Source of the DNA: an uncultured Parabacteroides sp.
Lineage (GTDB): Bacteria > Bacteroidota > Bacteroidia > Bacteroidales > Tannerellaceae
Length of the DNA: 64,000 bases
Assembly (NCBI GenBank): GCA_963560035.1
Contig: CAUWMZ010000002.1
Coordinates: 35,685-99,684, forward strand
Direction: 5' to 3'
In this document: piece by piece, positions 1 through 64,000 of the stretch
Layout: each line of letters begins with the position of its first letter
How positions within the stretch are numbered: position 1 is the first letter of the stretch
The notes under the pieces: model-generated
What the model was told of the DNA's origin: nothing
The model's database searches: none
Seen by the model: the letters and a program-made list of their open reading frames with translations, nothing else
Translations under genes and position numbers: made by a program

Positions 1-873
1 AAATATTGGAATATTCATCAACTTAAAGAGCTTTTTTCATTTGCTTCATGGAGTATGTTAGGTGAAATAGCATGGGCATTCACTGGACAAGGGGTGAATA
101 TATTGTTAAATATATTTTTTGGTCCAGTTATTAATGCTGCAAGAGGTATTTCATCTCAAGTCGATGCTGCAGTGAGAAGTTTTGTGCAAGGATTTCAAAC
201 AGCAGTAAATCCTCAGTTGATAAAAAGTTATGCGGCTGATGAAATAAAAGAGATGTTGCATTTATTGTATCGAAGTATTCGTTTTTCTTATTTTTTGTTG
301 TTTTTGTTAGCATTACCATTGATTATTGAAATGGATTTTGTTTTGGGCTTATGGTTGAAAAGTGTGCCAAAGCATGCGGTTTTGTTTTGTCGGCTATCGT
401 TGATCTGTTCATTAGTTGATACACTATCAAATTTATTGACACAAATACCTAGAGCGAGTGGAAAAGTAAGAAATTATCAAATGGTCGTTTCTACTATATT
501 ACTTTTAAATTTCCCAATTTCTTATATTGTTTTAAAATGTGGAGCAGTACCGGAAATAACACTTGTTGTTTATTTATGTATTTCTTTATTGTTGCTTTTT
601 AGCCGTTTTTATATGTGTAAGAGATTAATAGATATGTCTGTTTCTGACTTTTGTTATAGTGTCTTAAAGCCAGTGGTAAAAGTAACATCAATGTCCATAA
701 TTATTTCTTTATTAATGGCTTTTTGTTTGCATGGTAATTGGATATATTCTTTATTAAATATATTGGTTATTGTTGTTTCTACATTGTTGTTTATTGTGAT
801 TTTTGGTATAAATAGAGAGGAATACATATATGTAAAGAATATAGTTATAGGTTTAAAAAAGAAGATATTTTAA
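1..873 (+). CDS. wzx: Polysaccharide flippase (Wzx/MATE-like), 5'-truncated by window edge
   Basis: Frame 1 is open from base 1 (KYWNIHQLKELFSFASW precedes the ORF-track Met). Multi-TM protein with GVNILLNIFFGPVINAARGI and FQTAVNPQLIKSYA segments typical of Bacteroidales CPS flippases; first gene of a GT cluster. Confidence 0.8.
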   Translation, partial: KYWNIHQLKELFSFASWSMLGEIAWAFTGQGVNILLNIFFGPVINAARGISSQVDAAVRSFVQGFQTAVNPQLIKSYAADEIKEMLHLLYRSIRFSYFLLFLLALPLIIEMDFVLGLWLKSVPKHAVLFCRLSLICSLVDTLSNLLTQIPRASGKVRNYQMVVSTILLLNFPISYIVLKCGAVPEITLVVYLCISLLLLFSRFYMCKRLIDMSVSDFCYSVLKPVVKVTSMSIIISLLMAFCLHGNWIYSLLNILVIVVSTLLFIVIFGINREEYIYVKNIVIGLKKKIF

Positions 874-879
874 AAAAAT

Positions 880-2007
880 ATGATTGAGAGCGCTACTATA
901 ACGTGGATATATTATAAAAACTATGGTACTTATTTACAGGCATATGCTTTGCAGAGAGTAGTGGAAGATATGGGCGTGAATAATACAATTATTTATGATA
1001 AAGGTTTTTTATTAGAGAATAGTATAAAAAGAAGTAGAAAGAGTAAATTGATCTTGGATTTAAAAAAGCTTATAATTAACGTTTTACAATATTTTAAGGG
1101 AATAAGAAAAGACTTTAAATCTAAAAATGATTTCTTTTATAGATGTTTTGCGGATAAATATCTTTCAATAGATTATGATTCAGATTCTTTTGAGAAAATA
1201 GATTTAAAATATGATTTGTTTTTTTGTGGAAGCGATCAAATATGGTCTTTTTATGCATCATATAATCCTTATTTTTATTTAGCTTTTACACATAAGCCTA
1301 AAATCGCTTATGCTCCTAGTACTGGGACAGGTGTTTGTTCGGACGAATATAAAAAGAATGTGAAATTAGCACTTGAAGATTTTTCTTTTTTATCTGTAAG
1401 AGAGATGGATGGAAAAAATATGTTATCTTCTTTTGTTAATAAGGAAATAGAGGTGGTATTAGATCCAACGTTACTTCTTAAAAGAGAGAAGTGGAGTCAA
1501 ATATTGGTTCCTGTATCATATGATAATTATATTATATGTTATTTGTTGTCATATAATGAAGCATATTTAAATTATGCTAGAAAAATGGCAAAAAAATGTC
1601 AATCTAAATTGTTTATATTTGCGACAGATAATAGATATGTTCGATATGCGGATGAACTAATTATTGGGGGACCTTCAGAGTTTTTATCTTATATAAGTAA
1701 AGCCAAGTTTGTTTTAACGGATTCTTTCCATGCTACAATATTTAGTATCCTTTTCGAAAAAGATTTTTTAATATTTAAGCGTTTCGTTGATGGTGAAAAA
1801 GGTGATCAAAATGCAAGAATACGCAATTTATTATTGTTGTTGCATATAGAAGGACGCTTCTTGGGAGAGGATGATTTGTTGATGTTTGATGAATCTGTAC
1901 ATATAGATTATCATTGTTGCAACAAATATATGGATTATTATCGTCAATTCTCTTTGAGATATTTAGAGCGTAGTATTAATTCTGTTTTAAAGGAAAAAGT
2001 TGAATGA
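880..2007 (+). CDS. Polysaccharide pyruvyl transferase family protein
   Basis: NYGTYLQAYAL N-terminus, GSDQIW, DPTLLL and TDSFHATIFSILF motifs. Confidence 0.85.
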   Translation: MIESATITWIYYKNYGTYLQAYALQRVVEDMGVNNTIIYDKGFLLENSIKRSRKSKLILDLKKLIINVLQYFKGIRKDFKSKNDFFYRCFADKYLSIDYDSDSFEKIDLKYDLFFCGSDQIWSFYASYNPYFYLAFTHKPKIAYAPSTGTGVCSDEYKKNVKLALEDFSFLSVREMDGKNMLSSFVNKEIEVVLDPTLLLKREKWSQILVPVSYDNYIICYLLSYNEAYLNYARKMAKKCQSKLFIFATDNRYVRYADELIIGGPSEFLSYISKAKFVLTDSFHATIFSILFEKDFLIFKRFVDGEKGDQNARIRNLLLLLHIEGRFLGEDDLLMFDESVHIDYHCCNKYMDYYRQFSLRYLERSINSVLKEKVE

Positions 2008-3233
2008 ATTTTATTTGTGCATATGAACATTGTACCGCTTGTTGTGCGTGTTTAAATATTTGTCCTAAAAGTGCAATTAAACTGGAAGAAAAAGGTCCAT
2101 TAGGTTTTTTTCATCCAACAATTGATCAGTCTTTGTGTATAGATTGTGGACTTTGTGAAAAGATTTGCCCTGTAAATCATCCAGTAACTTTGAATAAGCC
2201 AATATCTTCATATGCTGTTACTTGTAAAAATGAATCGGAAGTAAAAGCTAGTGCTTCAGGTGGAGCGGCTTATGCATTATCTAAAAAAATATTGGAAGAT
2301 GGAGGAGTAGTGTACGGTTGTGAAATGGAAGATTATAGAACGATAAAACATTGTCGTTATACAACAGAGCATGATATGGAGCGTATGCGTGGATCTAAAT
2401 ATGTGCAAAGTAATATAGGATTAATATTAAAATCTGTAAAAGATGATTTGATGCGAGGGAATAAGGTGCTTTTTACAGGTACACCTTGTCAAGTTGCGGG
2501 ATTAAAGTCTTTTTTGCGTAAAGATTATGATAATCTATATACGGTAGATTTAGTTTGTCATGGTGTTCCGTCTCAAAAATTGTTACGTGAAGATATTGAA
2601 TCTATTTTAGATCAGCAGGGCATTTCCATACCTGTAGGGTTGAAAGTGCATTTTAGAGAAAAGCGTTTATCTAAAAATGCAAAGCTGGATATTAAGTATG
2701 GAGTTTTTTTTGATGAGAATATGTCTTTATTGGGACAAGAATTTTTACGAAATAATTATATAACATCATTTATGTCTTGTCTTACAATACGAGATAATTG
2801 CTATACTTGTGTTTATGCTCAAGCAAGACGTTGTAGTGATATTACTGTTGCTGATTATTGGGGATTAGGAGACAACTGCGTGGTAAATCGGCAAAATGGT
2901 ATTTCTCTTTTATTGCCTTCAACAAAGAAAGGTGTATCTCTGTTAAATGCATCTAAAAAATTTATGCTCTGGCAAGAACGTACTGTCGAAGAGGCAATAA
3001 ATGGAAATGGTCGTTTAATGTCACCGTCTGTAGTGCCTATAAATCGCCAATCTTTTATTCAAGATTATCAATGTTATGGAGTAAAAGCTTATGATAAACA
3101 TTTGAAGAAGTATCGGAAGGAATATGTTAGAAAGGAAAAACTGACATCTTTTGTGAAAGAACATCCGTTTTATGCGTTACCAATTCGATTTTATTGGAAA
3201 ATATCTCGTTTATTATCAAAAGTGATATCCTAA
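2004..3233 (+). CDS. Coenzyme F420 hydrogenase/dehydrogenase beta-subunit-like protein with N-terminal 2x[4Fe-4S] ferredoxin domain
   Basis: CTACCACLNICP and CIDCGLCEKICP clusters, SASGG, GSKYVQS, GTPCQVAGL, DLVCHGVPS, CYTC and SDITVADYWG motifs. Confidence 0.85.
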   Translation: MNFICAYEHCTACCACLNICPKSAIKLEEKGPLGFFHPTIDQSLCIDCGLCEKICPVNHPVTLNKPISSYAVTCKNESEVKASASGGAAYALSKKILEDGGVVYGCEMEDYRTIKHCRYTTEHDMERMRGSKYVQSNIGLILKSVKDDLMRGNKVLFTGTPCQVAGLKSFLRKDYDNLYTVDLVCHGVPSQKLLREDIESILDQQGISIPVGLKVHFREKRLSKNAKLDIKYGVFFDENMSLLGQEFLRNNYITSFMSCLTIRDNCYTCVYAQARRCSDITVADYWGLGDNCVVNRQNGISLLLPSTKKGVSLLNASKKFMLWQERTVEEAINGNGRLMSPSVVPINRQSFIQDYQCYGVKAYDKHLKKYRKEYVRKEKLTSFVKEHPFYALPIRFYWKISRLLSKVIS

Positions 3234-3273
3234 TTTGTTAATTGTATATTGTAATATATGAAATTTAAATTGT

Positions 3274-4404
3274 ATGATAGCAAAATTGAAAAAAATATTT
3301 ATTTTTATTTTAGAGTTTATTCGAAATAATGTATGTTATTATAAAAATGTAAGTGAACAAGATGCTTTAAATTTGTTACAATTTTATTGTCCATCTTTGG
3401 TAAATTCTACTTGCATGTGTAGTAATGAAATTGTGCATGTATATGATTTACAGATTATTGTTCCTGCATATAAAGTGGAAAAATATATAAAAGAGTGCAT
3501 AGATTCAATATTAAATCAAAAAAGTAGATATTCTGTTTTATTAGTTGTTATCAATGATGGGTCTCCAGATAAGACGAGAGATATATTACGGCAATATAAA
3601 AATTGTAAGCATGTAAGAATTGTAGATCAGGAAAATAGAGGACTTTCAGGTGCTAGAAATACAGGTCTTAAATTTATTGAAGCGAGGTATGTGACATTTA
3701 TAGATAGTGATGACATGTTGATGTCTGGAGCGATAGATTCTTGGATGGAGGCTGCATATGCGAATGATGCGGATATTGTAGAAGGTGGATATGTAACATT
3801 TAATGATACAACGCATGTTATTCGGTCGTATTCGCATGAGTCTTTGATCACAAATAAGTGGGAAGGTCTTTTATTTGGTTATAGCTGGGGTAAGGTTTAT
3901 AGATCAGAATTATTTAAATCAATATGTTTCCCTGAAAAGTATTGGTTTGAAGATACTATTAATGCTATGATAGTATATCCATTAAGCAAGAAAAATGTTT
4001 TGTTAGATAAAATTGTATACCGCTATCGATTAAATTCACAAGGAATTACAGCAACATCTGTTGCTAATGCGAAGATTCTTGATACAATATATATTACAAA
4101 GCAGATTTTGCAAGATAAAGAAAACATGAATATACCTGTAACTCAAGAGGATTATGAATTTTTTTTAAAGCAAGTAATAGTTAATTATAGTAGGATATCA
4201 ACACTTAGAAACAGTTTAATAAATCAAGCTGTTTTTTGTTTAACATGTGAGTTAATCCAATATTATTTTAAAGGTTTTTTAACAAATAGATCTTCTGTTA
4301 GAAAATTAGAATTGAGCCTTTATAATCGTAGCTTTAGGGGTTACATGAATTTCTTTTATTTGAAAAAAGTAATGTCTGTTAGGCGAATATTTATAAAACT
4401 CTGA
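3274..4404 (+). CDS. Glycosyltransferase family 2
   Basis: IIVPAYKVEKYI, INDGSPD, NRGLSGARNTG and FIDSDD motifs; about 55 aa N-terminal extension. Confidence 0.9.
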   Translation: MIAKLKKIFIFILEFIRNNVCYYKNVSEQDALNLLQFYCPSLVNSTCMCSNEIVHVYDLQIIVPAYKVEKYIKECIDSILNQKSRYSVLLVVINDGSPDKTRDILRQYKNCKHVRIVDQENRGLSGARNTGLKFIEARYVTFIDSDDMLMSGAIDSWMEAAYANDADIVEGGYVTFNDTTHVIRSYSHESLITNKWEGLLFGYSWGKVYRSELFKSICFPEKYWFEDTINAMIVYPLSKKNVLLDKIVYRYRLNSQGITATSVANAKILDTIYITKQILQDKENMNIPVTQEDYEFFLKQVIVNYSRISTLRNSLINQAVFCLTCELIQYYFKGFLTNRSSVRKLELSLYNRSFRGYMNFFYLKKVMSVRRIFIKL

Positions 4405-4408
4405 ATGT

Positions 4409-5158
4409 ATGAAAATTGATATGATTCCTAAAGTTATACATTATTGTTGGTTTGGAGGGAATCCATTACCAGAAAGTGCAAAAAGATGTATTCAGTCATG
4501 GAAAAAATATATGCCTGATTTTGAGATAAAAGAGTGGAATGAAAGTAATTTTGATATAAATATAATATCATATACAAAAGAAGCATATGATGCAAAAAAA
4601 TATGCTTTTGTTAGTGATTATGCTCGCTTTTGGATATTATATAATTATGGAGGAATATATTTTGATACAGATGTTGAATTGATAAAATCAATAACAAAAA
4701 TTGTAAATCAAGGTCCATTTATGGGATGTGAAACTATAGCTTCTTTTAATAGTATAGCAAATGTAAATCCTGGAGTAGGTTTAGGAGCAACACCTCAACA
4801 TTATTTGTATAAGGAGTTTTTAGATAAATACTCGGATCTTCATTTTGTAAATAAAGATGGAACTATAAATACTACAACTATTGTTGTATATACTATGGAA
4901 ATTTTGAAAAAACATGGTTTGAGAAATTTGAACGAGATACAAAAGTGTGGTGGTATTAATATATATCCTAAAGAGTATTTTTGTCCTATTGATTATCAGA
5001 CGGGAAAAATAGAGATAACATCGAAAAGTGTTTCAATACATCATTTTACAGCGACATGGAAAACTGAATCTCAAAAGAAAAAAGATTTTTTTATAAAGTT
5101 TTTAGGTCCAAATCTAACTAGATTATGTGTTAAAATGAAGCATTTGTTTAATGTCTAA
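4409..5158 (+). CDS. Glycosyltransferase family 32-like (DXD sugar-binding; capsular polysaccharide synthesis)
   Basis: IPKVIHYCWFGG, AFVSDYAR, GGIYFDTDVE and IHHF motifs. Confidence 0.9.
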   Translation: MKIDMIPKVIHYCWFGGNPLPESAKRCIQSWKKYMPDFEIKEWNESNFDINIISYTKEAYDAKKYAFVSDYARFWILYNYGGIYFDTDVELIKSITKIVNQGPFMGCETIASFNSIANVNPGVGLGATPQHYLYKEFLDKYSDLHFVNKDGTINTTTIVVYTMEILKKHGLRNLNEIQKCGGINIYPKEYFCPIDYQTGKIEITSKSVSIHHFTATWKTESQKKKDFFIKFLGPNLTRLCVKMKHLFNV

Positions 5159-5173
5159 GTTAATTTAAAATTC

Positions 5174-6370
5174 GTGGAAGCTGTAATTATATCGTTTTTG
5201 TATTTTTTATTTGATAGGGAACTCTCGTTTACTTTACATTCAGAAGAGTTGATATCTGTGCATGTTTTTTTATCAGAACTTTTTACAGTGTTAATGTGCT
5301 CTTATGTTTTATTTTTTACTAAAAAAAGAAAAAAGTTTTTGTATTACTCAATAATTATATTTCTTCCTTTTTTTGCTATGTTGATTTCTGCTTATTTTAA
5401 AGAAGGTGATTATTGGGTGATACTTGGTTGGTTTTATCCGATATTAGGAATGTTGTCCCTTCTGTTAATAAAGTGCGTTAATCGAGAAAAAACTATCTAT
5501 TTTATTCGTGTAATTGCGAATTTATATCTTTTACTATTAGTCGTTAATTTTGTCTTTTTAGTGTTCTATCCTGATTGTTTTTTATCAGATAAAGGTGGAG
5601 GAGATGCTTACTTCTTGGGACTGGAAAATCAAATAGGTTATCCGATATTAAAAGGCCTTTGTTTTATATTATTGGATTACTTCTTTACAAAAGGAAAAAT
5701 GAGACTTTATGTTTATTTGATTATCCATGTTTGTACTTTATTGATAATATTTTCGGGTAGTAATTTAATAGGCCTATTTTGTATGTTGTTGTTTTTGTTT
5801 TGTTATCCATTTAAAGAAATAGTCTCTTCTATTTCATTAAATAAAATTTTAATCGTGATTGTCTCTATGTATATTGTGGTGTTTGTTTTTGGAAATTTGT
5901 CTTCACTGTTGAAGTTAGATATATCACAATATATTATAGTGGATGTGTTAGGAAAAGACGACACCTTGTCAGGACGAACAGCAATTTGGGATATGGCAAT
6001 TCATGATTTTTTTGATGATCCTCTTTTAGGTCATGGTGCTCAGGCTGATACAAATGTATTTTATTTTCCATCCAAAAATTCAAGGGGGGTATATTTAAGT
6101 GCTCATAATCAAGTCTTGCAGTCTTTATATGAGTGTGGTTTGTTGCAATTTATTTTTATGATACCTTTAATTAGAGTATTTGGACAATCATTAAAAAAAT
6201 CAGAAAGGTTTGTTGATTTAAGTTTTAAATCAACGTTTATTTGTACATTTATAATGTATATGGGGGAGGCTCCTGGACTGAATAAGATTTTTTATATAAT
6301 GGTTATTGCTATTGTGATTTCAAATGTTTTTAAAAGAAATTTATCGAAAAATGTTAAACCTTATATTTGA
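5174..6370 (+). CDS. wzy: O-antigen polymerase/ligase family membrane protein
   Basis: GTG start; about 10-11 hydrophobic segments; periplasmic loop with TLSGRTAIW, PLLGHG and SAHNQVLQ typical of Wzy_C. Confidence 0.75.
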   Translation: MEAVIISFLYFLFDRELSFTLHSEELISVHVFLSELFTVLMCSYVLFFTKKRKKFLYYSIIIFLPFFAMLISAYFKEGDYWVILGWFYPILGMLSLLLIKCVNREKTIYFIRVIANLYLLLLVVNFVFLVFYPDCFLSDKGGGDAYFLGLENQIGYPILKGLCFILLDYFFTKGKMRLYVYLIIHVCTLLIIFSGSNLIGLFCMLLFLFCYPFKEIVSSISLNKILIVIVSMYIVVFVFGNLSSLLKLDISQYIIVDVLGKDDTLSGRTAIWDMAIHDFFDDPLLGHGAQADTNVFYFPSKNSRGVYLSAHNQVLQSLYECGLLQFIFMIPLIRVFGQSLKKSERFVDLSFKSTFICTFIMYMGEAPGLNKIFYIMVIAIVISNVFKRNLSKNVKPYI

Positions 6371-6372
6371 TT

Positions 6373-7332
6373 ATGCTTTTATCTATAATTATCCCTGTAT
6401 ATAATGTTGAAAAATATTTAAGAAAATGTTTGCTTTCTTGCGTTAATCAAAATGTATTAAAAAGTGAATATGAGATAATTGTGATCAATGATGGATCACC
6501 AGATAATAGTTTGCTTATAGCAGAAGAATTCGCAAATAAATATGATAATATTAGAGTTGTATCTCAAAAAAATAAAGGACTTAGTGAAGCGAGAAATGTT
6601 GGAATGTCATATGCGTATGGAAAGTATATTTGGTTTGTAGATTCTGATGATTGGATAGAAAAGGATTGTTTATGTAGATTATTCGTTGAATTATTAAAGG
6701 AAGAGGTTGATATATTGCAATTGCAATATCGTTTAGTATATGATGACACTTCTTTAAACAGAGAAGTGTCATCATATATTATAGAAGGAATACAGTCTGG
6801 AAAAAATATTTTATTAGATGGAGGATTTCCAGCTCCTGCACAATTTTCTATTTATCGAGCACAATTTCTTAAGGATAATGGTTTAGAGTTTGTTAGAGGT
6901 ATTTACCATGAAGATTCTGAATTTAAACCGCGTGCAATATATTGCGCTAAAAGCATAAAATCAGATGATAAGATAAGTTATAATTATTATCAACGTTTAG
7001 AAGGGAATATAACTGCTTCATTTCGATTGAAAAATGGCATAGATCTAGTGACTGTGATGAATAGTCTTTACAAATTTGCGATAGAGAAGAATGTTGACAA
7101 ACATTGTTTAAAGGCATTTTGCTATCAAATAGGAATGTGCATGAATTCTTTATTGTTAGGCTATAGACAATTGAATAGTGAGGATAAAGAAGTATTAAGA
7201 CAATATTTAAAAAGAAATAGGTATTTATTTTCTCTTATGGTTCAAAGTGGAAATTTGAAGTATGCATTAGAGGGATTGTGTTTTAAGTTTAATATCGTTG
7301 TAGGATTTTTATTGCATAAAATATTCAGATAA
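6373..7332 (+). CDS. Glycosyltransferase family 2
   Basis: LSIIIPVYNVEKYL, INDGSPD, GLSEARNVG, FVDSDD and GIYHED motifs; ATG at 6373 preferred to TTG at 6367. Confidence 0.9.
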   Translation: MLLSIIIPVYNVEKYLRKCLLSCVNQNVLKSEYEIIVINDGSPDNSLLIAEEFANKYDNIRVVSQKNKGLSEARNVGMSYAYGKYIWFVDSDDWIEKDCLCRLFVELLKEEVDILQLQYRLVYDDTSLNREVSSYIIEGIQSGKNILLDGGFPAPAQFSIYRAQFLKDNGLEFVRGIYHEDSEFKPRAIYCAKSIKSDDKISYNYYQRLEGNITASFRLKNGIDLVTVMNSLYKFAIEKNVDKHCLKAFCYQIGMCMNSLLLGYRQLNSEDKEVLRQYLKRNRYLFSLMVQSGNLKYALEGLCFKFNIVVGFLLHKIFR

Positions 7333-7402
7333 AAACAGGAGTATATATAGTAAATGTCTGTATAATATTAACTTAATAATTAGCGATAAAATTTTTTAAA
7401 AT

Positions 7403-8242
7403 ATGAGCGTATTAAAAAATATTGCTATATCGGTCATAATTCCCACATATAAACCGAAAGATTATTTATGGCAATGTCTAGATTCTATCTATAGTCAAAC
7501 ATTTCCTCATGATAAGTTTGAGCTTATTATAGTGTTAAATGGATGTAAATATCCTTATGATGAATCTATTAATTTATATTTTAAGGAGAAGGGAAATGAT
7601 CTAAAAGTAAAATATATACAAACGGATATAGCTGGAGTAAGTCATGCTCGTAATCTTGCGTTGGATGTAGCGGAAGGAGATTATATAACATTTGTTGATG
7701 ATGATGATTTTGTTTCTAAGGATTATTTGAAGGAATTATATTTAAAAGTAGATCCCTTAACAATTAGTTTATGTTATCCATTTGCTTTTAATGATGGTGA
7801 GGAAAATATTCAGCTTCCATTTGTTATGACTGATGCATACAATAGCTGTTTAGCCTTAGAGAAAAATATATTATTGTCTAAGGCTAGAGTTTTTTTTTCC
7901 GGTCCATGTATGAAATTAATACCAATAGGATGTATCCGAAAACGAAGGTTTGATATACGCTTTCAAAATGGAGAAGATAGTTTGTTTATGTTTTTGATTT
8001 CGGATGAGTTTAAAAACATAAGATTTGCATCTTCAAATGCAGTTTATTATCGGAGAGTTCGTATGAATAGTGCTGTTACAAGGAAAAGGACAATGAAGGA
8101 GGTCGTTATTAATTCATTAAAATTAATAGGGGCTTATTCTTCTATATATTTTTCAAATGTATTTAAATATAGTTTTAAATTTTATTTAACACGTGTATTA
8201 GGAGCTTTACATGTTGTATATATATATGCATTGAAGCGATAA
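7403..8242 (+). CDS. Glycosyltransferase family 2
   Basis: ISVIIPTYKP, GVSHARNLAL, FVDDDD and GEDSLF motifs. Confidence 0.85.
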   Translation: MSVLKNIAISVIIPTYKPKDYLWQCLDSIYSQTFPHDKFELIIVLNGCKYPYDESINLYFKEKGNDLKVKYIQTDIAGVSHARNLALDVAEGDYITFVDDDDFVSKDYLKELYLKVDPLTISLCYPFAFNDGEENIQLPFVMTDAYNSCLALEKNILLSKARVFFSGPCMKLIPIGCIRKRRFDIRFQNGEDSLFMFLISDEFKNIRFASSNAVYYRRVRMNSAVTRKRTMKEVVINSLKLIGAYSSIYFSNVFKYSFKFYLTRVLGALHVVYIYALKR

Positions 8243-8260
8243 AATCTAACTTCTAATAAA

Positions 8261-9448
8261 ATGAATATAGTTATAATAGCAAATTTTTCCGCTAATTTGG
8301 ATGGTTCTTCTATGGGACGTTTCACCTATTTGGGTGAAATGTTATCTGCAAGGGGTCATGATGTGAGAATATTAACATCAAGTTTTGATCATGGGAAAAA
8401 AACTCAGCGGTCAAAAGTTTGGGATAAATTTAAATCTAAGATTTGTTTATTGTATGAGCCTGGTTATCCAAATAATGTTTGTTTAAAGCGTTTTTATAGT
8501 CATTATATATGGGGTTGTAATGTCAAGAAATATTTAGATGCATTAGCCGTAAAACCGGATGTCGTTTATTGTGCTTTACCATCATTGACTGCGGCGGTAA
8601 AGACTGCTAATTATTGCAGAAAGAATAATGTCAAATTTATCGTTGATATTCAAGATTTATGGCCTGAATCGTTTGCAATGGTATTGAAGTATAGTATATT
8701 AAGTTTATTTTTGAAGCCATTTGAGTGGTATGTTAATAAAGCATATTCGGCAGCGGATGTTGTAGTTGCGGTATCAGACACATATATTAAGCGATGTTTA
8801 GCTGTAAATAGGCAAGCAAAAGATTATGTATCGGTGTTCTTAGGAAATGATGGTGATGAGTTTGATAAGGGGAAAAAGAAATATTCGATAAGTCATTCTA
8901 AAAATGAGGTTTGGTTAGCTTATATAGGAACATTAGGTTATAGTTATGATATCCCTTGTGTAATAGATGCTGTGAGTATGGCTGCGAAACATATGCCAAA
9001 AGATATGCAATTAAAATTTGTAGTAATGGGAGATGGTCCATTAAGGCAAAATTTTGAGCGATACGCAAAAGAAAAAAGTATTTACTGCGAATTTATGGGG
9101 AAATTGCCTTATTTACAAATGGTTGGTGTTTTGAGTTCTTGTGATATAGCAATTAACCCAATTATAAAAGGTTCTGCTGCAAGTATAATTAATAAAGTTG
9201 GAGATTATGCTCTTGCTGGTTTGCCTGTTATTAATACTCAAGAGTGTCTAGAGTATCGAGAGTTGGTTGATGCTTATCAATGTGGAATTAATTGTGAAGT
9301 TGGTAATGTTGTTGAAGTTAGTAATGCTATCGTAGATTTAGTGTCCAATGTGTTATTGCGGAGAAAAATGGGAGAAAATTCACGAAAGTTGGGCCTAGAA
9401 AAATTTGATAGAAGAGAGACCTATAAAGCTATAGTAAATTTATTTTAG
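8261..9448 (+). CDS. Glycosyltransferase family 4
   Basis: DIQDLWPE, YIGTLGYSYD, VMGDGP and NKVGDYALAGLPVI motifs (GT-B). Confidence 0.85.
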   Translation: MNIVIIANFSANLDGSSMGRFTYLGEMLSARGHDVRILTSSFDHGKKTQRSKVWDKFKSKICLLYEPGYPNNVCLKRFYSHYIWGCNVKKYLDALAVKPDVVYCALPSLTAAVKTANYCRKNNVKFIVDIQDLWPESFAMVLKYSILSLFLKPFEWYVNKAYSAADVVVAVSDTYIKRCLAVNRQAKDYVSVFLGNDGDEFDKGKKKYSISHSKNEVWLAYIGTLGYSYDIPCVIDAVSMAAKHMPKDMQLKFVVMGDGPLRQNFERYAKEKSIYCEFMGKLPYLQMVGVLSSCDIAINPIIKGSAASIINKVGDYALAGLPVINTQECLEYRELVDAYQCGINCEVGNVVEVSNAIVDLVSNVLLRRKMGENSRKLGLEKFDRRETYKAIVNLF

Positions 9449-9457
9449 AGGGGAATT

Positions 9458-10087
9458 ATGTATAAACATTTTTTTAAGCGGTTATTCGATTTTATTATTG
9501 TCTTATGTGTTCTGATGATGATATGGCCTATTTTGTTGTTGATTACTATTTGGCTTCATTTTGCGAATAAAGGGGCAGGTGCTTTTTTTACACAAGAGAG
9601 AGTCGGAAAAGGGGAAAAGCCTTTTAAGATATATAAATTTAAAAGTATGACAGATGAACGAGATGCAAATGGTGATTTATTACCAGATGCACAAAGGTTA
9701 ACCGCCATTGGTGCGTTCATTAGAAAAACAAGCATTGATGAGTTGCCTCAATTGTTTAATGTTCTAAAGGGAGATATGGCTTTGATAGGTCCACGGCCGT
9801 TGTTACCTGAATATTTACCATATTATACAGAGCGTGAGCGTTTGCGTCATACTGTACGGTCTGGTATTTCTGGATGGGCACAAGTGCATGGAAGAAATAA
9901 TTTGACATGGAATCAGAAGTTGGAATATGATGCCTATTATGTAGAACATTTGAGTTTGAAAATGGATTTAATTGTATTACTGGTTACTGTAAAAAATATA
10001 GTGAAAGTAGGAAAGGATGTGGTAATAATTCCAGGCGAGAAAGCAGGAAAACTAAATGTGGAACGAGCTAATTGTAGGTTGAAATGA
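9458..10087 (+). CDS. Initiating phosphoglycosyl (sugar) transferase, PglC-like
   Basis: KRLFD, single TM, FFTQERVG, FKIYKFKSM, DELPQLFNVLKGDMALIGPRP and GISGWAQVHGRN motifs. Confidence 0.9.
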   Translation: MYKHFFKRLFDFIIVLCVLMMIWPILLLITIWLHFANKGAGAFFTQERVGKGEKPFKIYKFKSMTDERDANGDLLPDAQRLTAIGAFIRKTSIDELPQLFNVLKGDMALIGPRPLLPEYLPYYTERERLRHTVRSGISGWAQVHGRNNLTWNQKLEYDAYYVEHLSLKMDLIVLLVTVKNIVKVGKDVVIIPGEKAGKLNVERANCRLK

Positions 10088-10587
10088 ATATAAGGTTTTT
10101 AACTGAAGAAGATTTGCAAATTCGGATACAATGGATGAATGATCCAAAAGTGTATAAAAGTATGCATTTTGAAGTTCCTGTTCATTTAGAGAATACTTAT
10201 AAGTGGTTTTTTGATGCTAAGAATAATAAAAGTCGAGTTGATATGGTTTTTGAAGAAGACGGTTTGTTAGTTGCAATGGGAGGATTAACAAATATAATTC
10301 ATGATATAAATAAAGCTGAACTTTATATTTTTGTGAACCCTAAAATTCAGCAAAAAGGTATTGGAACTAGTGCGACTAAACTGTTATGTCAATATGGATT
10401 TGAAATTCTAAATTTAAATAAAATATACTTGGCAACAAATGAAGATAATTTTGCCGCTAGAAGGGTATATGAAAAATGTGGGTTTTCTTTGGAAGGTGTT
10501 TTAAGACAAGAATATAAAACAGAAGATGGAACATTGTTAAGTAGAATGTATTATGGCTTATTGAAGGGAGAATTGTTAAATGAGTAA
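10084..10587 (+). CDS. GNAT N-acetyltransferase (RimJ/RimL, PseH/SpeG-like)
   Basis: QQKGIGT acetyl-CoA motif, LNLNKIYL and NFAARRVYEKCGFSLEG. Confidence 0.8.
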   Translation: MNIRFLTEEDLQIRIQWMNDPKVYKSMHFEVPVHLENTYKWFFDAKNNKSRVDMVFEEDGLLVAMGGLTNIIHDINKAELYIFVNPKIQQKGIGTSATKLLCQYGFEILNLNKIYLATNEDNFAARRVYEKCGFSLEGVLRQEYKTEDGTLLSRMYYGLLKGELLNE

Positions 10588-11497
10588 CATTTTTCTGATT
10601 TTAGAAGATTATATTGTAAATGGACAATTTTTAAAAGTTGTTCGAGATGATCTTTACCCTTTTGTTGGAGGAGGAATTAAGGCTCGAAAAGCTATAGCTT
10701 ATGAAAAGTATTTGAAAAAAAATAATTATGATGCTGTTGTTACATGTGGAGGCATACAAAGTAATCATAATCGTGCTATTGCTTTGCTTTGCTCAAAAAA
10801 TGGGTGGAAATGCCATTTGTGTATTCAAGGGTCTGATGAACGTTTTTTAGATGAAAAAGGGAACGCATTGCTGTGTCGTTTAAGTGGTGCAGAATATGAG
10901 TGTATTACTCCTGAAAGAACAGCAACAGCAATGGATGCTGCGATGTTAAAACTACAAAGTGAGGGCTTTAATCCTTTTTATATAATAGGAGGAGGTCATA
11001 ATTTGCCAGGAGGAACATGTTTTGTAGATGCAGTAAAAGAATTAAAAAGGCAATGTGATAAAATTGCATATAAGCCAGATTATATATTTTTGGCTTCAGG
11101 AACAGGATCTACGCAAGCTGGTATTTTAGTTGGCTTAGATTTAGTTGGTTGGGGGGATGTTAAATGTATAGGGATATCGGTTGCTCGTCAACAGGGACGA
11201 GGAAAGCGTGTGATCGCTGAGTTTGCTAATATGTTAGCACATTATTATAATATACCAAAGGATTATACAAAGAGCGTTTATTTTAACGATAATTATCTTT
11301 TTGGTGGATATGAGCGATATGTTTTTGAAATGGAGGATTATTTAAAACAAATGACGCGATTGACAGGAATGATATTTGATACAACATATTCTGGAAAAGG
11401 CTTTTATGGCATGATGTGTGAAATAGAAAAACATCATTTACAAGATAAGCGTATTTTATTTTGGCATACGGGAGGATTAATGAATTTAATGAAATAG
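10580..11497 (+). CDS. PLP-dependent enzyme, ACC deaminase/D-cysteine desulfhydrase family (D-CDes-type residues)
   Basis: RDDL..GGGIKARK (PLP lysine), GGIQSNHNR, SGTGSTQAG, DTTYSGK and FWHTGG. YSGK/HTGG resemble D-cysteine desulfhydrases rather than true ACC deaminases (YEGK/HLGG). Confidence 0.85.
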   Translation: MSNIFLILEDYIVNGQFLKVVRDDLYPFVGGGIKARKAIAYEKYLKKNNYDAVVTCGGIQSNHNRAIALLCSKNGWKCHLCIQGSDERFLDEKGNALLCRLSGAEYECITPERTATAMDAAMLKLQSEGFNPFYIIGGGHNLPGGTCFVDAVKELKRQCDKIAYKPDYIFLASGTGSTQAGILVGLDLVGWGDVKCIGISVARQQGRGKRVIAEFANMLAHYYNIPKDYTKSVYFNDNYLFGGYERYVFEMEDYLKQMTRLTGMIFDTTYSGKGFYGMMCEIEKHHLQDKRILFWHTGGLMNLMK

Positions 11498-11501
11498 TAT
11501 T

Positions 11502-13013
11502 ATGTATTTTTCATCGGATGTAAGGGAACAACTACCACCATTATCATGGTTGGTTATTATGCGAAAAGGTGAAGAAGAAGTTAAGATACTTCGAGGAGTA
11601 CGTGTAGAATGTGAAAAAAATTTTTTTGTTTCAGGTTGTTGGGATGGTGATTTTGAAGCCGTTGATTTTTTGAATGCGCATTTTGCTTGTTGTACAGGAG
11701 GTATCATTGGGAAACACGAAGAGCTTAAATTATGTACTCCAGATCACATGCAAGAATCGATATATTCTGTAAAAAAAGACAATATATATTATTTTTCTAA
11801 TTCTATTGCGTTTATTTTAGCTAAGTTAGAGTATGAATTAGATAAAGGATATATGTTTTATGAGGAAGATTTTAATTCTGTATATTTTGGAATTAAGAGA
11901 TGCGTTAATAATCTTAGATTAGCAAATGGCGAAATATTGACAATGCATAGACTTTGTAATATTTCTATTGATAAAGATTTTAACGTAAAAACAGAAAGAC
12001 GTACTAGTGGTTTGCATTTTTATAATTTTAATGATTATTATAGCAAGTTGTTATGTACGATGAAAAAAATTCGAGATAATGCACAATCTGTATATCGAAA
12101 GTTTCAGTATGGAATGGTTACAACAATTTCTAGAGGATATGATGCTCCATGTGTATCTGTAATTGCTCATGAAATAGGATGTGACAAAGCATTAACTTTT
12201 AACTCTCCTGCTAAATACAAAGAAGATAATGGAGCTGAAATTGCTCGAAAGTTAGGCTTTTCTTCAATAGAAGAAGGAGATGGAAACTTGTATAAAAGTA
12301 ATACGGATTTATGGGAAGCAGAAAATTCAGGAAGTGGAGCGACTGGTTGTGCTGTACAGTTTAATGCGTTTGAAAAAAATTATGAAAATTGTCTTCTTTT
12401 TATGGGGGTGCGTGGAGACTCTTTATGGAATAAAAATGCAGTTGGAGTAAATAGTGATATGGATTATCTTTCTTTAGATACTGATGCAGATCTCAATTTT
12501 GAACATTATTATAGGACAAATACTATAGTGATATATCTTCCTATGTTTGCAGCAGATAGTTGGCCAGATATTCATCGTATTTCAAATAGTGAAGAAATGA
12601 AATCTTGGTGTACTAATAATAATTATGATAGACCTATACCTAGGAGAATTGTTGAGTCAAAAGGCATAGAGCGTAAAGATTTTGGATATGCCAAAATGGG
12701 AGCTGGTATATCTTTGCACTTTGAAACATTAGGGAGATTAAAAAATAAAATGTCACCAATGTCGTATAAATCGTTGTTGGATTTTAAAAAGTCGTTACAT
12801 AGAAATATATTTCAACATGTTTCTATGTATTTCTATGTGATAAAATATTATTTTTATAATTATCACTTTTATTTCAATTATTTATTTGATAGATTCCATA
12901 TTCCAATTTCTTTAAAGGATAGGAGAAAAAAATATATGAGTTCTCCTATTTCTTCTTTATTGATTTTATGGGGAATGTCAGAAATGAAAAAACGATACAA
13001 AAAAGCGTTATAA
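11502..13013 (+). CDS. Hypothetical protein; probable asparagine-synthetase (AsnB)-like ATP-dependent amide synthetase fold
   Basis: TISRGYDAPCVSVIA resembles the SGGLDS PP-loop; LFMGVRGDSLW resembles LSGEGGDELF; DRPIPRRIVE...AKMG resembles the K.LLR...R.K.GF region. No N-terminal Cys. Motif matches are by eye only. Confidence 0.5.
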   Translation: MYFSSDVREQLPPLSWLVIMRKGEEEVKILRGVRVECEKNFFVSGCWDGDFEAVDFLNAHFACCTGGIIGKHEELKLCTPDHMQESIYSVKKDNIYYFSNSIAFILAKLEYELDKGYMFYEEDFNSVYFGIKRCVNNLRLANGEILTMHRLCNISIDKDFNVKTERRTSGLHFYNFNDYYSKLLCTMKKIRDNAQSVYRKFQYGMVTTISRGYDAPCVSVIAHEIGCDKALTFNSPAKYKEDNGAEIARKLGFSSIEEGDGNLYKSNTDLWEAENSGSGATGCAVQFNAFEKNYENCLLFMGVRGDSLWNKNAVGVNSDMDYLSLDTDADLNFEHYYRTNTIVIYLPMFAADSWPDIHRISNSEEMKSWCTNNNYDRPIPRRIVESKGIERKDFGYAKMGAGISLHFETLGRLKNKMSPMSYKSLLDFKKSLHRNIFQHVSMYFYVIKYYFYNYHFYFNYLFDRFHIPISLKDRRKKYMSSPISSLLILWGMSEMKKRYKKAL

Positions 13014-13014
13014 T

Positions 13015-14022
13015 ATGAATATTCTATTTACATGCGCAGGAAGGCGCACATACCTATTGAAATATTTTAGGGAAAATATGTGCGCAGAAGATAAGATTGT
13101 GGCAACAGATATGCAGCTTTCTGCTCCTGCTTTGCAGGCTGCAGATATAAAAATTCAGGTGCCAGCTGTATATGATCCGCAGTATTTAGATATTACACTG
13201 AATATCTGTCAGGATCAAAATATTGATTTGCTTATTAGCTTGAATGACTTGGAGTTGCCTATTCTTTCTGAGAATAAGGCTCGTTTTGAAAATTTGGGTG
13301 TGAAGGTGCTTGTATCAGATCCTGATATAATTAATATTTGTTTTGATAAATATAAAACAGCGCAATGGGTTGAATCTATTGGTATAGCTTCTCCAAAGAC
13401 TTATGTTCGTCTGGAAGATGTCAAAAGGGCTTTAGAGACAGGAGAGATTGCGTTTCCTCTGTTTATGAAACCTCGTTGGGGGTCAGGCTCTATCGGTTTG
13501 GAGTCAATTGCTGATATAGAGGAATTAGATATTTATTATCACTTATTGATGAAAAAAATCAAGAGATCTATTTTAGCGACAGCCTCTATTGGTGATGAGT
13601 ATATTATTATTCAAGAGAAGTTGATTGGAAATGAATTTGGATTGGATGTGATGAATGATTTGGAAGGGAGTAATGTGGCGGTTTCTGTTAAGCGGAAATT
13701 GGCAATGCGTGCTGGTGAGACAGATAAGGCTGAAACTATAGATCTTCCGAATGTTCGAGAAATGGGTCGAAAGATCGGAAGTATGTTAAGGCATATTGGA
13801 AATTTGGATGTGGATATTATGCAAAGAGCAAATGGTGATTATTGTGTTTTAGAGTTAAATCCACGATTTGGAGGAGGTTTCCCTTTTAGTTATGAAGCGG
13901 GTGTTAATATGCCAAAGGCTATTATTCAATGGATCAAAGGAGAAAAAGTGAATCCATCTATATTAGTTCCACAATATGGTAAAACGTTTTCAAAAAATGA
14001 TTATTTAGTGGAGATAAAATAA
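13015..14022 (+). CDS. ATP-grasp domain protein (carbamoyl-phosphate-synthase-like/PylC-like amide ligase)
   Basis: NILFTCAGRR, ICFDKY, FMKPRWGSGSIG, IQEKLIGNEF and ELNPRFGGG motifs. Confidence 0.85.
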   Translation: MNILFTCAGRRTYLLKYFRENMCAEDKIVATDMQLSAPALQAADIKIQVPAVYDPQYLDITLNICQDQNIDLLISLNDLELPILSENKARFENLGVKVLVSDPDIINICFDKYKTAQWVESIGIASPKTYVRLEDVKRALETGEIAFPLFMKPRWGSGSIGLESIADIEELDIYYHLLMKKIKRSILATASIGDEYIIIQEKLIGNEFGLDVMNDLEGSNVAVSVKRKLAMRAGETDKAETIDLPNVREMGRKIGSMLRHIGNLDVDIMQRANGDYCVLELNPRFGGGFPFSYEAGVNMPKAIIQWIKGEKVNPSILVPQYGKTFSKNDYLVEIK

Positions 14023-14148
14023 AGTTTACGTCAGATAGAGTAGAAATAGAGATATAAATTTTTATTCTGTGAATTGATATTTTAATATTTATCAAAAGAA
14101 ATCAGGTTTGGATATTTTTGAAAAGCATATTAATATTTGAAATATCAG

Positions 14149-14156
14149 TACTTTTG
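14149..14156 (+). promoter_or_regulatory. Bacteroidota sigma-A -7 box (TACTTTTG), internal promoter for the aminotransferase
   Basis: Exact TAnnTTTG match 25 nt before the ATG, in the only long (159 bp) intergenic gap of the locus; no clear -33 box. Confidence 0.5.
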
Positions 14157-14181
14157 CATAAATAATAAAAGTTTAGTATAG

Positions 14182-15444
14182 ATGATTGAAGAGAGAAAGA
14201 CTATATACCTTTGTTTGGCGCATATGTCGGAGGATGGTATTGAGCAGAAATATGTAAAAGAGGCTTTTGACACGAATTGGGTTGTGCCATTGGGACCGAA
14301 CGTGAATGCTTTTGAGGAAGACTTGAAAGAGTTTGTTGGCGGAAAGAATGAGATTGTGGCCTTATCAGCCGGTACTGCCGCTGTGCATTTGGCTTTGTTG
14401 GCTTGTGGCGTTGGACAGGGTGATGAGGTGTTGGTGCAGAGCTTTACTTTCTGCGCTTCGTCTCATCCTATTACTTATTTGGGGGCTTCTCCTGTGTTTA
14501 TCGATTCTGAACCTAATACGTGGAATATGGATCCTGACTTGTTGGAAACGGCTATTAAGGATCGGATAGAGAAGACCGGAAAGAAGCCGAAGGCGATAGT
14601 CCCTGTCGCATTGTATGGTATGCCGTATGACTGTATGCGTATTATGGAGATAGCGAATCGTTATGATATACCGGTGGTGGAAGATGCGGCTGAGGGATTT
14701 GGATCTCGTTTTAATGGACAAGTATTGGGTACGTTTGGTAAATTTGGCGTATTGTCTTTTAATGGTAATAAGATGATTACGACTTCCGGAGGTGGCGCCT
14801 TGATTTGTCAAAATATGGAAGATAAGAACAAAATCATGTGGTATGCTACACAGGCTCGTGAGGCTTATCCGTATTATCAGCATGAGGAGATCGGCTATAA
14901 TTATCGTATGAGTAATATTTGTGCCGGTATTGGTCGTGGCCAGATGACAGTGGCAGATGATCATATCGCGCATCATAAGCATGTTCAAGCTTTATATGAG
15001 AAGTTGTTGGGAGATGTGAATGGGGTTACTGTTCATGCGCAACCGACATTTGGTGAATATGACTCTAATTTTTGGCTTTGTACAATTACATTAGATCCAT
15101 CTTTGAAGATATTAGGTCAGGAAAATGCATATAAGGAGGTGATTAAGACGGCTGTTGGTGGTGCGGCAGGCGTTATTCATGCGGTAGATTCAGCGACAAC
15201 GGATTGTCAGCCGAATGAAAATGTGGAGGCATTACGTGTCTATTTGTTATCGAAGAAAATAGAATCTCGTCCGGTATGGAAACCTATGCATAAACAGCCG
15301 GTTTATAAACATGCGGTGGCTTATGTAAACGGCGTTTCTGAATCGATATTTAAGGTGGGTATGTGTCTCCCTGCGGGACCTTATGTGTCTGATGAGGATG
15401 TTAAGTATATCGTCTCCTCAATAAAGGAGGCTATTGTTGGCTAA
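14182..15444 (+). CDS. DegT/DnrJ/EryC1/StrS family sugar aminotransferase (PglE-like)
   Basis: SAGTAAVHLAL, FTFCAS, VEDAAEGFG, SFNGNKMITTSGGG, GYNYRMSN and ESRPVWKPMH motifs. Confidence 0.92.
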   Translation: MIEERKTIYLCLAHMSEDGIEQKYVKEAFDTNWVVPLGPNVNAFEEDLKEFVGGKNEIVALSAGTAAVHLALLACGVGQGDEVLVQSFTFCASSHPITYLGASPVFIDSEPNTWNMDPDLLETAIKDRIEKTGKKPKAIVPVALYGMPYDCMRIMEIANRYDIPVVEDAAEGFGSRFNGQVLGTFGKFGVLSFNGNKMITTSGGGALICQNMEDKNKIMWYATQAREAYPYYQHEEIGYNYRMSNICAGIGRGQMTVADDHIAHHKHVQALYEKLLGDVNGVTVHAQPTFGEYDSNFWLCTITLDPSLKILGQENAYKEVIKTAVGGAAGVIHAVDSATTDCQPNENVEALRVYLLSKKIESRPVWKPMHKQPVYKHAVAYVNGVSESIFKVGMCLPAGPYVSDEDVKYIVSSIKEAIVG

Positions 15445-15488
15445 AGGAATGGATATTGATATGAATGTATCGTATTTATAGAGATAGG

Positions 15489-15522
15489 AGGTTGGACTTT
15501 GACTGAAAGTCCAACCTTTTTT
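15489..15522 (+). terminator. Intrinsic terminator ending the first polysaccharide locus
   Basis: 12-bp perfect stem AGGTTGGACTTT/AAAGTCCAACCT, loop GACTG, T-run. Confidence 0.85.
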
Positions 15523-15627
15523 GTTTGCGAGAGAATAGGCCTGTCACATTCTTATTTTTGTACTTTCGCGTAATTGTTGCATGTGGATCTTCCGAAAGGA
15601 GGATGTCTGTGGTATATCTGGTTTATA

Positions 15628-17061
15628 ATGGCGGAACAATCATTGAAAGAGAAGACAGCGAAAGGGCTTTTTTGGGGTGGCTTAAGCAATGGGGCGATGC
15701 AAGTCGTGGGGCTTGTTGTGGGAATTATCTTATTGAAATTCTTGTCTCCTGATGATTATGGTATTGTTGGGTTGTTGACGATATTTTCCGGAATCGCTTC
15801 GACGATACAGGAGAGTGGTTTTACGATGGCGTTAGTTAATAGGTCCGGATTTAAACATGAGGATTATAACGCTGTTTTTTGGTTTAATGTCGTTGTAGGA
15901 TGGGGATTATATTTGATCTTGTTTCTGTTGGCGCCTTGTATCGCCGCCTTTTATGGGAAGCCCGAACTGGTCTCTTTATCCCGTTTCTCGTTTCTTTCTT
16001 TCGCGGTAGCGAGCATGGGTATCGCTCATAATGCGTTGTTGATGAAAGAACTGAAGGTAAAGGAGCGTTCGGAGGCTGACATTATAGCGATTTCCCTTTC
16101 AGGTGTGATAGCGATTTTATTGGCTTTAAAAGGTTATGGCTATTGGACGTTGGTGATACAACAGTTTGTTTATACATCGTCGTGGAGTTTACTTCGTTGG
16201 CGTTTTTCTTCATGGAGACCGACTTTTCATTGGGATATGCGACCGTTGAAAGAGATGTTTAGTTTTAGTCTTAAGTTATTGTTCTCTTCGATTATTACCC
16301 AAGTGCACGCTAATATTTTTTCGGTTTTGCTGGGTAAATTTAATACGGTAGCGAATGTGGGTTATTTTGCGCAAGGAACGAAATGGGCTAATATGGGCTC
16401 GATGTTGATTAATGGCATGGTGAGTGGTGTGGCGCAACCTGTGTTTGTGGAGGTTCAAGCAGAAAGGGAGCGACTGGTGCAAGTGTTTCGTAAATTATTG
16501 CGTTTTGTATCGTTTGTCTCATTTCCTCTTATGTTAGGATTAGCTTTTGTTGGTCAGGAGTTCATCGGTATGATCAATAGCGATTGGTTGCCAAGTGTTC
16601 CAATTTTGCAAATGTATTGTGTAGCTGGCGCATTCGCTCCGATACAGGTGCTGTATAGTCAAATGATAGTCAGTCAAGGTCGTTCTGATTTTTATTTTTG
16701 GTGTACAATATTGTATGCTTGCGCACAGATAGGTGTAGCTTGCTGGGCTTTGCGTTATGGTATTTATTGGATGGCTTGCGCAAATATGTTGGTGTCATTT
16801 ATCTATTTAGGAGTATGGCATCTTTTTGCCGGTCGAGTGTTGTCGATATGTTTATGGGCTGTATTGAAAGATATAGCTCCTTATTTAATAATTGTCTCGA
16901 TTTGTTTTGGTTGTGCGTGGGCTGCGCTTTATGCCGTGGATAACAATTTCTTAAGGTTTTTTGGAAAGATCATGATATCTGCGCTTCTTTATGTAGGGGC
17001 GATGTGGAAATTGGATTCTGTGGTATTTAAGGAGAGTGTTCGTTTTTTTATTAAGAAATAG
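15628..17061 (+). CDS. wzx: Polysaccharide flippase (WzxC-like lipopolysaccharide biosynthesis protein)
   Basis: MAEQSLKEKTAKGLFWG start (ATG 15628 preferred to the ORF-track start); LSPDDYG, ESGFTMALV and VGYFAQG; many TMs. Confidence 0.85.
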   Translation: MAEQSLKEKTAKGLFWGGLSNGAMQVVGLVVGIILLKFLSPDDYGIVGLLTIFSGIASTIQESGFTMALVNRSGFKHEDYNAVFWFNVVVGWGLYLILFLLAPCIAAFYGKPELVSLSRFSFLSFAVASMGIAHNALLMKELKVKERSEADIIAISLSGVIAILLALKGYGYWTLVIQQFVYTSSWSLLRWRFSSWRPTFHWDMRPLKEMFSFSLKLLFSSIITQVHANIFSVLLGKFNTVANVGYFAQGTKWANMGSMLINGMVSGVAQPVFVEVQAERERLVQVFRKLLRFVSFVSFPLMLGLAFVGQEFIGMINSDWLPSVPILQMYCVAGAFAPIQVLYSQMIVSQGRSDFYFWCTILYACAQIGVACWALRYGIYWMACANMLVSFIYLGVWHLFAGRVLSICLWAVLKDIAPYLIIVSICFGCAWAALYAVDNNFLRFFGKIMISALLYVGAMWKLDSVVFKESVRFFIKK

Positions 17062-17071
17062 GCAGAGAGAT

Positions 17072-17983
17072 ATGGATGTTTCAATCATTATCGTAAACTA
17101 TAATACGCGACAATTGCTGCAAGATTGTATCCGTTCGCTTTACGAGAAAACCAAGCGGTGCACATTTGAGGTGATCGTTGTAGATAATCATTCTTTGGAG
17201 TTGATAGAGGAAAATGATTTTCAGGAGTATCCTCAATGTCAAGTGCTTTGGATGAAAGATAATTTGGGCTTTGGAAAGGCGAATAATGAAGGTATAAAGA
17301 TCGCCAAGGGAGAGTTTGTGTTGTTCCTTAATTCGGATACGCTTTTGATAAATGACGCAGTATCGGAACTGTGCGATTATATGCGGAAGCATAAGAAGGT
17401 AGGTGTTTGTGGCGGAAATTTATATACTAAAGAGGGTTTGCCCAATATGTCTTATACAATGACATTTCCAACGGTGTCAGATTATTTCTCGTTGCTTCTT
17501 GGCTTAAAAAGGCGCACTGTGGAGGAGCTGTTTAATAAGGATAATCGGGCGAAGGCTATTGGAGGATATATATCGGGCGCTGACTTAATGATGCGGAGGG
17601 AGTTCTTAGAGCGTTATGGAGGATTTGATCCGGATTTCTTTATGTATTTTGAAGATGTGGAACTTTGTTATCGAGCAAGTCGATATGGTCTTGAGATACA
17701 TTCGGTTCCATCTGCACAAATTATACATTTGCAAGGCGGTTCTACCTTGGTGAAAGGTGAAGGCATGAAGACTCGTTCTCGGGCTTATCTTTTGCGAAGT
17801 GAGTTTCTCTATTTTAGAAAAAGGTCGAATCGTATGGCTCTTCGGCTGTTATGGCTAGGATATTGGATGAAGACATGGGGGGCCTTGTTTATTTATTCAT
17901 GCTTGAGACGTTCGCAGAGAGTGAATTATTGGAAAACAATGTGGAGTGTATTAAGGGATGTGCGCGATGAAAAAATTGTATGA
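17072..17983 (+). CDS. Glycosyltransferase family 2 (rhamnosyltransferase-like)
   Basis: MDVSIIIVNYN, VVDNHS, NLGFGKANN, FLNSDT and FFMYFEDVELC motifs. Confidence 0.9.
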   Translation: MDVSIIIVNYNTRQLLQDCIRSLYEKTKRCTFEVIVVDNHSLELIEENDFQEYPQCQVLWMKDNLGFGKANNEGIKIAKGEFVLFLNSDTLLINDAVSELCDYMRKHKKVGVCGGNLYTKEGLPNMSYTMTFPTVSDYFSLLLGLKRRTVEELFNKDNRAKAIGGYISGADLMMRREFLERYGGFDPDFFMYFEDVELCYRASRYGLEIHSVPSAQIIHLQGGSTLVKGEGMKTRSRAYLLRSEFLYFRKRSNRMALRLLWLGYWMKTWGALFIYSCLRRSQRVNYWKTMWSVLRDVRDEKIV

Positions 17984-18761
17984 GGGAGTTTGTAAACAAA
18001 TTCGTAAACTGTTTTATTTGAGTAAGCCCTATCTTTCTTGGATTCTTGCTTCTTTACGTGGTGTAAAGCCATTGAAGGCGCACGAGATACCGATTATTAT
18101 TAATAACAGAAATCGGTATTCTTGTTTGAAACGTTTAATAGCAGCGCTGGAATCGAGAGGCTATCGTAATATTTATGTGATAGATAACGCTTCAACTTAT
18201 CCACCATTGTTGGAATATTATGAAAAAGAATATTCTTATCGATTGATTCGATTAGAGAAGAATGTGGGACATTTATCGTTGTGGCGAACGGGATTGATAG
18301 ATCGTTTTCGTTCAAATTATTTTGTCTATACTGATCCTGATGTCTTGCCGATAGAAGATTGCCCTTCTGATTTTCTGGACTGTTTTTTAGCTTATTTAAA
18401 GCGACATCCTTTTGTGGAAAAGGTGGGTTTTGCGTTGAAGATAGATGATTTGCCGGATGAATATGATAAAAAGTCTCAGGTAATAGCTTGGGAGAGTCAA
18501 TTTTGGAGACGGAAGAGTTTGGAGGGAAATATCGCCTTTTATAAAGCGGCTATAGATACAACTTTTGCGCTTTATCGACCGATGTATATTGAAGGAGGAT
18601 TCCTTTCGTCGCCTCATGTACGTGTAGGCTATCCTTATGAAGCACGTCATTTACCTTGGTACAACGATTCGTCTTGTCTGGATGAGGAAGAACGTTATTA
18701 TTTGAATCATTGCGAGACGCCTTCCCATTGGAGTAAAGGAGACGTCTTGCGTGGATTATGA
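17967..18761 (+). CDS. Glycosyltransferase family 2-like protein
   Basis: IIINNRNR, VIDNASTYPPL, FVYTDPD and AAIDTTFALY; overlaps the previous stop codon. Confidence 0.7.
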   Translation: MKKLYEGVCKQIRKLFYLSKPYLSWILASLRGVKPLKAHEIPIIINNRNRYSCLKRLIAALESRGYRNIYVIDNASTYPPLLEYYEKEYSYRLIRLEKNVGHLSLWRTGLIDRFRSNYFVYTDPDVLPIEDCPSDFLDCFLAYLKRHPFVEKVGFALKIDDLPDEYDKKSQVIAWESQFWRRKSLEGNIAFYKAAIDTTFALYRPMYIEGGFLSSPHVRVGYPYEARHLPWYNDSSCLDEEERYYLNHCETPSHWSKGDVLRGL

Positions 18762-19703
18762 TTGAAGTCGCTTTTTTAGTTTCATAAGCAGATTAAAAAG
18801 CCCGATACGTTTTAGAAGTAGTTTGATGTAAAGGCGAGTGGCACTTTTGCCATCCATGATGAAGGAGCGGAAATATGCTTCCTCTTCTTTTCTGTTATGT
18901 TCGATATGAGGGTTGTGTATAAGCGGTAAGATAGCTTCTGTTGTTCGATCGGCAAGGGGAGAGTTCTTGTCTGTCGTATTGACGGCCCCTTCTCCAAATC
19001 CTATATTTGACACAAGATTCACCTTTGGCGAGATTGCCAGGAGATGATTGAACCATAGGCAGAATGTCAGTTGATAATCCCAGGTGGGAATCTCTTTTCG
19101 AGCAATCTGTTTGAAAATGGTTTCCCAATAAGCTCGCTCTTTCAGTGTGGGAAAATTTTCATGTAATGTATGCTTTAACACATCGGGAGTGATATGTGAT
19201 AAATCTAATGTATATTTATCAATCGTGCGTCGCCAGGTTGCCCATCCCCAAATGTGATTATAGAGCGTAAAGGTATATGAGAAAGGGAAGTGAGGATCTG
19301 GGATAAAATTGGGTCCGGAGATCGCTCCGATCCGTGGATTATCTTTATATTTGTCAAGTAATTCCTCACAGTAAAGGAAGAAGTCCGGATGAGGCAGACA
19401 GTCATGCTCTAATATGATACCTTGTTCTTCTTGAGAGAAGAACCATTTGATGAAAGTATAAGGGCCGTGTGATGGGCCGACATTTTCTTTCAAGAAAAGG
19501 GTCTTTACCTGACAAGGCCAATCAACTTGTTTGGCGAGAGAGCGGGTTTGTTGGCAGGCTTTATCTTCGCCGTCTTTATTGAGGCGGGGACCATCGCAGG
19601 CGATATAGAGCTTTTGTGGTTGCGCTTTACGTATAGCCTCAAAAACACGAGATGCCGTATCGAAGCGATTAAATACGATAAAGAGTATGGGTGTCCGTAA
19701 CAT
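18756..19703 (-). CDS. Nucleotide-diphospho-sugar transferase (GT-A, HlpA-like), inverted relative to the cluster
   Basis: TPILFIVFNR, LYIACDGPR, ILEHDC, WGWATW, WDYQ and NLVSNIGFG motifs. Confidence 0.85.
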   Translation of the reverse strand: MLRTPILFIVFNRFDTASRVFEAIRKAQPQKLYIACDGPRLNKDGEDKACQQTRSLAKQVDWPCQVKTLFLKENVGPSHGPYTFIKWFFSQEEQGIILEHDCLPHPDFFLYCEELLDKYKDNPRIGAISGPNFIPDPHFPFSYTFTLYNHIWGWATWRRTIDKYTLDLSHITPDVLKHTLHENFPTLKERAYWETIFKQIARKEIPTWDYQLTFCLWFNHLLAISPKVNLVSNIGFGEGAVNTTDKNSPLADRTTEAILPLIHNPHIEHNRKEEEAYFRSFIMDGKSATRLYIKLLLKRIGLFNLLMKLKKRLQS

Positions 19704-19724
19704 TCTTCTTTGTTTATGTCTGCG

Positions 19725-19732
19725 CGAAGATA
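19725..19732 (-). promoter_or_regulatory. Near-consensus -7 box (TATCTTCG) for the inverted GT
   Basis: One mismatch to TAnnTTTG, 21 nt upstream of the ATG at 19703. Confidence 0.4.
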
Positions 19733-19736
19733 GTAT

Positions 19737-20618
19737 ATGGTGAGGAATGCCACAAGTTTAGAAAAAGGGTATATGGAATTGAGTTTAAAGATTGAGCAGG
19801 TGAAGTCCGCTATTCGGAAAAGATGGATGAAGCCTAAACAAAAGTGTTTGGGAACTTGGTTGTCAAAGGGGTATGTGAATGCTCCGTTAGTTACGTTTAT
19901 TATTCAATCTCATAATAAAAGTGTGCAGGTCCAGCATGTGGTAGAGAAGTTGAGGTGCTATCCGAAAGCGGAAATTATCGTGGTTGATGATGGCTCGAAC
20001 TTCACGCATCATGTTTCATTGATGAAGTTCTTGAATCAAGGCAATGAGTTCCTTGTTCGAGCGAATGATTTGTACGAGAATGTGATGTATGATAAGACAA
20101 TTCGTATGGCGAATGGTCGTTATATCGCTTTATTGCAAGATGATGATGATTTCAGAGATTTGACATGGGTGGAAGATGCGATCTCCTATTTTCAACGTTA
20201 TCCGAAGTTGGCTATCTTGGGTGGACGAGACTATTTGGATTTTTCTATTGATAAAGAAAATAAGTGTTTTAATATTTTGCTTCAAACACCTCAAGCGAGT
20301 GAGAAGTTTCGTTTTGTGGCGCATGTGAATCGTGCTCCGATGTGGATTTGTAAGGATTTATTTCAAGAACGGTTGAAACATATTAACTTCGATTTTGCGC
20401 CTTTTCAATTTGACGATATAGAACTGTGCTTGCGAGCTTGGCTGAATGATTGTCAAGTGGGATGGTATCGAACGGAGTTTCATTCTTTGAGTGCTGGTGG
20501 AATGCGTATATGGAATAATGCTTTCGCGCAAGACCAATGTCGTAGGAATAGCCAAAAACTATATACGCTGTTTAAAGAGAAAGATGAAGAGATTCATCAA
20601 ATCATGAACAGGCAATGA
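19737..20618 (+). CDS. Glycosyltransferase family 2
   Basis: VTFIIQSHN, IIVVDDGS, ALLQDDDD and FDDIELCLR motifs; true start may be the later MELSLK. Confidence 0.75.
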   Translation: MVRNATSLEKGYMELSLKIEQVKSAIRKRWMKPKQKCLGTWLSKGYVNAPLVTFIIQSHNKSVQVQHVVEKLRCYPKAEIIVVDDGSNFTHHVSLMKFLNQGNEFLVRANDLYENVMYDKTIRMANGRYIALLQDDDDFRDLTWVEDAISYFQRYPKLAILGGRDYLDFSIDKENKCFNILLQTPQASEKFRFVAHVNRAPMWICKDLFQERLKHINFDFAPFQFDDIELCLRAWLNDCQVGWYRTEFHSLSAGGMRIWNNAFAQDQCRRNSQKLYTLFKEKDEEIHQIMNRQ

Positions 20619-21886
20619 AGGTATTGATATTAAGTACATCTGAAGGTACTGGAGGTGCGGCTGTCGCCGCTAATCGTTTAATGAACGCTTTGTCGAAAAG
20701 TGGCGTGAGCGTGAAGATGTTGGTACGTGATAGAAAAAGCGATGATCCTCGGGTTGTAGCCTTGAATGATAGACTCGCTTTCAAACGTTTTAATTTTATC
20801 CGTTTTGTTTGGGAGCGACTGATTATCTTTTTGTGTAATCACTTGAGAAGGACATCGCTGTTTCAGGTGTCTATCGCTAATACAGGGACAGATATTTCTC
20901 ATCATCCCTTAGTGGAAGAGGCGGATATTATTCATTTACATTGGGTTAATCAAGGATTTTTATCGTTGCTTGATATTAAACGCTTGATAGAAACAGGAAA
21001 GCCTGTTGTGTGGACAATGCATGATATGTGGCCTTGTACTGCGATTTGTCATTATTCGTATGGGTGTGAGCGTTTTCATGACTCATGTGGTTGTTGTCCG
21101 TTTTTATATTCTCATTGGAAGTTTGATTTATCTTATTTTACTTTTCAAAAGAAGCGTTTCTTTAAAGAATCGAAATTGCAGTTAGTGGCTGTTAGTTCTT
21201 GGTTGAAAGAGCAGGCAATGTATAGTGCCTTGACAAAGGGGTTGCCTGTTGAGGTAATACCGAATGTGATAGATACGGACATTTTTAAGCCGGGAGATAA
21301 GGATAAGGCACGTGAGGAGCTTTGTTTGCCTCGCCATAAGCGAATTTTATTGATGGGTGCTGCTCGGATAAACAATCCGATAAAGGGATTGGACTATCTG
21401 ATTCGTGCGCTTTCTATCTTGAAGGCAGAAGAACAAGGGGCGGATGATTCTTTATTCGTGGTTTTGTTTGGTGGTATTAAAGGAGATGATTCTTTCTTGA
21501 AACAACTCCCTGTTTCTTTTGAGGCTATGGGCTTATTACATGATACGACTAAGATCGCAAAATTATATATGGCGGCGGATGTGACAGTGGTACCTTCGCT
21601 TTATGAGACTTTTGGACAGACTATCATTGAGGGCATGGCGTGTGGTTGTCCTGCTGTAACTTTCAATAATAGTGGACAAACAGATATTATAGATCATAAG
21701 AAAGACGGTTATTTAGCGAGGTATAAAGATCCAGAAGATTTGGCTCGCGGTATTCGTTGGGCTTTGTCTCATGCGGATGATATGTCCCTGAAAGAGGCTT
21801 GTGCACAGAAGGTGAAGGATCGTTATCGGGAGTCTGTTGTTGCCGAGAAGTATATTAATTTGTATCAACATTTAAGAAAAGAATAA
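20615..21886 (+). CDS. Glycosyltransferase family 4 (WcaC-like)
   Basis: GGAAVAANRL, IIHLHW, VWTMHDMW, KGLDYL and ETFGQTIIEGMACG motifs. Confidence 0.9.
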   Translation: MKVLILSTSEGTGGAAVAANRLMNALSKSGVSVKMLVRDRKSDDPRVVALNDRLAFKRFNFIRFVWERLIIFLCNHLRRTSLFQVSIANTGTDISHHPLVEEADIIHLHWVNQGFLSLLDIKRLIETGKPVVWTMHDMWPCTAICHYSYGCERFHDSCGCCPFLYSHWKFDLSYFTFQKKRFFKESKLQLVAVSSWLKEQAMYSALTKGLPVEVIPNVIDTDIFKPGDKDKAREELCLPRHKRILLMGAARINNPIKGLDYLIRALSILKAEEQGADDSLFVVLFGGIKGDDSFLKQLPVSFEAMGLLHDTTKIAKLYMAADVTVVPSLYETFGQTIIEGMACGCPAVTFNNSGQTDIIDHKKDGYLARYKDPEDLARGIRWALSHADDMSLKEACAQKVKDRYRESVVAEKYINLYQHLRKE

Positions 21887-21887
21887 C

Positions 21888-22649
21888 ATGAGTTTGCAGC
21901 CTACATTTTCGATTATTACGGTGACTTTTAATGCGGAGCGTTGGTTGGAACGAACGGTATTGAGTGTATTGAGCCAATCGTATCCAAATATAGAGTATAT
22001 TGTTATTGACGGAGCTTCGAAAGATAAGACCGTTGAGATTATCAAGCAGTATGAGTCGGGTATTTCTTATTGGGTAAGTGAGCCGGATGGGGGACTGTAT
22101 GATGCGATGAATAAAGGCTTACGACGGGCTACAGGCGATTATGTTTGGTTTTTGAATGCGGGTGATACGCTTTATACATCAGATACATTGCAGCGAATAG
22201 TTGCTTCATTGAAAAAGAAAGTATCTTTGCCTGACGTGATTTATGGGGAGACACAAATTGTCGATGTGGATGGTAAATCGCTAGGAATGCGTCGTTTGAA
22301 AGCGCCGAGAAAACTGACATGGAAAAGTTTCCGTATGGGGATGTTGGTTTGTCATCAGTCATTTATCGCTAAGCGCACGATAGCTCCTTTATATAATTTG
22401 GACTATTGTTGGGTAGCGGATTATGATTGGTGTATCTTATGTTTAAAGCGTTCAAAGAAGGTGCATAACACCTTTGGTGTATTGTCTAATTATTTGGAGG
22501 AAGGACTTAGTAGTGCGCATCGAAAAGATTCGCTCAAAGAGCGTTATCGAGTTATGTGTAACTATTACGGTAAGGCATCTACAGTCTTATTGCATGGCTG
22601 GTTCGCTGTGAGGTTTTATTTCGCCAAATGGGTTAAGGGTAGAGTATAA
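21888..22649 (+). CDS. Glycosyltransferase family 2 (WcaE-like)
   Basis: FSIITVTFNA, IDGASKD, SEPDGGLYDAMNKG, FLNAGD and HQSF motifs. Confidence 0.9.
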   Translation: MSLQPTFSIITVTFNAERWLERTVLSVLSQSYPNIEYIVIDGASKDKTVEIIKQYESGISYWVSEPDGGLYDAMNKGLRRATGDYVWFLNAGDTLYTSDTLQRIVASLKKKVSLPDVIYGETQIVDVDGKSLGMRRLKAPRKLTWKSFRMGMLVCHQSFIAKRTIAPLYNLDYCWVADYDWCILCLKRSKKVHNTFGVLSNYLEEGLSSAHRKDSLKERYRVMCNYYGKASTVLLHGWFAVRFYFAKWVKGRV

Positions 22650-22672
22650 ATAATAAATTATAGATAGATCTT

Positions 22673-25180
22673 ATGCGGAATATGTTAAGAGAATGGGGAA
22701 AACATATTGCGGCTATAGCCATCTTTTTGGTGCTGACTGTGATTTACTTTTCTCCTGCCGTCTTTGATGGGAAAGTCATTCGACAGGGTGACATGGAGAA
22801 AGCGGTCGGAATGGGCGCAAGTCAAATGGAGCAGTATGAAAAGACTGCTAAGCCGGGAGAGTTTAGTGCTTGGTCGGATGCTATGTTTGGAGGTATGCCT
22901 TATGTGACAGGATATGGTGATCCGGCACCTAAATTGCCGAGTTATCTTTGGGTCGATCATCCGTTGAAAGCTTTAGGTTATGAGGACGCTGGAATGGTTT
23001 TCACCGGATTCATTTGTTTTTATATCTTGATGTGTGTAATGGGAATCAGTGGTTGGTTGGCGATAGCGGGGGCGATAGCGTTCGCGTTGGCATCCTACAA
23101 CTTGATTATTATAGAGGCGGGACATATTACGAAAGCTTATGTAATTGCTTATATGCCATTAACCTTGGCGGGTATGGCTCTTTTGTTCAGGCATAGATAT
23201 ATATGGGGGGGCATTGTCTTTTTATTGGGCGTGGCTTTCTCTATCGCCAATGTGCATTTACAGATTACATATTATTTGATGTTGTTGTGCGTATTTATCT
23301 ATTTGGGTTATATGTGCAAGGAATTCTGTGAGAAGAGATACAAAGAATTGGTAAAGGTAACGCTTATAATGATAGTTGCTGTTGTTCTGGCGATCTTACC
23401 CAATGCTCGTAATATGTATGCTCAGTGGGATCTTGGTATTAATTCTATTCGTGGGGCTACAGAGTTGACAACGACTACGCCTTCAGGGGAAAAGATCTCT
23501 TCGGGTTTGGATAAGGATTATGCTTTTGCTTGGAGCTATGGTAAAGGTGAGTTGTTGACATTCTTGGTTCCAAATGCCTATGGAGGTAGTTCTGGTGGCA
23601 TGTTGGGCGCAGATTCTGAGCTATATAAAGAGCTACGTTCTAAGGGTGCTCAATTGGGAAAGGAGGTACAAGCACCAACTTATTGGGGTGATAAGGCGTT
23701 TACGTCTGGACCGGTTTATTTTGGAGCGGTGATTTGTTTCCTATTTGTTTTGGGAATGTTTGTCGTTCAAAATCGAATGAAATGGTGGTTGTTCGCAGGT
23801 TCTGTATTTTTGATACTTTTGGCTTTGGGTCGGAATTTCGATAGTTTCAATGACGTGATGTTTCATTATTTACCGATGTATAATAAGTTTCGTACGGTAG
23901 AGATGGCATTAGTGATTCCCGGTATGGTCTTTCCAATCATAGCTATGTGGGGATTGAAAGAAATTTTATCAGGGAAGGTAGAAGACGCTTTGTTGAAAAA
24001 AGGACTTATAGCGGCTTTATCCATAACAGGAGGACTCTCATTGTTTATATGGTTAATGCCTAGTATGTTCTTGGATTTCCGTTCTGCGATCGATACGCAA
24101 TATCAATTGCCGGATTGGTATTATAATGCTTTGTTGATGGATAGAGCTTCGTTGGCTTCTGCCGATGCTTTGCGCTCATTAATTTTTATAGTATTAGGCG
24201 CTATTTTGCTATTTTGGTTCTATATATCGAAAAATAGAGAAAAGGTAGCATCTCTTGTAGCGTTGGGTGTCGCTATTTTGGTGTTAATTGATTTGTGGAT
24301 GGTCGATAAGCGTTATTTGAACGATAACAACTTTGTGCGTCAGAAACCGACAGAGCTTTATCAGCAGACTGTAGCCGATAAAGCCATTTTAGAAGATAAG
24401 GATCTGTCATATCGAGTATTGAATTTGAATAATCCATTTTTAGAAACTGCTACTTCCTATTATCATCATTCTATTGGAGGATATTATGCGGCAAAACTGC
24501 GACGTTATCAAGAGCTGATAGATCATCGTCTACAGAAGGAGTTGGATACGATTATTTCTGGCTTGCAGAAGGCTCGTACGGCAGAAGATTTAATGGGCGT
24601 ATTTGCCGCTTGTCCTTCATTGAATATGTTGAACGCACGTTATATTATTTATAATCCGGAACAACCGCCATTGCGTAATCCATTTGCTTTTGGTAATGCT
24701 TGGTTTGTGGATAAGGTAGATGTTGTTGAAAATGCTGATGCTGAGATTGCGGCATTGGAATCATTAAATCCATTGACAGAAGCTGTGGTTGATCGTCGTT
24801 TCGCTAAAGGTTTGGATGGTTTTACACCGCAATTAGATTCTACAGCGACTATCTCATTAGAGAGTTATCGCCCAAATCGTTTAGTGTATAAGTCAAAGGC
24901 TTCTTCTGATCAATTGGCTGTATTTTCGGAGATTTATTATCAACCGGGATGGAATGTGACAATTGATGGTAAACCCGCTTCGCATTTTCGAGCGGATTGG
25001 ATTTTACGTGCGATGATTGTACCGAAGGGAGAGCATCGGATCGTATTTGAGTTTAAGCCTCAAGCTTATATTACAGCTTCTTATGTGACGTCTTTCAGCT
25101 CATTCTTGATTTTATTGTTATTGCTTGGTGCGGTGGGTTATTCTGTTTGGAAGGAATTGAAACGCCCATCAAAGATGTAA
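22673..25180 (+). CDS. YfhO family membrane protein (GT-C-like)
   Basis: 835 aa multi-TM protein; QGDM, WSDAMFGGMP, YAFAWSYG, YWGD..FTSGPVYFG, YNKFR, IGGYYAAKL and SEIYYQPGW motifs. Confidence 0.8.
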   Translation: MRNMLREWGKHIAAIAIFLVLTVIYFSPAVFDGKVIRQGDMEKAVGMGASQMEQYEKTAKPGEFSAWSDAMFGGMPYVTGYGDPAPKLPSYLWVDHPLKALGYEDAGMVFTGFICFYILMCVMGISGWLAIAGAIAFALASYNLIIIEAGHITKAYVIAYMPLTLAGMALLFRHRYIWGGIVFLLGVAFSIANVHLQITYYLMLLCVFIYLGYMCKEFCEKRYKELVKVTLIMIVAVVLAILPNARNMYAQWDLGINSIRGATELTTTTPSGEKISSGLDKDYAFAWSYGKGELLTFLVPNAYGGSSGGMLGADSELYKELRSKGAQLGKEVQAPTYWGDKAFTSGPVYFGAVICFLFVLGMFVVQNRMKWWLFAGSVFLILLALGRNFDSFNDVMFHYLPMYNKFRTVEMALVIPGMVFPIIAMWGLKEILSGKVEDALLKKGLIAALSITGGLSLFIWLMPSMFLDFRSAIDTQYQLPDWYYNALLMDRASLASADALRSLIFIVLGAILLFWFYISKNREKVASLVALGVAILVLIDLWMVDKRYLNDNNFVRQKPTELYQQTVADKAILEDKDLSYRVLNLNNPFLETATSYYHHSIGGYYAAKLRRYQELIDHRLQKELDTIISGLQKARTAEDLMGVFAACPSLNMLNARYIIYNPEQPPLRNPFAFGNAWFVDKVDVVENADAEIAALESLNPLTEAVVDRRFAKGLDGFTPQLDSTATISLESYRPNRLVYKSKASSDQLAVFSEIYYQPGWNVTIDGKPASHFRADWILRAMIVPKGEHRIVFEFKPQAYITASYVTSFSSFLILLLLLGAVGYSVWKELKRPSKM

Positions 25181-25220
25181 TATGTTTATATGTCTCAATA
25201 AATATTTTTTTTGAGACAAT

Positions 25221-25271
25221 GAAGAGCGTTCTTGAAAAGTTCTGCAATAAAACTTTTCAAGAACGCTCTTC
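25221..25271. repeat. 21-bp perfect inverted repeat between convergent genes (probable bidirectional terminator)
   Basis: GAAGAGCGTTCTTGAAAAGTT (25221-25241), 9-nt loop, AACTTTTCAAGAACGCTCTTC (25251-25271). Confidence 0.8.
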
Positions 25272-25293
25272 TTATTTAAGGTATAGACTTATT

Positions 25294-26418
25294 TTAGGAA
25301 AGTGTTGGTATAAAATCAAGTATTTTTTTTGTTAATCTGCTCCAAGATAGCAGTTCTTTCTCTTTAGCGATGCGTTGTGGATATTGTGCTTGTTGTTCGG
25401 GAGTAAATAGATCTTTAATGCCTTTAGCGATAGCTGTCGCAGATATTTCAGGCACGACAATGCCTGTTTCTGGACGAGCGATGCTATTATAAAAGTCGCC
25501 TACGGGGGTGCTTAGCATTGGTAAATCATAATGATAGGCGACAGATACGACACCGCTTTGTGTTGCGGAGCGATAGGGCAAAATTAATGCGTCTGCCGCA
25601 GAGAAGAAAAGAGGTATTTCCTCGTCACTGATATAACGGTTATGAACAATTATGCGAGAGCGTGCTGAAGAATTGTCGATAAGTTTTTCATATTTGTTGA
25701 AATCTCCATAACATTCACCCGCTATGATCAATTGAAAATTATTATCAAGTAGGTCCATTGCCTCGATTAGTAGGTCTAGTCCTTTGTAATCTCTGATAAG
25801 TCCGAAGAAAAGAAGATTCTTTTTAGTAGAGTCGATTCTTAATTGTTCACAAGCCAATGTATGGTTAACTTTTTGTCCAAAATGGTCATATAGGGGGTGG
25901 GGATTCTGTATGAACTGAGCATGAGGTGATAGCATTAATAAGTCTTTTTTGACATTATCGCTCATGACAATAAATCCGTGGCATTGCTTGAATAAGAGAG
26001 TAGCCAATGGCTTGTCGAAAAAATGCGGTTCATGTGGGATTGCGTTATGAATCAATGTGATGATTTTGCAGTGATTTTTCATCCTGTTTGCGATATGCGC
26101 ATAAGCGGGGACAAAGAAAGACATCCAATAAGCAATGATTAGTACATCTGGCGCATAGTCTCGAATAGCGTTGGTTGTCTGTTGGTAGCTTATTGGGTTG
26201 ATGCTATCCAAAAGGCGTGAGCTCTCTATTTTGATTGCATGATCGTTTTTTCCGACATATTGTGTCTTTCCTGGAAATAGTGAATTGGGGTATAGACGTT
26301 TAAAATTGAATGCTTTGACCTCGTATCCCTCTTTTTGTAATTCATTATAGAGCATGCCGCTAAATTGAGCGATGCCGCCACGATAGGGATAAATAGGGGA
26401 AAGTATGGCAAATCGCAT
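25294..26418 (-). CDS. Glycosyltransferase family 4
   Basis: MRFAILSPIYPYRGGIAQF start (ATG 26418), FFGLIRDYKGLDLL, LPYRSATQSGV motifs. Confidence 0.9.
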   Translation of the reverse strand: MRFAILSPIYPYRGGIAQFSGMLYNELQKEGYEVKAFNFKRLYPNSLFPGKTQYVGKNDHAIKIESSRLLDSINPISYQQTTNAIRDYAPDVLIIAYWMSFFVPAYAHIANRMKNHCKIITLIHNAIPHEPHFFDKPLATLLFKQCHGFIVMSDNVKKDLLMLSPHAQFIQNPHPLYDHFGQKVNHTLACEQLRIDSTKKNLLFFGLIRDYKGLDLLIEAMDLLDNNFQLIIAGECYGDFNKYEKLIDNSSARSRIIVHNRYISDEEIPLFFSAADALILPYRSATQSGVVSVAYHYDLPMLSTPVGDFYNSIARPETGIVVPEISATAIAKGIKDLFTPEQQAQYPQRIAKEKELLSWSRLTKKILDFIPTLS

Positions 26419-26506
26419 ATCGAAAATATTTTTAAGGATGAATAAAGGAGGGCTAAAAAACGTGTGACAAATCATCTCACCGTTTTTTAGCCCTGCTATG
26501 GTTTGA

Positions 26507-27925
26507 TTAATATCTGTAATGATCAGCTTTGAACGGGCCTTCAACAGGAACACCGATATAGTCGGCTTGTTTTTGTGTCAGTTTGGATAGTTTTACACCA
26601 ATACGTTCTAGATGTAGGCGTGCGACTTCCTCGTCTAATCTTTTTGGTAAGCGATAGACGCCTACTTCATAAGCCATTTGCCATAGATCCATTTGTGCGA
26701 GCACTTGGTTTGTGAAAGAGTTACTCATCACGAAAGAAGGATGTCCTGTTGCGCAACCTAAGTTTACTAATCGTCCTTCGGCAAGTAAGAAGATTGAGTT
26801 TCCGTTCGGGAATGTATATTTATCTACTTGCGGTTTGATATTCGTATGTTTGATGTTTGGATAGTTGATAAGCTTATCCACCTGGATCTCGTTATCGAAA
26901 TGTCCAATATTGCAAACGATTGATTGATCTTTCATTTGTGTCATGTGCTCGATAGTGATAATATCACAGTTACCGGTTGTTGTAACGAAGATATTACCTT
27001 CTTTTACGGCTTCCTCCATTGTGGTGACCTCGAAACCTTCCATCGCGGCTTGTAGTGCGCATATAGGATCAATCTCGGTAACCAACACACGGGCTCCATA
27101 AGAGCGCATAGAGTGAGAACAACCTTTACCTACATCTCCATATCCGGCAACAACAACAACTTTACCTGCAATCATGACATCTGTGGCGCGTTTAATGCCA
27201 TCGGCTAATGATTCACGGCAGCCGTAAAGATTATCGAATTTAGATTTTGTAACGGAGTCGTTTACGTTAATAGCGGGAATTAGCAACTCCCCTTTCTCCA
27301 TCATTTGATATAGGCGGTGTACGCCGGTTGTAGTCTCTTCGGATACGCCTTTCATCTCTGCGATAGCGCGATGCCAGCGTGTATTGTCTTCTTGAAGGAT
27401 ATGGTTGAGGGTATCGAGAATTATCTGCTCTTCGTGATTTTCACCTTTGCGGTTGATTGTCTCAGGATCGTTTTCTGCACGATAGCCCATGTGGACCATC
27501 AAAGAGGCGTCTCCACCATCATCGACAATCATGTGTGGACCTTTTCCATTAGGGAATCGTAGCGCCATGTCTGTGCACCACCAATATTCTTCCAAGCTCT
27601 CGCCTTTCCATGCGAATACCGGAACACCATCTGCGGCGATAGCGGCAGCCGCATGATCTTGTGTAGAGAAGATGTTGCAGCTTGCCCAACGAACATCAGC
27701 ACCTAGTGCGACTAATGTTTCGATTAGCACGGCTGTTTGGATCGTCATGTGAAGAGATCCTGTGATGCGTGCGCCTTTCAACGGCTTTTTGTCGGCATAT
27801 TTTTGACGTAAAGCCATCAATCCCGGCATCTCGTGTTCGGCGATCTCGATCTCTTTACGGCCGAACTCAGCCAAACTCATATCCGCCACTTTGTATGGCA
27901 GGTCTGTTGGAAATAATTGTGACAT
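26507..27925 (-). CDS. ahcY: S-adenosyl-L-homocysteine hydrolase
   Basis: [54 protein letters not shown] and GHFDNEI motifs. Confidence 0.97.
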
Positions 27926-27958
27926 AAATTACTGCTATATATAATGTGATTGAAGTCA

Positions 27959-27966
27959 CAAAGGTA
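27959..27966 (-). promoter_or_regulatory. -7 box (TACCTTTG) for ahcY
   Basis: Exact TAnnTTTG match 33 nt upstream of the ahcY start. Confidence 0.55.
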
Positions 27967-28019
27967 GTAAAACCATAGACAATTATTTCTCTTTCTGCTT
28001 ATTTATTGATTCTTTGCTG

Positions 28020-29669
28020 TTAGTTGAGTTCAATGTTTTGCTCTTTTAGAAGTTTGACGCCAAGTTCTTTTAGCTTAAACTTTTGTATCTTTCCGCTTCC
28101 GGTCATTGGAAAAGTATCGACGAAGAATACGTACTTTGGGATTTTGTGACGGGCTATTTTCCCTCGGCAGAAGTCCTTAATATCTTCTGCTGTAGCTTGT
28201 GAGTCTTTATGTAAGATGATAAAGGCTCCGGCTTCTTCACCATATTTGGCCGAAGGAATCGCTGCGACTTGTATATCTTTAACTCCTGGAAAATGATAGA
28301 GGAATTCTTCTAATTCTCTTGGATAGATATTTTCTCCCCCTCTTATAATCATATCCTTGATACGGCCAGTGATGTGGAAGTTCCCTTGCTCGTCACGTAT
28401 GCCTAAATCGCCCGAATGCAGGAATCCATCTTTGTCGATGACCTCTTGCGTGGCGCTATCATTGTTGTAATATCCTTTCATTGTGTTGTATCCTCGGTTG
28501 CATATCTCTCCTTGTACACCAACTGGACATTCTTTTCCCGTGTTTGGGTCAATAACCTTCACCTCTGTAAACTCGAACTCCCGTCCAACAGTGGTATAGC
28601 GCACTTCCGCGGGATCATCAATGCGTGTATGTGTCATTCCGGGGGAAGCTTCAGTCAACCCGTATACACTTGTGACTTTCATATGCATTTTCTCTTCTAC
28701 CTTTTTCATTAATTCGATGGGGCATAGAGATCCGGCCATGATGCCCGTACGTAAAGAGGTTAGGTCAAACATATTGAACATGGGGTGGTTGAGTTCTGCT
28801 ATAAACATGGTTGGAACGCCATAAAGGGCTGTGCATCGCTCTTTGTGAATAGAGGCTAATACGAGTAGGGGGTTGAATTTTTCAACCATCACTTGTGTGC
28901 AGCCATGGGTTAATACGTTCATGGTCGCCAAGACAACGCCGAAGCAGTGAAATAATGGAACACAGCAGCATAGTTTGTCATCGGCCGTGAATTTCATATA
29001 TTCACCTGTCAAATAGCCATTGTTGGTAATGTTATAGTGCGTTAGCATGACACCTTTAGGGAAGCCTGTTGTGCCGGATGTGTATTGCATATTGACAATG
29101 TCGTGGCAATTGACTTTCGATTTGGCGGCATGGAGTGTCTCGTCATTAATGTTTTGTCCGAGCAATAAGATTTCAGGCGTATTATACATGCCTCTATATT
29201 TCTCTTGTCCGATGTAGATGACATTTTTTAGTTTTGGAAATAAATTACTTTTTAAATAGCCTCTTTGGGAAGTCCTCAATTCAGGCACCATTGAGTAAAG
29301 CATATCTATATAGTTTCCGTCAAATACGCCATCCGTGATGCACATCGTATGAATATCAGCGTTTTTGACAAGATATTCCAGTTCGCTTTGCTTGTAATTC
29401 GTATTGATGGTCACTAGTACGGCGCCAATTTTGGCTCCCGCATAAAGGAAGGTCAACCAATCAGGCACATTTGTCGCCCAAACGCCGATATTCGTGCCGT
29501 GCGTGATACCTATAGCCAACATGCCTTTAGCCATGTCGTCTACACGTTGGTTAAACTCTTTCCATGTAAAGCGTAAGTCTCGGTCAGGATAAACAATATA
29601 TTCTTTGTCTGGTGTTGTCTCGGCCCAATGTTCCAACCATTGGCCGATTGTCTTTTCGCTTAATTCCAT
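28020..29669 (-). CDS. AMP-binding acyl-CoA synthetase
   Basis: [41 protein letters not shown] and TGSGKIQK motifs. Confidence 0.92.
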
Positions 29670-29673
29670 AAGA

Positions 29674-30255
29674 CTAATAGGGTGTATAGATTACTCCTAA
29701 GATTTGGGCTTTATGGTTGTCTGCCGCATGCACATGATGCGCTACGATAGAGTCATAGTAAATGCTGTCACCCTCTTCTAGAATATAAGTGTTTTGTCCA
29801 TAATTGATCTCGATGATACCATTTAGGACATAGATGAATTCTTCTCCCTCGTGTGTTGATAGGATAAAGTTTTCACCTTCGTCTGAAGGAGAGATCTCGA
29901 TAACGAATGGTTCCATATGACGACCGGATTTATCTTGGGAAAGAGAGTGATACTCCATATGTTTCATCTCTTGCGTCATATTGTTCGTGAATCGTATACC
30001 GTCTGAGTCACGTTCTTTTTTTCGACATACAACGGGCCCTAATTCGGCTTGATCGTCTAAAAATGTGCCTAGTCGTACACCTAATACCCGTGCTATTTTG
30101 ATAAGAGGGGCCAAGGAAGGAAAATCTACATCGTTTTCAATACGTTGTATCTGTTCGATACTTAATCCGGTTCTTCCGGCTACTTCGTCGATAGAGAGTT
30201 GCTTGGAATCCCGAATGTTTTTTATTTTGGCTCCAATAATTTTATTGTTCCCCAT
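29674..30255 (-). CDS. XRE-family HTH + cupin transcriptional regulator
   Basis: N-terminal HTH ([20 protein letters not shown]...IEND..PSL) and C-terminal cupin ([24 protein letters not shown]). Confidence 0.9.
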
Positions 30256-30354
30256 TATTTTGCTATTGTTTGCCTTTTTCGGCGTTCGTTGAATGAAACT
30301 AAACGGCGCGAATGTACGCTATTAATTTGTTATAATCTAAGGTTGTGGTAAATA

Positions 30355-30387
30355 AAAAGGGCAATCTCGATAAGAGATTGCCCTTTT
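30355..30387 (-). terminator. Intrinsic terminator of rpsO
   Basis: 14-bp stem AAAAGGGCAATCTC/GAGATTGCCCTTTT, 5-nt loop, T-run on the minus strand. Confidence 0.85.
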
Positions 30388-30412
30388 GAATATACTGAGA
30401 TTGTATATTTTC

Positions 30413-30682
30413 TTATTTTCTGATACCAAGTTCTTTGATGATAGCACGGTATCTTTCGATGTCGATGCGAACTAAATAATCCAATAAACGACGACGTTTA
30501 CCAACCAACATCTTCAATGCTCTCTCAGTAGCGAAGTCTTTGTGGTTCACTTTCAAGTGCTCTGTTAAATGGTTGATACGGAAAGTGAATAATGCGATTT
30601 GGCTCTCTGCAGAACCTGTGTTTGTCGCTGAATTGCCATACTTTTCGAATAGCTCTTTTTTCTTTGCTGAATCTAAATACAT
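30413..30682 (-). CDS. rpsO: 30S ribosomal protein S15
   Basis: NTGSAESQIALFT.RI.HLT.HL...KD....R.L..LVGKRRRLL.YL; 89 aa. Confidence 0.98.
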   Translation of the reverse strand: MYLDSAKKKELFEKYGNSATNTGSAESQIALFTFRINHLTEHLKVNHKDFATERALKMLVGKRRRLLDYLVRIDIERYRAIIKELGIRK

Positions 30683-30729
30683 GATTCCTTTTACTTTAAT
30701 AAATTAATACTATGTTATCTAAGCGGTCG

Positions 30730-30737
30730 CAAAGGTA
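30730..30737 (-). promoter_or_regulatory. -7 box (TACCTTTG) for rpsO
   Basis: Exact TAnnTTTG match. Confidence 0.55.
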
Positions 30738-30822
30738 TGCATTCCTTTTAGAAATACAATAGTTTTTATCGCTTTTTTATGTTTTGAAGCATCGATGTCA
30801 TATATATATCGTAAAAATATCG

Positions 30823-30830
30823 TATTTTTG
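30823..30830 (+). promoter_or_regulatory. -7 box (TATTTTTG) for typA
   Basis: Exact TAnnTTTG match 20 nt before the ATG. Confidence 0.55.
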
Positions 30831-30850
30831 CGGCAATAAATTAGTCTTCA

Positions 30851-32647
30851 ATGCAAAAGATCAGAAACATTGCGATTATCGCGCACGTAGACCACGGCAA
30901 AACGACGCTTGTGGATAAGATGTTATTAGCTGGTAAGCTTTTCCGTGAAGGACAGGCTGAACCAGATCAGTTCATGGATAATAATGATCTGGAACGAGAA
31001 CGAGGTATAACGATTCTAGCCAAGAATGTGTCTATCAATTATAAGGGATATAAAATCAATATTATTGATACTCCGGGGCATGCGGATTTCGGTGGAGAGG
31101 TTGAGCGTGTCTTAAATATGGCTGATGGTTGTTTGCTGTTGGTGGATGCTTTTGAGGGCCCGATGCCACAGACTCGTTTCGTCTTGCAGAAAGCGATCCA
31201 GATAGGATTGAAGCCGATTGTGGTGATCAATAAGGTAGATAAGCCTAATTGCCGTCCGTCAGAGGTGCAAGAGATGGTGTTCGATTTGATGTTTAGCTTG
31301 GATGCGACTGAGGATCAGTTGGATTTTCCGACAATCTATGGATCTGCTAAGCAAGGCTGGATGTCTGAAGATTGGAAGAAACCGACTCAAGATATTACGG
31401 CTGTATTGGACGCTATTATCAAATATATTCCGGAACCGCAAATGCTGGAGGGTACTCCGCAGATGTTGATTACTTCATTAGATTATTCAAAGTATGTGGG
31501 GCGTATCGCTGTGGGCCGTGTACATCGTGGAGAATTGAGAGAAGGTCAGGACGTTATGCTTTGCAAGCGCGATGGTTCTATGGTGAAATCGAAAATTAAG
31601 GAACTAGACGTGTTCGAGGGATTGGGCCGTACAAAAGTGCAATCTGTAAAGTCTGGTGATATATGCGCTGTTATTGGTATTGACGGCTTTGAGATCGGTG
31701 AGACAATCGCTGATATTAATGAGCCGGAACCATTGCCTACAATCGCTATCGATGAGCCTACGATGTCTATGCTCTTTACGATCAATAACTCTCCGTTCTT
31801 TGGTAAGGATGGTAAATATGTAACATCTCGTCATATTCATGACCGCTTGATGAAAGAGTTGGATAAGAACTTGGCCTTGCGCGTTGTTCCGACAAATTCC
31901 GCTGATTCATGGTTGGTTTATGGTCGTGGTGTGCTTCACTTGTCTGTCTTGATCGAGACAATGCGTCGTGAGGGATATGAGTTGCAGGTTGGTCAGCCGC
32001 AAGTTATCATTAAAGAGATAAATGGAGAGAAATGTGAGCCGGTTGAGCAATTGACTGTCAATCTTCCGGAAGATTGCGCAAGCCGTATTATAGATATGGT
32101 GACAAAGCGTAAAGGTGAGATGACTATGATGGAGAGCAAGAATGGACGTATGCATTTGGAGTTTACGATTCCTTCTCGCGGTATCATTGGATTGAATAAC
32201 GCTGTGCTTACCGCTTCTGCGGGTGAGGCGATCATGGCGCATCGTTTCTTGGAATATCAACCATGGAAAGGTGAGATAGAGCGTCGTGTGAATGGTTCTA
32301 TTATCGCTATGGAAACGGGTCAGGCTTTCGCTTATGCTTTGAATAACTTGCAGTCTCGTGGTCGTTTCTTTATCGCTCCGGGCGATGAGGTTTATGCGGG
32401 TCAGGTTGTTGGTGAGCATACAAAGGAAAATGACTTGGTTGTGAATGTGACAAAATCTAAGAAGTTGACCAATATGCGTGCTTCAGGTTCTGATGATAAG
32501 GTTTCTTTGGCTCCACCTATTGTGTTTAGTTTGGAAGATGCTCTTGAGTATATTAAGGGCGATGAATATGTGGAGATCACTCCAAACTATATGCGCATGC
32601 GTAAGATCATATTGGACGAGACGGAGCGTAAGCGTCAAGGAAGATAA
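30851..32647 (+). CDS. typA: Translational GTPase TypA/BipA
   Basis: [52 protein letters not shown] and CTD ([13 protein letters not shown]). Confidence 0.97.
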
Positions 32648-32674
32648 ATCGGTACGGAATAATATATATATTGT

Positions 32675-32708
32675 AAAGCGGATATGCGAATTGCGTATCC
32701 GCTTTTTT
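32675..32708 (+). terminator. Intrinsic terminator of typA
   Basis: AAAGCGGATATGC/GCGTATCCGCTTT stem with one G-U pair, followed by a T-run. Confidence 0.8.
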
Positions 32709-32793
32709 GTTTGTTCCGGACGTTTAAGTCGCAAGTCTTAAGAAACCGGATTTGCTTGATAAACGAAAATAGAAATAGCCTAAAAAGGGCTGT

Positions 32794-32887
32794 TTAAGTG
32801 ATTAACTAAGCACTTGTCGTTAGATTAACTAAGCACTACTACTAGTCGTAAGTTATTCACTTGAGTAGTGAATAACTATTTACTTAA
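32794..32887. repeat. 94-bp TTAA-bounded nested-palindrome element, copy A
   Basis: Four ~20-bp AAGTG-N10-CACTT-like units at 23-24 bp period. Reverse complement of 32795-32886 aligns without gaps to 48809-48900 at 74/92. Confidence 0.8.
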
Positions 32888-33027
32888 GGCGCTGTTTTTG
32901 GACGGATATTGAGCGCTTTCTCTCTTTCTGCGATTCCTTGTTCGTAAGGGTTTGTCTTTTGGGTTTTGTGAAGCTAAGAGAGGTATTTAAGGGTATAGGT
33001 ATGTTTGGGTTTGGTAGCGTAAAAATG

Positions 33028-33058
33028 AAAAAGCCCCTGCGAATGCAGAGGCTTTTTT
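33028..33058 (-). terminator. Intrinsic terminator of the TPR lipoprotein gene
   Basis: Minus strand GCCTCTGC-attc-GCAGGGGC followed by TTTTT; T-runs on both strands. Confidence 0.8.
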
Positions 33059-33079
33059 GTATGGTGTAAGTAGTATAGA

Positions 33080-34771
33080 TTACTTAACTAATGCTGCGAA
33101 ATCAGAGTTTGTAGCATATTTAGCGAACTCAAGATCGATAGCTGCTTCCTTAGCCATGTTCTTATCAGCTGCGATAGCGGCTTTCAAGTTGCTGATAACA
33201 CCGTTAGTGTCGTTAGTGCGAGCGGCAACAACAGCTTTTAGATAAGAAGTAACAGCGTCAGGATTAGCAACACCGTTCAAAGTTTGAGATGCTTTGCTGT
33301 AATCCTTAACCATGATCTGAGCCAAAGCGGCATTGTTAGATTTAACAGAACCGAAAGAGTTAACAGCCTTAGCGTATTCACCTTGCTCTAAGTAAAGAAC
33401 ACCAAGAGCCTCGCTTAATTCTTCAACACCAGAAGCGTTTCCGAACATTTGTTGAGCCTTAGCTTGGTCACCCTTAGTTAATGCGATCAAACCTAAGTTC
33501 ATGTTTGCAGAAGCATTGTTCTCGATAGAGTTAGATTTGTTGAACATCTTTTCAGCTTTGTCTAAGTCACCAGCTTTGAATGCCATCATACCTATGTTGT
33601 TCCAAGTACGATAGTCGTTGGGATATAACTCAGAAGCTTTTGTATAAATAGCCATTTTCTCTGCGTCATCGTTAGTTAATGTAGCAGCGTAAAGGATTTC
33701 CTCAACGTTCAATTCTTTAGGATTGCTCTTAGCTAAAGCGCTGATCTCGTCATCAGATTTACCGATGATCTCGATGTTTGCAGTCAAACGAGAACGACGT
33801 AATTGCGGAAGGATTGTCTCAGCCAAGTCAGAGTAAACTGCAGAGATGTTTTTGATCTCTTTCTCTCTTGTCTCAGGATCTTGGTACATAGAAAGAACGC
33901 GTAATACTAGATCTTTGTCTTGTAAGTTAGAGCCAGCAACTAATTCTTTGAAACCATCCCAGTCTTGTGCAGTGTAACGTGCGTCAACAGGAGCGTCAAC
34001 TTTCATCTTCTTCAATTCTTTTGCTAAATATTTAGAAGTGTTGTGCTCACGGTTTTCAGCAAGACCTGTATTTAATTCAACACCACCATCAGGAGAAGCG
34101 TAAGCGCCGATCTCGATAGCAACGTTTTGGTTAGGAGCTTCTTCAGCGTTCTTAACAAGATCTTTCCATTCTTTGATAGCGTCAGAGTTCAATTCGCTAG
34201 CGCGAAGATTTGCTTGTTGGATCAAGAACATGATGTTTGCGTTATGAGCTTCTTTGATCACACGTTGGAATTTGTCAGCTGCGATTGCTGCAGTTGCTGT
34301 ACCGGCGTCTGCCAACTCAGATGTTGCGATAACACCCTCGCCGATTTTTACATCCGGCAATTTAACAGTCTTGTTTTTGATTTTAGCGTCGAAAGTCAAA
34401 TATAACTCAGATTTCTTCATCTCAGGTTTGTAAGTGAAAGAAGATTTCATTGTTACGTTTGCGCCTTCTTTTTGAGGAATAACTTGGTTGTTACCTTTTA
34501 CTTTCTCACCTTGGTAAGTGTAAGAAGTGCCCCAAGCTTCGCCACCTTGGTAGCGTAATACCGGAGTAACGGTTACAACTGCTTTTTTGTTAAACCATTT
34601 AGCCGGGAAAGTTGCGTTGATAGTTACAGGAACTTTGCCACCGATAGCCTCTAGCGGTTGCGGCTCAGCTTTAATGTACTGCTCTGCCAACGGTTTCAAC
34701 TTGTTAGAACAAGAAGAAAGCGTTAAAATGGCTGCCAATACGAAGAATGGCAATAAAAACTTTCTGTTCAT
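33080..34771 (-). CDS. TPR-containing lipoprotein with OmpA_C-like segment
   Basis: Lipobox LSSC; IEIGAYASPDGGVELNTGLAENR resembles an OmpA_C motif; C-terminal TPR-like repeats (YRTWNNIG, ANMNLG, EALGVLYL); strongly biased codons. Confidence 0.75.
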   Translation of the reverse strand: MNRKFLLPFFVLAAILTLSSCSNKLKPLAEQYIKAEPQPLEAIGGKVPVTINATFPAKWFNKKAVVTVTPVLRYQGGEAWGTSYTYQGEKVKGNNQVIPQKEGANVTMKSSFTYKPEMKKSELYLTFDAKIKNKTVKLPDVKIGEGVIATSELADAGTATAAIAADKFQRVIKEAHNANIMFLIQQANLRASELNSDAIKEWKDLVKNAEEAPNQNVAIEIGAYASPDGGVELNTGLAENREHNTSKYLAKELKKMKVDAPVDARYTAQDWDGFKELVAGSNLQDKDLVLRVLSMYQDPETREKEIKNISAVYSDLAETILPQLRRSRLTANIEIIGKSDDEISALAKSNPKELNVEEILYAATLTNDDAEKMAIYTKASELYPNDYRTWNNIGMMAFKAGDLDKAEKMFNKSNSIENNASANMNLGLIALTKGDQAKAQQMFGNASGVEELSEALGVLYLEQGEYAKAVNSFGSVKSNNAALAQIMVKDYSKASQTLNGVANPDAVTSYLKAVVAARTNDTNGVISNLKAAIAADKNMAKEAAIDLEFAKYATNSDFAALVK

Positions 34772-34841
34772 AATCTTGATGTATTAAAATGTTATTATGT
34801 TAATATATTCACTTCGATATAATCCTCTAGCCATTTTCGTG

Positions 34842-34849
34842 CAAAACTA
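34842..34849 (-). promoter_or_regulatory. -7 box (TAGTTTTG) for the TPR lipoprotein
   Basis: Exact TAnnTTTG match. Confidence 0.5.
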
Positions 34850-35178
34850 AAGTATTTTTTCGTTTTGGATAGCAAAGATGGCGTAAAATCTTTTTTATTA
34901 ATACTTATTAATGATTTGCGGGCTTCTTTTTGCTTGAAATGCTTGTCTTTTGTCCGAAAAAGGTAGTAATACTGAATTTTTTTCATGTTTTTTTGTCAGT
35001 TGGATATATGTGAGATGTCATTCCTTAAATTCATTTTTTTTGGTTAAAATAAAACCTTTTGTGTTTACTCGCCCTCGTCAACTTCTTATCATTTCTTTCT
35101 TTAGAGGAGGGGTAGATTATCCAGGAAGGAGGCTTCTATATTTTTATAGATCATGAATTATATTTCGAGTTTTTTCCT

Positions 35179-35186
35179 TAAGTTTG
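35179..35186 (+). promoter_or_regulatory. -7 box (TAAGTTTG) for fumarate hydratase
   Basis: Exact TAnnTTTG match. Confidence 0.5.
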
Positions 35187-35243
35187 CCCATTGAAAATGA
35201 CTACATATAATGTATTACAATATATAAATTAAATTCTACAAAT

Positions 35244-36872
35244 ATGGCAACACCTCCGTTTCATTATGAGCCGATGTTCCAAAAGGGACTGGACACAACA
35301 GAGTATTATTTGCTTACTAAAGATTATGTTTCCGTTTCAGAATTTGAAGGAAAACCAATCTTGAAAGTAGCTAAAGAGGGTTTGACAGCGATGGCTAACG
35401 CGGCTTTTCGTGATGTTTCATTTATGCTTCGTCGCTCTCATAACGAGCAAGTCGCAAAGATCTTGAGTGATCCAGAGGCTTCGGATAATGATAAATATGT
35501 AGCTTTGACATTCTTGCGTAATGCAGAAGTGGCTTCTAAAGGTGTGCTTCCTTTTTGTCAAGATACAGGAACTGCTATTATTCATGGCGAAAAAGGACAG
35601 CAGGTATGGACAGGATTTTGTGATGAGGAAGCGCTTTCTTTAGGTGTTTATAAAACATATACAGAAGAGAACTTGCGCTATTCTCAAAACGCTCCGCTTA
35701 CAATGTATGAGGAGGTCAATACAAAATGTAATTTGCCGGCTCAAATCGATATTGAAGCAACTCAAGGTATGGAATATGAGTTCCTTTGCGTAACAAAGGG
35801 TGGTGGATCCGCAAATAAGACTTATTTGTATCAAGAGACAAAAGCTATATTGAATCCAGGAACTCTTGTTCCTTTCTTGGTGGAGAAGATTAAATCTTTG
35901 GGTACAGCTGCTTGTCCTCCATATCATATCGCGATTGTTATTGGTGGTACTTCAGCCGAGAAAAACTTGCTTACGGTGAAGTTGGCTTCCACTCGTTTTT
36001 ATGATAGCTTGCCTACTACAGGAAGCGAGGGTGGTCGTGCATTCCGTGATATTGAGTTGGAGAAAGAAGTTTTGGCTGCGGCTCATAACATTGGTCTAGG
36101 TGCGCAGTTTGGTGGTAAGTATCTAGCTCATGATGTACGTATTATTCGTTTGCCTCGTCATGGTGCTTCTTGTCCTGTTGGTTTAGGTGTAAGCTGCTCC
36201 GCAGACCGCAATATTAAATGTAAAATTAATAAAGATGGTATTTGGATTGAGAAATTGGATAGCCATCCAGGAGAATTGATTCCAGAAGAACTTCGTCAAG
36301 CTGGTGAGGGTGATGCTGTAAAAGTAAATTTGAATCAGCCGATGGCCGAGATTTTGAAGATTTTGGATAAGTATCCGGTATCTACTCGTTTGTCTTTGAG
36401 TGGTACAATAATCGTGGGTCGTGACATCGCTCACGCAAAGTTGAAAGAGCGTTTGGATCGTGGAGAAGATTTGCCACAATATATTAAAGATCATCCTATC
36501 TATTATGCAGGTCCTGCGAAGACTCCGGCAGGTATGGCTTGTGGTTCTATGGGACCGACAACAGCGGGTCGTATGGATCCTTATGTAGACTTGTTCCAAA
36601 GCCATGGCGGTAGTATGATTATGTTGGCGAAGGGAAATCGTAGCCAGCAAGTGACAGATGCTTGTAAGAAGCATGGCGGTTTCTATTTAGGTTCTATTGG
36701 TGGACCGGCTGCAATCTTGGCTCAAAATAATATTAAGAGCATTGAATGTCTTGAATATCCAGAATTGGGAATGGAGGCTATTTGGAAGATTGAGGTAGAA
36801 GATTTCCCTGCGTTTATCTTGGTTGATAACAAGGGTAATGACTTCTTTAAGCAGATCAAGCCTCGTTGTTGA
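35244..36872 (+). CDS. Fumarate hydratase class I (Fe-S, FumA/FumB type)
   Basis: [38 protein letters not shown] and GSIGGPAA motifs. Confidence 0.95.
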
Positions 36873-36894
36873 TTTTTGCTTAGCAAGATAAATG

Positions 36895-36933
36895 AAAGGC
36901 GGTATTCGGCGGTAAGTTGAATACCGCCTTTTT
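36895..36933 (+). terminator. Intrinsic terminator of the fumarase gene
   Basis: 13-bp stem AAAGGCGGTATTC/GAATACCGCCTTT plus T-run. Confidence 0.85.
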
Positions 36934-37064
36934 GTGGGTTGAAACTTGGAAGTTAGTATAAATGCCAATGAAACTATTACACTTTGATTTTTTACGCTTT
37001 ATCGCATTTAAGTGATAGAAAAGTAGTGAATGGGGTAGATCTAAGTCGATAGAGGCAGATGATT

Positions 37065-37106
37065 AAAAAACAAATCCCGAATAGAGTTTATTCTACCCGG
37101 GATTTT
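37065..37106 (-). terminator. Intrinsic terminator of pnp
   Basis: Minus strand AAATCCCGGGTAGA/TCTATTCGGGATTT followed by GTTTTTT. Confidence 0.75.
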
Positions 37107-37128
37107 ATATAATGTATAAGACCTAATT

Positions 37129-39369
37129 TTAGTCTCGGTGCTCTCTGTGAGGTCCGCGATCACCACGGTCTTGACGAGGACCACGGTCTCCACGATCTTG
37201 GCGAGGTCCGCGATCACCTCTTTCTGGTCTTGCGGGGCGTTCTTCGTAACCTTCTGGTTTCGGAAGTAATGCACGACGAGATAATTTGAATTTTCCTGTC
37301 TTAGGATCGATGTCAACTAGTTTCACTGTGATTGTATCACCTTCTTTCAGTCCTGCTTCTTCTACGGTCTCTAGACGCTTCCACTCGATTTCCGAGATGT
37401 GAAGTAAACCATCCTTGCCTGGCATGAATTCGACGAATGCGCCATAAGGCATGATAGAAGAGATCTTTCCTTCGTAAACCTCTCCAACTTCAGGAACTGC
37501 GACAATCGCTTTGATCGCTTTCACAGCGGCGTCAATTGTAGCTTTGTTTGTTCCAGATATTTCAATCTTACCGAAACCGTCAACTTCGTCGATAGAAACA
37601 GTAGCGCCTGTTTTCTCTTGAATGCCCTGAATGATCTTACCGCCCGGGCCGATTACTGCGCCGATAAATTCTTTGCCGATAGTCATTGTCTCGATTCTAG
37701 GAGCGTGAGGCTTCAAGTCTGAACGAGTTTCTGGTTGAGCTTCCAATATTTTGTTTAGGATGTACATACGGCCTTCTTTAGCTTGAGCCAAAGCTCTTTC
37801 TAGAATTTCATAAGAAAGACCGTCTACTTTGATATCCATTTGAGTGGCAGTGATACCATCTTTTGTCCCGGTAACCTTGAAGTCCATATCACCAAGGTGG
37901 TCTTCGTCTCCTAAAATATCAGAAAGAATAGCGTAATTTGTACCTTTATTTTCTGAAATTAATCCCATTGCGATACCAGATACCGGTTTTTTCATTGGGA
38001 CACCAGCATCTCTCAACGCTAATGTTCCTGCGCAAACAGTAGCCATAGAAGAAGAGCCGTTAGATTCCAAGATATCAGAGATGACACGAATTACATACGG
38101 ATAGTTGTCCGGGATCATGCGCTTAAGAGCACGATGCGCTAGATTTCCGTGTCCAATTTCACGACGTCCTACGCCACGAGAAGCTTTAGCTTCGCCAGTA
38201 GAGAAAGGAGGAAAGTTATAGTGAAGAAGGAATCTTTCGTATCCATGATTCAATACGTCATCTACCATCTTCTCGTCTGCTTTAGTACCCAATGTTACGG
38301 TAGATAGAGATTGAGTTTCACCACGAGTGAAGATAGCGGAACCGTGAGGACCGGGAAGGCAATCTGTCTCAATCCAAATAGGGCGGATCTCTGTTGTCTT
38401 ACGACCATCCAAACGCTTACCTTCGTCAAGAATGGCACGGCGCATCGCTTCTTTTTCTACATCGTGATAATAGCGACCGATCATTTCAACTTTTTCGTCG
38501 GTTAACTCTTCTTCAGAGAATTGAGCTTTGTATTCTTCTACGATATTTTCGAAAGCTTCGGTACGCTCTTGTTTGCCTGTGCCAGACGTTGCGATTGCGT
38601 ATGCTTTCGCGTAGCATTTATCGTGAACATCTTTGCGAAGTTCTTCGTCATTTACCTCATGGCAATATTCGCGTTTAACAAGTTTACCGCAAGCCTCAGA
38701 TAATTCTAATTGAGCTTGACATTGTATTTTGATAGCTTCGTGAGCCACTTTGATAGCCTCTAGCATCTCGGATTCTTGAACCTCATCCATTTCGCCTTCG
38801 ACCATCATGATGTTGTCAAGTGTGGCAGCGACCATAATGTCGATGTCTGCATTTTCCAATTGTGCGGAAGTCGGGTTGACAATGAACTCTCCGTTTTTAC
38901 GAGCTACACGAACCTCAGAGATCGGGCCGTTAAAAGGTATATCAGAAACCGCTAGAGCCGCAGAAGCTGCTAATCCTGCTAGTGCATCAGGTAAATCTTC
39001 ACCATCTGCAGAGAATAACGTGATGTTTACATAGACCTCGGCATGGTAGTTGTCCGGGAATAACGGACGTAGAGCACGGTCTACTAAACGAGCTGTTAAA
39101 ATTTCATAGTCGGAAGCTTTTCCCTCTCTTTTTGTGAAACCTCCTGGGAAACGTCCAAAAGCGGAGTATTTTTCTTTGTATTCAACTTGTAGCGGCATAA
39201 AGTCAACTCCCGGGTTTGCATCTTTCGCGGCGCATACAGTGGCAAGCAATACGGTGTTGTTCATACGAACTGTTACCGCTCCGTCTGCCTGTTTTGCCAA
39301 TTTCCCGGTTTCGATAGTAATGGTTCTTCCATCACTCAACTCGATCGTCTTGTTAATTGGATTAAGCAT
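37129..39369 (-). CDS. pnp: Polyribonucleotide nucleotidyltransferase
   Basis: Two RNase PH domains, [16 protein letters not shown] and GDMDFK motifs, KH and S1 domains, RG-rich tail. Confidence 0.98.
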
Positions 39370-39410
39370 AATCTTTTTCTTATTTTTCTATCATCTGTCA
39401 AAAATTGGTG

Positions 39411-39418
39411 CAAATGTA
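39411..39418 (-). promoter_or_regulatory. -7 box (TACATTTG) for pnp
   Basis: Exact TAnnTTTG match. Confidence 0.55.
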
Positions 39419-39533
39419 ATGAAAGTTTACCTGTAATTGTATGAAAATGAAAATAAAAAATAGAGTAAGATTCGTTTTTGGTGAATTTGACAGAAGAAAT
39501 CTGGAATAATGGCTGTGAAATTGTAAAATAATG

Positions 39534-39541
39534 TATATTTG
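39534..39541 (+). promoter_or_regulatory. -7 box (TATATTTG) for the thioredoxin-like lipoprotein
   Basis: Exact TAnnTTTG match. Confidence 0.55.
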
Positions 39542-39575
39542 CAGCAGATTAAAAGAAATATAGATAAGGATAATA

Positions 39576-40730
39576 ATGAAACAAATATCTGCAAAATTGC
39601 TAGCTGTAGTATGCGTGGTGCTGCTTTTTACAGCTTGTAAACATAATTCTGATTTTACTGTTGAAGGAGTTGTTTCCGGAGGTGACGGTAAGATGATGTA
39701 TTTAGAGAATGTCGGCGTATCGGCTGTTGAGTTGATGGACTCTGTAAAGTTGACTGCGGCTGGTAAATTCTCATTTAAGAAGCCCCGTCCTGATTATCCT
39801 GATTTTTATCGTTTGCGATTGAATAATCAATTAATAAATTTCGCTATTGACTCAACAGAGACTATTTCTTTTGTCGCTGATGCGGAGACATTCGCGACGT
39901 CTTATACGGTGGAAGGATCGGAGAATTGTAAGGCTATAAAGAATATAACATTGGCTCAGTTAGATGCGAATCAAGTTATCCAAAGGTTGAGAAAAGAGGC
40001 TGAGTCTGGCGCTTTGGCCGATTCGTCTTATTCTCGTCAGGTTCGTGAGATTGCGGAGTCTTATAAAGCAATAGCTCGTAAGTATATTTATTCAGCACCA
40101 ATGTCTACCGCTGCTTATTTTGCTCTTTTTCAGCAGATCGACGGCTTGTTGTTCTTTGATTTATATGATAAGAATGATTCAAGAGCTTATGGTGCGGTAG
40201 CTACAAGTTATGATCATTTCTATCCAGAAAGTCCGAGAGCGAAACATTTATATAATTTAGCGCTTCAATCAATGAAAGTTATTCGTAGTCAGCGTCCTGT
40301 TGATTTGGATCAGGTAGCGACAAAAGAGGTTAGCTATTTAGATATAGAACTACCTAATATACAGGGTGAAAATGTGAAGCTTTCGTCTGTGGCTAAAGAA
40401 AAGGTTGTGTTGATTAATTTTACGGCATATATGTCCGAATGGTCTCCTGCGATGAACATGGCATTCCGTGATTTATATACAAAATATCATCCAACAGGTT
40501 TAGAAATTTATCAGATATCATTGGATGGTGATTTGCATTTTTGGAAGAATGCGGCATCTAATTTGCCATGGACTTGTGTTCGTGATCCTCAATCTGTCTA
40601 TTCTCAAGTGGCTGCTCTTTATAATGTGAAGCAACTACCTTCAATTTTTATTTTGGATCGAAAAGGAAATTTGATTAAGTGGACAGATGATTTGAAAAAA
40701 TTAGATGAGAAGATCAAGTCATTACTTTGA
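39576..40730 (+). CDS. Lipoprotein with DUF4369-like N-domain and C-terminal AhpC/TSA (thioredoxin-like) domain lacking CxxC
   Basis: Lipobox FTAC; VVLINF, GLEIYQISLD, LPWTCVRD and YNVKQLPSIFILDRKG match TlpA-like folds; WCxxC is replaced by YMSEWS. Confidence 0.75.
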   Translation: MKQISAKLLAVVCVVLLFTACKHNSDFTVEGVVSGGDGKMMYLENVGVSAVELMDSVKLTAAGKFSFKKPRPDYPDFYRLRLNNQLINFAIDSTETISFVADAETFATSYTVEGSENCKAIKNITLAQLDANQVIQRLRKEAESGALADSSYSRQVREIAESYKAIARKYIYSAPMSTAAYFALFQQIDGLLFFDLYDKNDSRAYGAVATSYDHFYPESPRAKHLYNLALQSMKVIRSQRPVDLDQVATKEVSYLDIELPNIQGENVKLSSVAKEKVVLINFTAYMSEWSPAMNMAFRDLYTKYHPTGLEIYQISLDGDLHFWKNAASNLPWTCVRDPQSVYSQVAALYNVKQLPSIFILDRKGNLIKWTDDLKKLDEKIKSLL

Positions 40731-40808
40731 TAAAAGTTTATTGATTTATAGTTAGAAATATATGTTATAAAGCACTATGTGAAACTTGTCCGTCTAAGAA
40801 AGATGGTT

Positions 40809-40816
40809 TAAATTTG
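40809..40816 (+). promoter_or_regulatory. greA promoter: -7 box TAAATTTG with CTTG at the -33 position
   Basis: Exact -7 box; CTTG at 40785-40788 with a 20-nt spacer. Confidence 0.55.
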
Positions 40817-40837
40817 CGAAGTGTTGAGATAAAAATT

Positions 40838-40876
40838 AGGGAAGAGTTCCGGCCAATTTGGTCGGGATTCTTTTTT
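40838..40876 (+). terminator. Terminator-like hairpin in the greA leader (or terminator of the upstream lipoprotein gene)
   Basis: AAGAGTTCCGGCC/GGTCGGGATTCTT stem with G-U pairs, followed by TTTT. Confidence 0.65.
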
Positions 40877-40923
40877 ATTATATGATATTAATAATAATAT
40901 AAAGAAAAAGGAGGAATTTTTAT

Positions 40924-41394
40924 ATGGCTGCTAGTTATATGACAAAAGAAGGCTATGATAAAATTTTAGCTGAAATCAATTATTTGGAAACCGTAAAACG
41001 TCCAGAGATATCAGCCCAAATAGCGGAAGCTAGAGATAAGGGTGATTTGTCCGAGAATGCAGAGTATGATGCCGCAAAAGAGGCACAAGGCATTATGGAG
41101 GCTAAATTGGCACAATTAAAAGGTTTGATCTCTAATGCTCGTTTGATTGATGAGAGTCGTGTGAAAACGGACGAGGTTCAAATTTTGAATAAGGTGAAGA
41201 TTAAGAATACAAAAAATAATGCGGTGATGACTTATACATTAGTCTCAGACTCGGAAGCAAATTTAAAAGAAGGAAAAATTTCTGTTAGTACTCCGATTGC
41301 TCAAGGCTTGATGGGTAAGAAGGTGGGAGATGTAGTAGAAATACGTGTTCCATCAGGAGTGATGACATTTGAAATTATGGACATTTCAATTTAA
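40924..41394 (+). CDS. greA: Transcription elongation factor GreA
   Basis: EARDKGDLSENAEYDAAKE and ISVSTPIAQGLMGKKVGD motifs. Confidence 0.97.
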   Translation: MAASYMTKEGYDKILAEINYLETVKRPEISAQIAEARDKGDLSENAEYDAAKEAQGIMEAKLAQLKGLISNARLIDESRVKTDEVQILNKVKIKNTKNNAVMTYTLVSDSEANLKEGKISVSTPIAQGLMGKKVGDVVEIRVPSGVMTFEIMDISI

Positions 41395-41406
41395 AATAAG
41401 AGGTAT

Positions 41407-41802
41407 ATGGCAACTATTTTTAGTAAGATTGTGGCAGGAGAAATACCTTGTCATAAAGTTGCGGAAGACGATGAATTTTTTGCCTTCCTTGATATCAATC
41501 CTGTGGCTATAGGTCATACTTTGGTAATCCCGAAGAAGGAGATCGATTATATATTTGATATAGATGATCCTATGTTGGGACGAATGATGGCATTCGCTAA
41601 GCGTGTAGCTCGTGCGCAAGAGGCGGCTATTGATTGTAAGCGAGTAGGATTAGCTGTTATGGGCTTAGAGGTGCCTCATGCACATATTCATTTGATACCA
41701 ATAAAGAAAGAGTCAGATATGTATTTTGGGGGTGATAAATTGTCTGTAAATCAGGAAGAATTGGCCTCTATTGCGGCTAAGATCAGGAAAGAATTTAAAT
41801 GA
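41407..41802 (+). CDS. HIT family protein
   Basis: AFLDINP, GHTLVIPK and EVPHAHIHLIP histidine triad. Confidence 0.95.
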   Translation: MATIFSKIVAGEIPCHKVAEDDEFFAFLDINPVAIGHTLVIPKKEIDYIFDIDDPMLGRMMAFAKRVARAQEAAIDCKRVGLAVMGLEVPHAHIHLIPIKKESDMYFGGDKLSVNQEELASIAAKIRKEFK

Positions 41803-41942
41803 TCATTGATAATTTTTTTATTATAAGAAATTGGTTATATTTGTAGCCGTTGTTTTTCCTTTTTTAGGTAGAACAGAGCATTCATAAAGTTAGAAAATGA
41901 TTCATTAGTGGTTTTTACTCATAAATTTGTTAACCTTAGAAG

Positions 41943-41975
41943 AAAGGCCCCTCTGTGATAGAGCGGCCTTTTTTT
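41943..41975. terminator. Bidirectional intrinsic terminator (HIT side / pspC side)
   Basis: AAAGGCC-C-CTCT/AGAG-C-GGCCTTT stem with T7 on the plus strand. Confidence 0.8.
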
Positions 41976-42016
41976 ATGGACACAATGAAAAATAAGAGTC
42001 ATATAAAATATGAACA

Positions 42017-43105
42017 TTATCCAAAGAAGTTATTTAAATAATTATGCCATCCCCCGTAGAACATAGACATTTGGTAAATATATGAGCCGCACATAACGAC
42101 GGATGCGATCCAAAGTATGGTAAGAATCCATTTTGCCAGCTTGGATAACGGTCGCATCTTGAAAAATTGACTGCATATAGCGTATATAATGGCAAAAGTA
42201 GGAATGCCTATGGATAAAATGACACCAACGCAGCCTATTAGTGTTGATGTTAGAGGCGGATTTGTGATAAATTCAGCTCCGAATGCGGGAAATAGATTAT
42301 AGATAGCGCCGGCTCCTCCTGCTAATAGGGCAAATGTTATAACAGCAAAAATGAATATGATAATCGCGAAAATAGGCAATGTGCAAATACCTATTAACAC
42401 AAGGATGACTTTTAAGCTAAAACCCACTATTTGAACGAATGCATCTCCTAGTCTTTGGATAAAGCTTCTAGGTTTCCCGGAGTTGATGAAGTCATTTGTG
42501 TCTTTACAAACTTTTTCGAAACCATCAGTTACTGTTTTGCCAATATTTTCGATAGTGACGCTTTGTCCTCTCATCTCTAATTTTTCAGTAGCGGTATGTG
42601 CCATAGGAATGATGATCCATAATAAAAAGTAGATGGGTATTGTAACTCCATATACGAATATCAGAAGGAACAAGATAATACGTAAAGCGGTTGGATCCCA
42701 ATTCATATAAGCGGCAAAACCTCCGGCTACACCTCCTAGTATGCGATTGTCCGGATCTCTCATTAATCTTTTTTTGTTTGTATGTATTTCTTGATTTTGT
42801 GTTTCTGCTTGCTCCTGTTCCTCTTTTTCAGAGCTCTTCTCGTCTTCAAAGATCTCTTCCGGTTTTCCCATTCGCTTAATGATATCTTCAATGTGTGCAA
42901 TCGTGATGACCTCATAGCCTAGTCTTAATCGATCGTTTAATAATTCTGCTATGCGTGCTTCGAAATCATCCATGATTTCATCAGATCCCTCTTCCTTTTG
43001 AAAATGAATTCGCAAGTTTGAAAGATATTTATCCAATAAAAGATAAGCATCTTCATCAATATTAAAAACGGAACCTCCTAAATTAACAGTTAATGTCTTT
43101 TTCAT
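42017..43105 (-). CDS. PspC domain-containing membrane protein
   Basis: MKKTLTVNLGGSVFNIDEDAY N-terminus, KRLMRDPDNRILGGVAGG PspC motif, several TMs. Confidence 0.9.
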   Translation of the reverse strand: MKKTLTVNLGGSVFNIDEDAYLLLDKYLSNLRIHFQKEEGSDEIMDDFEARIAELLNDRLRLGYEVITIAHIEDIIKRMGKPEEIFEDEKSSEKEEQEQAETQNQEIHTNKKRLMRDPDNRILGGVAGGFAAYMNWDPTALRIILFLLIFVYGVTIPIYFLLWIIIPMAHTATEKLEMRGQSVTIENIGKTVTDGFEKVCKDTNDFINSGKPRSFIQRLGDAFVQIVGFSLKVILVLIGICTLPIFAIIIFIFAVITFALLAGGAGAIYNLFPAFGAEFITNPPLTSTLIGCVGVILSIGIPTFAIIYAICSQFFKMRPLSKLAKWILTILWIASVVMCGSYIYQMSMFYGGWHNYLNNFFG

Positions 43106-43445
43106 CATTCTTTGGTTTTTGTTTATTTTTAATGTGGTTTATTGTGTTGTTGAGTTCCTCCCATGAATTCTCGAGCTCAGTAAGAAATTCTTCACCTCTT
43201 TCTGTCAGTTGATAATATTTACGTGGAGGACCTTGGGTGGATTCTATCCACTGGTAGCTTAAATATCCACTATTTTTCAAGCGAGTTAGAAGGGGATATA
43301 AAGTGCCTTCAACAACAATTAATTTGGCCTCTTGCAAATTTTGGATGATATCAGAAGAGTAGGCCGGCTCTTTTTTGAGAATCAATAGAATGCAATATTC
43401 TAGTGTCCCTTTTCTCATTTGTGATTTTACATTCTCAACGTTCAT
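43083..43445 (-). CDS. PadR family transcriptional regulator
   Basis: QMRKGTLEYCIL, EGTLYPLLTRL and GPPRKYYQLT motifs. Confidence 0.92.
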   Translation of the reverse strand: MNVENVKSQMRKGTLEYCILLILKKEPAYSSDIIQNLQEAKLIVVEGTLYPLLTRLKNSGYLSYQWIESTQGPPRKYYQLTERGEEFLTELENSWEELNNTINHIKNKQKPKNDEKDINC

Positions 43446-43464
43446 CTCTTTTTGTTTTATGTCG

Positions 43465-43504
43465 CAAATGTATGTACAGTGGTTATACTATGCAATACAA
43501 ACTA
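43465..43504 (-). promoter_or_regulatory. padR-pspC promoter (-7 TACATTTG at 43465-43472) with imperfect palindrome over the -33 region
   Basis: Exact -7 box; TACTATGCAATACAAACTA (43486-43504) is 12/19 self-complementary. Confidence 0.45.
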
Positions 43505-43632
43505 CTATTAATTATTATTATTTAACTAAAATAATGCACAATAGTTGCTCTTATGTGTAAAATATGAGTTGATACCATGTCTTTTAGAATAGAAAAACGT
43601 ATTTTTGTCCTATCAATTCAAAATAGGGAATT

Positions 43633-45444
43633 ATGATTTATTATCATTTTGCCGAATTAGTAGATCGTCAGGCAGAAAAATACGGGAATCGTACAGCATT
43701 AAAGTACCGTGATAGCGAGAGTGGAAAATGGTTAAAGATTTCATGGAATGAATTTGCTGAGAAAGTACGGCTCACAGCTGTAGCAATGGCAGAATTTGGT
43801 CTGCAGGTACAAGAAAATATTGGAGTGTATTCCCAAAATATGCCTCAATGTTTATTTACGTATTTTGGAGCCTATTCCAACCGAGTGGCAGATGTTCCTA
43901 TGTATGCCACTAGTTCGCCAGATCAAATAGCATTTATCGTTAAAGATGCGGCTATTCATACTTTGTTTGTTGGAGAACAGCAACAATATAATAATGCGTT
44001 TCTTGTTCAGCGGCAAATGCCTGATATATTAAAACGCTTAATTATATTCGATCCATCCGTAAAGGTGAATCCTGAAGATAAAACATCTATTTATTTTGAT
44101 GATTTTATACGTTTGGGAGATAATGCTCATGCAAGTAGTACTGTAAAAATACGTACTCGAGAGGCTATGCCTGAGGATGTAGCTACAATTATTTACACGT
44201 CAGGAACCACTGGTCGTTCTAAAGGTGTCGTATTGACTCATGCTAATTATTTGGAGGCAATGCGTACTCATGCTATTCGTATTCCTCAAGTAACAGATAA
44301 GGATTTATCTATGTGTTTTTTGCCATTGACTCATATCTTTGAGAGGGGTTGGACAATGGTTTGCTTGACAAAAGGAACAGTTGTCGCGGTAAATCAAGAT
44401 CCTAAAAGAATACAGCAATCATTGAAAGAGGTGAATCCTACGGTTATGTGTAGTGTTCCTCGTTTTTGGGAGAAAGTATATATTGGCGTACAGGAGAAGA
44501 TACGAAATTCAAGTGGGGCGATGCGTAGTGTATTCGAAGACGCTATTCGCACGGGGCATGCTTATTATTTAGATTATAAGCGTAAGGGCATCACTCCCCC
44601 TTTGTTGTTAAGTCTTAAATTCCAAATGTATCGTAAGACGGTATTTTCTGTGTTGAAACGAGTGTTAGGTTTGCAAAATGGCCGTTTTTTCCCTGTCGCC
44701 GGTGCGCCATTGGCGGATAATGTGCTTGAGTTCTTGCTCTCTGTTGATATGCCTATTCGCTATGGATATGGATTGAGCGAGACAACAGCTACTGTTTGTT
44801 TCTTTCCCGAAGAACATTATGAGATAGGTTCTATTGGACAGGTTATGCCTGATTTGCAGGTGCGAATTGATCCGGAGAATAGTGAGATATTAGTGAAAGG
44901 TAAGACTGTGATGACCGGTTATTATAAATTGCCAGAAGAAAATGCGAAGAGTTTCACGGAGGATGGCTTTTTCCGTACAGGTGATGCGGGTCGTCTAGAA
45001 GGGAATACACTTTATTTTAAGGAACGTATAAAAGACTTGTATAAGACTTCTAACGGAAAATACATCGCACCTCAGTCTATAGAATTAAGTATTACAAGTG
45101 ATCCTTATATTGAGCAAGTTGCAGTGATAGGTGATCAGCGGAAATTTGTCAGCGCGTTGATCGTTCCTTCTTTCTCCTTATTGGAGGATTACGCGAAGAC
45201 TCATCAGATATCGTATGAGAATAGAGGAGATTTATTAAGTAATCCAATTATTTATAAGTTGATAGAGTCGCGAGTAGAGTCACGTCAGCAGCATTTGGCG
45301 GCATTTGAGAAGATAAAAAGATTTAGATTGTTGCCTAAACCTTTTACAATAGAGAGTGGGGAATTAACTGATACATTAAAGCTTCGTCGTCGTGTAATAT
45401 TGGAGCGTTATGCTTCTTTGATCGAGGATATGTATCAAGAATAA
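43633..45444 (+). CDS. Long-chain fatty acid-CoA ligase
   Basis: IYTSGTTGRSKG, LPLTHIFE, GYGLSET, FRTGDAG and KDLYKTSNGKYIAP motifs; -7 box TATTTTTG at 43600-43607. Confidence 0.92.
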   Translation: MIYYHFAELVDRQAEKYGNRTALKYRDSESGKWLKISWNEFAEKVRLTAVAMAEFGLQVQENIGVYSQNMPQCLFTYFGAYSNRVADVPMYATSSPDQIAFIVKDAAIHTLFVGEQQQYNNAFLVQRQMPDILKRLIIFDPSVKVNPEDKTSIYFDDFIRLGDNAHASSTVKIRTREAMPEDVATIIYTSGTTGRSKGVVLTHANYLEAMRTHAIRIPQVTDKDLSMCFLPLTHIFERGWTMVCLTKGTVVAVNQDPKRIQQSLKEVNPTVMCSVPRFWEKVYIGVQEKIRNSSGAMRSVFEDAIRTGHAYYLDYKRKGITPPLLLSLKFQMYRKTVFSVLKRVLGLQNGRFFPVAGAPLADNVLEFLLSVDMPIRYGYGLSETTATVCFFPEEHYEIGSIGQVMPDLQVRIDPENSEILVKGKTVMTGYYKLPEENAKSFTEDGFFRTGDAGRLEGNTLYFKERIKDLYKTSNGKYIAPQSIELSITSDPYIEQVAVIGDQRKFVSALIVPSFSLLEDYAKTHQISYENRGDLLSNPIIYKLIESRVESRQQHLAAFEKIKRFRLLPKPFTIESGELTDTLKLRRRVILERYASLIEDMYQE

Positions 45445-45489
45445 TTATGTATATTTGCCTGTAAATTTTTAATATAGAAACGAATAAAT

Positions 45490-46615
45490 ATGATTACATC
45501 AGACCAGCTACACAACGTGTTGGAGCGCGAGCAAGCGCTGAGGGGGTATCTTTGACATTGATGGCAAAACGATTCAATTAGAAGAGGAAGAACTTCGTAC
45601 GCAAGATCCTGGATTTTGGGAAGATGCCAAACGTGCGGAGATTCAGATGAAAAAGGTGAAAGAACTGAAGAAGTGGATAGAGCTTTATGGCGAAGTTCAT
45701 GCCGCAGCCGAAGAGCTTCAGTTGGCCTATGAATATGTAAAAGAAGAGATTATTTCAGAAGAGGAAGTGGATGATGCTTATAAAAAGGCATTCCACCTAT
45801 TAGAGGAGTTAGAGTTCCGTAATATGCTTCGTGATGAAGCGGATCAGATGAGCTGTGTCCTTAAGATTAACTCGGGCGCAGGTGGAACAGAAAGTCAGGA
45901 CTGGGCATCCATGTTGATGCGAATGTATCAAAGATGGGCCGAGAATAATGGTTATAAGGTTTCTATCGCGAACTATCAAGAGGGAGATGAGGCTGGTATA
46001 AAAACCGTAACCATGAACGTAGAGGGCGACTATGCCTATGGTTATTTAAAGAGTGAGAATGGTGTTCACCGTTTAGTGAGAGTCTCTCCTTACAATGCGC
46101 AAGGTAAGCGTATGACCTCTTTTGCTTCAGTCTTCGTTACTCCATTAGTAGACGATACGATAGAGGTGAAGGTGGATCCTGCCGCAATGTCTTGGGATAC
46201 CTTCCGATCTGGCGGTGCTGGTGGGCAGAACGTGAATAAGGTCGAATCCGGCGTTCGCTTGCGCTATCAATTTAAGGATCCTTATACAGGAGAAGAAGAG
46301 GAGATCTTGATTGAAAATACAGAGACAAGAGATCAGCCTAAAAATAGAGAGAATGCGTTACGTCAATTGCGCTCTATTTTGTATGATAAGGAGTTGCAAC
46401 ATCGTATGGCTGAGCAGGCAAAAGTTGAGGCTGGAAAGAAAAAGATCGAATGGGGATCTCAAATACGTAGCTATGTGTTTGATGACCGTCGAGTGAAAGA
46501 TCATCGAACAAATTATCAGACATCAGATGTCAATGGAGTGATGGATGGTAAGATAGACGATTTTATTAAGGCTTATTTGATGGAGTTCGCGGGAAGCGAA
46601 AGCGCGGAGAAGTGA
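45490..46615 (+). CDS. prfB: Peptide chain release factor 2 (programmed +1 frameshift)
   Basis: ORF0 MITSDQLHNVLEREQALRGYL stops at TGA 45553-45555; the +1 frame continues DIDGKTIQ into the ORF-track protein with SPY/SFAS and GGQ motifs; -7 box TATATTTG at 45450-45457. Confidence 0.97.
45541..45556 (+). promoter_or_regulatory. prfB frameshift cassette (internal SD-like AGGGGG + CTT TGA C)
   Basis: AGGGGGTATCTTTGAC matches the canonical RF2 autoregulatory site. Confidence 0.95.
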
Positions 46616-46645
46616 AATTTAAGATTTATATTTGATTAGAACGCA

Positions 46646-48703
46646 ATGAAATATTCTAATTCATTATTTTTGTTTGGAGCGGGTTTGTTGTCTTTATTTT
46701 CATGTAAAGATGCTCCGGCTCCAGCCCCTATATTGCCAGTTCCTACACCAGCTCAGGTAGAATGGCATAAGTTGGAAACTTATGCGTTTGTTCATTTTGG
46801 CTTAAATACGTTTAATGATCTGGAGTGGGGGTATGGTGACACTCCGGCTTCTACGTTTAATCCGACAGATTTGGATTGTGAGCAATGGGTGAAAACTATT
46901 AAGGCTGCCGGATTAAAGGGTGTGATCTTAACAACTAAACATCATGATGGGTTCTGCTTATGGCCTACCGCTACAACTGAATATAGCGTGAAAAACTCGC
47001 CTTGGAAGAATGGAAAAGGCGATATGGTGAAGGAGTTGTCAGATGCATGTAAAAAACATGGATTGAAATTTGGAGTTTATTTGTCTCCTTGGGATAGAAA
47101 TAGTGACAATTACGGTCGTCCTGGATATGTGGAGAAATTCCATGCTCAGTTGCATGAGCTGGTTACCAATTATGGCCCTTTATTTGAATATTGGTTTGAT
47201 GGAGCCAATGGTGGTAATGGCTGGTATGGTGGTAGCAACGAAACTCGTTCGATAGACCCGGTTACTTACTATCAATATGAGCGTGCGCACGATACACTTA
47301 AGGCTCATCATCCAAATATTATAGTGTTTGGAGGAACAGTTCCAGACATTCGTTGGATTGGAAATGAGGAAGGTTGGGCAGGCGATACGCAATGGAGCAT
47401 GTTCTATTCAGAACCGGAATTGCCAAACTTTAAGCAGAGCGTTTGGGGTGACGAGAATGCGCCCTCTTGGCTAGGTGGAGAGTGTGATGTCTCTATGCGT
47501 CCTGGTTGGTTCTATCATTCTCGTGAAGATCATCAAGTTAAGTCTTTGGCTAAATTGGTGGATCTTTATTATCGTAGTGTGGGACATAATGCTAATTTCT
47601 TGTTGAATTTTCCTATTGCCCTGAACGGAAAGATTAGTCCGACAGATTCTTTACGGGCGGTTGAATGGCATCAGACAATTTTAAACGATTTCAAGGAAAA
47701 TCTATTGCAGGGTTGTTATGTGGAAGCTTCTAACAAAAGAGGTAGAAATTTTGGTCCCAATAAGACAGTTGATGGAGATTGGGATACCTATTGGGCTACG
47801 GAAGACGGCGTAAATACAGGGTCTTTGACATTTACATTGACTCATCCGACCGATGTAAACCGTTTGGTTATTCAAGAATATATACCATTAGGACAACGTG
47901 TGCGGGCTTTTAATATTGAATTGCAGCAGCAAGGTAAATGGGTTCCGGCACAGCCTGTTGATTCTACCACGACAGTGGGTTATAAACGAATCATTCGTTT
48001 CCAAACAGCGAAGGCGGAGAAGCTTCGTGTTAATTTCACGGATGCTCGTGGACCTCTTTGCATTAACACGGTTGAGGCTTATCTCGCCCCTGCTTTAGTG
48101 ACAGAGCCTGTGATCTCTCGTAATATGAAAGATGAGGTGACTATTTTGGCGGGAGATAAGGCTTCTGAGGTGCATTATACTGTTGATGGAACAGAACCGA
48201 CCAAAGATTCTCCATTGTATGAGGCTCCTTTTGAATTTGCGCAGAAGGGAACGGTGAAGGCGATAGCTTATGATCGAACCTTTGATAAGACGAGTGTCGT
48301 TTCTGTCCGTTCTTTTGATATTCCGGCAAAAGATTATACGCTTGTGTCTCCAAAGGGTGATGGAGTTGATGTGATCTTGGATGGTAATGGGTATACAACT
48401 TATTATTTACCTCAAGGAATGCGTGATTTGGTGTTGAGTTTAGCGCAAGAAAAGGAAATTTCAGGGTTCTGTTATACTCCAAATCAAGGGCGTGATGCTA
48501 TTGGTCATATTTCCAATTATCAACTATTTGTTGATGGTAAGAAAGTGGCGGAAGGTGAGTTCTCAAATATTAAGGCAAATCCGATAGAGCAGGAGATACG
48601 TTTCCCGAAAGTGAAAGGGCGTCAAGTGCGTTTTGTCGCGACTCGTATCGTGGATAATAAGCCGCAAGCTGGTATTGGCGAATTTTCTGTGATAACAGAG
48701 TAA
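46646..48703 (+). CDS. Alpha-L-fucosidase (GH29) lipoprotein with F5/8 type C and chitobiase/FN3-like domains
   Basis: Lipobox LFSC; [32 protein letters not shown] and [12 protein letters not shown] motifs. Confidence 0.92.
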
Positions 48704-48722
48704 TTTGATCTTTATATTTTTG

Positions 48723-48771
48723 AAGAGGGGATTATCAATGAGTGTAAAAACTCATGATAATCTCCTCTTTT
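48723..48771 (+). terminator. Long-stem terminator of the fucosidase gene
   Basis: AAGAGGGGATTATCA-ATGAGT/ACTCAT-GATAATCTCCTCTT followed by TT. Confidence 0.75.
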
Positions 48772-48807
48772 GTTTAATTGTTTTGTAACTATATGGTTTA
48801 CAGTATA

Positions 48808-48901
48808 TTAAGTGAATAGTTAATCGCTTGTCAAGTGAATAACTATTCACTAGGGGTAGTGATTAACTAATCTAACAACAAGTGAATAGTTATTCACTTA
48901 A
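48808..48901. repeat. 94-bp TTAA-bounded nested-palindrome element, copy B
   Basis: 24-bp imperfect terminal inverted repeats (20/24); four AAGTG-N10-CACTT-like units; homologous to 32794-32887 in reverse orientation. Confidence 0.8.
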
Positions 48902-49019
48902 AATAGGCTTAATAGTTCTTGAAAATCGATAGTGGTAAGAGGAGGAAACAGTGGTGTAAGTTGAGATACAGTAAGGATAATCACGACAACAAAATAGGGG
49001 AAAAAGGATTTTTGATGGA

Positions 49020-49064
49020 TAAAAAGAAGAAGTCCCATCGCGAAAATTATCGTGACGGGACTTC
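49020..49064 (-). terminator. Intrinsic terminator of the tRNA gene
   Basis: GAAGTCCC...GGGACTTC stem followed by TTCTTTTT on the minus strand. Confidence 0.8.
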
Positions 49065-49072
49065 CCAATAAG

Positions 49073-49146
49073 TGGTCCCACTTGGGCTTGAACCAAGGAC
49101 TCCCTGATTATGAGTCAGGTGCTCTAACCAACTGAGCTATAGGACC
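49073..49146 (-). tRNA. tRNA with CAT anticodon, most likely tRNA-Ile2 (lysidine-modified)
   Basis: GGTCCTATAGCTCAGTTGGTTAGAGCACCTGACTCATAATCAGGGAGTCCTTGGTTCAAGCCCAAGTGGGACCA; cloverleaf; C4-G69 and C5-G68 pairs (TilS determinants), G1-C72 (not initiator); CCA not encoded. Confidence 0.9.
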
Positions 49147-49318
49147 TATTCGGAGAATATCTCTGAAATCGGGTGCAATATTACGACATATTCTTGATAT
49201 ATGCAAGCGTTAAATCAAAAAACTTTAAATATCAATTGGAAATTTTGAAATGTACATCAATGTAATATAATCAATATTATAACATATAATATTGATTATT
49301 AGTAAAATATCCATAAAT

Positions 49319-50848
49319 TCACAGTCTGATTTTTTTCGTTTTACCATTACTTTCATTGTGGAATCGATCTACGGCTGTTACTACATAGCGATATTTGATC
49401 TTTCCTTTTTCATACGGCAAAAGATAATTTGTTTTGCGTGTGATAGCGACGATTTTAGAAGGATCGCTGATATTGATAGGCTCTTTTGCCGTGAATCGAT
49501 AAATAACGAAATAGGTCGCTAATTCCGGATTAGTCAAACTTTGCTCGGCTTCCCAATGCAATAAAAAGCCATTAGGAGTCCATTCTGCTTTTAGTTTGCT
49601 GACCTCTTTGGGCATTCGATTATGCATATGTGTATAAGCCGGAATAAGTGCCGGATAGCGATGATAATTTCTTTTTAGGCTATCTGCGACACCTTTATTG
49701 TTCCAAAGTATTTCATTTGCTGGCCAAAAACAATTACCGGAGATATTGGGTAAAGCTCTTTCATATCTCATTTTGCGAGTCAATTGATGCGCTTTCATCG
49801 TTCGTACTACATCTTGTCCAATATATAAGTGTCCTCCTTGAGCATTTTTATTCCACCATTTGATTAGGGTGATATAATCAGCGGCGGGGTGGCCTATTTC
49901 CCAATATATTTGCGGTATATTGTAGTCGATCCATCCTTGACGAACCCAATATGTGACATCTGCATACAGATCATCATAGTTTTGTAGACCATTTGTGTTG
50001 CTTCCGGAGCCATCCGGGGTGCTTCGTTTATTGCGGTAAATACCGAACGGACTAATACCAAAGCGTACCCAAGGTTTTGTTAATAAGATAGTGCGTTTGA
50101 TTTCTCTTATCAGCATATTTACATTATCTCGTCTCCAAGCGTCTCTTTGAGATTCTTTATATCCTTTTTTTAATCCATATTTATAGAAACTGTTATCATC
50201 AGGGAAAGGCATTCCGGCGACAGGATATGGATAGAAATAGTCATCCATATGGATAGCGTCAACATCATAACGAGTGACAATATCACGAACTACACGGCAA
50301 ATAAATTGGCGGCACCCGGGCAGTCCCGGATCAAAAAGAATTTGTTTATTATAGGTAACAAACCATTCGGGGTGTTTGTGGTAGATGTGATTAGCGGCAA
50401 ATCGAGTGTTGCCGGCTGTACTGGCTCTATAGGGATTGAGCCATGCATGAAACTCCATGTTTCGTTTGTGGCATTCTTGAATCATAAAAGCCATGGGGTC
50501 GAAATTTCCTGCGGGAGCAACTCCTTGCTCTCCGGTAAGAAAACGGCTCCAAGGCTCTATATTTGATTTATAAAAGGCATCTGCTTCGGGACGCACTTGA
50601 AATATGATGGCGTTGATGCCACATGCTTGTAGATAATTAAGCTTACGGATAAAGCTTTTCTTCATTTGTGTGGGAGTCATGTCCTTGTATTCACCTTGAA
50701 AGGCTGTTTGGATCCAAGCTCCTCGGAATTCTCTTTTAGCTTCTTTTTGCGTAGTGCTCGTGGATTGAGATATTTTGTGAACGGAGGAACAAGAGGTTAA
50801 TGCTCCTAAAATAATCGCTATTAAAAAACGGAGATATTTAACGTACAT
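49319..50848 (-). CDS. Glycoside hydrolase-like 10 (DUF187/YddW-DigH-like) lipoprotein with C-terminal FN3-like domain
   Basis: Lipobox LTSC; EFRGAWI, FQVRPEADAFY, HAWLNPYR, HMDDYFYPYP and DYNIPQIYW motifs; -7 box TACATTTG at 50885-50892. Confidence 0.88.
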   Translation of the reverse strand: MYVKYLRFLIAIILGALTSCSSVHKISQSTSTTQKEAKREFRGAWIQTAFQGEYKDMTPTQMKKSFIRKLNYLQACGINAIIFQVRPEADAFYKSNIEPWSRFLTGEQGVAPAGNFDPMAFMIQECHKRNMEFHAWLNPYRASTAGNTRFAANHIYHKHPEWFVTYNKQILFDPGLPGCRQFICRVVRDIVTRYDVDAIHMDDYFYPYPVAGMPFPDDNSFYKYGLKKGYKESQRDAWRRDNVNMLIREIKRTILLTKPWVRFGISPFGIYRNKRSTPDGSGSNTNGLQNYDDLYADVTYWVRQGWIDYNIPQIYWEIGHPAADYITLIKWWNKNAQGGHLYIGQDVVRTMKAHQLTRKMRYERALPNISGNCFWPANEILWNNKGVADSLKRNYHRYPALIPAYTHMHNRMPKEVSKLKAEWTPNGFLLHWEAEQSLTNPELATYFVIYRFTAKEPINISDPSKIVAITRKTNYLLPYEKGKIKYRYVVTAVDRFHNESNGKTKKIRL

Positions 50849-51158
50849 GAGTATTTTATAAATTTATTCTGTGAAAATGTTCAGCAAATGTAGGGGATTT
50901 CACGAAAAGAGAGCGCATTTTGTTATAGATATTTAAAAGCTGTATTTCTCTTTCCCGGAATTGTGCTTTTTGTATGTGTTTGGAATAAAGCGGAATCTAT
51001 AATTAAGTAAGAGTGAAGATAAAAATAAGGAAAATGGCATTGTTGGATTTTTGTTTAATTATGCTTGCGTTAGAGAATCCTCATTCTTTGAAAAAAGAGA
51101 TTGTGGCTTTAAGTTTTTGCGGACAAAGGGTTATCTTTGCGTAAAAAGAAGAAGAAAT

Positions 51159-53942
51159 ATGTCTAATAGCGATTCGATTTTCATAAAGGGTGCTCGTGTC
51201 AATAACTTAAAGAATATAGATGTTGAGATTCCAAGAGATAAGCTGGTGGTTATAACGGGATTGTCCGGTAGTGGAAAATCTTCGTTGGCTTTTGATACTC
51301 TTTATGCGGAGGGACAACGCCGGTATGTGGAAAGTCTTTCTGCCTATGCTCGTCAGTTCTTGGGAAGAATGAGCAAGCCGGAATGTGATTACATCAAGGG
51401 GATTCCGCCCGCTATCGCTATTGAGCAGAAAGTAAACACTCGTAATCCTCGCTCAACAGTCGGGACATCTACTGAGATTTATGAATATTTGCGCTTGTTA
51501 TATGCCCGCATAGGTAAGACTATTTCTCCAATATCTGGAGTGGAGGTTAAGAAACATCAGGTCAGCGATATTGTAAAAGACGTGTTGGCTTATCCGGAAG
51601 GAACACGTTTTGCGTTGTTCGCTCCTGTGATATTACCTGAAGGGCGAGAGATGAGGGAGCAATTAGAGATTTTGCGAAAGGAAGGCTATGCGCGTTTGCT
51701 TGTCAACGAGACTATTTATCGTATCTCGGAAGTGTTGGCGAGCGAAGATCTACTCTCTTATCCTATTGAATTGTTGATAGATCGCTTGAGTGTCTCTGCT
51801 GATAAGACTTTGAAAAATCGTTTAGCGGATTCTGTCGAGACAGCTTTTTTTGAGGGACATGGAGTTTGTCTCGTTCGTATTTATGGAGAGTCAAAGACCA
51901 TAGTAAATGAATATTCAAAGAAGTTTGAGGCTGATGGAATGTCGTTTGAAGAGCCTTCAGATATGATGTTCAACTTCAATAATCCGGTAGGTGCTTGTCC
52001 CGTATGTGAGGGCTTCGGCAAGGTGCTGGGTGTTGATGAGAATTTGGTGATACCAGATAAAAGCCTGTCTGTGTATCAGGGAGCGGTAGTTTGTTGGAAA
52101 GGAGAGGTGATGGGTGAATGGTTGAAAGATTTTATCTCGCAAAGTGAGAGATATAATTTCCCGATACATCGCCCATATTACGATTTGACTCAAGAAGAAA
52201 GAGATTTGTTATGGCATGGCGCGAAAGGAGTGCATGGCATTGATGATTTCTTCAAGTTCGTGGAAGAGAATCTTTATAAAATTCAATATAGAGTATTGCA
52301 GGCGCGTTATCGAGGCAAGACGACTTGTCCTGCATGCAAGGGAGGCCGTTTAAAACCCGAGGCATTGTATGTTCAAGTTGGAGGCAAAAATATAGCAGAA
52401 ATTGTAACAATGCCTGTTTCAGAAGCAAAAGTGTTTTTTGATACTTTGGCATTGGATCAGACAGATGCCGCTATCGCAAAACGCTTATTGACGGAGATTC
52501 GCAATAGACTGCAATTTTTATTAGATGTAGGATTAGGCTATTTGACATTAGATCGTTTGTCATCGTCTTTATCAGGAGGAGAAAGTCAACGTATTAATTT
52601 AGCTACCTCTTTGGGAAGTAGCTTAGTCGGTTCGTTATATATATTGGATGAGCCAAGCATTGGACTTCATTCAAGGGATACAGATCTGTTGATAAAAGTG
52701 TTGAGACAGTTACAGACGTTAGGGAATACAGTCGTTGTCGTAGAACATGATGAAGAGATCATACGTGCGGCAGATTATATTATAGATATTGGACCTAAAG
52801 CGGGCCGTTTAGGAGGGCAGGTCGTTTATCAAGGGGATATTAATGATTTGCAAAAATGTAGTGATAGCTATACAGTTCGCTATTTGACGGGCGAAGATAA
52901 AATAGAGGTTCCTCTTTATCGTCGTCCATGGAATAATTATATAGAAGTACTTGGAGCTAGAAAAAATAATCTGAAAGGCGTAAATGTGAGATTTCCTCTA
53001 AATGTCATGACTGTTGTAACGGGAGTCAGTGGGTCGGGGAAAAGCTCATTGGTACGTGATATTTTTTATGAAGGAGTAAAACGACATTTAGACGATGTGG
53101 CTCGTTTGAACTTGGATTGTAGTGCTATTCAAGGCGATTTCAATATGATTCAAGCTATCGAATATGTCGATCAAAACTCGATAGGAAAAAGTTCTCGCTC
53201 AAATCCGGTTACTTATATAGGGGCATATGATGAGATACGTAAGCTTTTTGGTGATCAACCCTTAGCGAAACAGATGGGATATAGTGCCGCTTATTTCTCT
53301 TTTAATAAAGAGGGGGGGCGTTGTGAAGAGTGTAAGGGTGAAGGCAAGATTACGGTAGAGATGCAGTTTATGGCTGATATTACGCTTGAATGTGAAGCAT
53401 GCCATGGGAAGCGCTTTAAACAAGATATATTGGATGTTGAGTATCGAGGCGTAAATATCTATGATGTCTTAGAAATGACGGTCAATCAAGCTATTGAATT
53501 TTTTGAACAAGTTGCCGGGACACAAGAGAAGAAGATCATAAAGCGTTTAAAACCATTGCAAGATGTTGGTTTGGGCTATATTAAATTAGGACAAACCTCT
53601 TCGACCTTGTCAGGAGGAGAAAATCAACGTGTTAAATTGGCCTATTATTTGGGTCAAGAAAAGCAGGCTCCTACATTATTTGTTTTTGATGAGCCGACAA
53701 CAGGTCTGCATTTTCATGATATAAAGGTTTTATTAAAGGCTTTCAATGCATTGATAGATAAAGGGCACTCAGTAGTGATCATTGAACATAATATGGATGT
53801 CATCAAGTGTGCGGACTATGTTATTGATTTAGGGCCGGAAGGAGGTAAAGATGGCGGTAATTTGGTGTGTGCCGGTACACCGGAAGAGATTGCCGCATGT
53901 GAACAGTCTTATACGGGGAAATTCTTGAAAGAGAAGTTGTGA
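51159..53942 (+). CDS. uvrA: Excinuclease ABC subunit A
   Basis: Two GxSGSGKSS Walker A motifs, LSGGESQR, Zn-finger CxxC pairs; start [12 protein letters not shown] at 51159 behind -7 box TATCTTTG (51132-51139). Confidence 0.96.
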
Positions 53943-53963
53943 TTATAGATATAAATAAAAAGG

Positions 53964-53997
53964 AAGAAAGCCTGTACCTCACGGTGCAGGCTTTCTT
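53964..53997. terminator. Bidirectional terminator between uvrA and the PHP gene
   Basis: AAGAAAGCCTGTACC/GGTGCAGGCTTTCTT, 4-nt loop. Confidence 0.8.
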
Positions 53998-54053
53998 AAT
54001 TCAAAAGTGTGTCTCTCAAGTGTATCAATATATAATAATAAGTAATGATTGTT

Positions 54054-55139
54054 CTAGAATTCCCATGAGTAAGAGAGCCCTTTTCCTGGAGCTACTAACA
54101 GATTCGTTACTTCAAAAGTGATAGCACCTTCAATTGTTGGTCGATGTACATAAGTAACGAAAGTGTAATGAGTTTTAGGTTTGATAGTGTAATCACGGAA
54201 GTAGTTTAATTCAGGATCATGTTCATTCTTTTTTAATGTGAATGTTAGATCAGAATTGTTATAAATCGTGATTTGAACGCTCTTATCTGTTTTATTGATT
54301 TTTTCTATTTTCACCGCATTTTTGAAAAGATCTTTCAAGTAAACCTCTTCGCCAATAACTTTATCTTTGAAAAAGACAGCGGTTCTTCTATTAAGTAATG
54401 CTTCCTTGATGCTTTCGGCGGTGCGTTCTTTTGCGAAAACTAAAGTCATTGTACGATGTTCTCCTTTCGAGAAATCAATGTCTGTTTGGATTGGCTGATG
54501 AATATCAGAAGTACCCATCATAGTTAATTTTTTATCAATGCACCATTGATGAGCTTCCGGATAGTAGTTTACGCCATTTGCGACCTCTATTCCTTGCATG
54601 AAACCTCCTTCATATAATTTTGTATGAATATCCCACCAACGAGTTACCTCTGGTTGTTGAGCGTCCCATCCTGGATGATTCCAGAAAATAAAGGCATTTT
54701 GGGTTTTTGCCGCTTTAAAAGCGTCCATATAATCAGGCGTATCTAATTTATCGCAATCTTGTAAAAAGATAGCGTTGTTATGTCCTGGTGCCATATTTCT
54801 TGTGATCTCGCTACCTTTAATAAGGATTACGCCAAGCTGATCAGCTTGCTTTTTTGCGATCTCATAAGAGCGATTATGGCTTGCGTTTATTTCTTTGTGT
54901 GGGCGATATTCGATGTGCTCTGTGATAGCGATGGCGTCAAGTCCTTCAGCATAAGCCTCATCTACACGTACTGTTGGCCATACAAGTCCGTCAGAGAAAA
55001 CAGTATGCATGTGAAAATCACATTTTAGGGTTTTGTATTGATCCAAGTTAGGGATAGATAAACTTTTATCTTGGTTTTGCGCAAATGAGAATTGAGCAGC
55101 GCATAAAGTCAGTAAAGCAGATAAGCAGAATTGTTTCAT
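54054..55139 (-). CDS. PHP domain phosphoesterase, secreted
   Basis: Signal peptide (SFA-Q); DFHMHTVFSDG, AITEH, GHNNAIF, WNHPGW and TSDIH metal-binding motifs. Confidence 0.88.
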   Translation of the reverse strand: MKQFCLSALLTLCAAQFSFAQNQDKSLSIPNLDQYKTLKCDFHMHTVFSDGLVWPTVRVDEAYAEGLDAIAITEHIEYRPHKEINASHNRSYEIAKKQADQLGVILIKGSEITRNMAPGHNNAIFLQDCDKLDTPDYMDAFKAAKTQNAFIFWNHPGWDAQQPEVTRWWDIHTKLYEGGFMQGIEVANGVNYYPEAHQWCIDKKLTMMGTSDIHQPIQTDIDFSKGEHRTMTLVFAKERTAESIKEALLNRRTAVFFKDKVIGEEVYLKDLFKNAVKIEKINKTDKSVQITIYNNSDLTFTLKKNEHDPELNYFRDYTIKPKTHYTFVTYVHRPTIEGAITFEVTNLLVAPGKGLSYSWEF

Positions 55140-55361
55140 AAATACGTCATTTTATTTTGACGCAAAATAAGCTTTATAGTGTTTCGATGTTATGACAGAC
55201 GTAATACGATTGAAAAACAAAAAAAAGTATTTCTTTTTGTCATATGAATGGCTTTTTTTGTTTCTTTTTTGTGTTAAGTTTCGTTATATGGATGACTGAA
55301 TGTGTTGAAGAGTAAATGTGTTGCCTAAATGGACTTGTGTTGATATTTATTTGATGGCAGA

Positions 55362-55413
55362 ATAGGAGTCACAATGTGTAGAAGAAAATTTCTCCGCACG
55401 TTGTGACTCCTAT
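55362..55413. repeat. Long hairpin downstream of the secreted orphan gene
   Basis: 13-bp perfect arms ATAGGAGTCACAA/TTGTGACTCCTAT extended by 5 further pairs (two G-U); no clear U-tract. Confidence 0.7.
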
Positions 55414-55442
55414 ATTGATCATTTAATATTTAAGGCCTAATA

Positions 55443-56924
55443 TTAATCAGCGACCGTATGGTTTTCACTGTTTATAATTAAGACCGTATTTTGGTTGGCT
55501 TTTATGAAAAAGGCCGAGAAAGCAGGAATAATGAAATCGCCGGTAAGCGCATGAGCGTGATAGTCTGTCCCATTATATATATAGACATATCCATCTAATG
55601 CGGCATTAGGTTCTATTTGCTTGACGGGAAGCGGAGCTGGAAGAGGGTTGCCACAAAGGAACCATCCGTTATGGTCTTGGTTATCACTATTCTTGTTGAT
55701 TGTTGTTTGTATTTTTATTTCTCCTTTTTTGCCAAAATTGTTGGGAATTTTTCCCTTTTTTGAAGAAAAGCTTAGAGTTTGAGTGTCTGCTCCTTCATCT
55801 ATGGAGATTAGATAACCAATATTTTTTTTGAAGATTGGTTCGCTACTTTCAGGTTGTGTCATTACTTCCCAATTGCCGGAAAGAGTCTGACTCTTTGCTC
55901 TTTTTTCATTATTGTAAGTGCGGACATAAAAATAATTGCCATTAGTTTTATTTTTATCGTCACCCATTATAAAGGAGGAGTCAATATTTGAGCGATAGAC
56001 ATCAAAAGGGAAAGAGATAAAATACCATTTTCCTTTCTCCTTAAAGGTTTTTTTTATGGTAACATTGTTTTTAATGCGGACATTACCTTTTGAAGAAAAA
56101 GAGGAGCACTCCGATGAGTTATCGTCAGAATATATCGTTAGGCTATTGATAGATAAATCTCCCGTAGAGGAAATGTTTATACTTCCGGTACCAATGAAAA
56201 GATCTTCGCAAGAGATTGCCGTGTTGATGGAGGCTTTGCCATTTATTAATGCGCTTCTATGTCTTAATGCAGGTAAATGGCTCCAGTATTTGTCTTCGTC
56301 CCAATTGCCACTACCAGTGAATAGGCTATATTTAGGAATAATGCCGTGCACATAGACACTATCAATATAATAGTAGCCATTTTGAGTTTTTGATGATGGT
56401 TCCGAAGTGATGAAGTCTACCCTAGGGGGATTATTTATGATTTTTTTACGAAAGAATTTTATCGTAGAGTTGTTTGATGTGACTGCTTTAGCAGTGATAG
56501 TATCATCATTATCACTAGGGCGATAAGCTTTTATTGCTAAATTTTCACCTATCATAAGTTTTGTTCCGGCAGCACGAAAAGATATTATACGTTCTGTGTA
56601 TTGCTTAGGATCGAACTCTTCAAACATGATTTTTGAATCAAGAGAGAGCTTTAATGCCGTGTCGCTATGTTGACCAAATGATGGATCAAGTTCAGAGATA
56701 TCCTCTATCTTTGTTGTCCCTTGTGTTTCGTATCTCCATCCGGAAGAATTCGTGTCGGAAAATGTCTGTAAGAGAAATGTATCTCTAACAGGGATGTTGT
56801 TTTTTCCTTTTACGAAAGAGTCCCATGTAGAGGGAAGGTTTGATTGTGAAAAGCTGGATTGACAAGTGCATAATAATACAATGCACACAAAAAGCCGTTT
56901 TAGGCTGTTCGTTTTCTTTTTCAT
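55443..56924 (-). CDS. Secreted hypothetical protein resembling passenger domains of T9SS substrates, without an evident CTD
   Basis: Signal peptide (SFS-Q); KWYFISFPFDV, GWFLCGNPLP, YVYIYNG and IPAFSAFFIKA motifs; ends shortly after the last motif. Confidence 0.6.
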   Translation of the reverse strand: MKKKTNSLKRLFVCIVLLCTCQSSFSQSNLPSTWDSFVKGKNNIPVRDTFLLQTFSDTNSSGWRYETQGTTKIEDISELDPSFGQHSDTALKLSLDSKIMFEEFDPKQYTERIISFRAAGTKLMIGENLAIKAYRPSDNDDTITAKAVTSNNSTIKFFRKKIINNPPRVDFITSEPSSKTQNGYYYIDSVYVHGIIPKYSLFTGSGNWDEDKYWSHLPALRHRSALINGKASINTAISCEDLFIGTGSINISSTGDLSINSLTIYSDDNSSECSSFSSKGNVRIKNNVTIKKTFKEKGKWYFISFPFDVYRSNIDSSFIMGDDKNKTNGNYFYVRTYNNEKRAKSQTLSGNWEVMTQPESSEPIFKKNIGYLISIDEGADTQTLSFSSKKGKIPNNFGKKGEIKIQTTINKNSDNQDHNGWFLCGNPLPAPLPVKQIEPNAALDGYVYIYNGTDYHAHALTGDFIIPAFSAFFIKANQNTVLIINSENHTVAD

Positions 56925-56954
56925 AGTAGGATTTTTAAAAGGTAAATATATTCA

Positions 56955-56990
56955 CAAAGATACGTAAATAATTGAAATAATATATCTTTG
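56955..56990. promoter_or_regulatory. Back-to-back divergent -7 boxes (TATCTTTG minus at 56955-56962; TATCTTTG plus at 56983-56990)
   Basis: Two exact, identical TATCTTTGTG cores 20 bp apart in a 70-bp intergenic region. Confidence 0.55.
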
Positions 56991-56994
56991 TGGC

Positions 56995-58206
56995 ATGAAA
57001 GAATTTATCATATCAGAAGCACAGACAGAAAAAGCTGTTTTGGTGGGTTTGATAACCCCTGAGCAAAATGAGCAAAAGGTGAAAGAATACCTGGATGAAT
57101 TGGCATTTCTTGCTGATACGGCAGGTGTGAATGCGGTAAAGCGTTTTACTCAAAAGTTGGAATATCCAAATTCTGTTACATTTGTTGGAACCGGAAAGTT
57201 GCAGGAGATAAAAGAATATGTAGTAGAAAATGAGATAGGTTTAGCTATTTTTGATGATGAACTTTCTCCTAAGCAACTTCGCAACATTGAAAAAGAACTG
57301 CAGGTTAAGATTCTAGACCGTACGAGTTTGATTTTGGATATCTTTGCTAGTCGTGCGCAGACAGCTCACGCAAAGACACAAGTGGAGTTGGCCCAGTATA
57401 AATATATGTTGCCTCGTTTGACTCGTTTGTGGACTCACTTGGAGCGTCAGCGTGGAGGTGTTGGTATGCGCGGTCCAGGAGAGACTCAGCTAGAGACAGA
57501 TAAGCGTATTATCTTGGATAAGATAGCTCGTTTAAAGAAAGAGCTTGTGGATATTGATAAGCAAAAGAGCGTACAGCGTAAGAACCGTGGAAAAATGGTT
57601 CGTGTCGCTTTGGTTGGATACACAAATGTGGGCAAATCAACATTGATGAACTTGTTGAGTAAAAGTGATGTGTTTGCGGAAAATAAATTATTTGCGACAT
57701 TGGATACCACTGTGCGTAAAGTCATTATAGAGAATTTGCCTTTCCTGCTCTCAGACACAGTAGGTTTTATTCGTAAACTTCCAACAGAATTGGTTGAGTC
57801 GTTTAAATCTACGCTTGATGAGGTAAGAGAAGCTGATTTATTGGTGCATGTTGTGGATATATCACATCCTACTTTTGAGGAGCAAATAGAGGTGGTCAAT
57901 CGCACATTGGCAGAAATAGATAAGAAAGAGAAACCCATGATTATGGTGTTTAATAAAGTTGATGCTTTCACATTTGTGCCTAAAGATGAAGATGATTTGA
58001 CTCCACGCAGTAGAGAAAATATAGACTTGGAAGAATTGAAGCGAACCTGGATGGCAAAAATGCAGGATAATTGTATCTTTATATCCGCTAAAGAGCGCAC
58101 GAACATAGAGGAATTAAAAGCATTGTTGTATGAACGTGTTAAACAGATACACATAACACGTTTTCCTTATAACGATTTCTTGTTTCAACAATATGAAGAA
58201 GAATAG
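56995..58206 (+). CDS. hflX: Ribosome-splitting GTPase HflX
   Basis: ILDRTSLILDIFASRA, RGPGETQLETD, VGYTNVGKST, LFATLDTT, DTVGFI and NKVD motifs. Confidence 0.97.
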   Translation: MKEFIISEAQTEKAVLVGLITPEQNEQKVKEYLDELAFLADTAGVNAVKRFTQKLEYPNSVTFVGTGKLQEIKEYVVENEIGLAIFDDELSPKQLRNIEKELQVKILDRTSLILDIFASRAQTAHAKTQVELAQYKYMLPRLTRLWTHLERQRGGVGMRGPGETQLETDKRIILDKIARLKKELVDIDKQKSVQRKNRGKMVRVALVGYTNVGKSTLMNLLSKSDVFAENKLFATLDTTVRKVIIENLPFLLSDTVGFIRKLPTELVESFKSTLDEVREADLLVHVVDISHPTFEEQIEVVNRTLAEIDKKEKPMIMVFNKVDAFTFVPKDEDDLTPRSRENIDLEELKRTWMAKMQDNCIFISAKERTNIEELKALLYERVKQIHITRFPYNDFLFQQYEEE

Positions 58207-58239
58207 ATAAAAGTATGCCCTGAAAAATGGTATAGCAAT

Positions 58240-58286
58240 ATAGGCGATAATTTGGTAAAAGATCAAATTATCGCCTATCGCTTTTT
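58240..58286. terminator. Hairpin between convergent hflX and xerD, overlapping the xerD stop codon
   Basis: 15-bp perfect arms ATAGGCGATAATTTG/CAAATTATCGCCTAT, then CGCTTTTT. Confidence 0.65.
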
Positions 58287-59182
58287 TGCATATTTCTAGG
58301 ATGGTGCTCAAGGATTTCTTTTCTAAGAGATTCTCGGTCAATATGTGTATATATTTCGGTGGTTGTGATACTTTCGTGGCCTAACATCTCTTGTATGGCA
58401 CGAAGATTGGCGCCTCCTTCTAATAAGTGCGTAGCGAAAGAATGGCGAAATGTGTGAGGGCTGATATTTTTTTTGATGCCGGCAAGTTGGGCTTGTACTT
58501 TAATAATATGAAACACCATGATGCGAGATAAGGATGTTCCGCGTTTGCTGAGAAATAAGGTGTCTTCAAAACCTTTCTTGGGAGTCATGGAATTTCTGTC
58601 GATCAAATAGAAATTGATCTCTCGTAGAGCGGTGTTAGAAATGGGTACGAGTCGTTGCTTGTTGCCTTTACCTATCACCTTGATGAAACCTTCCTTAGGA
58701 TAAATATCTGCATAATGTAAATTAATAAGTTCTGATACACGCAGTCCACAGCTATATAAGACCTCTAACATCGCTCTGTTGCGTTGTCCTTCAGGTGTGG
58801 TGAGGTCTATAGAGTCGATGATTCGATTTATTTCGTTTACTGTTAATACGTCTGGAATTTTCATGCCGATCTTAGGAGACTCCAAGAGTTCGGTCGGATC
58901 TTTTTGGATATATTCATCCAAAAGTAAAAAGTGATAAAATGATTTTATTCCGGATATAATGCGAGCTTGTGAACGAGGTGCTATTCCTATATCGCAAAGC
59001 TGAGCGATGAATTGCTGTAAGTCTTCATACGTGATGTCTTTAATGTTTTTATGTTCATCTTCTGCGAAGTCTAATAATTTGTCAAGATCTGTCAAATAGG
59101 CATCGATAGAGTTGGGTGAAAGCGCTTTTTCTAACTTTAAATAGGTGTTATATCGATTTATTAAGTCATTTCCTTGTCGCAT
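58268..59182 (-). CDS. xerD: Site-specific tyrosine recombinase XerD
   Basis: NRAMLEVLYSCGLRVSEL, GKGNKQRLVP, SPHTFRHSFATHLLEGGANLRAIQEMLGH..ITTTEIYTH catalytic motifs. Confidence 0.9.
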   Translation of the reverse strand: MRQGNDLINRYNTYLKLEKALSPNSIDAYLTDLDKLLDFAEDEHKNIKDITYEDLQQFIAQLCDIGIAPRSQARIISGIKSFYHFLLLDEYIQKDPTELLESPKIGMKIPDVLTVNEINRIIDSIDLTTPEGQRNRAMLEVLYSCGLRVSELINLHYADIYPKEGFIKVIGKGNKQRLVPISNTALREINFYLIDRNSMTPKKGFEDTLFLSKRGTSLSRIMVFHIIKVQAQLAGIKKNISPHTFRHSFATHLLEGGANLRAIQEMLGHESITTTEIYTHIDRESLRKEILEHHPRNMQKSDRR

Positions 59183-59282
59183 TGTTGCTATGTCGGTATT
59201 AATGTGTCAAATAAAATCTTTACATTTGCCGGATAATTCCGGTCTCTACGAGCGGTACAAAGTTAATAAACTTGCAAAAAGG

Positions 59283-59699
59283 ATGAAGAAGATTCAGATC
59301 ATCAATGGGCCGAACTTGAATCTATTGGGTAAGCGGGAGCCTACAGTATATGGCAATACCTCGTTTGAGGGGTATTTGCGTGATATGCGTGAGCGTTTTT
59401 CTCAATGTGAGATATCTTATTATCAGAGTAATATAGAGGGAGAGTTGATCAACAAGATTCATGAGGTGGGTTTTGATTATGATGGAATTGTTTTAAATGC
59501 GGGTGCATACACTCACACGTCTATAGCGTTACATGACGCGATAAAGGCCGTTACAACTCCGGTTGTAGAAGTACACATTTCGAATGTGCATGCTCGAGAG
59601 TCATTTCGCCATGTTTCTATGATTTCTGCGGCCTGCAAAGGCGTGATTCTTGGTTTCGGATTAGATTCATATCGTTTGGCGATAGAGTCTTTTTTGTAA
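59283..59699 (+). CDS. aroQ: Type II 3-dehydroquinate dehydratase
   Basis: INGPNLNLLGKREP..YG, QSNIEGELI, NAGAYTHTS and EVHISNVHARESFRH; ATG 59283 behind -7 box TACATTTG (59221-59228). Confidence 0.96.
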   Translation: MKKIQIINGPNLNLLGKREPTVYGNTSFEGYLRDMRERFSQCEISYYQSNIEGELINKIHEVGFDYDGIVLNAGAYTHTSIALHDAIKAVTTPVVEVHISNVHARESFRHVSMISAACKGVILGFGLDSYRLAIESFL

Positions 59700-59756
59700 T
59701 GGTATGGAAGGTTATCAAAGTAGAATTAATAATAGGTTATAATAATTTAAGGTTAT

Positions 59757-61214
59757 ATGTTAAAGCATACGAAGATTGTTGCTACAGTTTCCGATCAACG
59801 TTGTGACGTTGAGTTCGTTGAGGCGTTATATAAAGCAGGAATGAATGTTGTGCGCCTGAATACGGCTCACATGATGGAAGAAGGACTGACTCGTGTTGTT
59901 AAGAATGTCCGTGCCGTATCAGATCGTATTGGTATTTTGATGGATACAAAAGGTCCGGAAGTACGTACTACCGCGACAGTGAACAAAGAACCTATTTCTT
60001 TTAAGACTGGAGAAGTCGTGAAGATTGTAGGAAATCCGGAACAGGAAACTACGCACGATTGTATATGTGTGTCATATAAGAATTTCGTGAATGATTTGGA
60101 AGTAGCTAGCGATATCCTTATCGATGATGGAGATTTGGAATTGAAAGTTACAGAGAAGATGAGCGATTATTTGATTTGCGAGGTTCAAAATGATGCGACT
60201 TTAGGTAGTCGTAAAAGTGTTAATGTTCCGGGCGTGCGTATAAACTTGCCATCATTAACAGAAAAAGATCGTAAAAACATTATATGGGCAATTGGTCATG
60301 ATTTGGATTTTATCGCTCATTCATTTGTTCGTAGTAAGCAGGATGTGTTGGATATTCAACGAATATTGGATGAATACAATAGTCCGATAAAGATTATCGC
60401 AAAGATTGAGAACCAAGAGGGTGTTGATAACATCGATGAAATCTTGGAGGTCGCTTATGGTGTGATGATCGCACGTGGAGATTTAGGAATAGAGGTTCCT
60501 GCGGAGAAAATACCTGGCATACAGCGTGTACTTATCCGTAAGTGTGTAGAGGTGAAAAAACCGGTAATTGTTGCTACACAGATGCTTCACTCAATGATCA
60601 ACAATCCTCGTCCTACTCGTGCTGAGGTAACAGATATCGCTAACGCTATTTATTATCGTACAGATGCTTTGATGTTAAGTGGTGAGACTGCTTATGGAAA
60701 GTATCCTGTTGAGGCGGTACAAACAATGACAAAGGTCGCTCGTGAGGCTGAAATGACAAAGCTTGCAGCGAATGATATCCGCGTACCTATTGAGGGTAAT
60801 GATTTGGATGTAACTTCTTTCTTGGCAAAACAGGCGGTTAAGTCCTCTTCAAAATTGCATGTGAAAGCTATTATTACAGATAGTTACACAGGTCGTACCG
60901 CTCGTTATTTAGCCGCTTTCCGTGGAACATCAACAGTGTTCGCCATTTGTTACAATCCTCGTGTGATGAGAATGTTGTCTCTTTCATACGGTGTGTGGGC
61001 AGTGCATCAGCCATATAATGATAGCCGTAGAGGATACTTCTATGATGCGTTGAATCAGTTGATCCATAGCGGACGTATTACACGTAATGATATGGTTGCG
61101 TATTTGAGTGGCAGCTTTGGAGAAGGCGGTGGCACAAGCTTTTTGGAAATAAATAACGTAGGAAAAGTGTTGGATGCGGGAACGCAATACCAATTACCTA
61201 CCTTTAAAGAATAA
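59757..61214 (+). CDS. pyk: Pyruvate kinase
   Basis: TKIVATV, RLNTAH, DTKGPEVR, IAKIEN, ARGDLG, ATQML and MLSGETA motifs. Confidence 0.97.
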   Translation: MLKHTKIVATVSDQRCDVEFVEALYKAGMNVVRLNTAHMMEEGLTRVVKNVRAVSDRIGILMDTKGPEVRTTATVNKEPISFKTGEVVKIVGNPEQETTHDCICVSYKNFVNDLEVASDILIDDGDLELKVTEKMSDYLICEVQNDATLGSRKSVNVPGVRINLPSLTEKDRKNIIWAIGHDLDFIAHSFVRSKQDVLDIQRILDEYNSPIKIIAKIENQEGVDNIDEILEVAYGVMIARGDLGIEVPAEKIPGIQRVLIRKCVEVKKPVIVATQMLHSMINNPRPTRAEVTDIANAIYYRTDALMLSGETAYGKYPVEAVQTMTKVAREAEMTKLAANDIRVPIEGNDLDVTSFLAKQAVKSSSKLHVKAIITDSYTGRTARYLAAFRGTSTVFAICYNPRVMRMLSLSYGVWAVHQPYNDSRRGYFYDALNQLIHSGRITRNDMVAYLSGSFGEGGGTSFLEINNVGKVLDAGTQYQLPTFKE

Positions 61215-61225
61215 TTTAATTTAGA

Positions 61226-61861
61226 ATGTTTACAGGCGAAATAGATAAATATATTCTATCTCACATAGACGAAGAGGGGGATTTATTGTCGGCGTTGAAT
61301 AGAGACGCAAACGTGAACCTTCTTCGTCCACGTATGTTATCAGGGCATTTACAAGGACGCATATTGAAAATGTTTTGTCGAATGATGCGGCCAAAACGTG
61401 TTTTGGAAATAGGCACTTATACCGCATATGCGACATTGTGCATGGCGGAGGGTTTGGATGATGGCGCATTGATACATACGATAGAGATCAATGATGAGAT
61501 GGAGGATTTTATCATGAAATATCTTCCTAGATCACCGCATAAAGATAAGGTAAAGATCCATTTTGGAGATGCGATAGAGATTATCCCTCAGTTAGGAGAG
61601 ACTTTTGATATGGTCTTTATAGATGCGGATAAACGCCTGTATTCGGAGTATTATGATTTGGTATTTCCAATGGTTCGTCCGGGAGGATTAATTTTGGCAG
61701 ATAATACACTTTGGGATGGTAAAGTTGTAGAGGAGCTTCATCCGGCAGATAAACAAACAAAGGGAATATTATTATTTAATGATAAGATAAAGCAAGACGA
61801 TCGCGTAGAGAAAGTTATACTTCCTTTGCGCGATGGCTTGACTATGATCTGGAAAAAGTAA
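61226..61861 (+). CDS. Class I SAM-dependent O-methyltransferase (COMT/CCoAOMT-like)
   Basis: MLSGHLQG, VLEIGTY, VFIDADK and ILADNTLWDG motifs. Confidence 0.9.
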   Translation: MFTGEIDKYILSHIDEEGDLLSALNRDANVNLLRPRMLSGHLQGRILKMFCRMMRPKRVLEIGTYTAYATLCMAEGLDDGALIHTIEINDEMEDFIMKYLPRSPHKDKVKIHFGDAIEIIPQLGETFDMVFIDADKRLYSEYYDLVFPMVRPGGLILADNTLWDGKVVEELHPADKQTKGILLFNDKIKQDDRVEKVILPLRDGLTMIWKK

Positions 61862-61874
61862 AAGAAAGATTATT

Positions 61875-62210
61875 ATGGAAAGTACTAGATTACAAAAGAT
61901 TGAGCGTCTTTTGCAAAAAGAGTTGAGTGATATTTTTCAAAAGCAAACACAAGCGATGCACGGAGTGTTGGTCTCTGTTAGCGTTGTGCGTGTAAGCTCT
62001 GATTTAAGTGTGGCTAGAGCTTATTTAAGCATTTTCCCTTCTGATAAATCGAAGGAGCTTTTAGAGGCTATTCGTAGTAACACGAAAGCTATTCGCTTTG
62101 ATTTAGGACAACGCATACGTTTACAAGTGCGTAAAATTCCTGAATTGAGCTTCTTCATTGACGATTCGTTAGATTATATAGAGAATATAGATAACCTATT
62201 ACATAAGTAA
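61875..62210 (+). CDS. rbfA: 30S ribosome-binding factor A
   Basis: VSVVRVSSDLSVARAYLS and RKIPELSFFIDDS motifs. Confidence 0.95.
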   Translation: MESTRLQKIERLLQKELSDIFQKQTQAMHGVLVSVSVVRVSSDLSVARAYLSIFPSDKSKELLEAIRSNTKAIRFDLGQRIRLQVRKIPELSFFIDDSLDYIENIDNLLHK

Positions 62211-62219
62211 CCAACGACA

Positions 62220-63449
62220 TTGAATCTTCCATTTTATATAGCCCGCAGATACCTTTTTTCAAAGAAATCGCATAACGCCATAAATATAGTATCTATGGTA
62301 TCCGTATGTGGGGTTGTTGTTGCGACCATCGCATTGGTATGCGCTTTATCTGTTTATAATGGCTTTAATGATTTGGTCTCATCGCTTTTTAGCAATTTTG
62401 ACCCGGAGTTGAAGATAAAACCGCGTCATGGGAAGGTATTTGACCCTACGTCAAAAGAAATTCAAGAGGTAAGGTTTTTGCCGGAAGTTGTCTGCTTTAG
62501 TGAGGTGTTGCAAGATAATGCGTTAGTGCGTTATAGAGATCGTCAAGGTGTCGCCGTATTGAAAGGAGTGGATGATCAATATGAGAAATTAGCGCAGATA
62601 GATAGTATTTTGATAGATGGCAAATATCTTCTAAGCGATAAGGTGGCAAATTATGCTAATTTAGGAATAGGTCTTGCGTTTTCATTGGGGATAAATGCCG
62701 GTTTTGTCTCTCCTTTGGAAATATATGCGCCTAAACGAGATGAAAAGGTGAATATGGCAAATCCCGCATCTTCTTTTAATCTGGAATACGCTTATATTGG
62801 TGCGGTTTTTCGTACAGATCAACAGGTTTATGATGATTCGTATATGATTGTTCCTTTATCTTTGGCCCGTTCTTTGTTTCATTATAACAAAGAGGTAACA
62901 TCAATAGAGTTAAAGGTAAAAACAGAACAAGAGCTGCCTGCTGTTAAGAGAAAAATTCAAAAGATATTAGGAGATCGTTTTTTGGTCCAAAATCGCTTTG
63001 AGCAGCAAGAGTCGTCATTTAAGATGATGCAAATAGAGAAGTGGATGACATTCCTTATTTTGACATTTATATTGGCGATCGCTTTGTTTAATGTTGTTGG
63101 TTCATTGTCGATGTTGATGATAGAGAAGCAATCGGATGTGGATACATTACGTAATATGGGGGCGGATGATGCGCTGATTCGTCGTATATTCTTATTTGAG
63201 GGGTGGATGATATCAGGTTTTGGCGCTTTGATAGGAGGGGCAATAGGCGTGATTTTATGCTTGTTGCAACAAGAGTTTGGTTTTATAAAACTAGGAGAAG
63301 CCGCAGGTGCATTTATCATAGATGCTTATCCTGTGCATGTAGTGCCATTGGATATCGTAACCGTATTCGTGACAGTCTTAACAATGGGATTGTTAGCTGC
63401 ATGGTATCCGGTTCGTTATTTAGCGAAAAAGTTGAAAATTGAGAAGTAA
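62220..63449 (+). CDS. FtsX-like ABC permease (LolC/LolE family)
   Basis: TTG start; IARRYLFSKK, SVYNGF, large periplasmic domain, EKQSDVDTLRNMGA..IRRIFLFEG and C-terminal TMs. Confidence 0.85.
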   Translation: MNLPFYIARRYLFSKKSHNAINIVSMVSVCGVVVATIALVCALSVYNGFNDLVSSLFSNFDPELKIKPRHGKVFDPTSKEIQEVRFLPEVVCFSEVLQDNALVRYRDRQGVAVLKGVDDQYEKLAQIDSILIDGKYLLSDKVANYANLGIGLAFSLGINAGFVSPLEIYAPKRDEKVNMANPASSFNLEYAYIGAVFRTDQQVYDDSYMIVPLSLARSLFHYNKEVTSIELKVKTEQELPAVKRKIQKILGDRFLVQNRFEQQESSFKMMQIEKWMTFLILTFILAIALFNVVGSLSMLMIEKQSDVDTLRNMGADDALIRRIFLFEGWMISGFGALIGGAIGVILCLLQQEFGFIKLGEAAGAFIIDAYPVHVVPLDIVTVFVTVLTMGLLAAWYPVRYLAKKLKIEK

Positions 63450-63476
63450 AATGGCGTTTCTCAATTTCCAACTTTT
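63426..63476. terminator. Hairpin between convergent lolE-like gene and manC, overlapping the lolE stop codon
   Basis: AAAAAGTTG-A-AAATTGAGAA / TTCTCAATTT-C-CAACTTTTT arms. Confidence 0.65.
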
Positions 63477-63488
63477 TATAAGAGCTTA

Positions 63489-64000
63489 TTAAATAAATTC
63501 CTTTCCGTATTTTATTTGTGCGTCAGCCACAAATTGTTTGATTCGTTGCTCATCGTCTTTCTTGCAAATTAGCAAGATATTTCCAGACTCAGCTACAATG
63601 TAGTCATGCAATCCTTCGATGACAACTAAGCGTTTAGGATTGTCGATAGCCACAACATTTCCAGAACTCTCATAAAGGAGAGTCTCATTCTTTTTCAGAA
63701 TAGCGTTATCGTTATCATCTTTAGGAGCGATGTCAAAGAGAGAGCCCCAGGTGCCAAGATCGGCCCAGCCGAAGTCTACGCATAGCATGTATACATTATG
63801 CGCTTTTTCCATGATGCCATAATCTATTGAGATATTTAAGCAATAAGGGAAGTTCTCGCGGATAAAACTTTTTTCTTCAGGAGTATTGAATTTGTCTTTT
63901 CCTAAATCAAAGCGAGAGCTGATATCCGGTAGATATTTTGCGAAAGCGTCTAATATTGTGTTGACATTCCAAACGAATAATCCTGAGTTCCAAAAGAACT
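63489..64000 (-). CDS. manC: Mannose-1-phosphate guanylyltransferase, C-terminal part (runs off the window edge)
   Basis: Frame is open to the edge: FFWNSGLFVW...ISIDYGIMEKA...DFGWADLGTWGSL. Confidence 0.9.
   Translation of the reverse strand, partial: FFWNSGLFVWNVNTILDAFAKYLPDISSRFDLGKDKFNTPEEKSFIRENFPYCLNISIDYGIMEKAHNVYMLCVDFGWADLGTWGSLFDIAPKDDNDNAILKKNETLLYESSGNVVAIDNPKRLVVIEGLHDYIVAESGNILLICKKDDEQRIKQFVADAQIKYGKEFI

Follow-up and report, generated by a model that had tools for sequence, protein, structure and literature searches.

Described systems close to the locus analysed here include those of Neisseria, B. cereus and C. difficile. PglB2 of Neisseria belongs to a glyceramido-acetamido-trideoxyhexose pathway of O-linked protein glycosylation. 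For B. cereus ATCC 14579, Hwang et al. (J Biol Chem 2014) are said to have traced UDP-yelosamine to three enzymes, the dehydratase Pdeg, the aminotransferase Pat and the ATP-grasp ligase Pyl. A paper that cites this work describes Pyl, found beside a small phosphoglycosyl transferase (PGT), as ligating 2-oxoglutarate to UDP-4-amino-FucNAc (PMC11626204). In the type B flagellin locus of C. difficile, a FemAB-like protein, an ATP-grasp enzyme and a sugar aminotransferase lead to Fuc3N capped with taurine-Ala-Gly (PMC5207246, PMC5207245), and a Bacteroidota O-antigen carries QuiNAc4N with an amide-linked 2-hydroxyglutaryl group (PMC4052302). A preliminary description of the present DNA had known of no precedent for its gene set; for the ATP-grasp part this no longer holds, that part being covered by B. 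cereus Pat/Pyl, Neisseria PglB2 and the C. difficile locus.

Results

The window, by which we mean the whole 64,000-nucleotide stretch of DNA that was analysed, contains a cassette of four translationally coupled genes between a PglC-type transferase and a PglE-type aminotransferase (Table 1). A check of the open reading frames placed these genes exactly where the preliminary description had them. In 5' to 3' order they encode a SpeG-like GNAT, a fold-type II PLP enzyme, a protein of 503 residues (X503) and an ATP-grasp ligase. The PGT and GNAT genes overlap by 4 nt and the GNAT and PLP genes by 8 nt; spacers of 4 nt, 1 nt and 159 nt follow between PLP and X503, X503 and ATP-grasp, and ATP-grasp and aminotransferase, respectively. 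A new flippase gene begins at 15574, past the terminator-like hairpin. The best explanation of the segment is that it forms the 3' end, a first-sugar module, of a Bacteroidales capsule operon of Wzx/Wzy type.

Table 1. Features of the cassette and its flanks (window coordinates)
Feature	Position	Strand	Evidence or remark
GT4-family glycosyltransferase	8261..9448	+	Pfam Glycos_transf_1 / Glyco_transf_4; directly 5' of priming transferase
PglC-type polyprenyl-phosphate phosphoglycosyl transferase, small, priming	9458..10087	+	Bac_transf 202 bits
GNAT N-acetyltransferase, SpeG-like	10084..10587	+	Acetyltransf_3 72.9 bits
Fold-type II PLP enzyme, D-cysteine desulfhydrase / ACC deaminase family	10580..11497	+	PALP 79.9 bits
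X503, 503 aa, predicted asparagine-synthetase/beta-lactam-synthetase fold	11502..13013	+	Structure model
ATP-grasp carboxylate-amine ligase, PRK12767 type	13015..14022	+	NF009404 401 bits; PylC-like_N
PglE-type DegT sugar 4-aminotransferase	14182..15444	+	DegT_DnrJ_EryC1 294 bits
Terminator-like hairpin, operon end	15486..15520	+	15-pair stem, then T run

Both flanking assignments made earlier are borne out by the nearest solved structures, which are PglC for the transferase (8e37 and 8g1n; E 7e-62 for 8e37) and C. jejuni PglE for the aminotransferase (1o61, E 9e-86). A PglF/CapD-type dehydratase of 653 residues is encoded elsewhere in the genome. The reported absence of a PglD/NeuD acetyltransferase likewise stands: profiling of the window ORFs up to 29.7 kb revealed no hexapeptide or PglD-type protein, and a crude search of the entire window for hexapeptide repeats, in all six frames, was also negative. 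The GT4 enzyme is probably the second-sugar transferase.

Among the 44 nearest X503 loci, about 30 pair this gene set with the same transferase; they are carried by Bacteroidota, many Firmicutes families and one Vreelandella. The set is absent from all 44 of the more distant X503 loci. Recurrence in about 30 independent loci puts the arrangement far beyond chance. The PglC-type transferase adjoins the cassette in 30 of 31 related loci and the PglE-type aminotransferase is present in 21; a GT4 enzyme of one single-linkage cluster adjoins it in 23 of the 31, weak evidence given the looseness of the clustering. Fusions join GNAT to PLP enzyme (L007, L034 and L044), GNAT to ATP-grasp (L019), and ATP-grasp to a PglD_N/hexapeptide protein. 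This co-occurrence across phyla, together with the fusions, shows that the genes do travel together in other sugar loci, and that they belong with one another and with the priming transferase and aminotransferase, as had been proposed.

The place of the ATP-grasp ligase in that proposal has to be modified. Its gene (NF009404 score above the cut-off of 316 bits) is not tied specifically to the other three: gut Bacteroidales have it as a generic member of a conserved right flank, with many different neighbours. Its relatives form more than 120 clusters at at least 80% identity, genomic contexts are intermixed in its tree, and an identical protein is found in one locus with a PLP slot (L115) and another with a decarboxylase slot (L116). 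The ATP-grasp protein is invariant to context, whereas the transferase co-varies with slot content, a correlation confounded by linkage. Across 80 metagenome loci the slot contains nothing, PLP, decarboxylase, GNAT+PLP, GNAT+PLP+X503, Fem+PLP or Fem+PLP+X503, and when it is empty the ATP-grasp and transferase genes are directly adjacent. Three types of candidate amine-capping enzyme occur beside the PLP gene in the slot, namely GNAT, a FemAB-like protein, and a hexapeptide transferase accompanied by KAS III and SDR. One locus lacking the PLP gene has a formyltransferase as its slot gene, and a C. difficile relative of the ATP-grasp protein (35% identical) lies in the order aminotransferase, PGT, formyltransferase, ATP-grasp. 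An identical ligase beside such different slot genes implies either that the first step is common to all versions and tailoring comes later, or that the enzyme is promiscuous.

For the GNAT, the N-acetyltransferase assignment is upheld by its Acetyltransf_3 match and by its nearest relatives, which are polyamine N-acetyltransferases (SpeG, spermidine N1-acetyltransferase, E 4e-18). It is an optional member of the set, a FemAB-like gene taking its place beside the PLP gene in other loci.

The PLP enzyme matches D-cysteine desulfhydrase 4d8t with E 3e-30, and alignment to that structure shows the full desulfhydrase catalytic set to be kept: the PLP lysine (GGIKARK), the IQSNH loop, YSGK and HTGG. 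Its scores against CuyA (166 bits) and TIGR01275 (160 bits) are both below cut-off. The G-x-K-A-R-K, Y-[ST]-G-K and HTGG motifs recur among the 69 relatives scanned, in which the position of the Asn-to-Ile change in the window enzyme is variable (N/S/G/T).

X503 gave no sequence match in Pfam, NCBIfam or the PDB, and hhalign against the AsnB family reached only E 0.22. Its structure model (pLDDT 91.3) nevertheless has beta-lactam synthetase 1jgt as best Foldseek match in the PDB (E 1e-10, TM about 0.5, about 500 columns), and also matches 1q15, 7ylz and 9b6c; the best matches comprise beta-lactam synthetase, carbapenam synthetase, TsnB9 and human asparagine synthetase. The model supports a predicted asparagine-synthetase/beta-lactam-synthetase fold. 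The label 'AsnB-like' given earlier holds at the level of this confidently modelled fold, with no glutaminase nucleophile, and is invisible to sequence profiles. A deviant PP-loop, S210-R-G-Y-D214, reads S-R-G-Y-D-A in place of S-G-G-x-D-S; S210, G212, Y213 and D214 are invariant across 20 relatives, in all of which the Met-Cys start that would supply a glutaminase cysteine is absent. The family is found in 405 species genomes and forms 2272 clusters at 50% identity.

Discussion

What might these genes make? By analogy with the systems above, the cassette most likely hangs a small capped amino-acid-type group, rather than plain acetyl, on the first sugar of the capsule. From the gene content, folds, catalytic motifs, synteny, fusions and modular slot structure we infer the following substrates, order of steps and PLP reaction. 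The PglF-type dehydratase encoded elsewhere and the PglE-type aminotransferase would produce UDP-2-acetamido-4-amino-2,4,6-trideoxyhexose, whose 4-amino group the ATP-grasp ligase would acylate, using a carboxylic or amino acid activated as an acyl-phosphate. This step would replace PglD-type acetylation, as B. cereus Pyl and Neisseria PglB2 do in their pathways. Tailoring of the side group would fall to the three variable-slot genes. The PLP enzyme may make or remodel an alpha-amino-acid centre, leaving an amine, with beta-replacement or epimerisation at a D-centre as our preferred guess; the SpeG-like GNAT would acetylate this free amine; and X503, adenylating and lacking a glutaminase site, could convert the remaining carboxylate through an acyl-AMP to a second amide, taking either ammonia or a different amine as partner. 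The PglC-type transferase would then load the decorated sugar onto undecaprenyl phosphate for extension by the neighbouring GT4, the net product being a neutral substituent of N-acetyl-aminoacyl-amide (or dipeptidyl) type on sugar 1.

To the whole of this, N4-acylation by the ATP-grasp enzyme followed by amine capping and carboxylate amidation of the side group, we assign a probability of roughly 55%, and the best reading of the locus remains that the first sugar is decorated, without an NRPS, with an aminoacyl or peptidyl-amide group. Against it, the D-cysteine-desulfhydrase family is known for deaminating lyases, which would destroy the very amine that the GNAT is meant to cap. The deviant PP-loop of X503 and its failure in all sequence-profile tests for the AsnB family also count against this reading.

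The target could instead be a uronic acid. In C. jejuni, Cj1438 couples an amine or amino acid to the C6 carboxylate of a glucuronic-type residue, and the AsnB-type enzymes WbpS and WbqG make uronamides, AsnB-fold enzymes being the known makers of these. The window's operon opens with a gene of UDP-glucose 6-dehydrogenase type (L084:13641-14978; NF011631 528 bits; TIGR03026 296 bits, above cut-off), making a uronic acid carboxylate available as an alternative target, to which the ATP-grasp enzyme, X503 or both might couple a PLP-made, GNAT-capped amine or amino acid. We regard this as unlikely: just 2 of 30 cassette loci have an NDP-sugar dehydrogenase gene within 8 kb, as do 2 of the 48 other X503 loci, the cassette is tied to the priming transferase and, in the 21 loci noted above, to the 4-aminotransferase, and the empty slot puts the ATP-grasp gene right beside the transferase.

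Equally, the GNAT might stand in for the missing PglD, acetylating N4 as PseH does to give an ordinary di-N-acetyl sugar, while the PLP enzyme, X503 and ATP-grasp ligase make some other product, for example a further substituent or a small peptide released as such. PseH is indeed its best NCBIfam match (72.6 bits, E 4e-20) and PseH 4ri1 is among its PDB matches. The score is below the cut-off of 93, however, and the PDB match is just 1e-8, SpeG-type polyamine acetyltransferases being ten orders of magnitude closer. Most slots moreover lack a GNAT (48 of 59 scorable metagenome loci are PLP-only, decarboxylase or empty), the GNAT is interchangeable with a FemAB-like protein, its fusions are to PLP enzyme or ATP-grasp and not to the transferase, and Muribaculaceae loci have both GNAT and a PglD-like domain. 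We consider such a replacement improbable.

It is also unlikely that the PLP lyase serves as ammonia source for X503, replacing the lost glutaminase domain so that a carboxylate becomes a carboxamide. The missing N-terminal cysteine of X503, the PLP gene immediately 5' of it in most cassette loci, the intact PLP catalytic residues and the release of ammonia by the PLP family (D-cysteine desulfhydrase, ACC deaminase, cysteate sulfo-lyase) are all consistent with this role. The PLP gene is mostly found without X503, however: scorable metagenome loci have PLP alone in 25 cases against 6 with X503, Peribacillus also has the PLP gene without X503, and L022, L024 and L035 have X503 without the PLP gene. 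The GNAT-PLP fusions, moreover, suggest that the PLP product retains an amine.

That the four genes merely hitch-hike in the locus and make a free, capped dipeptide-like metabolite, as comparable ATP-grasp, AsnB-like and PLP enzyme sets do for dapdiamides and tabtoxin, is very improbable given their constant embedding among, and translational coupling with, genes for priming transferase, sugar aminotransferase and glycosyltransferases, the lack of any accompanying transporter or resistance gene, and the ATP-grasp-PglD fusion.

Returning to the decoration of the first sugar, how does each part compare with known systems? The PLP enzyme shares fold II, lysine, Ser-Asn-His loop, Tyr-Ser/Thr and Thr with the family of Salmonella DcyD (4d8t) and ACC deaminase, and its signature is of the desulfhydrase type, not the Glu/Leu ACC-deaminase type. 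Known members are catabolic lyases that stand alone, whereas the window gene sits inside a glycan operon, to whose genes it is translationally coupled. Its scores fall far short of all equivalog cut-offs, and in three loci the gene is fused to a GNAT. X503 resembles beta-lactam synthetase, carbapenam synthetase and asparagine synthetase B in its predicted two-domain fold and in a PP-loop-like S-x-G-x-D at the start of the nucleotide-binding domain, and, like beta-lactam synthetase, lacks the N-terminal cysteine. It differs in its low identity (about 10-12%, with no Pfam Asn_synthase match), an Arg or Lys for the second PP-loop glycine, a helical, aromatic-rich C-terminus and a setting in glycan loci.

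Among whole pathways, C. jejuni Pgl (PglF, PglE, PglD, PglC) supplies, in PglE and PglC, the nearest solved relatives of the flanks, and a PglF-type dehydratase is also present in the window's genome; four other genes take the place of PglD, and the product would enter a Wzx/Wzy polysaccharide. The B. cereus Pdeg/Pat/Pyl pathway, likened by description, also has a DegT aminotransferase and ATP-grasp ligase beside a small PglC-type transferase. There the 4-amino group of a UDP-4-amino-6-deoxy-HexNAc takes a carboxylic acid instead of acetyl, the role proposed for the window ligase; the acid is 2-oxoglutarate, and no fold-II PLP, GNAT or AsnB-fold enzyme is described for the pathway. In Neisseria PglB2, again by description, an ATP-grasp domain beside a PglC-type transferase stands in for the PglD-type acetyltransferase, and N4 receives an acyl group other than acetyl; there the domains are fused in one protein, a single glyceroyl group is added with no further tailoring genes, and protein glycosylation rather than a capsule is served. 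The C. difficile type B locus differs in modifying a terminal 3-amino sugar, not a priming 4-amino sugar, and in having an ornithine-cyclodeaminase-like gene for the fold-II PLP gene and no AsnB-fold enzyme. It nevertheless offers a case, supported by genetics, of a peptide built on a sugar without an NRPS, for which a 'carbamoyl-phosphate-synthetase-like' ATP-grasp protein, a FemAB-like protein and an aminotransferase are needed to make the peptidyl-amido amino sugar (PMC5207246, PMC5207245). A last comparison is with the LysA-like decarboxylase variant of the Bacteroidales module (L085, L088 and 16-24 further loci), which has the same frame of transferase, slot, ATP-grasp (79-84% identical to that of the window) and aminotransferase, but fills the slot with one fold-III PLP decarboxylase instead of GNAT, fold-II PLP enzyme and X503; the window set is one version of a widespread tool-kit.

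Gene layout and the sugar-building frame

The first 15.5 kb of the window form the 3′ part of a single co-oriented Wzx/Wzy polysaccharide operon, which starts with a UDP-glucose-dehydrogenase-type gene just upstream of the window, following metG. This gene is followed in order by a flippase, a pyruvyl transferase with an FrhB-like protein, a GT2 enzyme, a DXD glycosyltransferase, a Wzy-type polymerase, two more GT2 enzymes and a GT4 enzyme. Next come a priming phosphoglycosyl transferase (PGT), a cassette comprising a SpeG-like N-acetyltransferase (GNAT), a fold-type II PLP enzyme, an unannotated protein that we call X503 and an ATP-grasp protein, and finally a sugar aminotransferase. The preliminary description had proposed these positions and a tight coupling of the genes, and the open reading frames lie exactly there and are translationally coupled. 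The G+C content is 28–33% up to about position 14,000, at the boundary between the ATP-grasp and aminotransferase genes, and about 40% thereafter.

Genes and closing hairpin at the 3′ end of the operon (window positions)
Feature	Position	Strand	Remark
GT4	8261-9448	+	last gene before the cassette region
PGT	9458-10087	+	first gene of the cassette region
GNAT	10084-10587	+	overlaps PGT by 4 nt
PLP enzyme	10580-11497	+	overlaps GNAT by 8 nt
X503 (503 aa)	11502-13013	+	4-nt spacer from PLP enzyme
ATP-grasp	13015-14022	+	1-nt spacer from X503
Aminotransferase	14182-15444	+	159-nt spacer from ATP-grasp
Terminator-like hairpin, 15-pair	15486-15520	+	closes the operon

Two further features of the region may be recorded. 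A second glycan locus (15574-26553; G+C about 40%) lies 3′ of the terminator and comprises a flippase, four GT2 enzymes, a GT4 enzyme, an 835-residue YfhO-like membrane protein and a divergent GT4 gene, with no priming transferase of its own within the stretch examined. The polysaccharide pyruvyl transferase and FrhB/FdhB-like iron-sulfur protein at 880-3233 are translationally coupled, and the same pair occurs in an unrelated Bacteroidales locus (L088).

The PGT, with 209 residues, is the Bac_transf catalytic core alone, covering positions 1-178 of the 179 in PF02397, and its closest solved relative is PglC (8e37/8g1n, E 7e-62); this core-only size of about 200 residues and the closest structure both support its assignment as PglC-type. 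The aminotransferase is of DegT type, closest among solved structures to C. jejuni PglE (1o61, E 9e-86, then 4ztc, E 6e-85), and scores 335 bits against the LegC-family model, for which the cut-off is 420. A PglF/CapD-type dehydratase of 653 residues is encoded on another contig of the same genome. The absence of a hexapeptide PglD/NeuD acetyltransferase, noted earlier from the sequence, was borne out: no PglD_N or hexapeptide protein was found among the window reading frames profiled up to 29.7 kb, and a six-frame scan of the window gave no convincing hexapeptide run.

The X503 family

X503 matches no Pfam or NCBIfam family at E 0.01, Asn_synthase and GATase_7 included, and phmmer and profile searches of the PDB gave no relevant match, nor did a tblastn search of plasmids give any. 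An AlphaFold2 model built from a 20-sequence alignment (pLDDT 91.3, pTM 0.91) is predicted to have a two-domain fold, Ntn-like plus PP-loop synthetase. Foldseek places β-lactam synthetase (1jgt, E 1e-10) first among PDB structures, then carbapenam synthetase (1q15, 5e-9), the hydroxyamidotransferase TsnB9 (7ylz, 3e-8) and human asparagine synthetase (9b6c, 9e-6), the matches covering about 470-520 columns at TM values of about 0.5. The original label of AsnB-like thus holds for the predicted fold but not at the level of sequence profiles.

The window protein begins MYF, and a Met-Cys start is found in none of the 20 aligned relatives (consensus MKF), so that X503 lacks the glutaminase nucleophile. 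Invariant in the alignment is S210-x-G212-Y213-D214, which is written SRGYDA in the window and in which, compared with the PP-loop S-G-G-x-D-S, the second glycine is replaced by Arg or Lys. When X503 was compared by hhalign with four AsnB-like proteins encoded beside its distant relatives, the result fell short of significance (E 0.22), and the only stretch aligned was S-x-G-Y-D, paired with LSGGYDS.

The family is discrete, with 2272 clusters at 50% identity (1151 of them at E 1e-30 or better) in a search space of 1.84 billion representatives. Relatives were found in 405 species genomes out of about 185,000, and database entries carry the label 'hypothetical protein' (for example WP_257490703.1, WP_204211765.1 and WP_160417745.1). 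X503 thus represents a sizeable enzyme family, of predicted asparagine-synthetase/β-lactam-synthetase fold, that is invisible to profile databases. A metagenomic protein of 975 residues (P0323) fuses an X503 domain to a C-terminal membrane fatty-acid-hydroxylase domain, and the C-terminus of the window protein (residues ~436-502) consists of helices rich in aromatic residues. The site of X503 action may be the membrane, with the lipid-linked sugar as its substrate. Distant relatives, in Proteobacteria, Rokubacteria and other groups, often adjoin an AsnB-like protein of 480-690 residues with a canonical SGGxDS PP-loop (loci L045, L054, L056, L057, L062, L064, L066, L067, L073 and L076); both of the AsnB-like neighbours that were profiled match GATase_7, and the two genes may form two-protein amidotransferase pairs. 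Apart from these occasional AsnB-like genes the distant relatives have no conserved neighbour, and their loci therefore give no functional lead.

Recurrence of the cassette

The preliminary description had proposed a survey of the gene combination in other sugar loci, and the set does recur. Among 78 genome loci fetched, about 30 of the 44 nearest X503 loci (relatives roughly 33% or more identical) carry homologues of the PGT, PLP enzyme and ATP-grasp, and usually of the aminotransferase, in near-identical order; none of 44 more distant X503 loci has the set. The carriers include Odoribacter, Muribaculaceae and other Bacteroidales, the Firmicutes Lachnospiraceae, Anaerostipes, Ruminococcus, Catenibacterium, Schnuerera, Anaeromonas, Desemzia and Pisciglobus, and, beyond these two groups, Vreelandella. 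Of the 31 cassette loci, 17 encode the GNAT, and six have a FemAB/Acetyltransf_6 protein of 321 residues in its place. GNAT is fused to the PLP enzyme in three loci (L007, L034 and L044) and to the ATP-grasp protein in Vreelandella (L019), and tandem X503 paralogues are found in Carnobacteriaceae, in L010 and in an Odoribacter MAG. In two Muribaculaceae loci (L003:9479-11182 and L004:12194-13900) the ATP-grasp protein is fused to a PglD_N/hexapeptide domain; since GNAT, PLP and X503 genes are present there as well, two different N-acylations would occur in one pathway. Cultured carriers are Desemzia, Pisciglobus, Vreelandella zhuhanensis and Peribacillus frigoritolerans, the last with the order CapD-AT-PGT-GNAT-PALP-ATP-grasp-GT4-FnlABC (AT, aminotransferase) and no X503, and the chemistry is thus directly testable. 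Desemzia sp. RIT804 and Pisciglobus halotolerans DSM 27630 combine a FemAB-like gene, the PLP gene, two X503 genes and the ATP-grasp gene, and V. zhuhanensis carries the complete set.

A variable slot beside a constant ATP-grasp gene

The ATP-grasp protein passes the NCBIfam model PRK12767.1-3 (NF009404; 401 bits against 316), and matches PylC-like_N and ATP-grasp_3/4 in Pfam; the solved structure closest to it (2pn1, E 2e-51) is that of an uncharacterised protein from structural genomics. Genes for a small PGT and a sugar 4-aminotransferase lie beside its own, both in the window and in over 100 loci. More than 120 clusters of its relatives are at least 80% identical to it; the closest relatives of X503 stand at 69% and then 48%. 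In Bacteroidales the ATP-grasp genes of these clusters most often stand in the order GT4-PGT-[LysA-like fold-III decarboxylase]-ATP-grasp-(gap)-aminotransferase, and it is the space between PGT and ATP-grasp, here called the slot, whose content varies among loci.

We scanned the slot in 80 metagenome loci in which the ATP-grasp shares 78-83% identity with that of the window; the counts cover loci that extend 3.5 kb or more upstream of the ATP-grasp gene. The PLP gene alone was found in 25, the decarboxylase in 16 and none of the probed genes in seven, where 'alone' and 'none' refer only to the genes that were probed. The form seen in the window, GNAT+PLP+X503, occurs in five loci and GNAT+PLP in three; FemAB-like+PLP, FemAB-like+PLP+X503 and GNAT alone occur once each. 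Rarer fillers, in some scanned and other loci, comprise a second ATP-grasp paired with an acyltransferase; a hexapeptide transferase accompanied by SDR and KAS III; an AMP-binding enzyme together with PGA_cap; a formyltransferase; and a class I/II aminotransferase next to a D-2-hydroxyacid dehydrogenase. In Bacteroidales, X503 is found only where the PLP enzyme and an amine cap are both present.

Slot contexts are wholly intermixed in the ATP-grasp tree. One locus with the PLP gene (L115) and one with the decarboxylase (L116) encode an identical ATP-grasp protein, and DNA identity between them rises from 79% to 96% at L115 6492/L116 7987, 13 nt before its start codon. PGT identity reaches at most 79-85% between slot types and up to 100% within one type. 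The ATP-grasp gene seems to serve as a homologous flank for capsule-locus exchange.

Two single loci deserve mention. On one gut metagenome contig (L086:1-3884), IS66-family transposase genes lie directly upstream of a GT4-PGT-decarboxylase-ATP-grasp module, in place of the remaining capsule locus present in L085. A C. difficile TPA assembly (GCA_043364975.1, locus L171) has an aminotransferase-PGT-formyltransferase-ATP-grasp variant, which suggests an N-formyl cap; its ATP-grasp gene is followed by an unannotated 632-residue protein, complete in the sister locus L170.

Possible mechanism

From this arrangement we infer a mechanism, conditional at every step. The frame would consist of the dehydratase, the PglE-type aminotransferase and the PglC-type PGT, with no PglD and with the ATP-grasp protein at the PglD position, where it would acylate N4 of the 4-amino sugar; we take it as the N4 acylator because the frame matches the solutions found in Bacillus cereus, with the ATP-grasp ligase Pyl, and in Neisseria, with the fused PGT/ATP-grasp protein PglB2. 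That the ligases act on the carboxylate of a uronic acid is possible in the window's own locus, which has the dehydrogenase gene, but is generally not supported, since a dehydrogenase is nearby in only two of 30 cassette loci and two of 48 other X503 loci. For N4 acylation by the ATP-grasp protein, the service of one such protein to all slot types leaves two options: the slot enzymes would act on one first product shared by all types, or the ligase would accept various acids supplied by the slot.

The slot content may indicate the nature of the side group. Cap-like enzymes beside the PLP gene are GNAT, the FemAB-like protein and the hexapeptide transferase with KAS III, and in a locus without a PLP gene the slot is occupied by a formyltransferase; these candidates for amine acylation argue for a free amine on the side group. 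X503 and the decarboxylase would both need a free carboxylate, which argues for a group of amino-dicarboxylic or dipeptide type, whose charge could be removed by decarboxylation or by amidation. One locus (L024) keeps the ATP-grasp and X503 genes and has an amino-acid aminotransferase and a D-2-hydroxyacid dehydrogenase in place of the PLP enzyme, a set that would suit a 2-substituted dicarboxylic acid, with X503 turning the second carboxylate into an amide.

The PLP enzyme belongs to the fold-type II D-cysteine desulfhydrase/ACC deaminase family, as had been proposed, on the strength of its catalytic signature, but it falls under every curated cut-off (TIGR01275, 160 against 289 bits; CuyA, 167 against 450; D-cysteine desulfhydrase models, 109-114 against 429-610). 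Alignment with Salmonella DcyD (4d8t) pairs GGIKARK with GGNKLRK, IQSNH with IQSNH, YSGK with YTGK and HTGG with HTGG, so that the PLP lysine, Ser-Asn-His loop, Tyr-Ser and Thr of DcyD are kept; a scan of 69 relatives found the lysine, Y-[ST]-G-K and HTGG motifs again, and the Asn-to-Ile change lies at a family-variable position (N/S/G/T). Here is the weak point of the mechanism, for the catalytic set, as read from these residues, is that of a D-amino-acid β-lyase and would remove the amine. β-Replacement or epimerisation, in which the amine is kept, fits better in view of the GNAT-PLP fusions and the association with caps. The fold-II PLP genes form two Bacteroidales clades. Members of the first were never seen beside a cap or X503; those of the second, to which the window's gene belongs, were found with GNAT, FemAB-like protein and/or X503.

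That the PLP lyase serves specifically to supply X503 with ammonia is less likely in view of the many PLP loci that lack X503. GNAT is unlikely to be a plain substitute for PglD, as it is optional, swappable and fused. The acetyltransferase is a member of Acetyltransf_3, and among solved structures it is closest to polyamine N-acetyltransferases (SpeG, E 4e-18), with PseH far more distant (E 1e-8; 72.6 bits against a cut-off of 93). Synthesis of a free metabolite by the four genes is unlikely given their constant embedding among glycan genes.

We consider it very improbable that X503 is instead a β-lactam-synthetase-like cyclase that gives the first sugar of the capsule a small lactam ring. 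For this, β-replacement by the PLP enzyme would put a 2-amino-2-carboxyethyl group on a side-chain amine, GNAT would cap its primary amine, and X503, after adenylating the carboxylate, would join it to the secondary amine in a ring, giving a 3-acylamino-azetidinone or another lactam. Two lactam synthetases as top matches of the predicted model, a ranking of overall fold only, and the lack of a glutaminase cysteine would be compatible with such a ring, as is the confinement of Bacteroidales X503 to loci with PLP enzyme and cap.

Significance and relation to known systems

In gut Bacteroidales, capsules influence recognition by the immune system, susceptibility to phage and colonisation, and the zwitterionic-polysaccharide effect depends centrally on the charge of the first sugar, a 4-amino sugar. 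Our analysis indicates that many gut Bacteroidales and Firmicutes carry, beside a generic ATP-grasp gene, a recombining tailoring slot that goes beyond a free or acetylated amine. With its predicted outcomes (free amine, capped amine, capped amide), such a slot would set surface charge and antigenicity in the manner of a genetic switchboard. Judged from sequence, it also places a D-cysteine-desulfhydrase-type PLP enzyme in a putative biosynthetic, glycan-linked role.

The preliminary description knew of no characterised pathway with this combination. This stands for the full gene set: our literature searches found no description of the added D-cysteine-desulfhydrase-type PLP enzyme and glutaminase-less AsnB/β-lactam-synthetase-fold enzyme, of the X503 family, or of a recombining slot beside a generic ligase, including the decarboxylase and ATP-grasp pair in Bacteroides. 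It does not stand for the putative ATP-grasp step, which by analogy is a known kind of chemistry. PglB2 of Neisseria yields a glyceramido sugar. Pyl of B. cereus ligates 2-oxoglutarate to UDP-4-amino-FucNAc, with a small PGT alongside, as summarised where PMC11626204 cites that work; Pyl was not among the best 120 matches to a Firmicutes ATP-grasp query. One Bacteroidota O-antigen carries QuiNAc4N with an amide-linked 2-hydroxyglutaryl group (PMC4052302), and the type B flagellin glycan of C. difficile carries a peptidyl-amido sugar made, with genetic support, through an ATP-grasp and a FemAB-like gene (PMC5207246, PMC5207245). Pyl and PglB2 resemble the frame in the window, each providing an ATP-grasp route beside a PglC-type PGT, a likeness that here is one of domain and adjacency.

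Follow-up and report, generated by a model that had tools for sequence, protein, structure and literature searches.

A four-unit palindromic repeat dispersed in a Parabacteroides genome matches the spacer array of a DUF4248/HU-HIG cassette and is most likely a scattered protein-docking array

Introduction

Dispersed extragenic palindromes, arranged in ordered arrays with fixed spacers, are known from enterobacteria as REP and BIME sequences, including the IHF-binding RIB/RIP elements. They are enriched at the 3' ends of genes and between convergent genes, and some are bound by IHF or gyrase. REP sequences of enterobacteria also protect mRNA 3' ends. The iterons of plasmid and PICI/P4-type origins have a period of 22–24 bp and four or more repeats. 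For Parabacteroides and the other gut Bacteroidales, we know of almost no described repeat families.

Within the Bacteroidales, the BrickBuilt elements of Porphyromonas gingivalis consist of 23-nt bricks with leader and tail modules and occupy about 19 intergenic positions (Klein et al. 2015, PMC4596501). The bricks are head-to-tail direct repeats in a variable number of 1–22.8; IS5-type 12-bp TIRs (GAGACCTTTGCA) are present, and a GAAA duplication accompanies the one filled/empty pair described (PMC4596501). One copy, BrickBuilt_14, adjoins the HU-type gene PGN_0872 (PMC4596501). Here, we compare with these systems a 94-bp element that is present in two copies in a 64,000-nucleotide stretch of DNA (hereafter the window) from an uncultured Parabacteroides sp.

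Results

Two copies of the element in the window

The window covers positions 35685–99684 of contig C2 of a 2.82-Mb genome (39.5% G+C, 107 contigs, 99.6% complete). A first-pass annotation of the window, made from the sequence alone, had pointed out two 94-bp copies, A and B, with four units each, and both were recovered at the same positions. The reverse complement of 32795–32886 aligns with 48809–48900 at 74/92 identities without gaps, compared with 60/92 in the direct orientation, indicating that the two copies are homologous and have a polarity. Each copy contains four 20-bp dyads of the form nAGTGAWTARYTAWTCACTn, starting at offsets 0, 23, 47 and 70, with TTAA at its start and end. With up to three mismatches allowed, the dyad AAGTGAATA-NN-TATTCACTT occurs five times in the window, always within copy A or B, where 0.19 occurrences are expected from shuffled sequences. 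The features of the two loci are as follows.

32675..32705, + strand: terminator-like hairpin and T-run of typA (gene 30851–32647), about 90 nt upstream of copy A
32760..32793, + strand: leader flank of copy A, GAAAATAGAAATAGCCTAAAAAGGGCTGT, which fits the family leader gAAAAA-N-ATTAAGGCCT (PWM score 22.4)
32794..32887, + strand: copy A, 94-bp core (nhmmer 84.5 bits on +, 53.7 on −)
32796–32815, 32819–32838, 32843–32862 and 32866–32885, + strand: dyad units of copy A, separated by spacers of 3, 4 and 3 nt
32888..32912, + strand: tail flank of copy A, GGCGCTGTTTTTGG..., a weak fit to the family tail CTGTnnATCAAT..TTATA (PWM score 2.3)
33028..33057, − strand: terminator-like hairpin of the convergent TPR gene (33080–34771, −)
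48775..48807, − strand: tail flank of copy B, reading CACTTAATATACTGTAAACCATATAGTTACAA on the − strand (PWM score 24.0)
48808..48901, − strand: copy B, 94-bp core in the opposite orientation (nhmmer 88.0 bits on −, 62.9 on +)
48810, 48833, 48857 and 48880: starts of the copy B units on +, with the centre CACTAGGGGTAGTG on +
48902..48935, − strand: leader flank of copy B, reading ...CTATTAAGCCTATTT/TAAGTG on the − strand
49073..49146, − strand: tRNA gene converging on copy B (RF00005, 70.4 bits)

The gene upstream of copy A was identified as typA by its Pfam GTP_EFTU/BipA_C domains. Both copies had been described as lying in spacers closed off by two convergent terminators. A terminator scan bears this out for copy A. 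At copy B, a long hairpin with a T-run at about 48722–48772 and another hairpin behind the tRNA gene can be read from the sequence, but the scan called neither of these long-loop hairpins.

The typA–TPR spacer of the sister species G001 (L051 1413–1501) is 88 bp long and holds one bidirectional terminator, compared with 433 bp, two separate terminators and the element in the spacer analysed here (32648–33079). This difference suggests that the spacer was rebuilt rather than changed by a single insertion event. The 88-bp spacer, considered as a possible empty site, was rejected because its one terminator does not make it a clean one. A third, degenerate copy (50.2 bits) lies on the same contig at C2:33234–33314, about 2.4 kb before the start of the window.

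Anatomy of a family of 73 loci

A profile built on full-length BLAST hits and run with nhmmer over the genome contigs identified 73 loci of the family, which agrees with the earlier expectation of many copies per genome. We derived the anatomy from an alignment of 61 copies, the flank-base counts from 60 copies and the spacer-type counts from 63 copies. The core of 93–96 bp consists of unit 1, a 3-nt GTC-like spacer, unit 2, a 4-nt centre CCCC, unit 3, a 3-nt GAC-like spacer and unit 4. The units start at 0, 23, 47 and 70 in every full copy, so the constant length and phasing noticed in copies A and B extend to the family. Nearly all copies have four units; one of the few two-unit forms bears both flanks (C4:35333). 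The orientation of the units is mixed, with FFRF in 14 copies, RFRF in 8 and FFFF in 4. A genome-wide scan returned 23 as the best period; the palindrome family alone scored, and the scan found no other 18–29-bp periodic array in this genome. Conservation per position amounts to 1.2–1.6 bits in the dyads, 0.66–1.2 bits in the spacers and about 0.6 bits in the leader and tail. Within the pooled unit, the inner TA..TA reaches 1.7–1.9 bits and the outer AGTGA/TCACT 1.0–1.5 bits.

About 35 bp on either side of the core show weak but clear conservation, with a different sequence on each side. The leader consensus is ttatAaa-N6-aAAAa-N4-aCaATTAAgGCCT-nTTn (short form gAAAAA-N-CaATTAAGGCCT), and the tail consensus is AA-nnnn-CTgTttATCAat-N3-TTAtA-N6-ataAa. 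Both modules recur at unrelated loci. About nine long forms of 240–330 bp extend about 115 bp on each side, and three of them at unrelated loci (C1, C49 and C89) are 93–96% alike. The long-form copies at C1:59039–59369, C89:1243–1567, C49:36655–36946 and C16:10857–11129 (about 290–330 bp) carry a diverged array with CGGCT arms resembling the cassette arrays of sister species (see below). Each is accompanied by direct repeats ATTGGnnnAAAAnGAAA on either side, and a loose inverted similarity, TTTGACAYAC, is seen at their ends.

The first-pass annotation had interpreted the TTAA bounds as a possible TA/TTAA target duplication. The bounds are present in both window copies, but they do not hold for the whole family. 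The right end CACTTAA is conserved (T in 56, A in 49 and A in 55 of 60 copies), whereas the base before AAGTG on the left is T in just 33 of 60 copies, leaving nearly half of the copies without the left TTAA. TTAAGTG and CACTTAA are reverse complements of each other, which makes TTAA the outermost part of the palindrome, kept on the right side only, rather than a common boundary. Together with the conservation that continues past both ends, this result argues against a target duplication.

The centre of the dyad flips between copies as a block, AACT to AGTT and back, with intermediates being rare in the 61-copy alignment; a separate remark on copy B in the first reading agrees with this flip. 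The change resembles the outcome of hairpin-loop inversion or of inverted gene conversion and not that of point mutation. In five copies (C5:8012, C10:21177, C18:28338, C3:83460 and C13:22366, judged by eye), the orientation of the whole core is opposite to that of its leader and tail, an arrangement that recombination between inverted outer units would be expected to produce. The block flip and the inverted cores point to occasional palindrome events at the DNA level.

Genomic context, age and range

All copies are intergenic, and none overlaps an ORF of at least 80 codons. With gene calls from an ORF heuristic, 30 of 63 copies were found in convergent spacers, where 9–12 are expected (about 3-fold enrichment), and 7 of 63 in divergent spacers, where 10–17 are expected (chi-square p of 1e-8 to 1e-12 for the bias in spacer type). 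The T-runs of upstream genes are concentrated 40–90 nt upstream of the element leader, indicating that copies usually sit after a pre-existing terminator. Where the neighbouring genes are in tandem, the element runs with them in 11 cases and against them in 15, and thus has no strand preference. The Bacteroidetes −7 promoter motif TAnnTTTG has no fixed position near the element.

The mean pairwise identity of the cores is 72% and the maximum 95%, and no two copies are identical, from which we conclude that the palindrome family is old. The strict dyad pattern has matches in 6 of 78 other Parabacteroides species genomes, 1–12 in each as opposed to 104 here. The family is confined to the P. distasonis clade, and the other genomes have about 18 copies or fewer, although these counts, obtained with the strict pattern and BLAST, are lower bounds. 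The genomes with matches include the nearest relatives, which are 85–87% identical in the TPR gene. All six sister species keep the four-unit plan and the 93–96-bp core, and in their copies the palindrome extends to GGCT...AGCC. A scan for the exact pattern over 185,579 genomes, one per species, placed the element in Parabacteroides records only; two other matches, in Saprospiraceae and Clostridia MAGs, were dropped as they did not fit the profile. Phage records had no match to the element, and matches among plasmid records were limited to two P. distasonis records.

The same array in the DUF4248/HU-HIG cassette

One copy, at C9:22840–22931, begins 4 nt after the stop codon of the only DUF4248 gene of the genome and lies 130 nt upstream of a HU-HIG gene, which is followed by Amidase_2; capsule genes adjoin. 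The whole cassette, DUF4248/array/HU-HIG/Amidase_2, spans C9:22562–24225 (L056 3063–4729) between UDP-glucose dehydrogenase and Wzz/tyrosine-kinase capsule genes, with DUF4248 at C9:22562–22828 and HU-HIG at C9:23064–23534. We know of no ligand or role for either the HU-HIG or the DUF4248 family. The same array occupies the corresponding DUF4248-to-HU-HIG spacer of a P. distasonis-type complete genome (G035) and of a further genome (G059), and these loci are orthologous. The laboratory strain P. distasonis ATCC 8503 has the orthologous cassette as well, along with about 12–18 copies of the element. When copies were mapped between this genome and the sister species, the cassette spacer was the one position in common. 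The four units of a cassette copy all share one direction.

We took 29 further DUF4248 loci from 78 congeners. All nine Parabacteroides DUF4248-to-HU-HIG spacers, together with two that have a second HU type, gave a best self-similarity period of 23 (24 in one), and seven of the nine exceeded the 99th percentile of 314 control spacers. Repeat listing revealed 3–13 units at a spacing of 22–23 bp in the cassette spacers, some direct and some inverted. The arrays belong to three unrelated sequence families, A (AAGTGAATAACTA...), B (AAGATGnnnCATCTT) and C/D/E (GAATGCCyrTyrTAAG), and these track three clades of the DUF4248/HU-HIG pair. DUF4248 genes that lack a HU-HIG neighbour or belong to other Bacteroidales families mostly have no 23-bp arrays, and we therefore claim the link only for the Parabacteroides DUF4248 and HU-HIG cassettes. 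Judged by sequence, the core of the element is the same kind of array as that of the DUF4248-to-HU-HIG spacer, and at one locus it is the same sequence.

In other species, the canonical cassette has the order VapE-like primase-helicase, DUF4248, array, HU-HIG and amidase (L070). The VapE-like gene is absent from this genome, and the G035 and G059 cassettes have no VapE beside the array. Among the loci taken, no A-type cassette was found in G036 and G045, two species with dispersed copies. The flanks of the long forms and dispersed copies have no demonstrable homology with the cassette spacer, and the nhmmer alignment is confined to the array. HU-HIG adjoins 1 of the 73 copies, and the remaining 72 are orphans. 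Of the six HU-like genes in the genome, two lie within 250 bp of a copy; one of these is the canonical HU gene on C78 (PF00216, 93 aa), where the copy lies 134 nt downstream (C78:934–1446, L097). The AlphaFold model of DUF4248, computed from a single sequence, had a pLDDT of 52 and was too poor to reveal a DNA-binding fold. Sequence searches against the PDB returned no hit for DUF4248, and those for HU-HIG were weak matches to HU.

Signs of mobility and the search for a transposase

Indirect signs of mobility are the modules found at unrelated loci, the sub-families and truncated forms, and an expansion specific to the clade. The earlier proposal of a mobile element with a transposase partner found no backing in the gene content: a Y1/RAYT gene (PF01797) is absent from the 99.6%-complete genome, with control genomes responding to the search, and the only IS with visible ends (GGGTGTCCAGTT...) has termini unlike those of the element. 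Every dyad match in the genome belongs to an element locus, and the assembly, which lacks the IS bodies, shows no longer partner with matching ends. The BrickBuilt IS5-type TIR, searched with up to two mismatches, had 176 hits in the genome and none at a consistent position; seven hits fell within 500 bp of an element, with about 4.6 expected.

No empty site was seen either. Joined leader-plus-tail empty targets do not occur in the genome, and the histogram of distances peaks only at 90–100. Contigs for a filled/empty look-up were reached via exact flanking proteins. The typA, HGSNAT-like and TP_methylase loci were filled, with identical spacing, in every spanning metagenome or Logan contig, at most 24 per locus and all from near-identical strains. 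Several metagenome contigs break inside the repeat. The loci of sister species are only about 72–87% identical and not syntenic.

The IS family with visible ends is unrelated to the element and has ends of the form TA/GGGTGTCCAGTT(C/T)(T/A)ACGTTCC. It breaks about 17 contig ends, has a 220-bp MITE form, and is located at C21:26563–26782, C36:1669–1888, the end of C91 and the start of C80. Three of its roughly 17 insertion points are inside palindrome copies, at TTA/TA in the centre of a unit, despite the palindrome family making up only about 0.25% of the genome.

Tests for conserved pairing

Three pairing models, with four unit hairpins, junction hairpins or one long hairpin, were counted on the 61-copy alignment. 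In all three, the paired fraction is the same as after column shuffling. There is no surplus of double changes, and G-U (G-T) is not more frequent than A-C on either strand. Copy B folds better than its shuffles (z = −5.5 to −5.7), and copy A has z = −1.5 to −2.0. In Rfam, only the tRNA in the window scored above the gathering threshold, the other matches up to E = 10 being weak chance hits of the hairpin type. The lack of covariation and of an Rfam family indicates that the sequence of the half-sites is maintained, and not their pairing. The literature searched names no such family either, which leaves standing the first impression that the repeat belongs to no named family; nor is it a mere pair, given the 73 loci.

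Discussion

On balance, we lean towards the reading that the element is a BrickBuilt-like leader–array–tail repeat, the core of which would be an orphan docking array for a DNA-binding protein encoded in the cassette. Set against a transposon cutting at TTAA, a scattered protein-docking array is the most likely identity of the element. The suggestion in the first-pass annotation of a four-site array for a DNA-binding or nucleoid protein thereby gains circumstantial support, from the same array type in the DUF4248-to-HU-HIG spacer in three species and from the 23-bp-period arrays in this spacer of all Parabacteroides cassettes covered. Further points in favour are the number and convergent placement of the copies, the fixed architecture, the concentration of conservation in the dyads, the maintenance of half-site sequence and not of pairing, the flanks shared by unrelated loci, the array families that track the protein clades, and the copies near two HU-like genes. 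Given that the core matches this spacer array, each dyad is most likely a site for a cassette protein. We predict that it would be bound by a dimer, with HU-HIG as the first candidate and the DUF4248 product as the second. The fixed pitch of 23–24 bp could let four dimers load side by side and cooperatively. The spacing of 23.3 bp, however, corresponds to 2.2 helical turns and does not provide exact phasing on the same face, which counts against a docking array. The same holds for the position of a single copy out of 73 beside HU-HIG, an alignment with the cassette spacer that is restricted to the array, the two species (G036 and G045) with dispersed copies but no A-type cassette among the loci taken, the DUF4248 genes of other families that mostly have no such arrays, and the failure to find a TIR/TSD pair, a partner enzyme or an empty site. 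Packaged with leader and tail, the array may have been copied to about 73 intergenic places by an activity that is probably extinct. Those that persist would mostly be the ones that follow terminators in convergent spacers, where a copy is harmless. The dispersed copies might then act as orphan docking arrays and possibly as local nucleoid anchors or insulators, with whatever benefit this may bring to the host.

Part of the evidence could also be explained by a selfish MITE mobilised in trans by the transposase of an IS; its outer units would be the TIRs, TA/TTAA the duplicated target, and it would have no docking role. Copies are numerous and scattered, all of them in intergenic DNA and limited to one clade, and the family includes sub-families and truncated two-unit forms (C4:35333, for example). 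The close similarity of three long forms at unrelated loci fits as well, and BrickBuilt, the closest counterpart described so far, has been assigned to the MITEs (PMC4596501). We nevertheless regard this explanation as unlikely. TTAA is inside the palindrome, only 33 of 60 copies have the left T, and asymmetric conservation continues for about 35 bp past both ends. Neither joined leader-plus-tail targets nor an empty allele were seen, the latter at three loci with at most 24 contigs each from near-identical strains, and identical copies are lacking. The sole IS with visible ends has unrelated termini, and the BrickBuilt/ISPg1 TIR is absent. Nor does a MITE account for the native occurrence of this array architecture in the DUF4248-to-HU-HIG spacer. 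Mobilisation of a REP/REPIN family by a RAYT (IS200/IS605-type Y1 transposase) is suggested by the short, dispersed, intergenic palindromes, often between convergent genes and in inverted pairs. This idea is close to refuted by the absence of PF01797 from an almost complete genome in a search to which controls responded, and a fixed set of four units with leader and tail departs from the doublet plan of REP sequences.

The cassette itself raises the question of whether the units are the sites of its VapE-like primase-helicase, as in PICI/SaPI or P4-type systems, so that the dispersed copies would be orphan iteron-type origins, either dead or acting as decoys that titrate the initiator of an incoming element. 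A VapE-like/DUF5906/DUF3874 primase-helicase gene just upstream of DUF4248 and the array in the canonical cassette, the uniform direction of the four units in the cassette copies, and a period of 22–24 bp with at least four repeats, which is typical of iterons, all speak for such an origin. Yet this genome has 73 arrays and an intact DUF4248/HU-HIG pair without a VapE-like gene, and the orthologous cassettes of G035 and G059 also lack VapE at the array. DUF4248 separates the array from VapE, and it is HU-HIG that the array abuts. Moreover, 73 origins per chromosome are implausible unless inert. We consider orphan origins improbable on these grounds. A role at the RNA level, as a REP-like 3'-UTR stabiliser, a terminator or a small RNA acting via palindrome hairpins, is more doubtful still. 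Read-through transcripts could include copies, which lie 20–90 nt behind the T-runs of upstream genes, and copy B folds far better than its shuffles. Copy A, however, is no better than shuffled sequences, and compensatory changes are missing in all three pairing models, as is any excess of G-U over A-C. The tandem contexts (15 antisense, 11 sense), the lack of an Rfam match and the usual position after an existing terminator also argue against an RNA element.

Returning to the docking array, a further-reaching and rather speculative possibility is that HU-HIG or its DUF4248 partners are sequence-specific binders for which each clade has its own array as an address, and that the approximately 73 copies, one such address repeated at terminator-distal intergenic sites, form a programmable nucleoid-anchoring system. 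If this were true, one small cassette beside capsule genes would serve to structure the chromosome, or to insulate it, at dozens of convergent gene ends, and its docking sites would form a mobile set. If the dyads are binding sites, 73 natural sites and one cassette make the function of a nucleoid-protein family directly testable, and BrickBuilt-type elements with 23-nt repeats could be explained as spread docking arrays and not as junk. The family is also of practical interest as a clade-specific marker and as a repeat that disrupts short-read assemblies, in which contigs ended inside it.

Among the known systems, the element resembles REP/BIME sequences in its placement and possibly in its predicted protein docking. 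It differs from them in a genome without RAYT, in having four 20-bp dyads at 23–24 bp with a leader and tail, and in its presumed binder, which would be a HU-HIG or DUF4248 protein instead of IHF or gyrase. With iterons it has the period and the repeat count in common, and the canonical cassette adjoins replication-type genes. Unlike iterons, it occupies 73 chromosomal sites, is dyad-symmetric, and has no initiator gene in the genome. Compared by description, BrickBuilt is the closest relative. Both occur in the Bacteroidales and have a core with a 23-nt period, with a leader and tail that are complete in some copies and partial or missing in others. Copies of either element are exclusively intergenic, number in the tens, are not identical to one another and are restricted to a species or clade, and in both a copy adjoins an HU-type gene (BrickBuilt_14 at PGN_0872; here on C78 and C9). 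In contrast to BrickBuilt, the units of the element are dyads in mixed orientation and nearly always number four, the genome search found no IS5-type TIR, and no filled/empty pair was seen at three loci in near-identical strains. Because of its dyad units, their mixed orientation, the fixed number of four and the lack of a TIR, we file the element by analogy as a variant of the BrickBuilt kind rather than as a member of that family.
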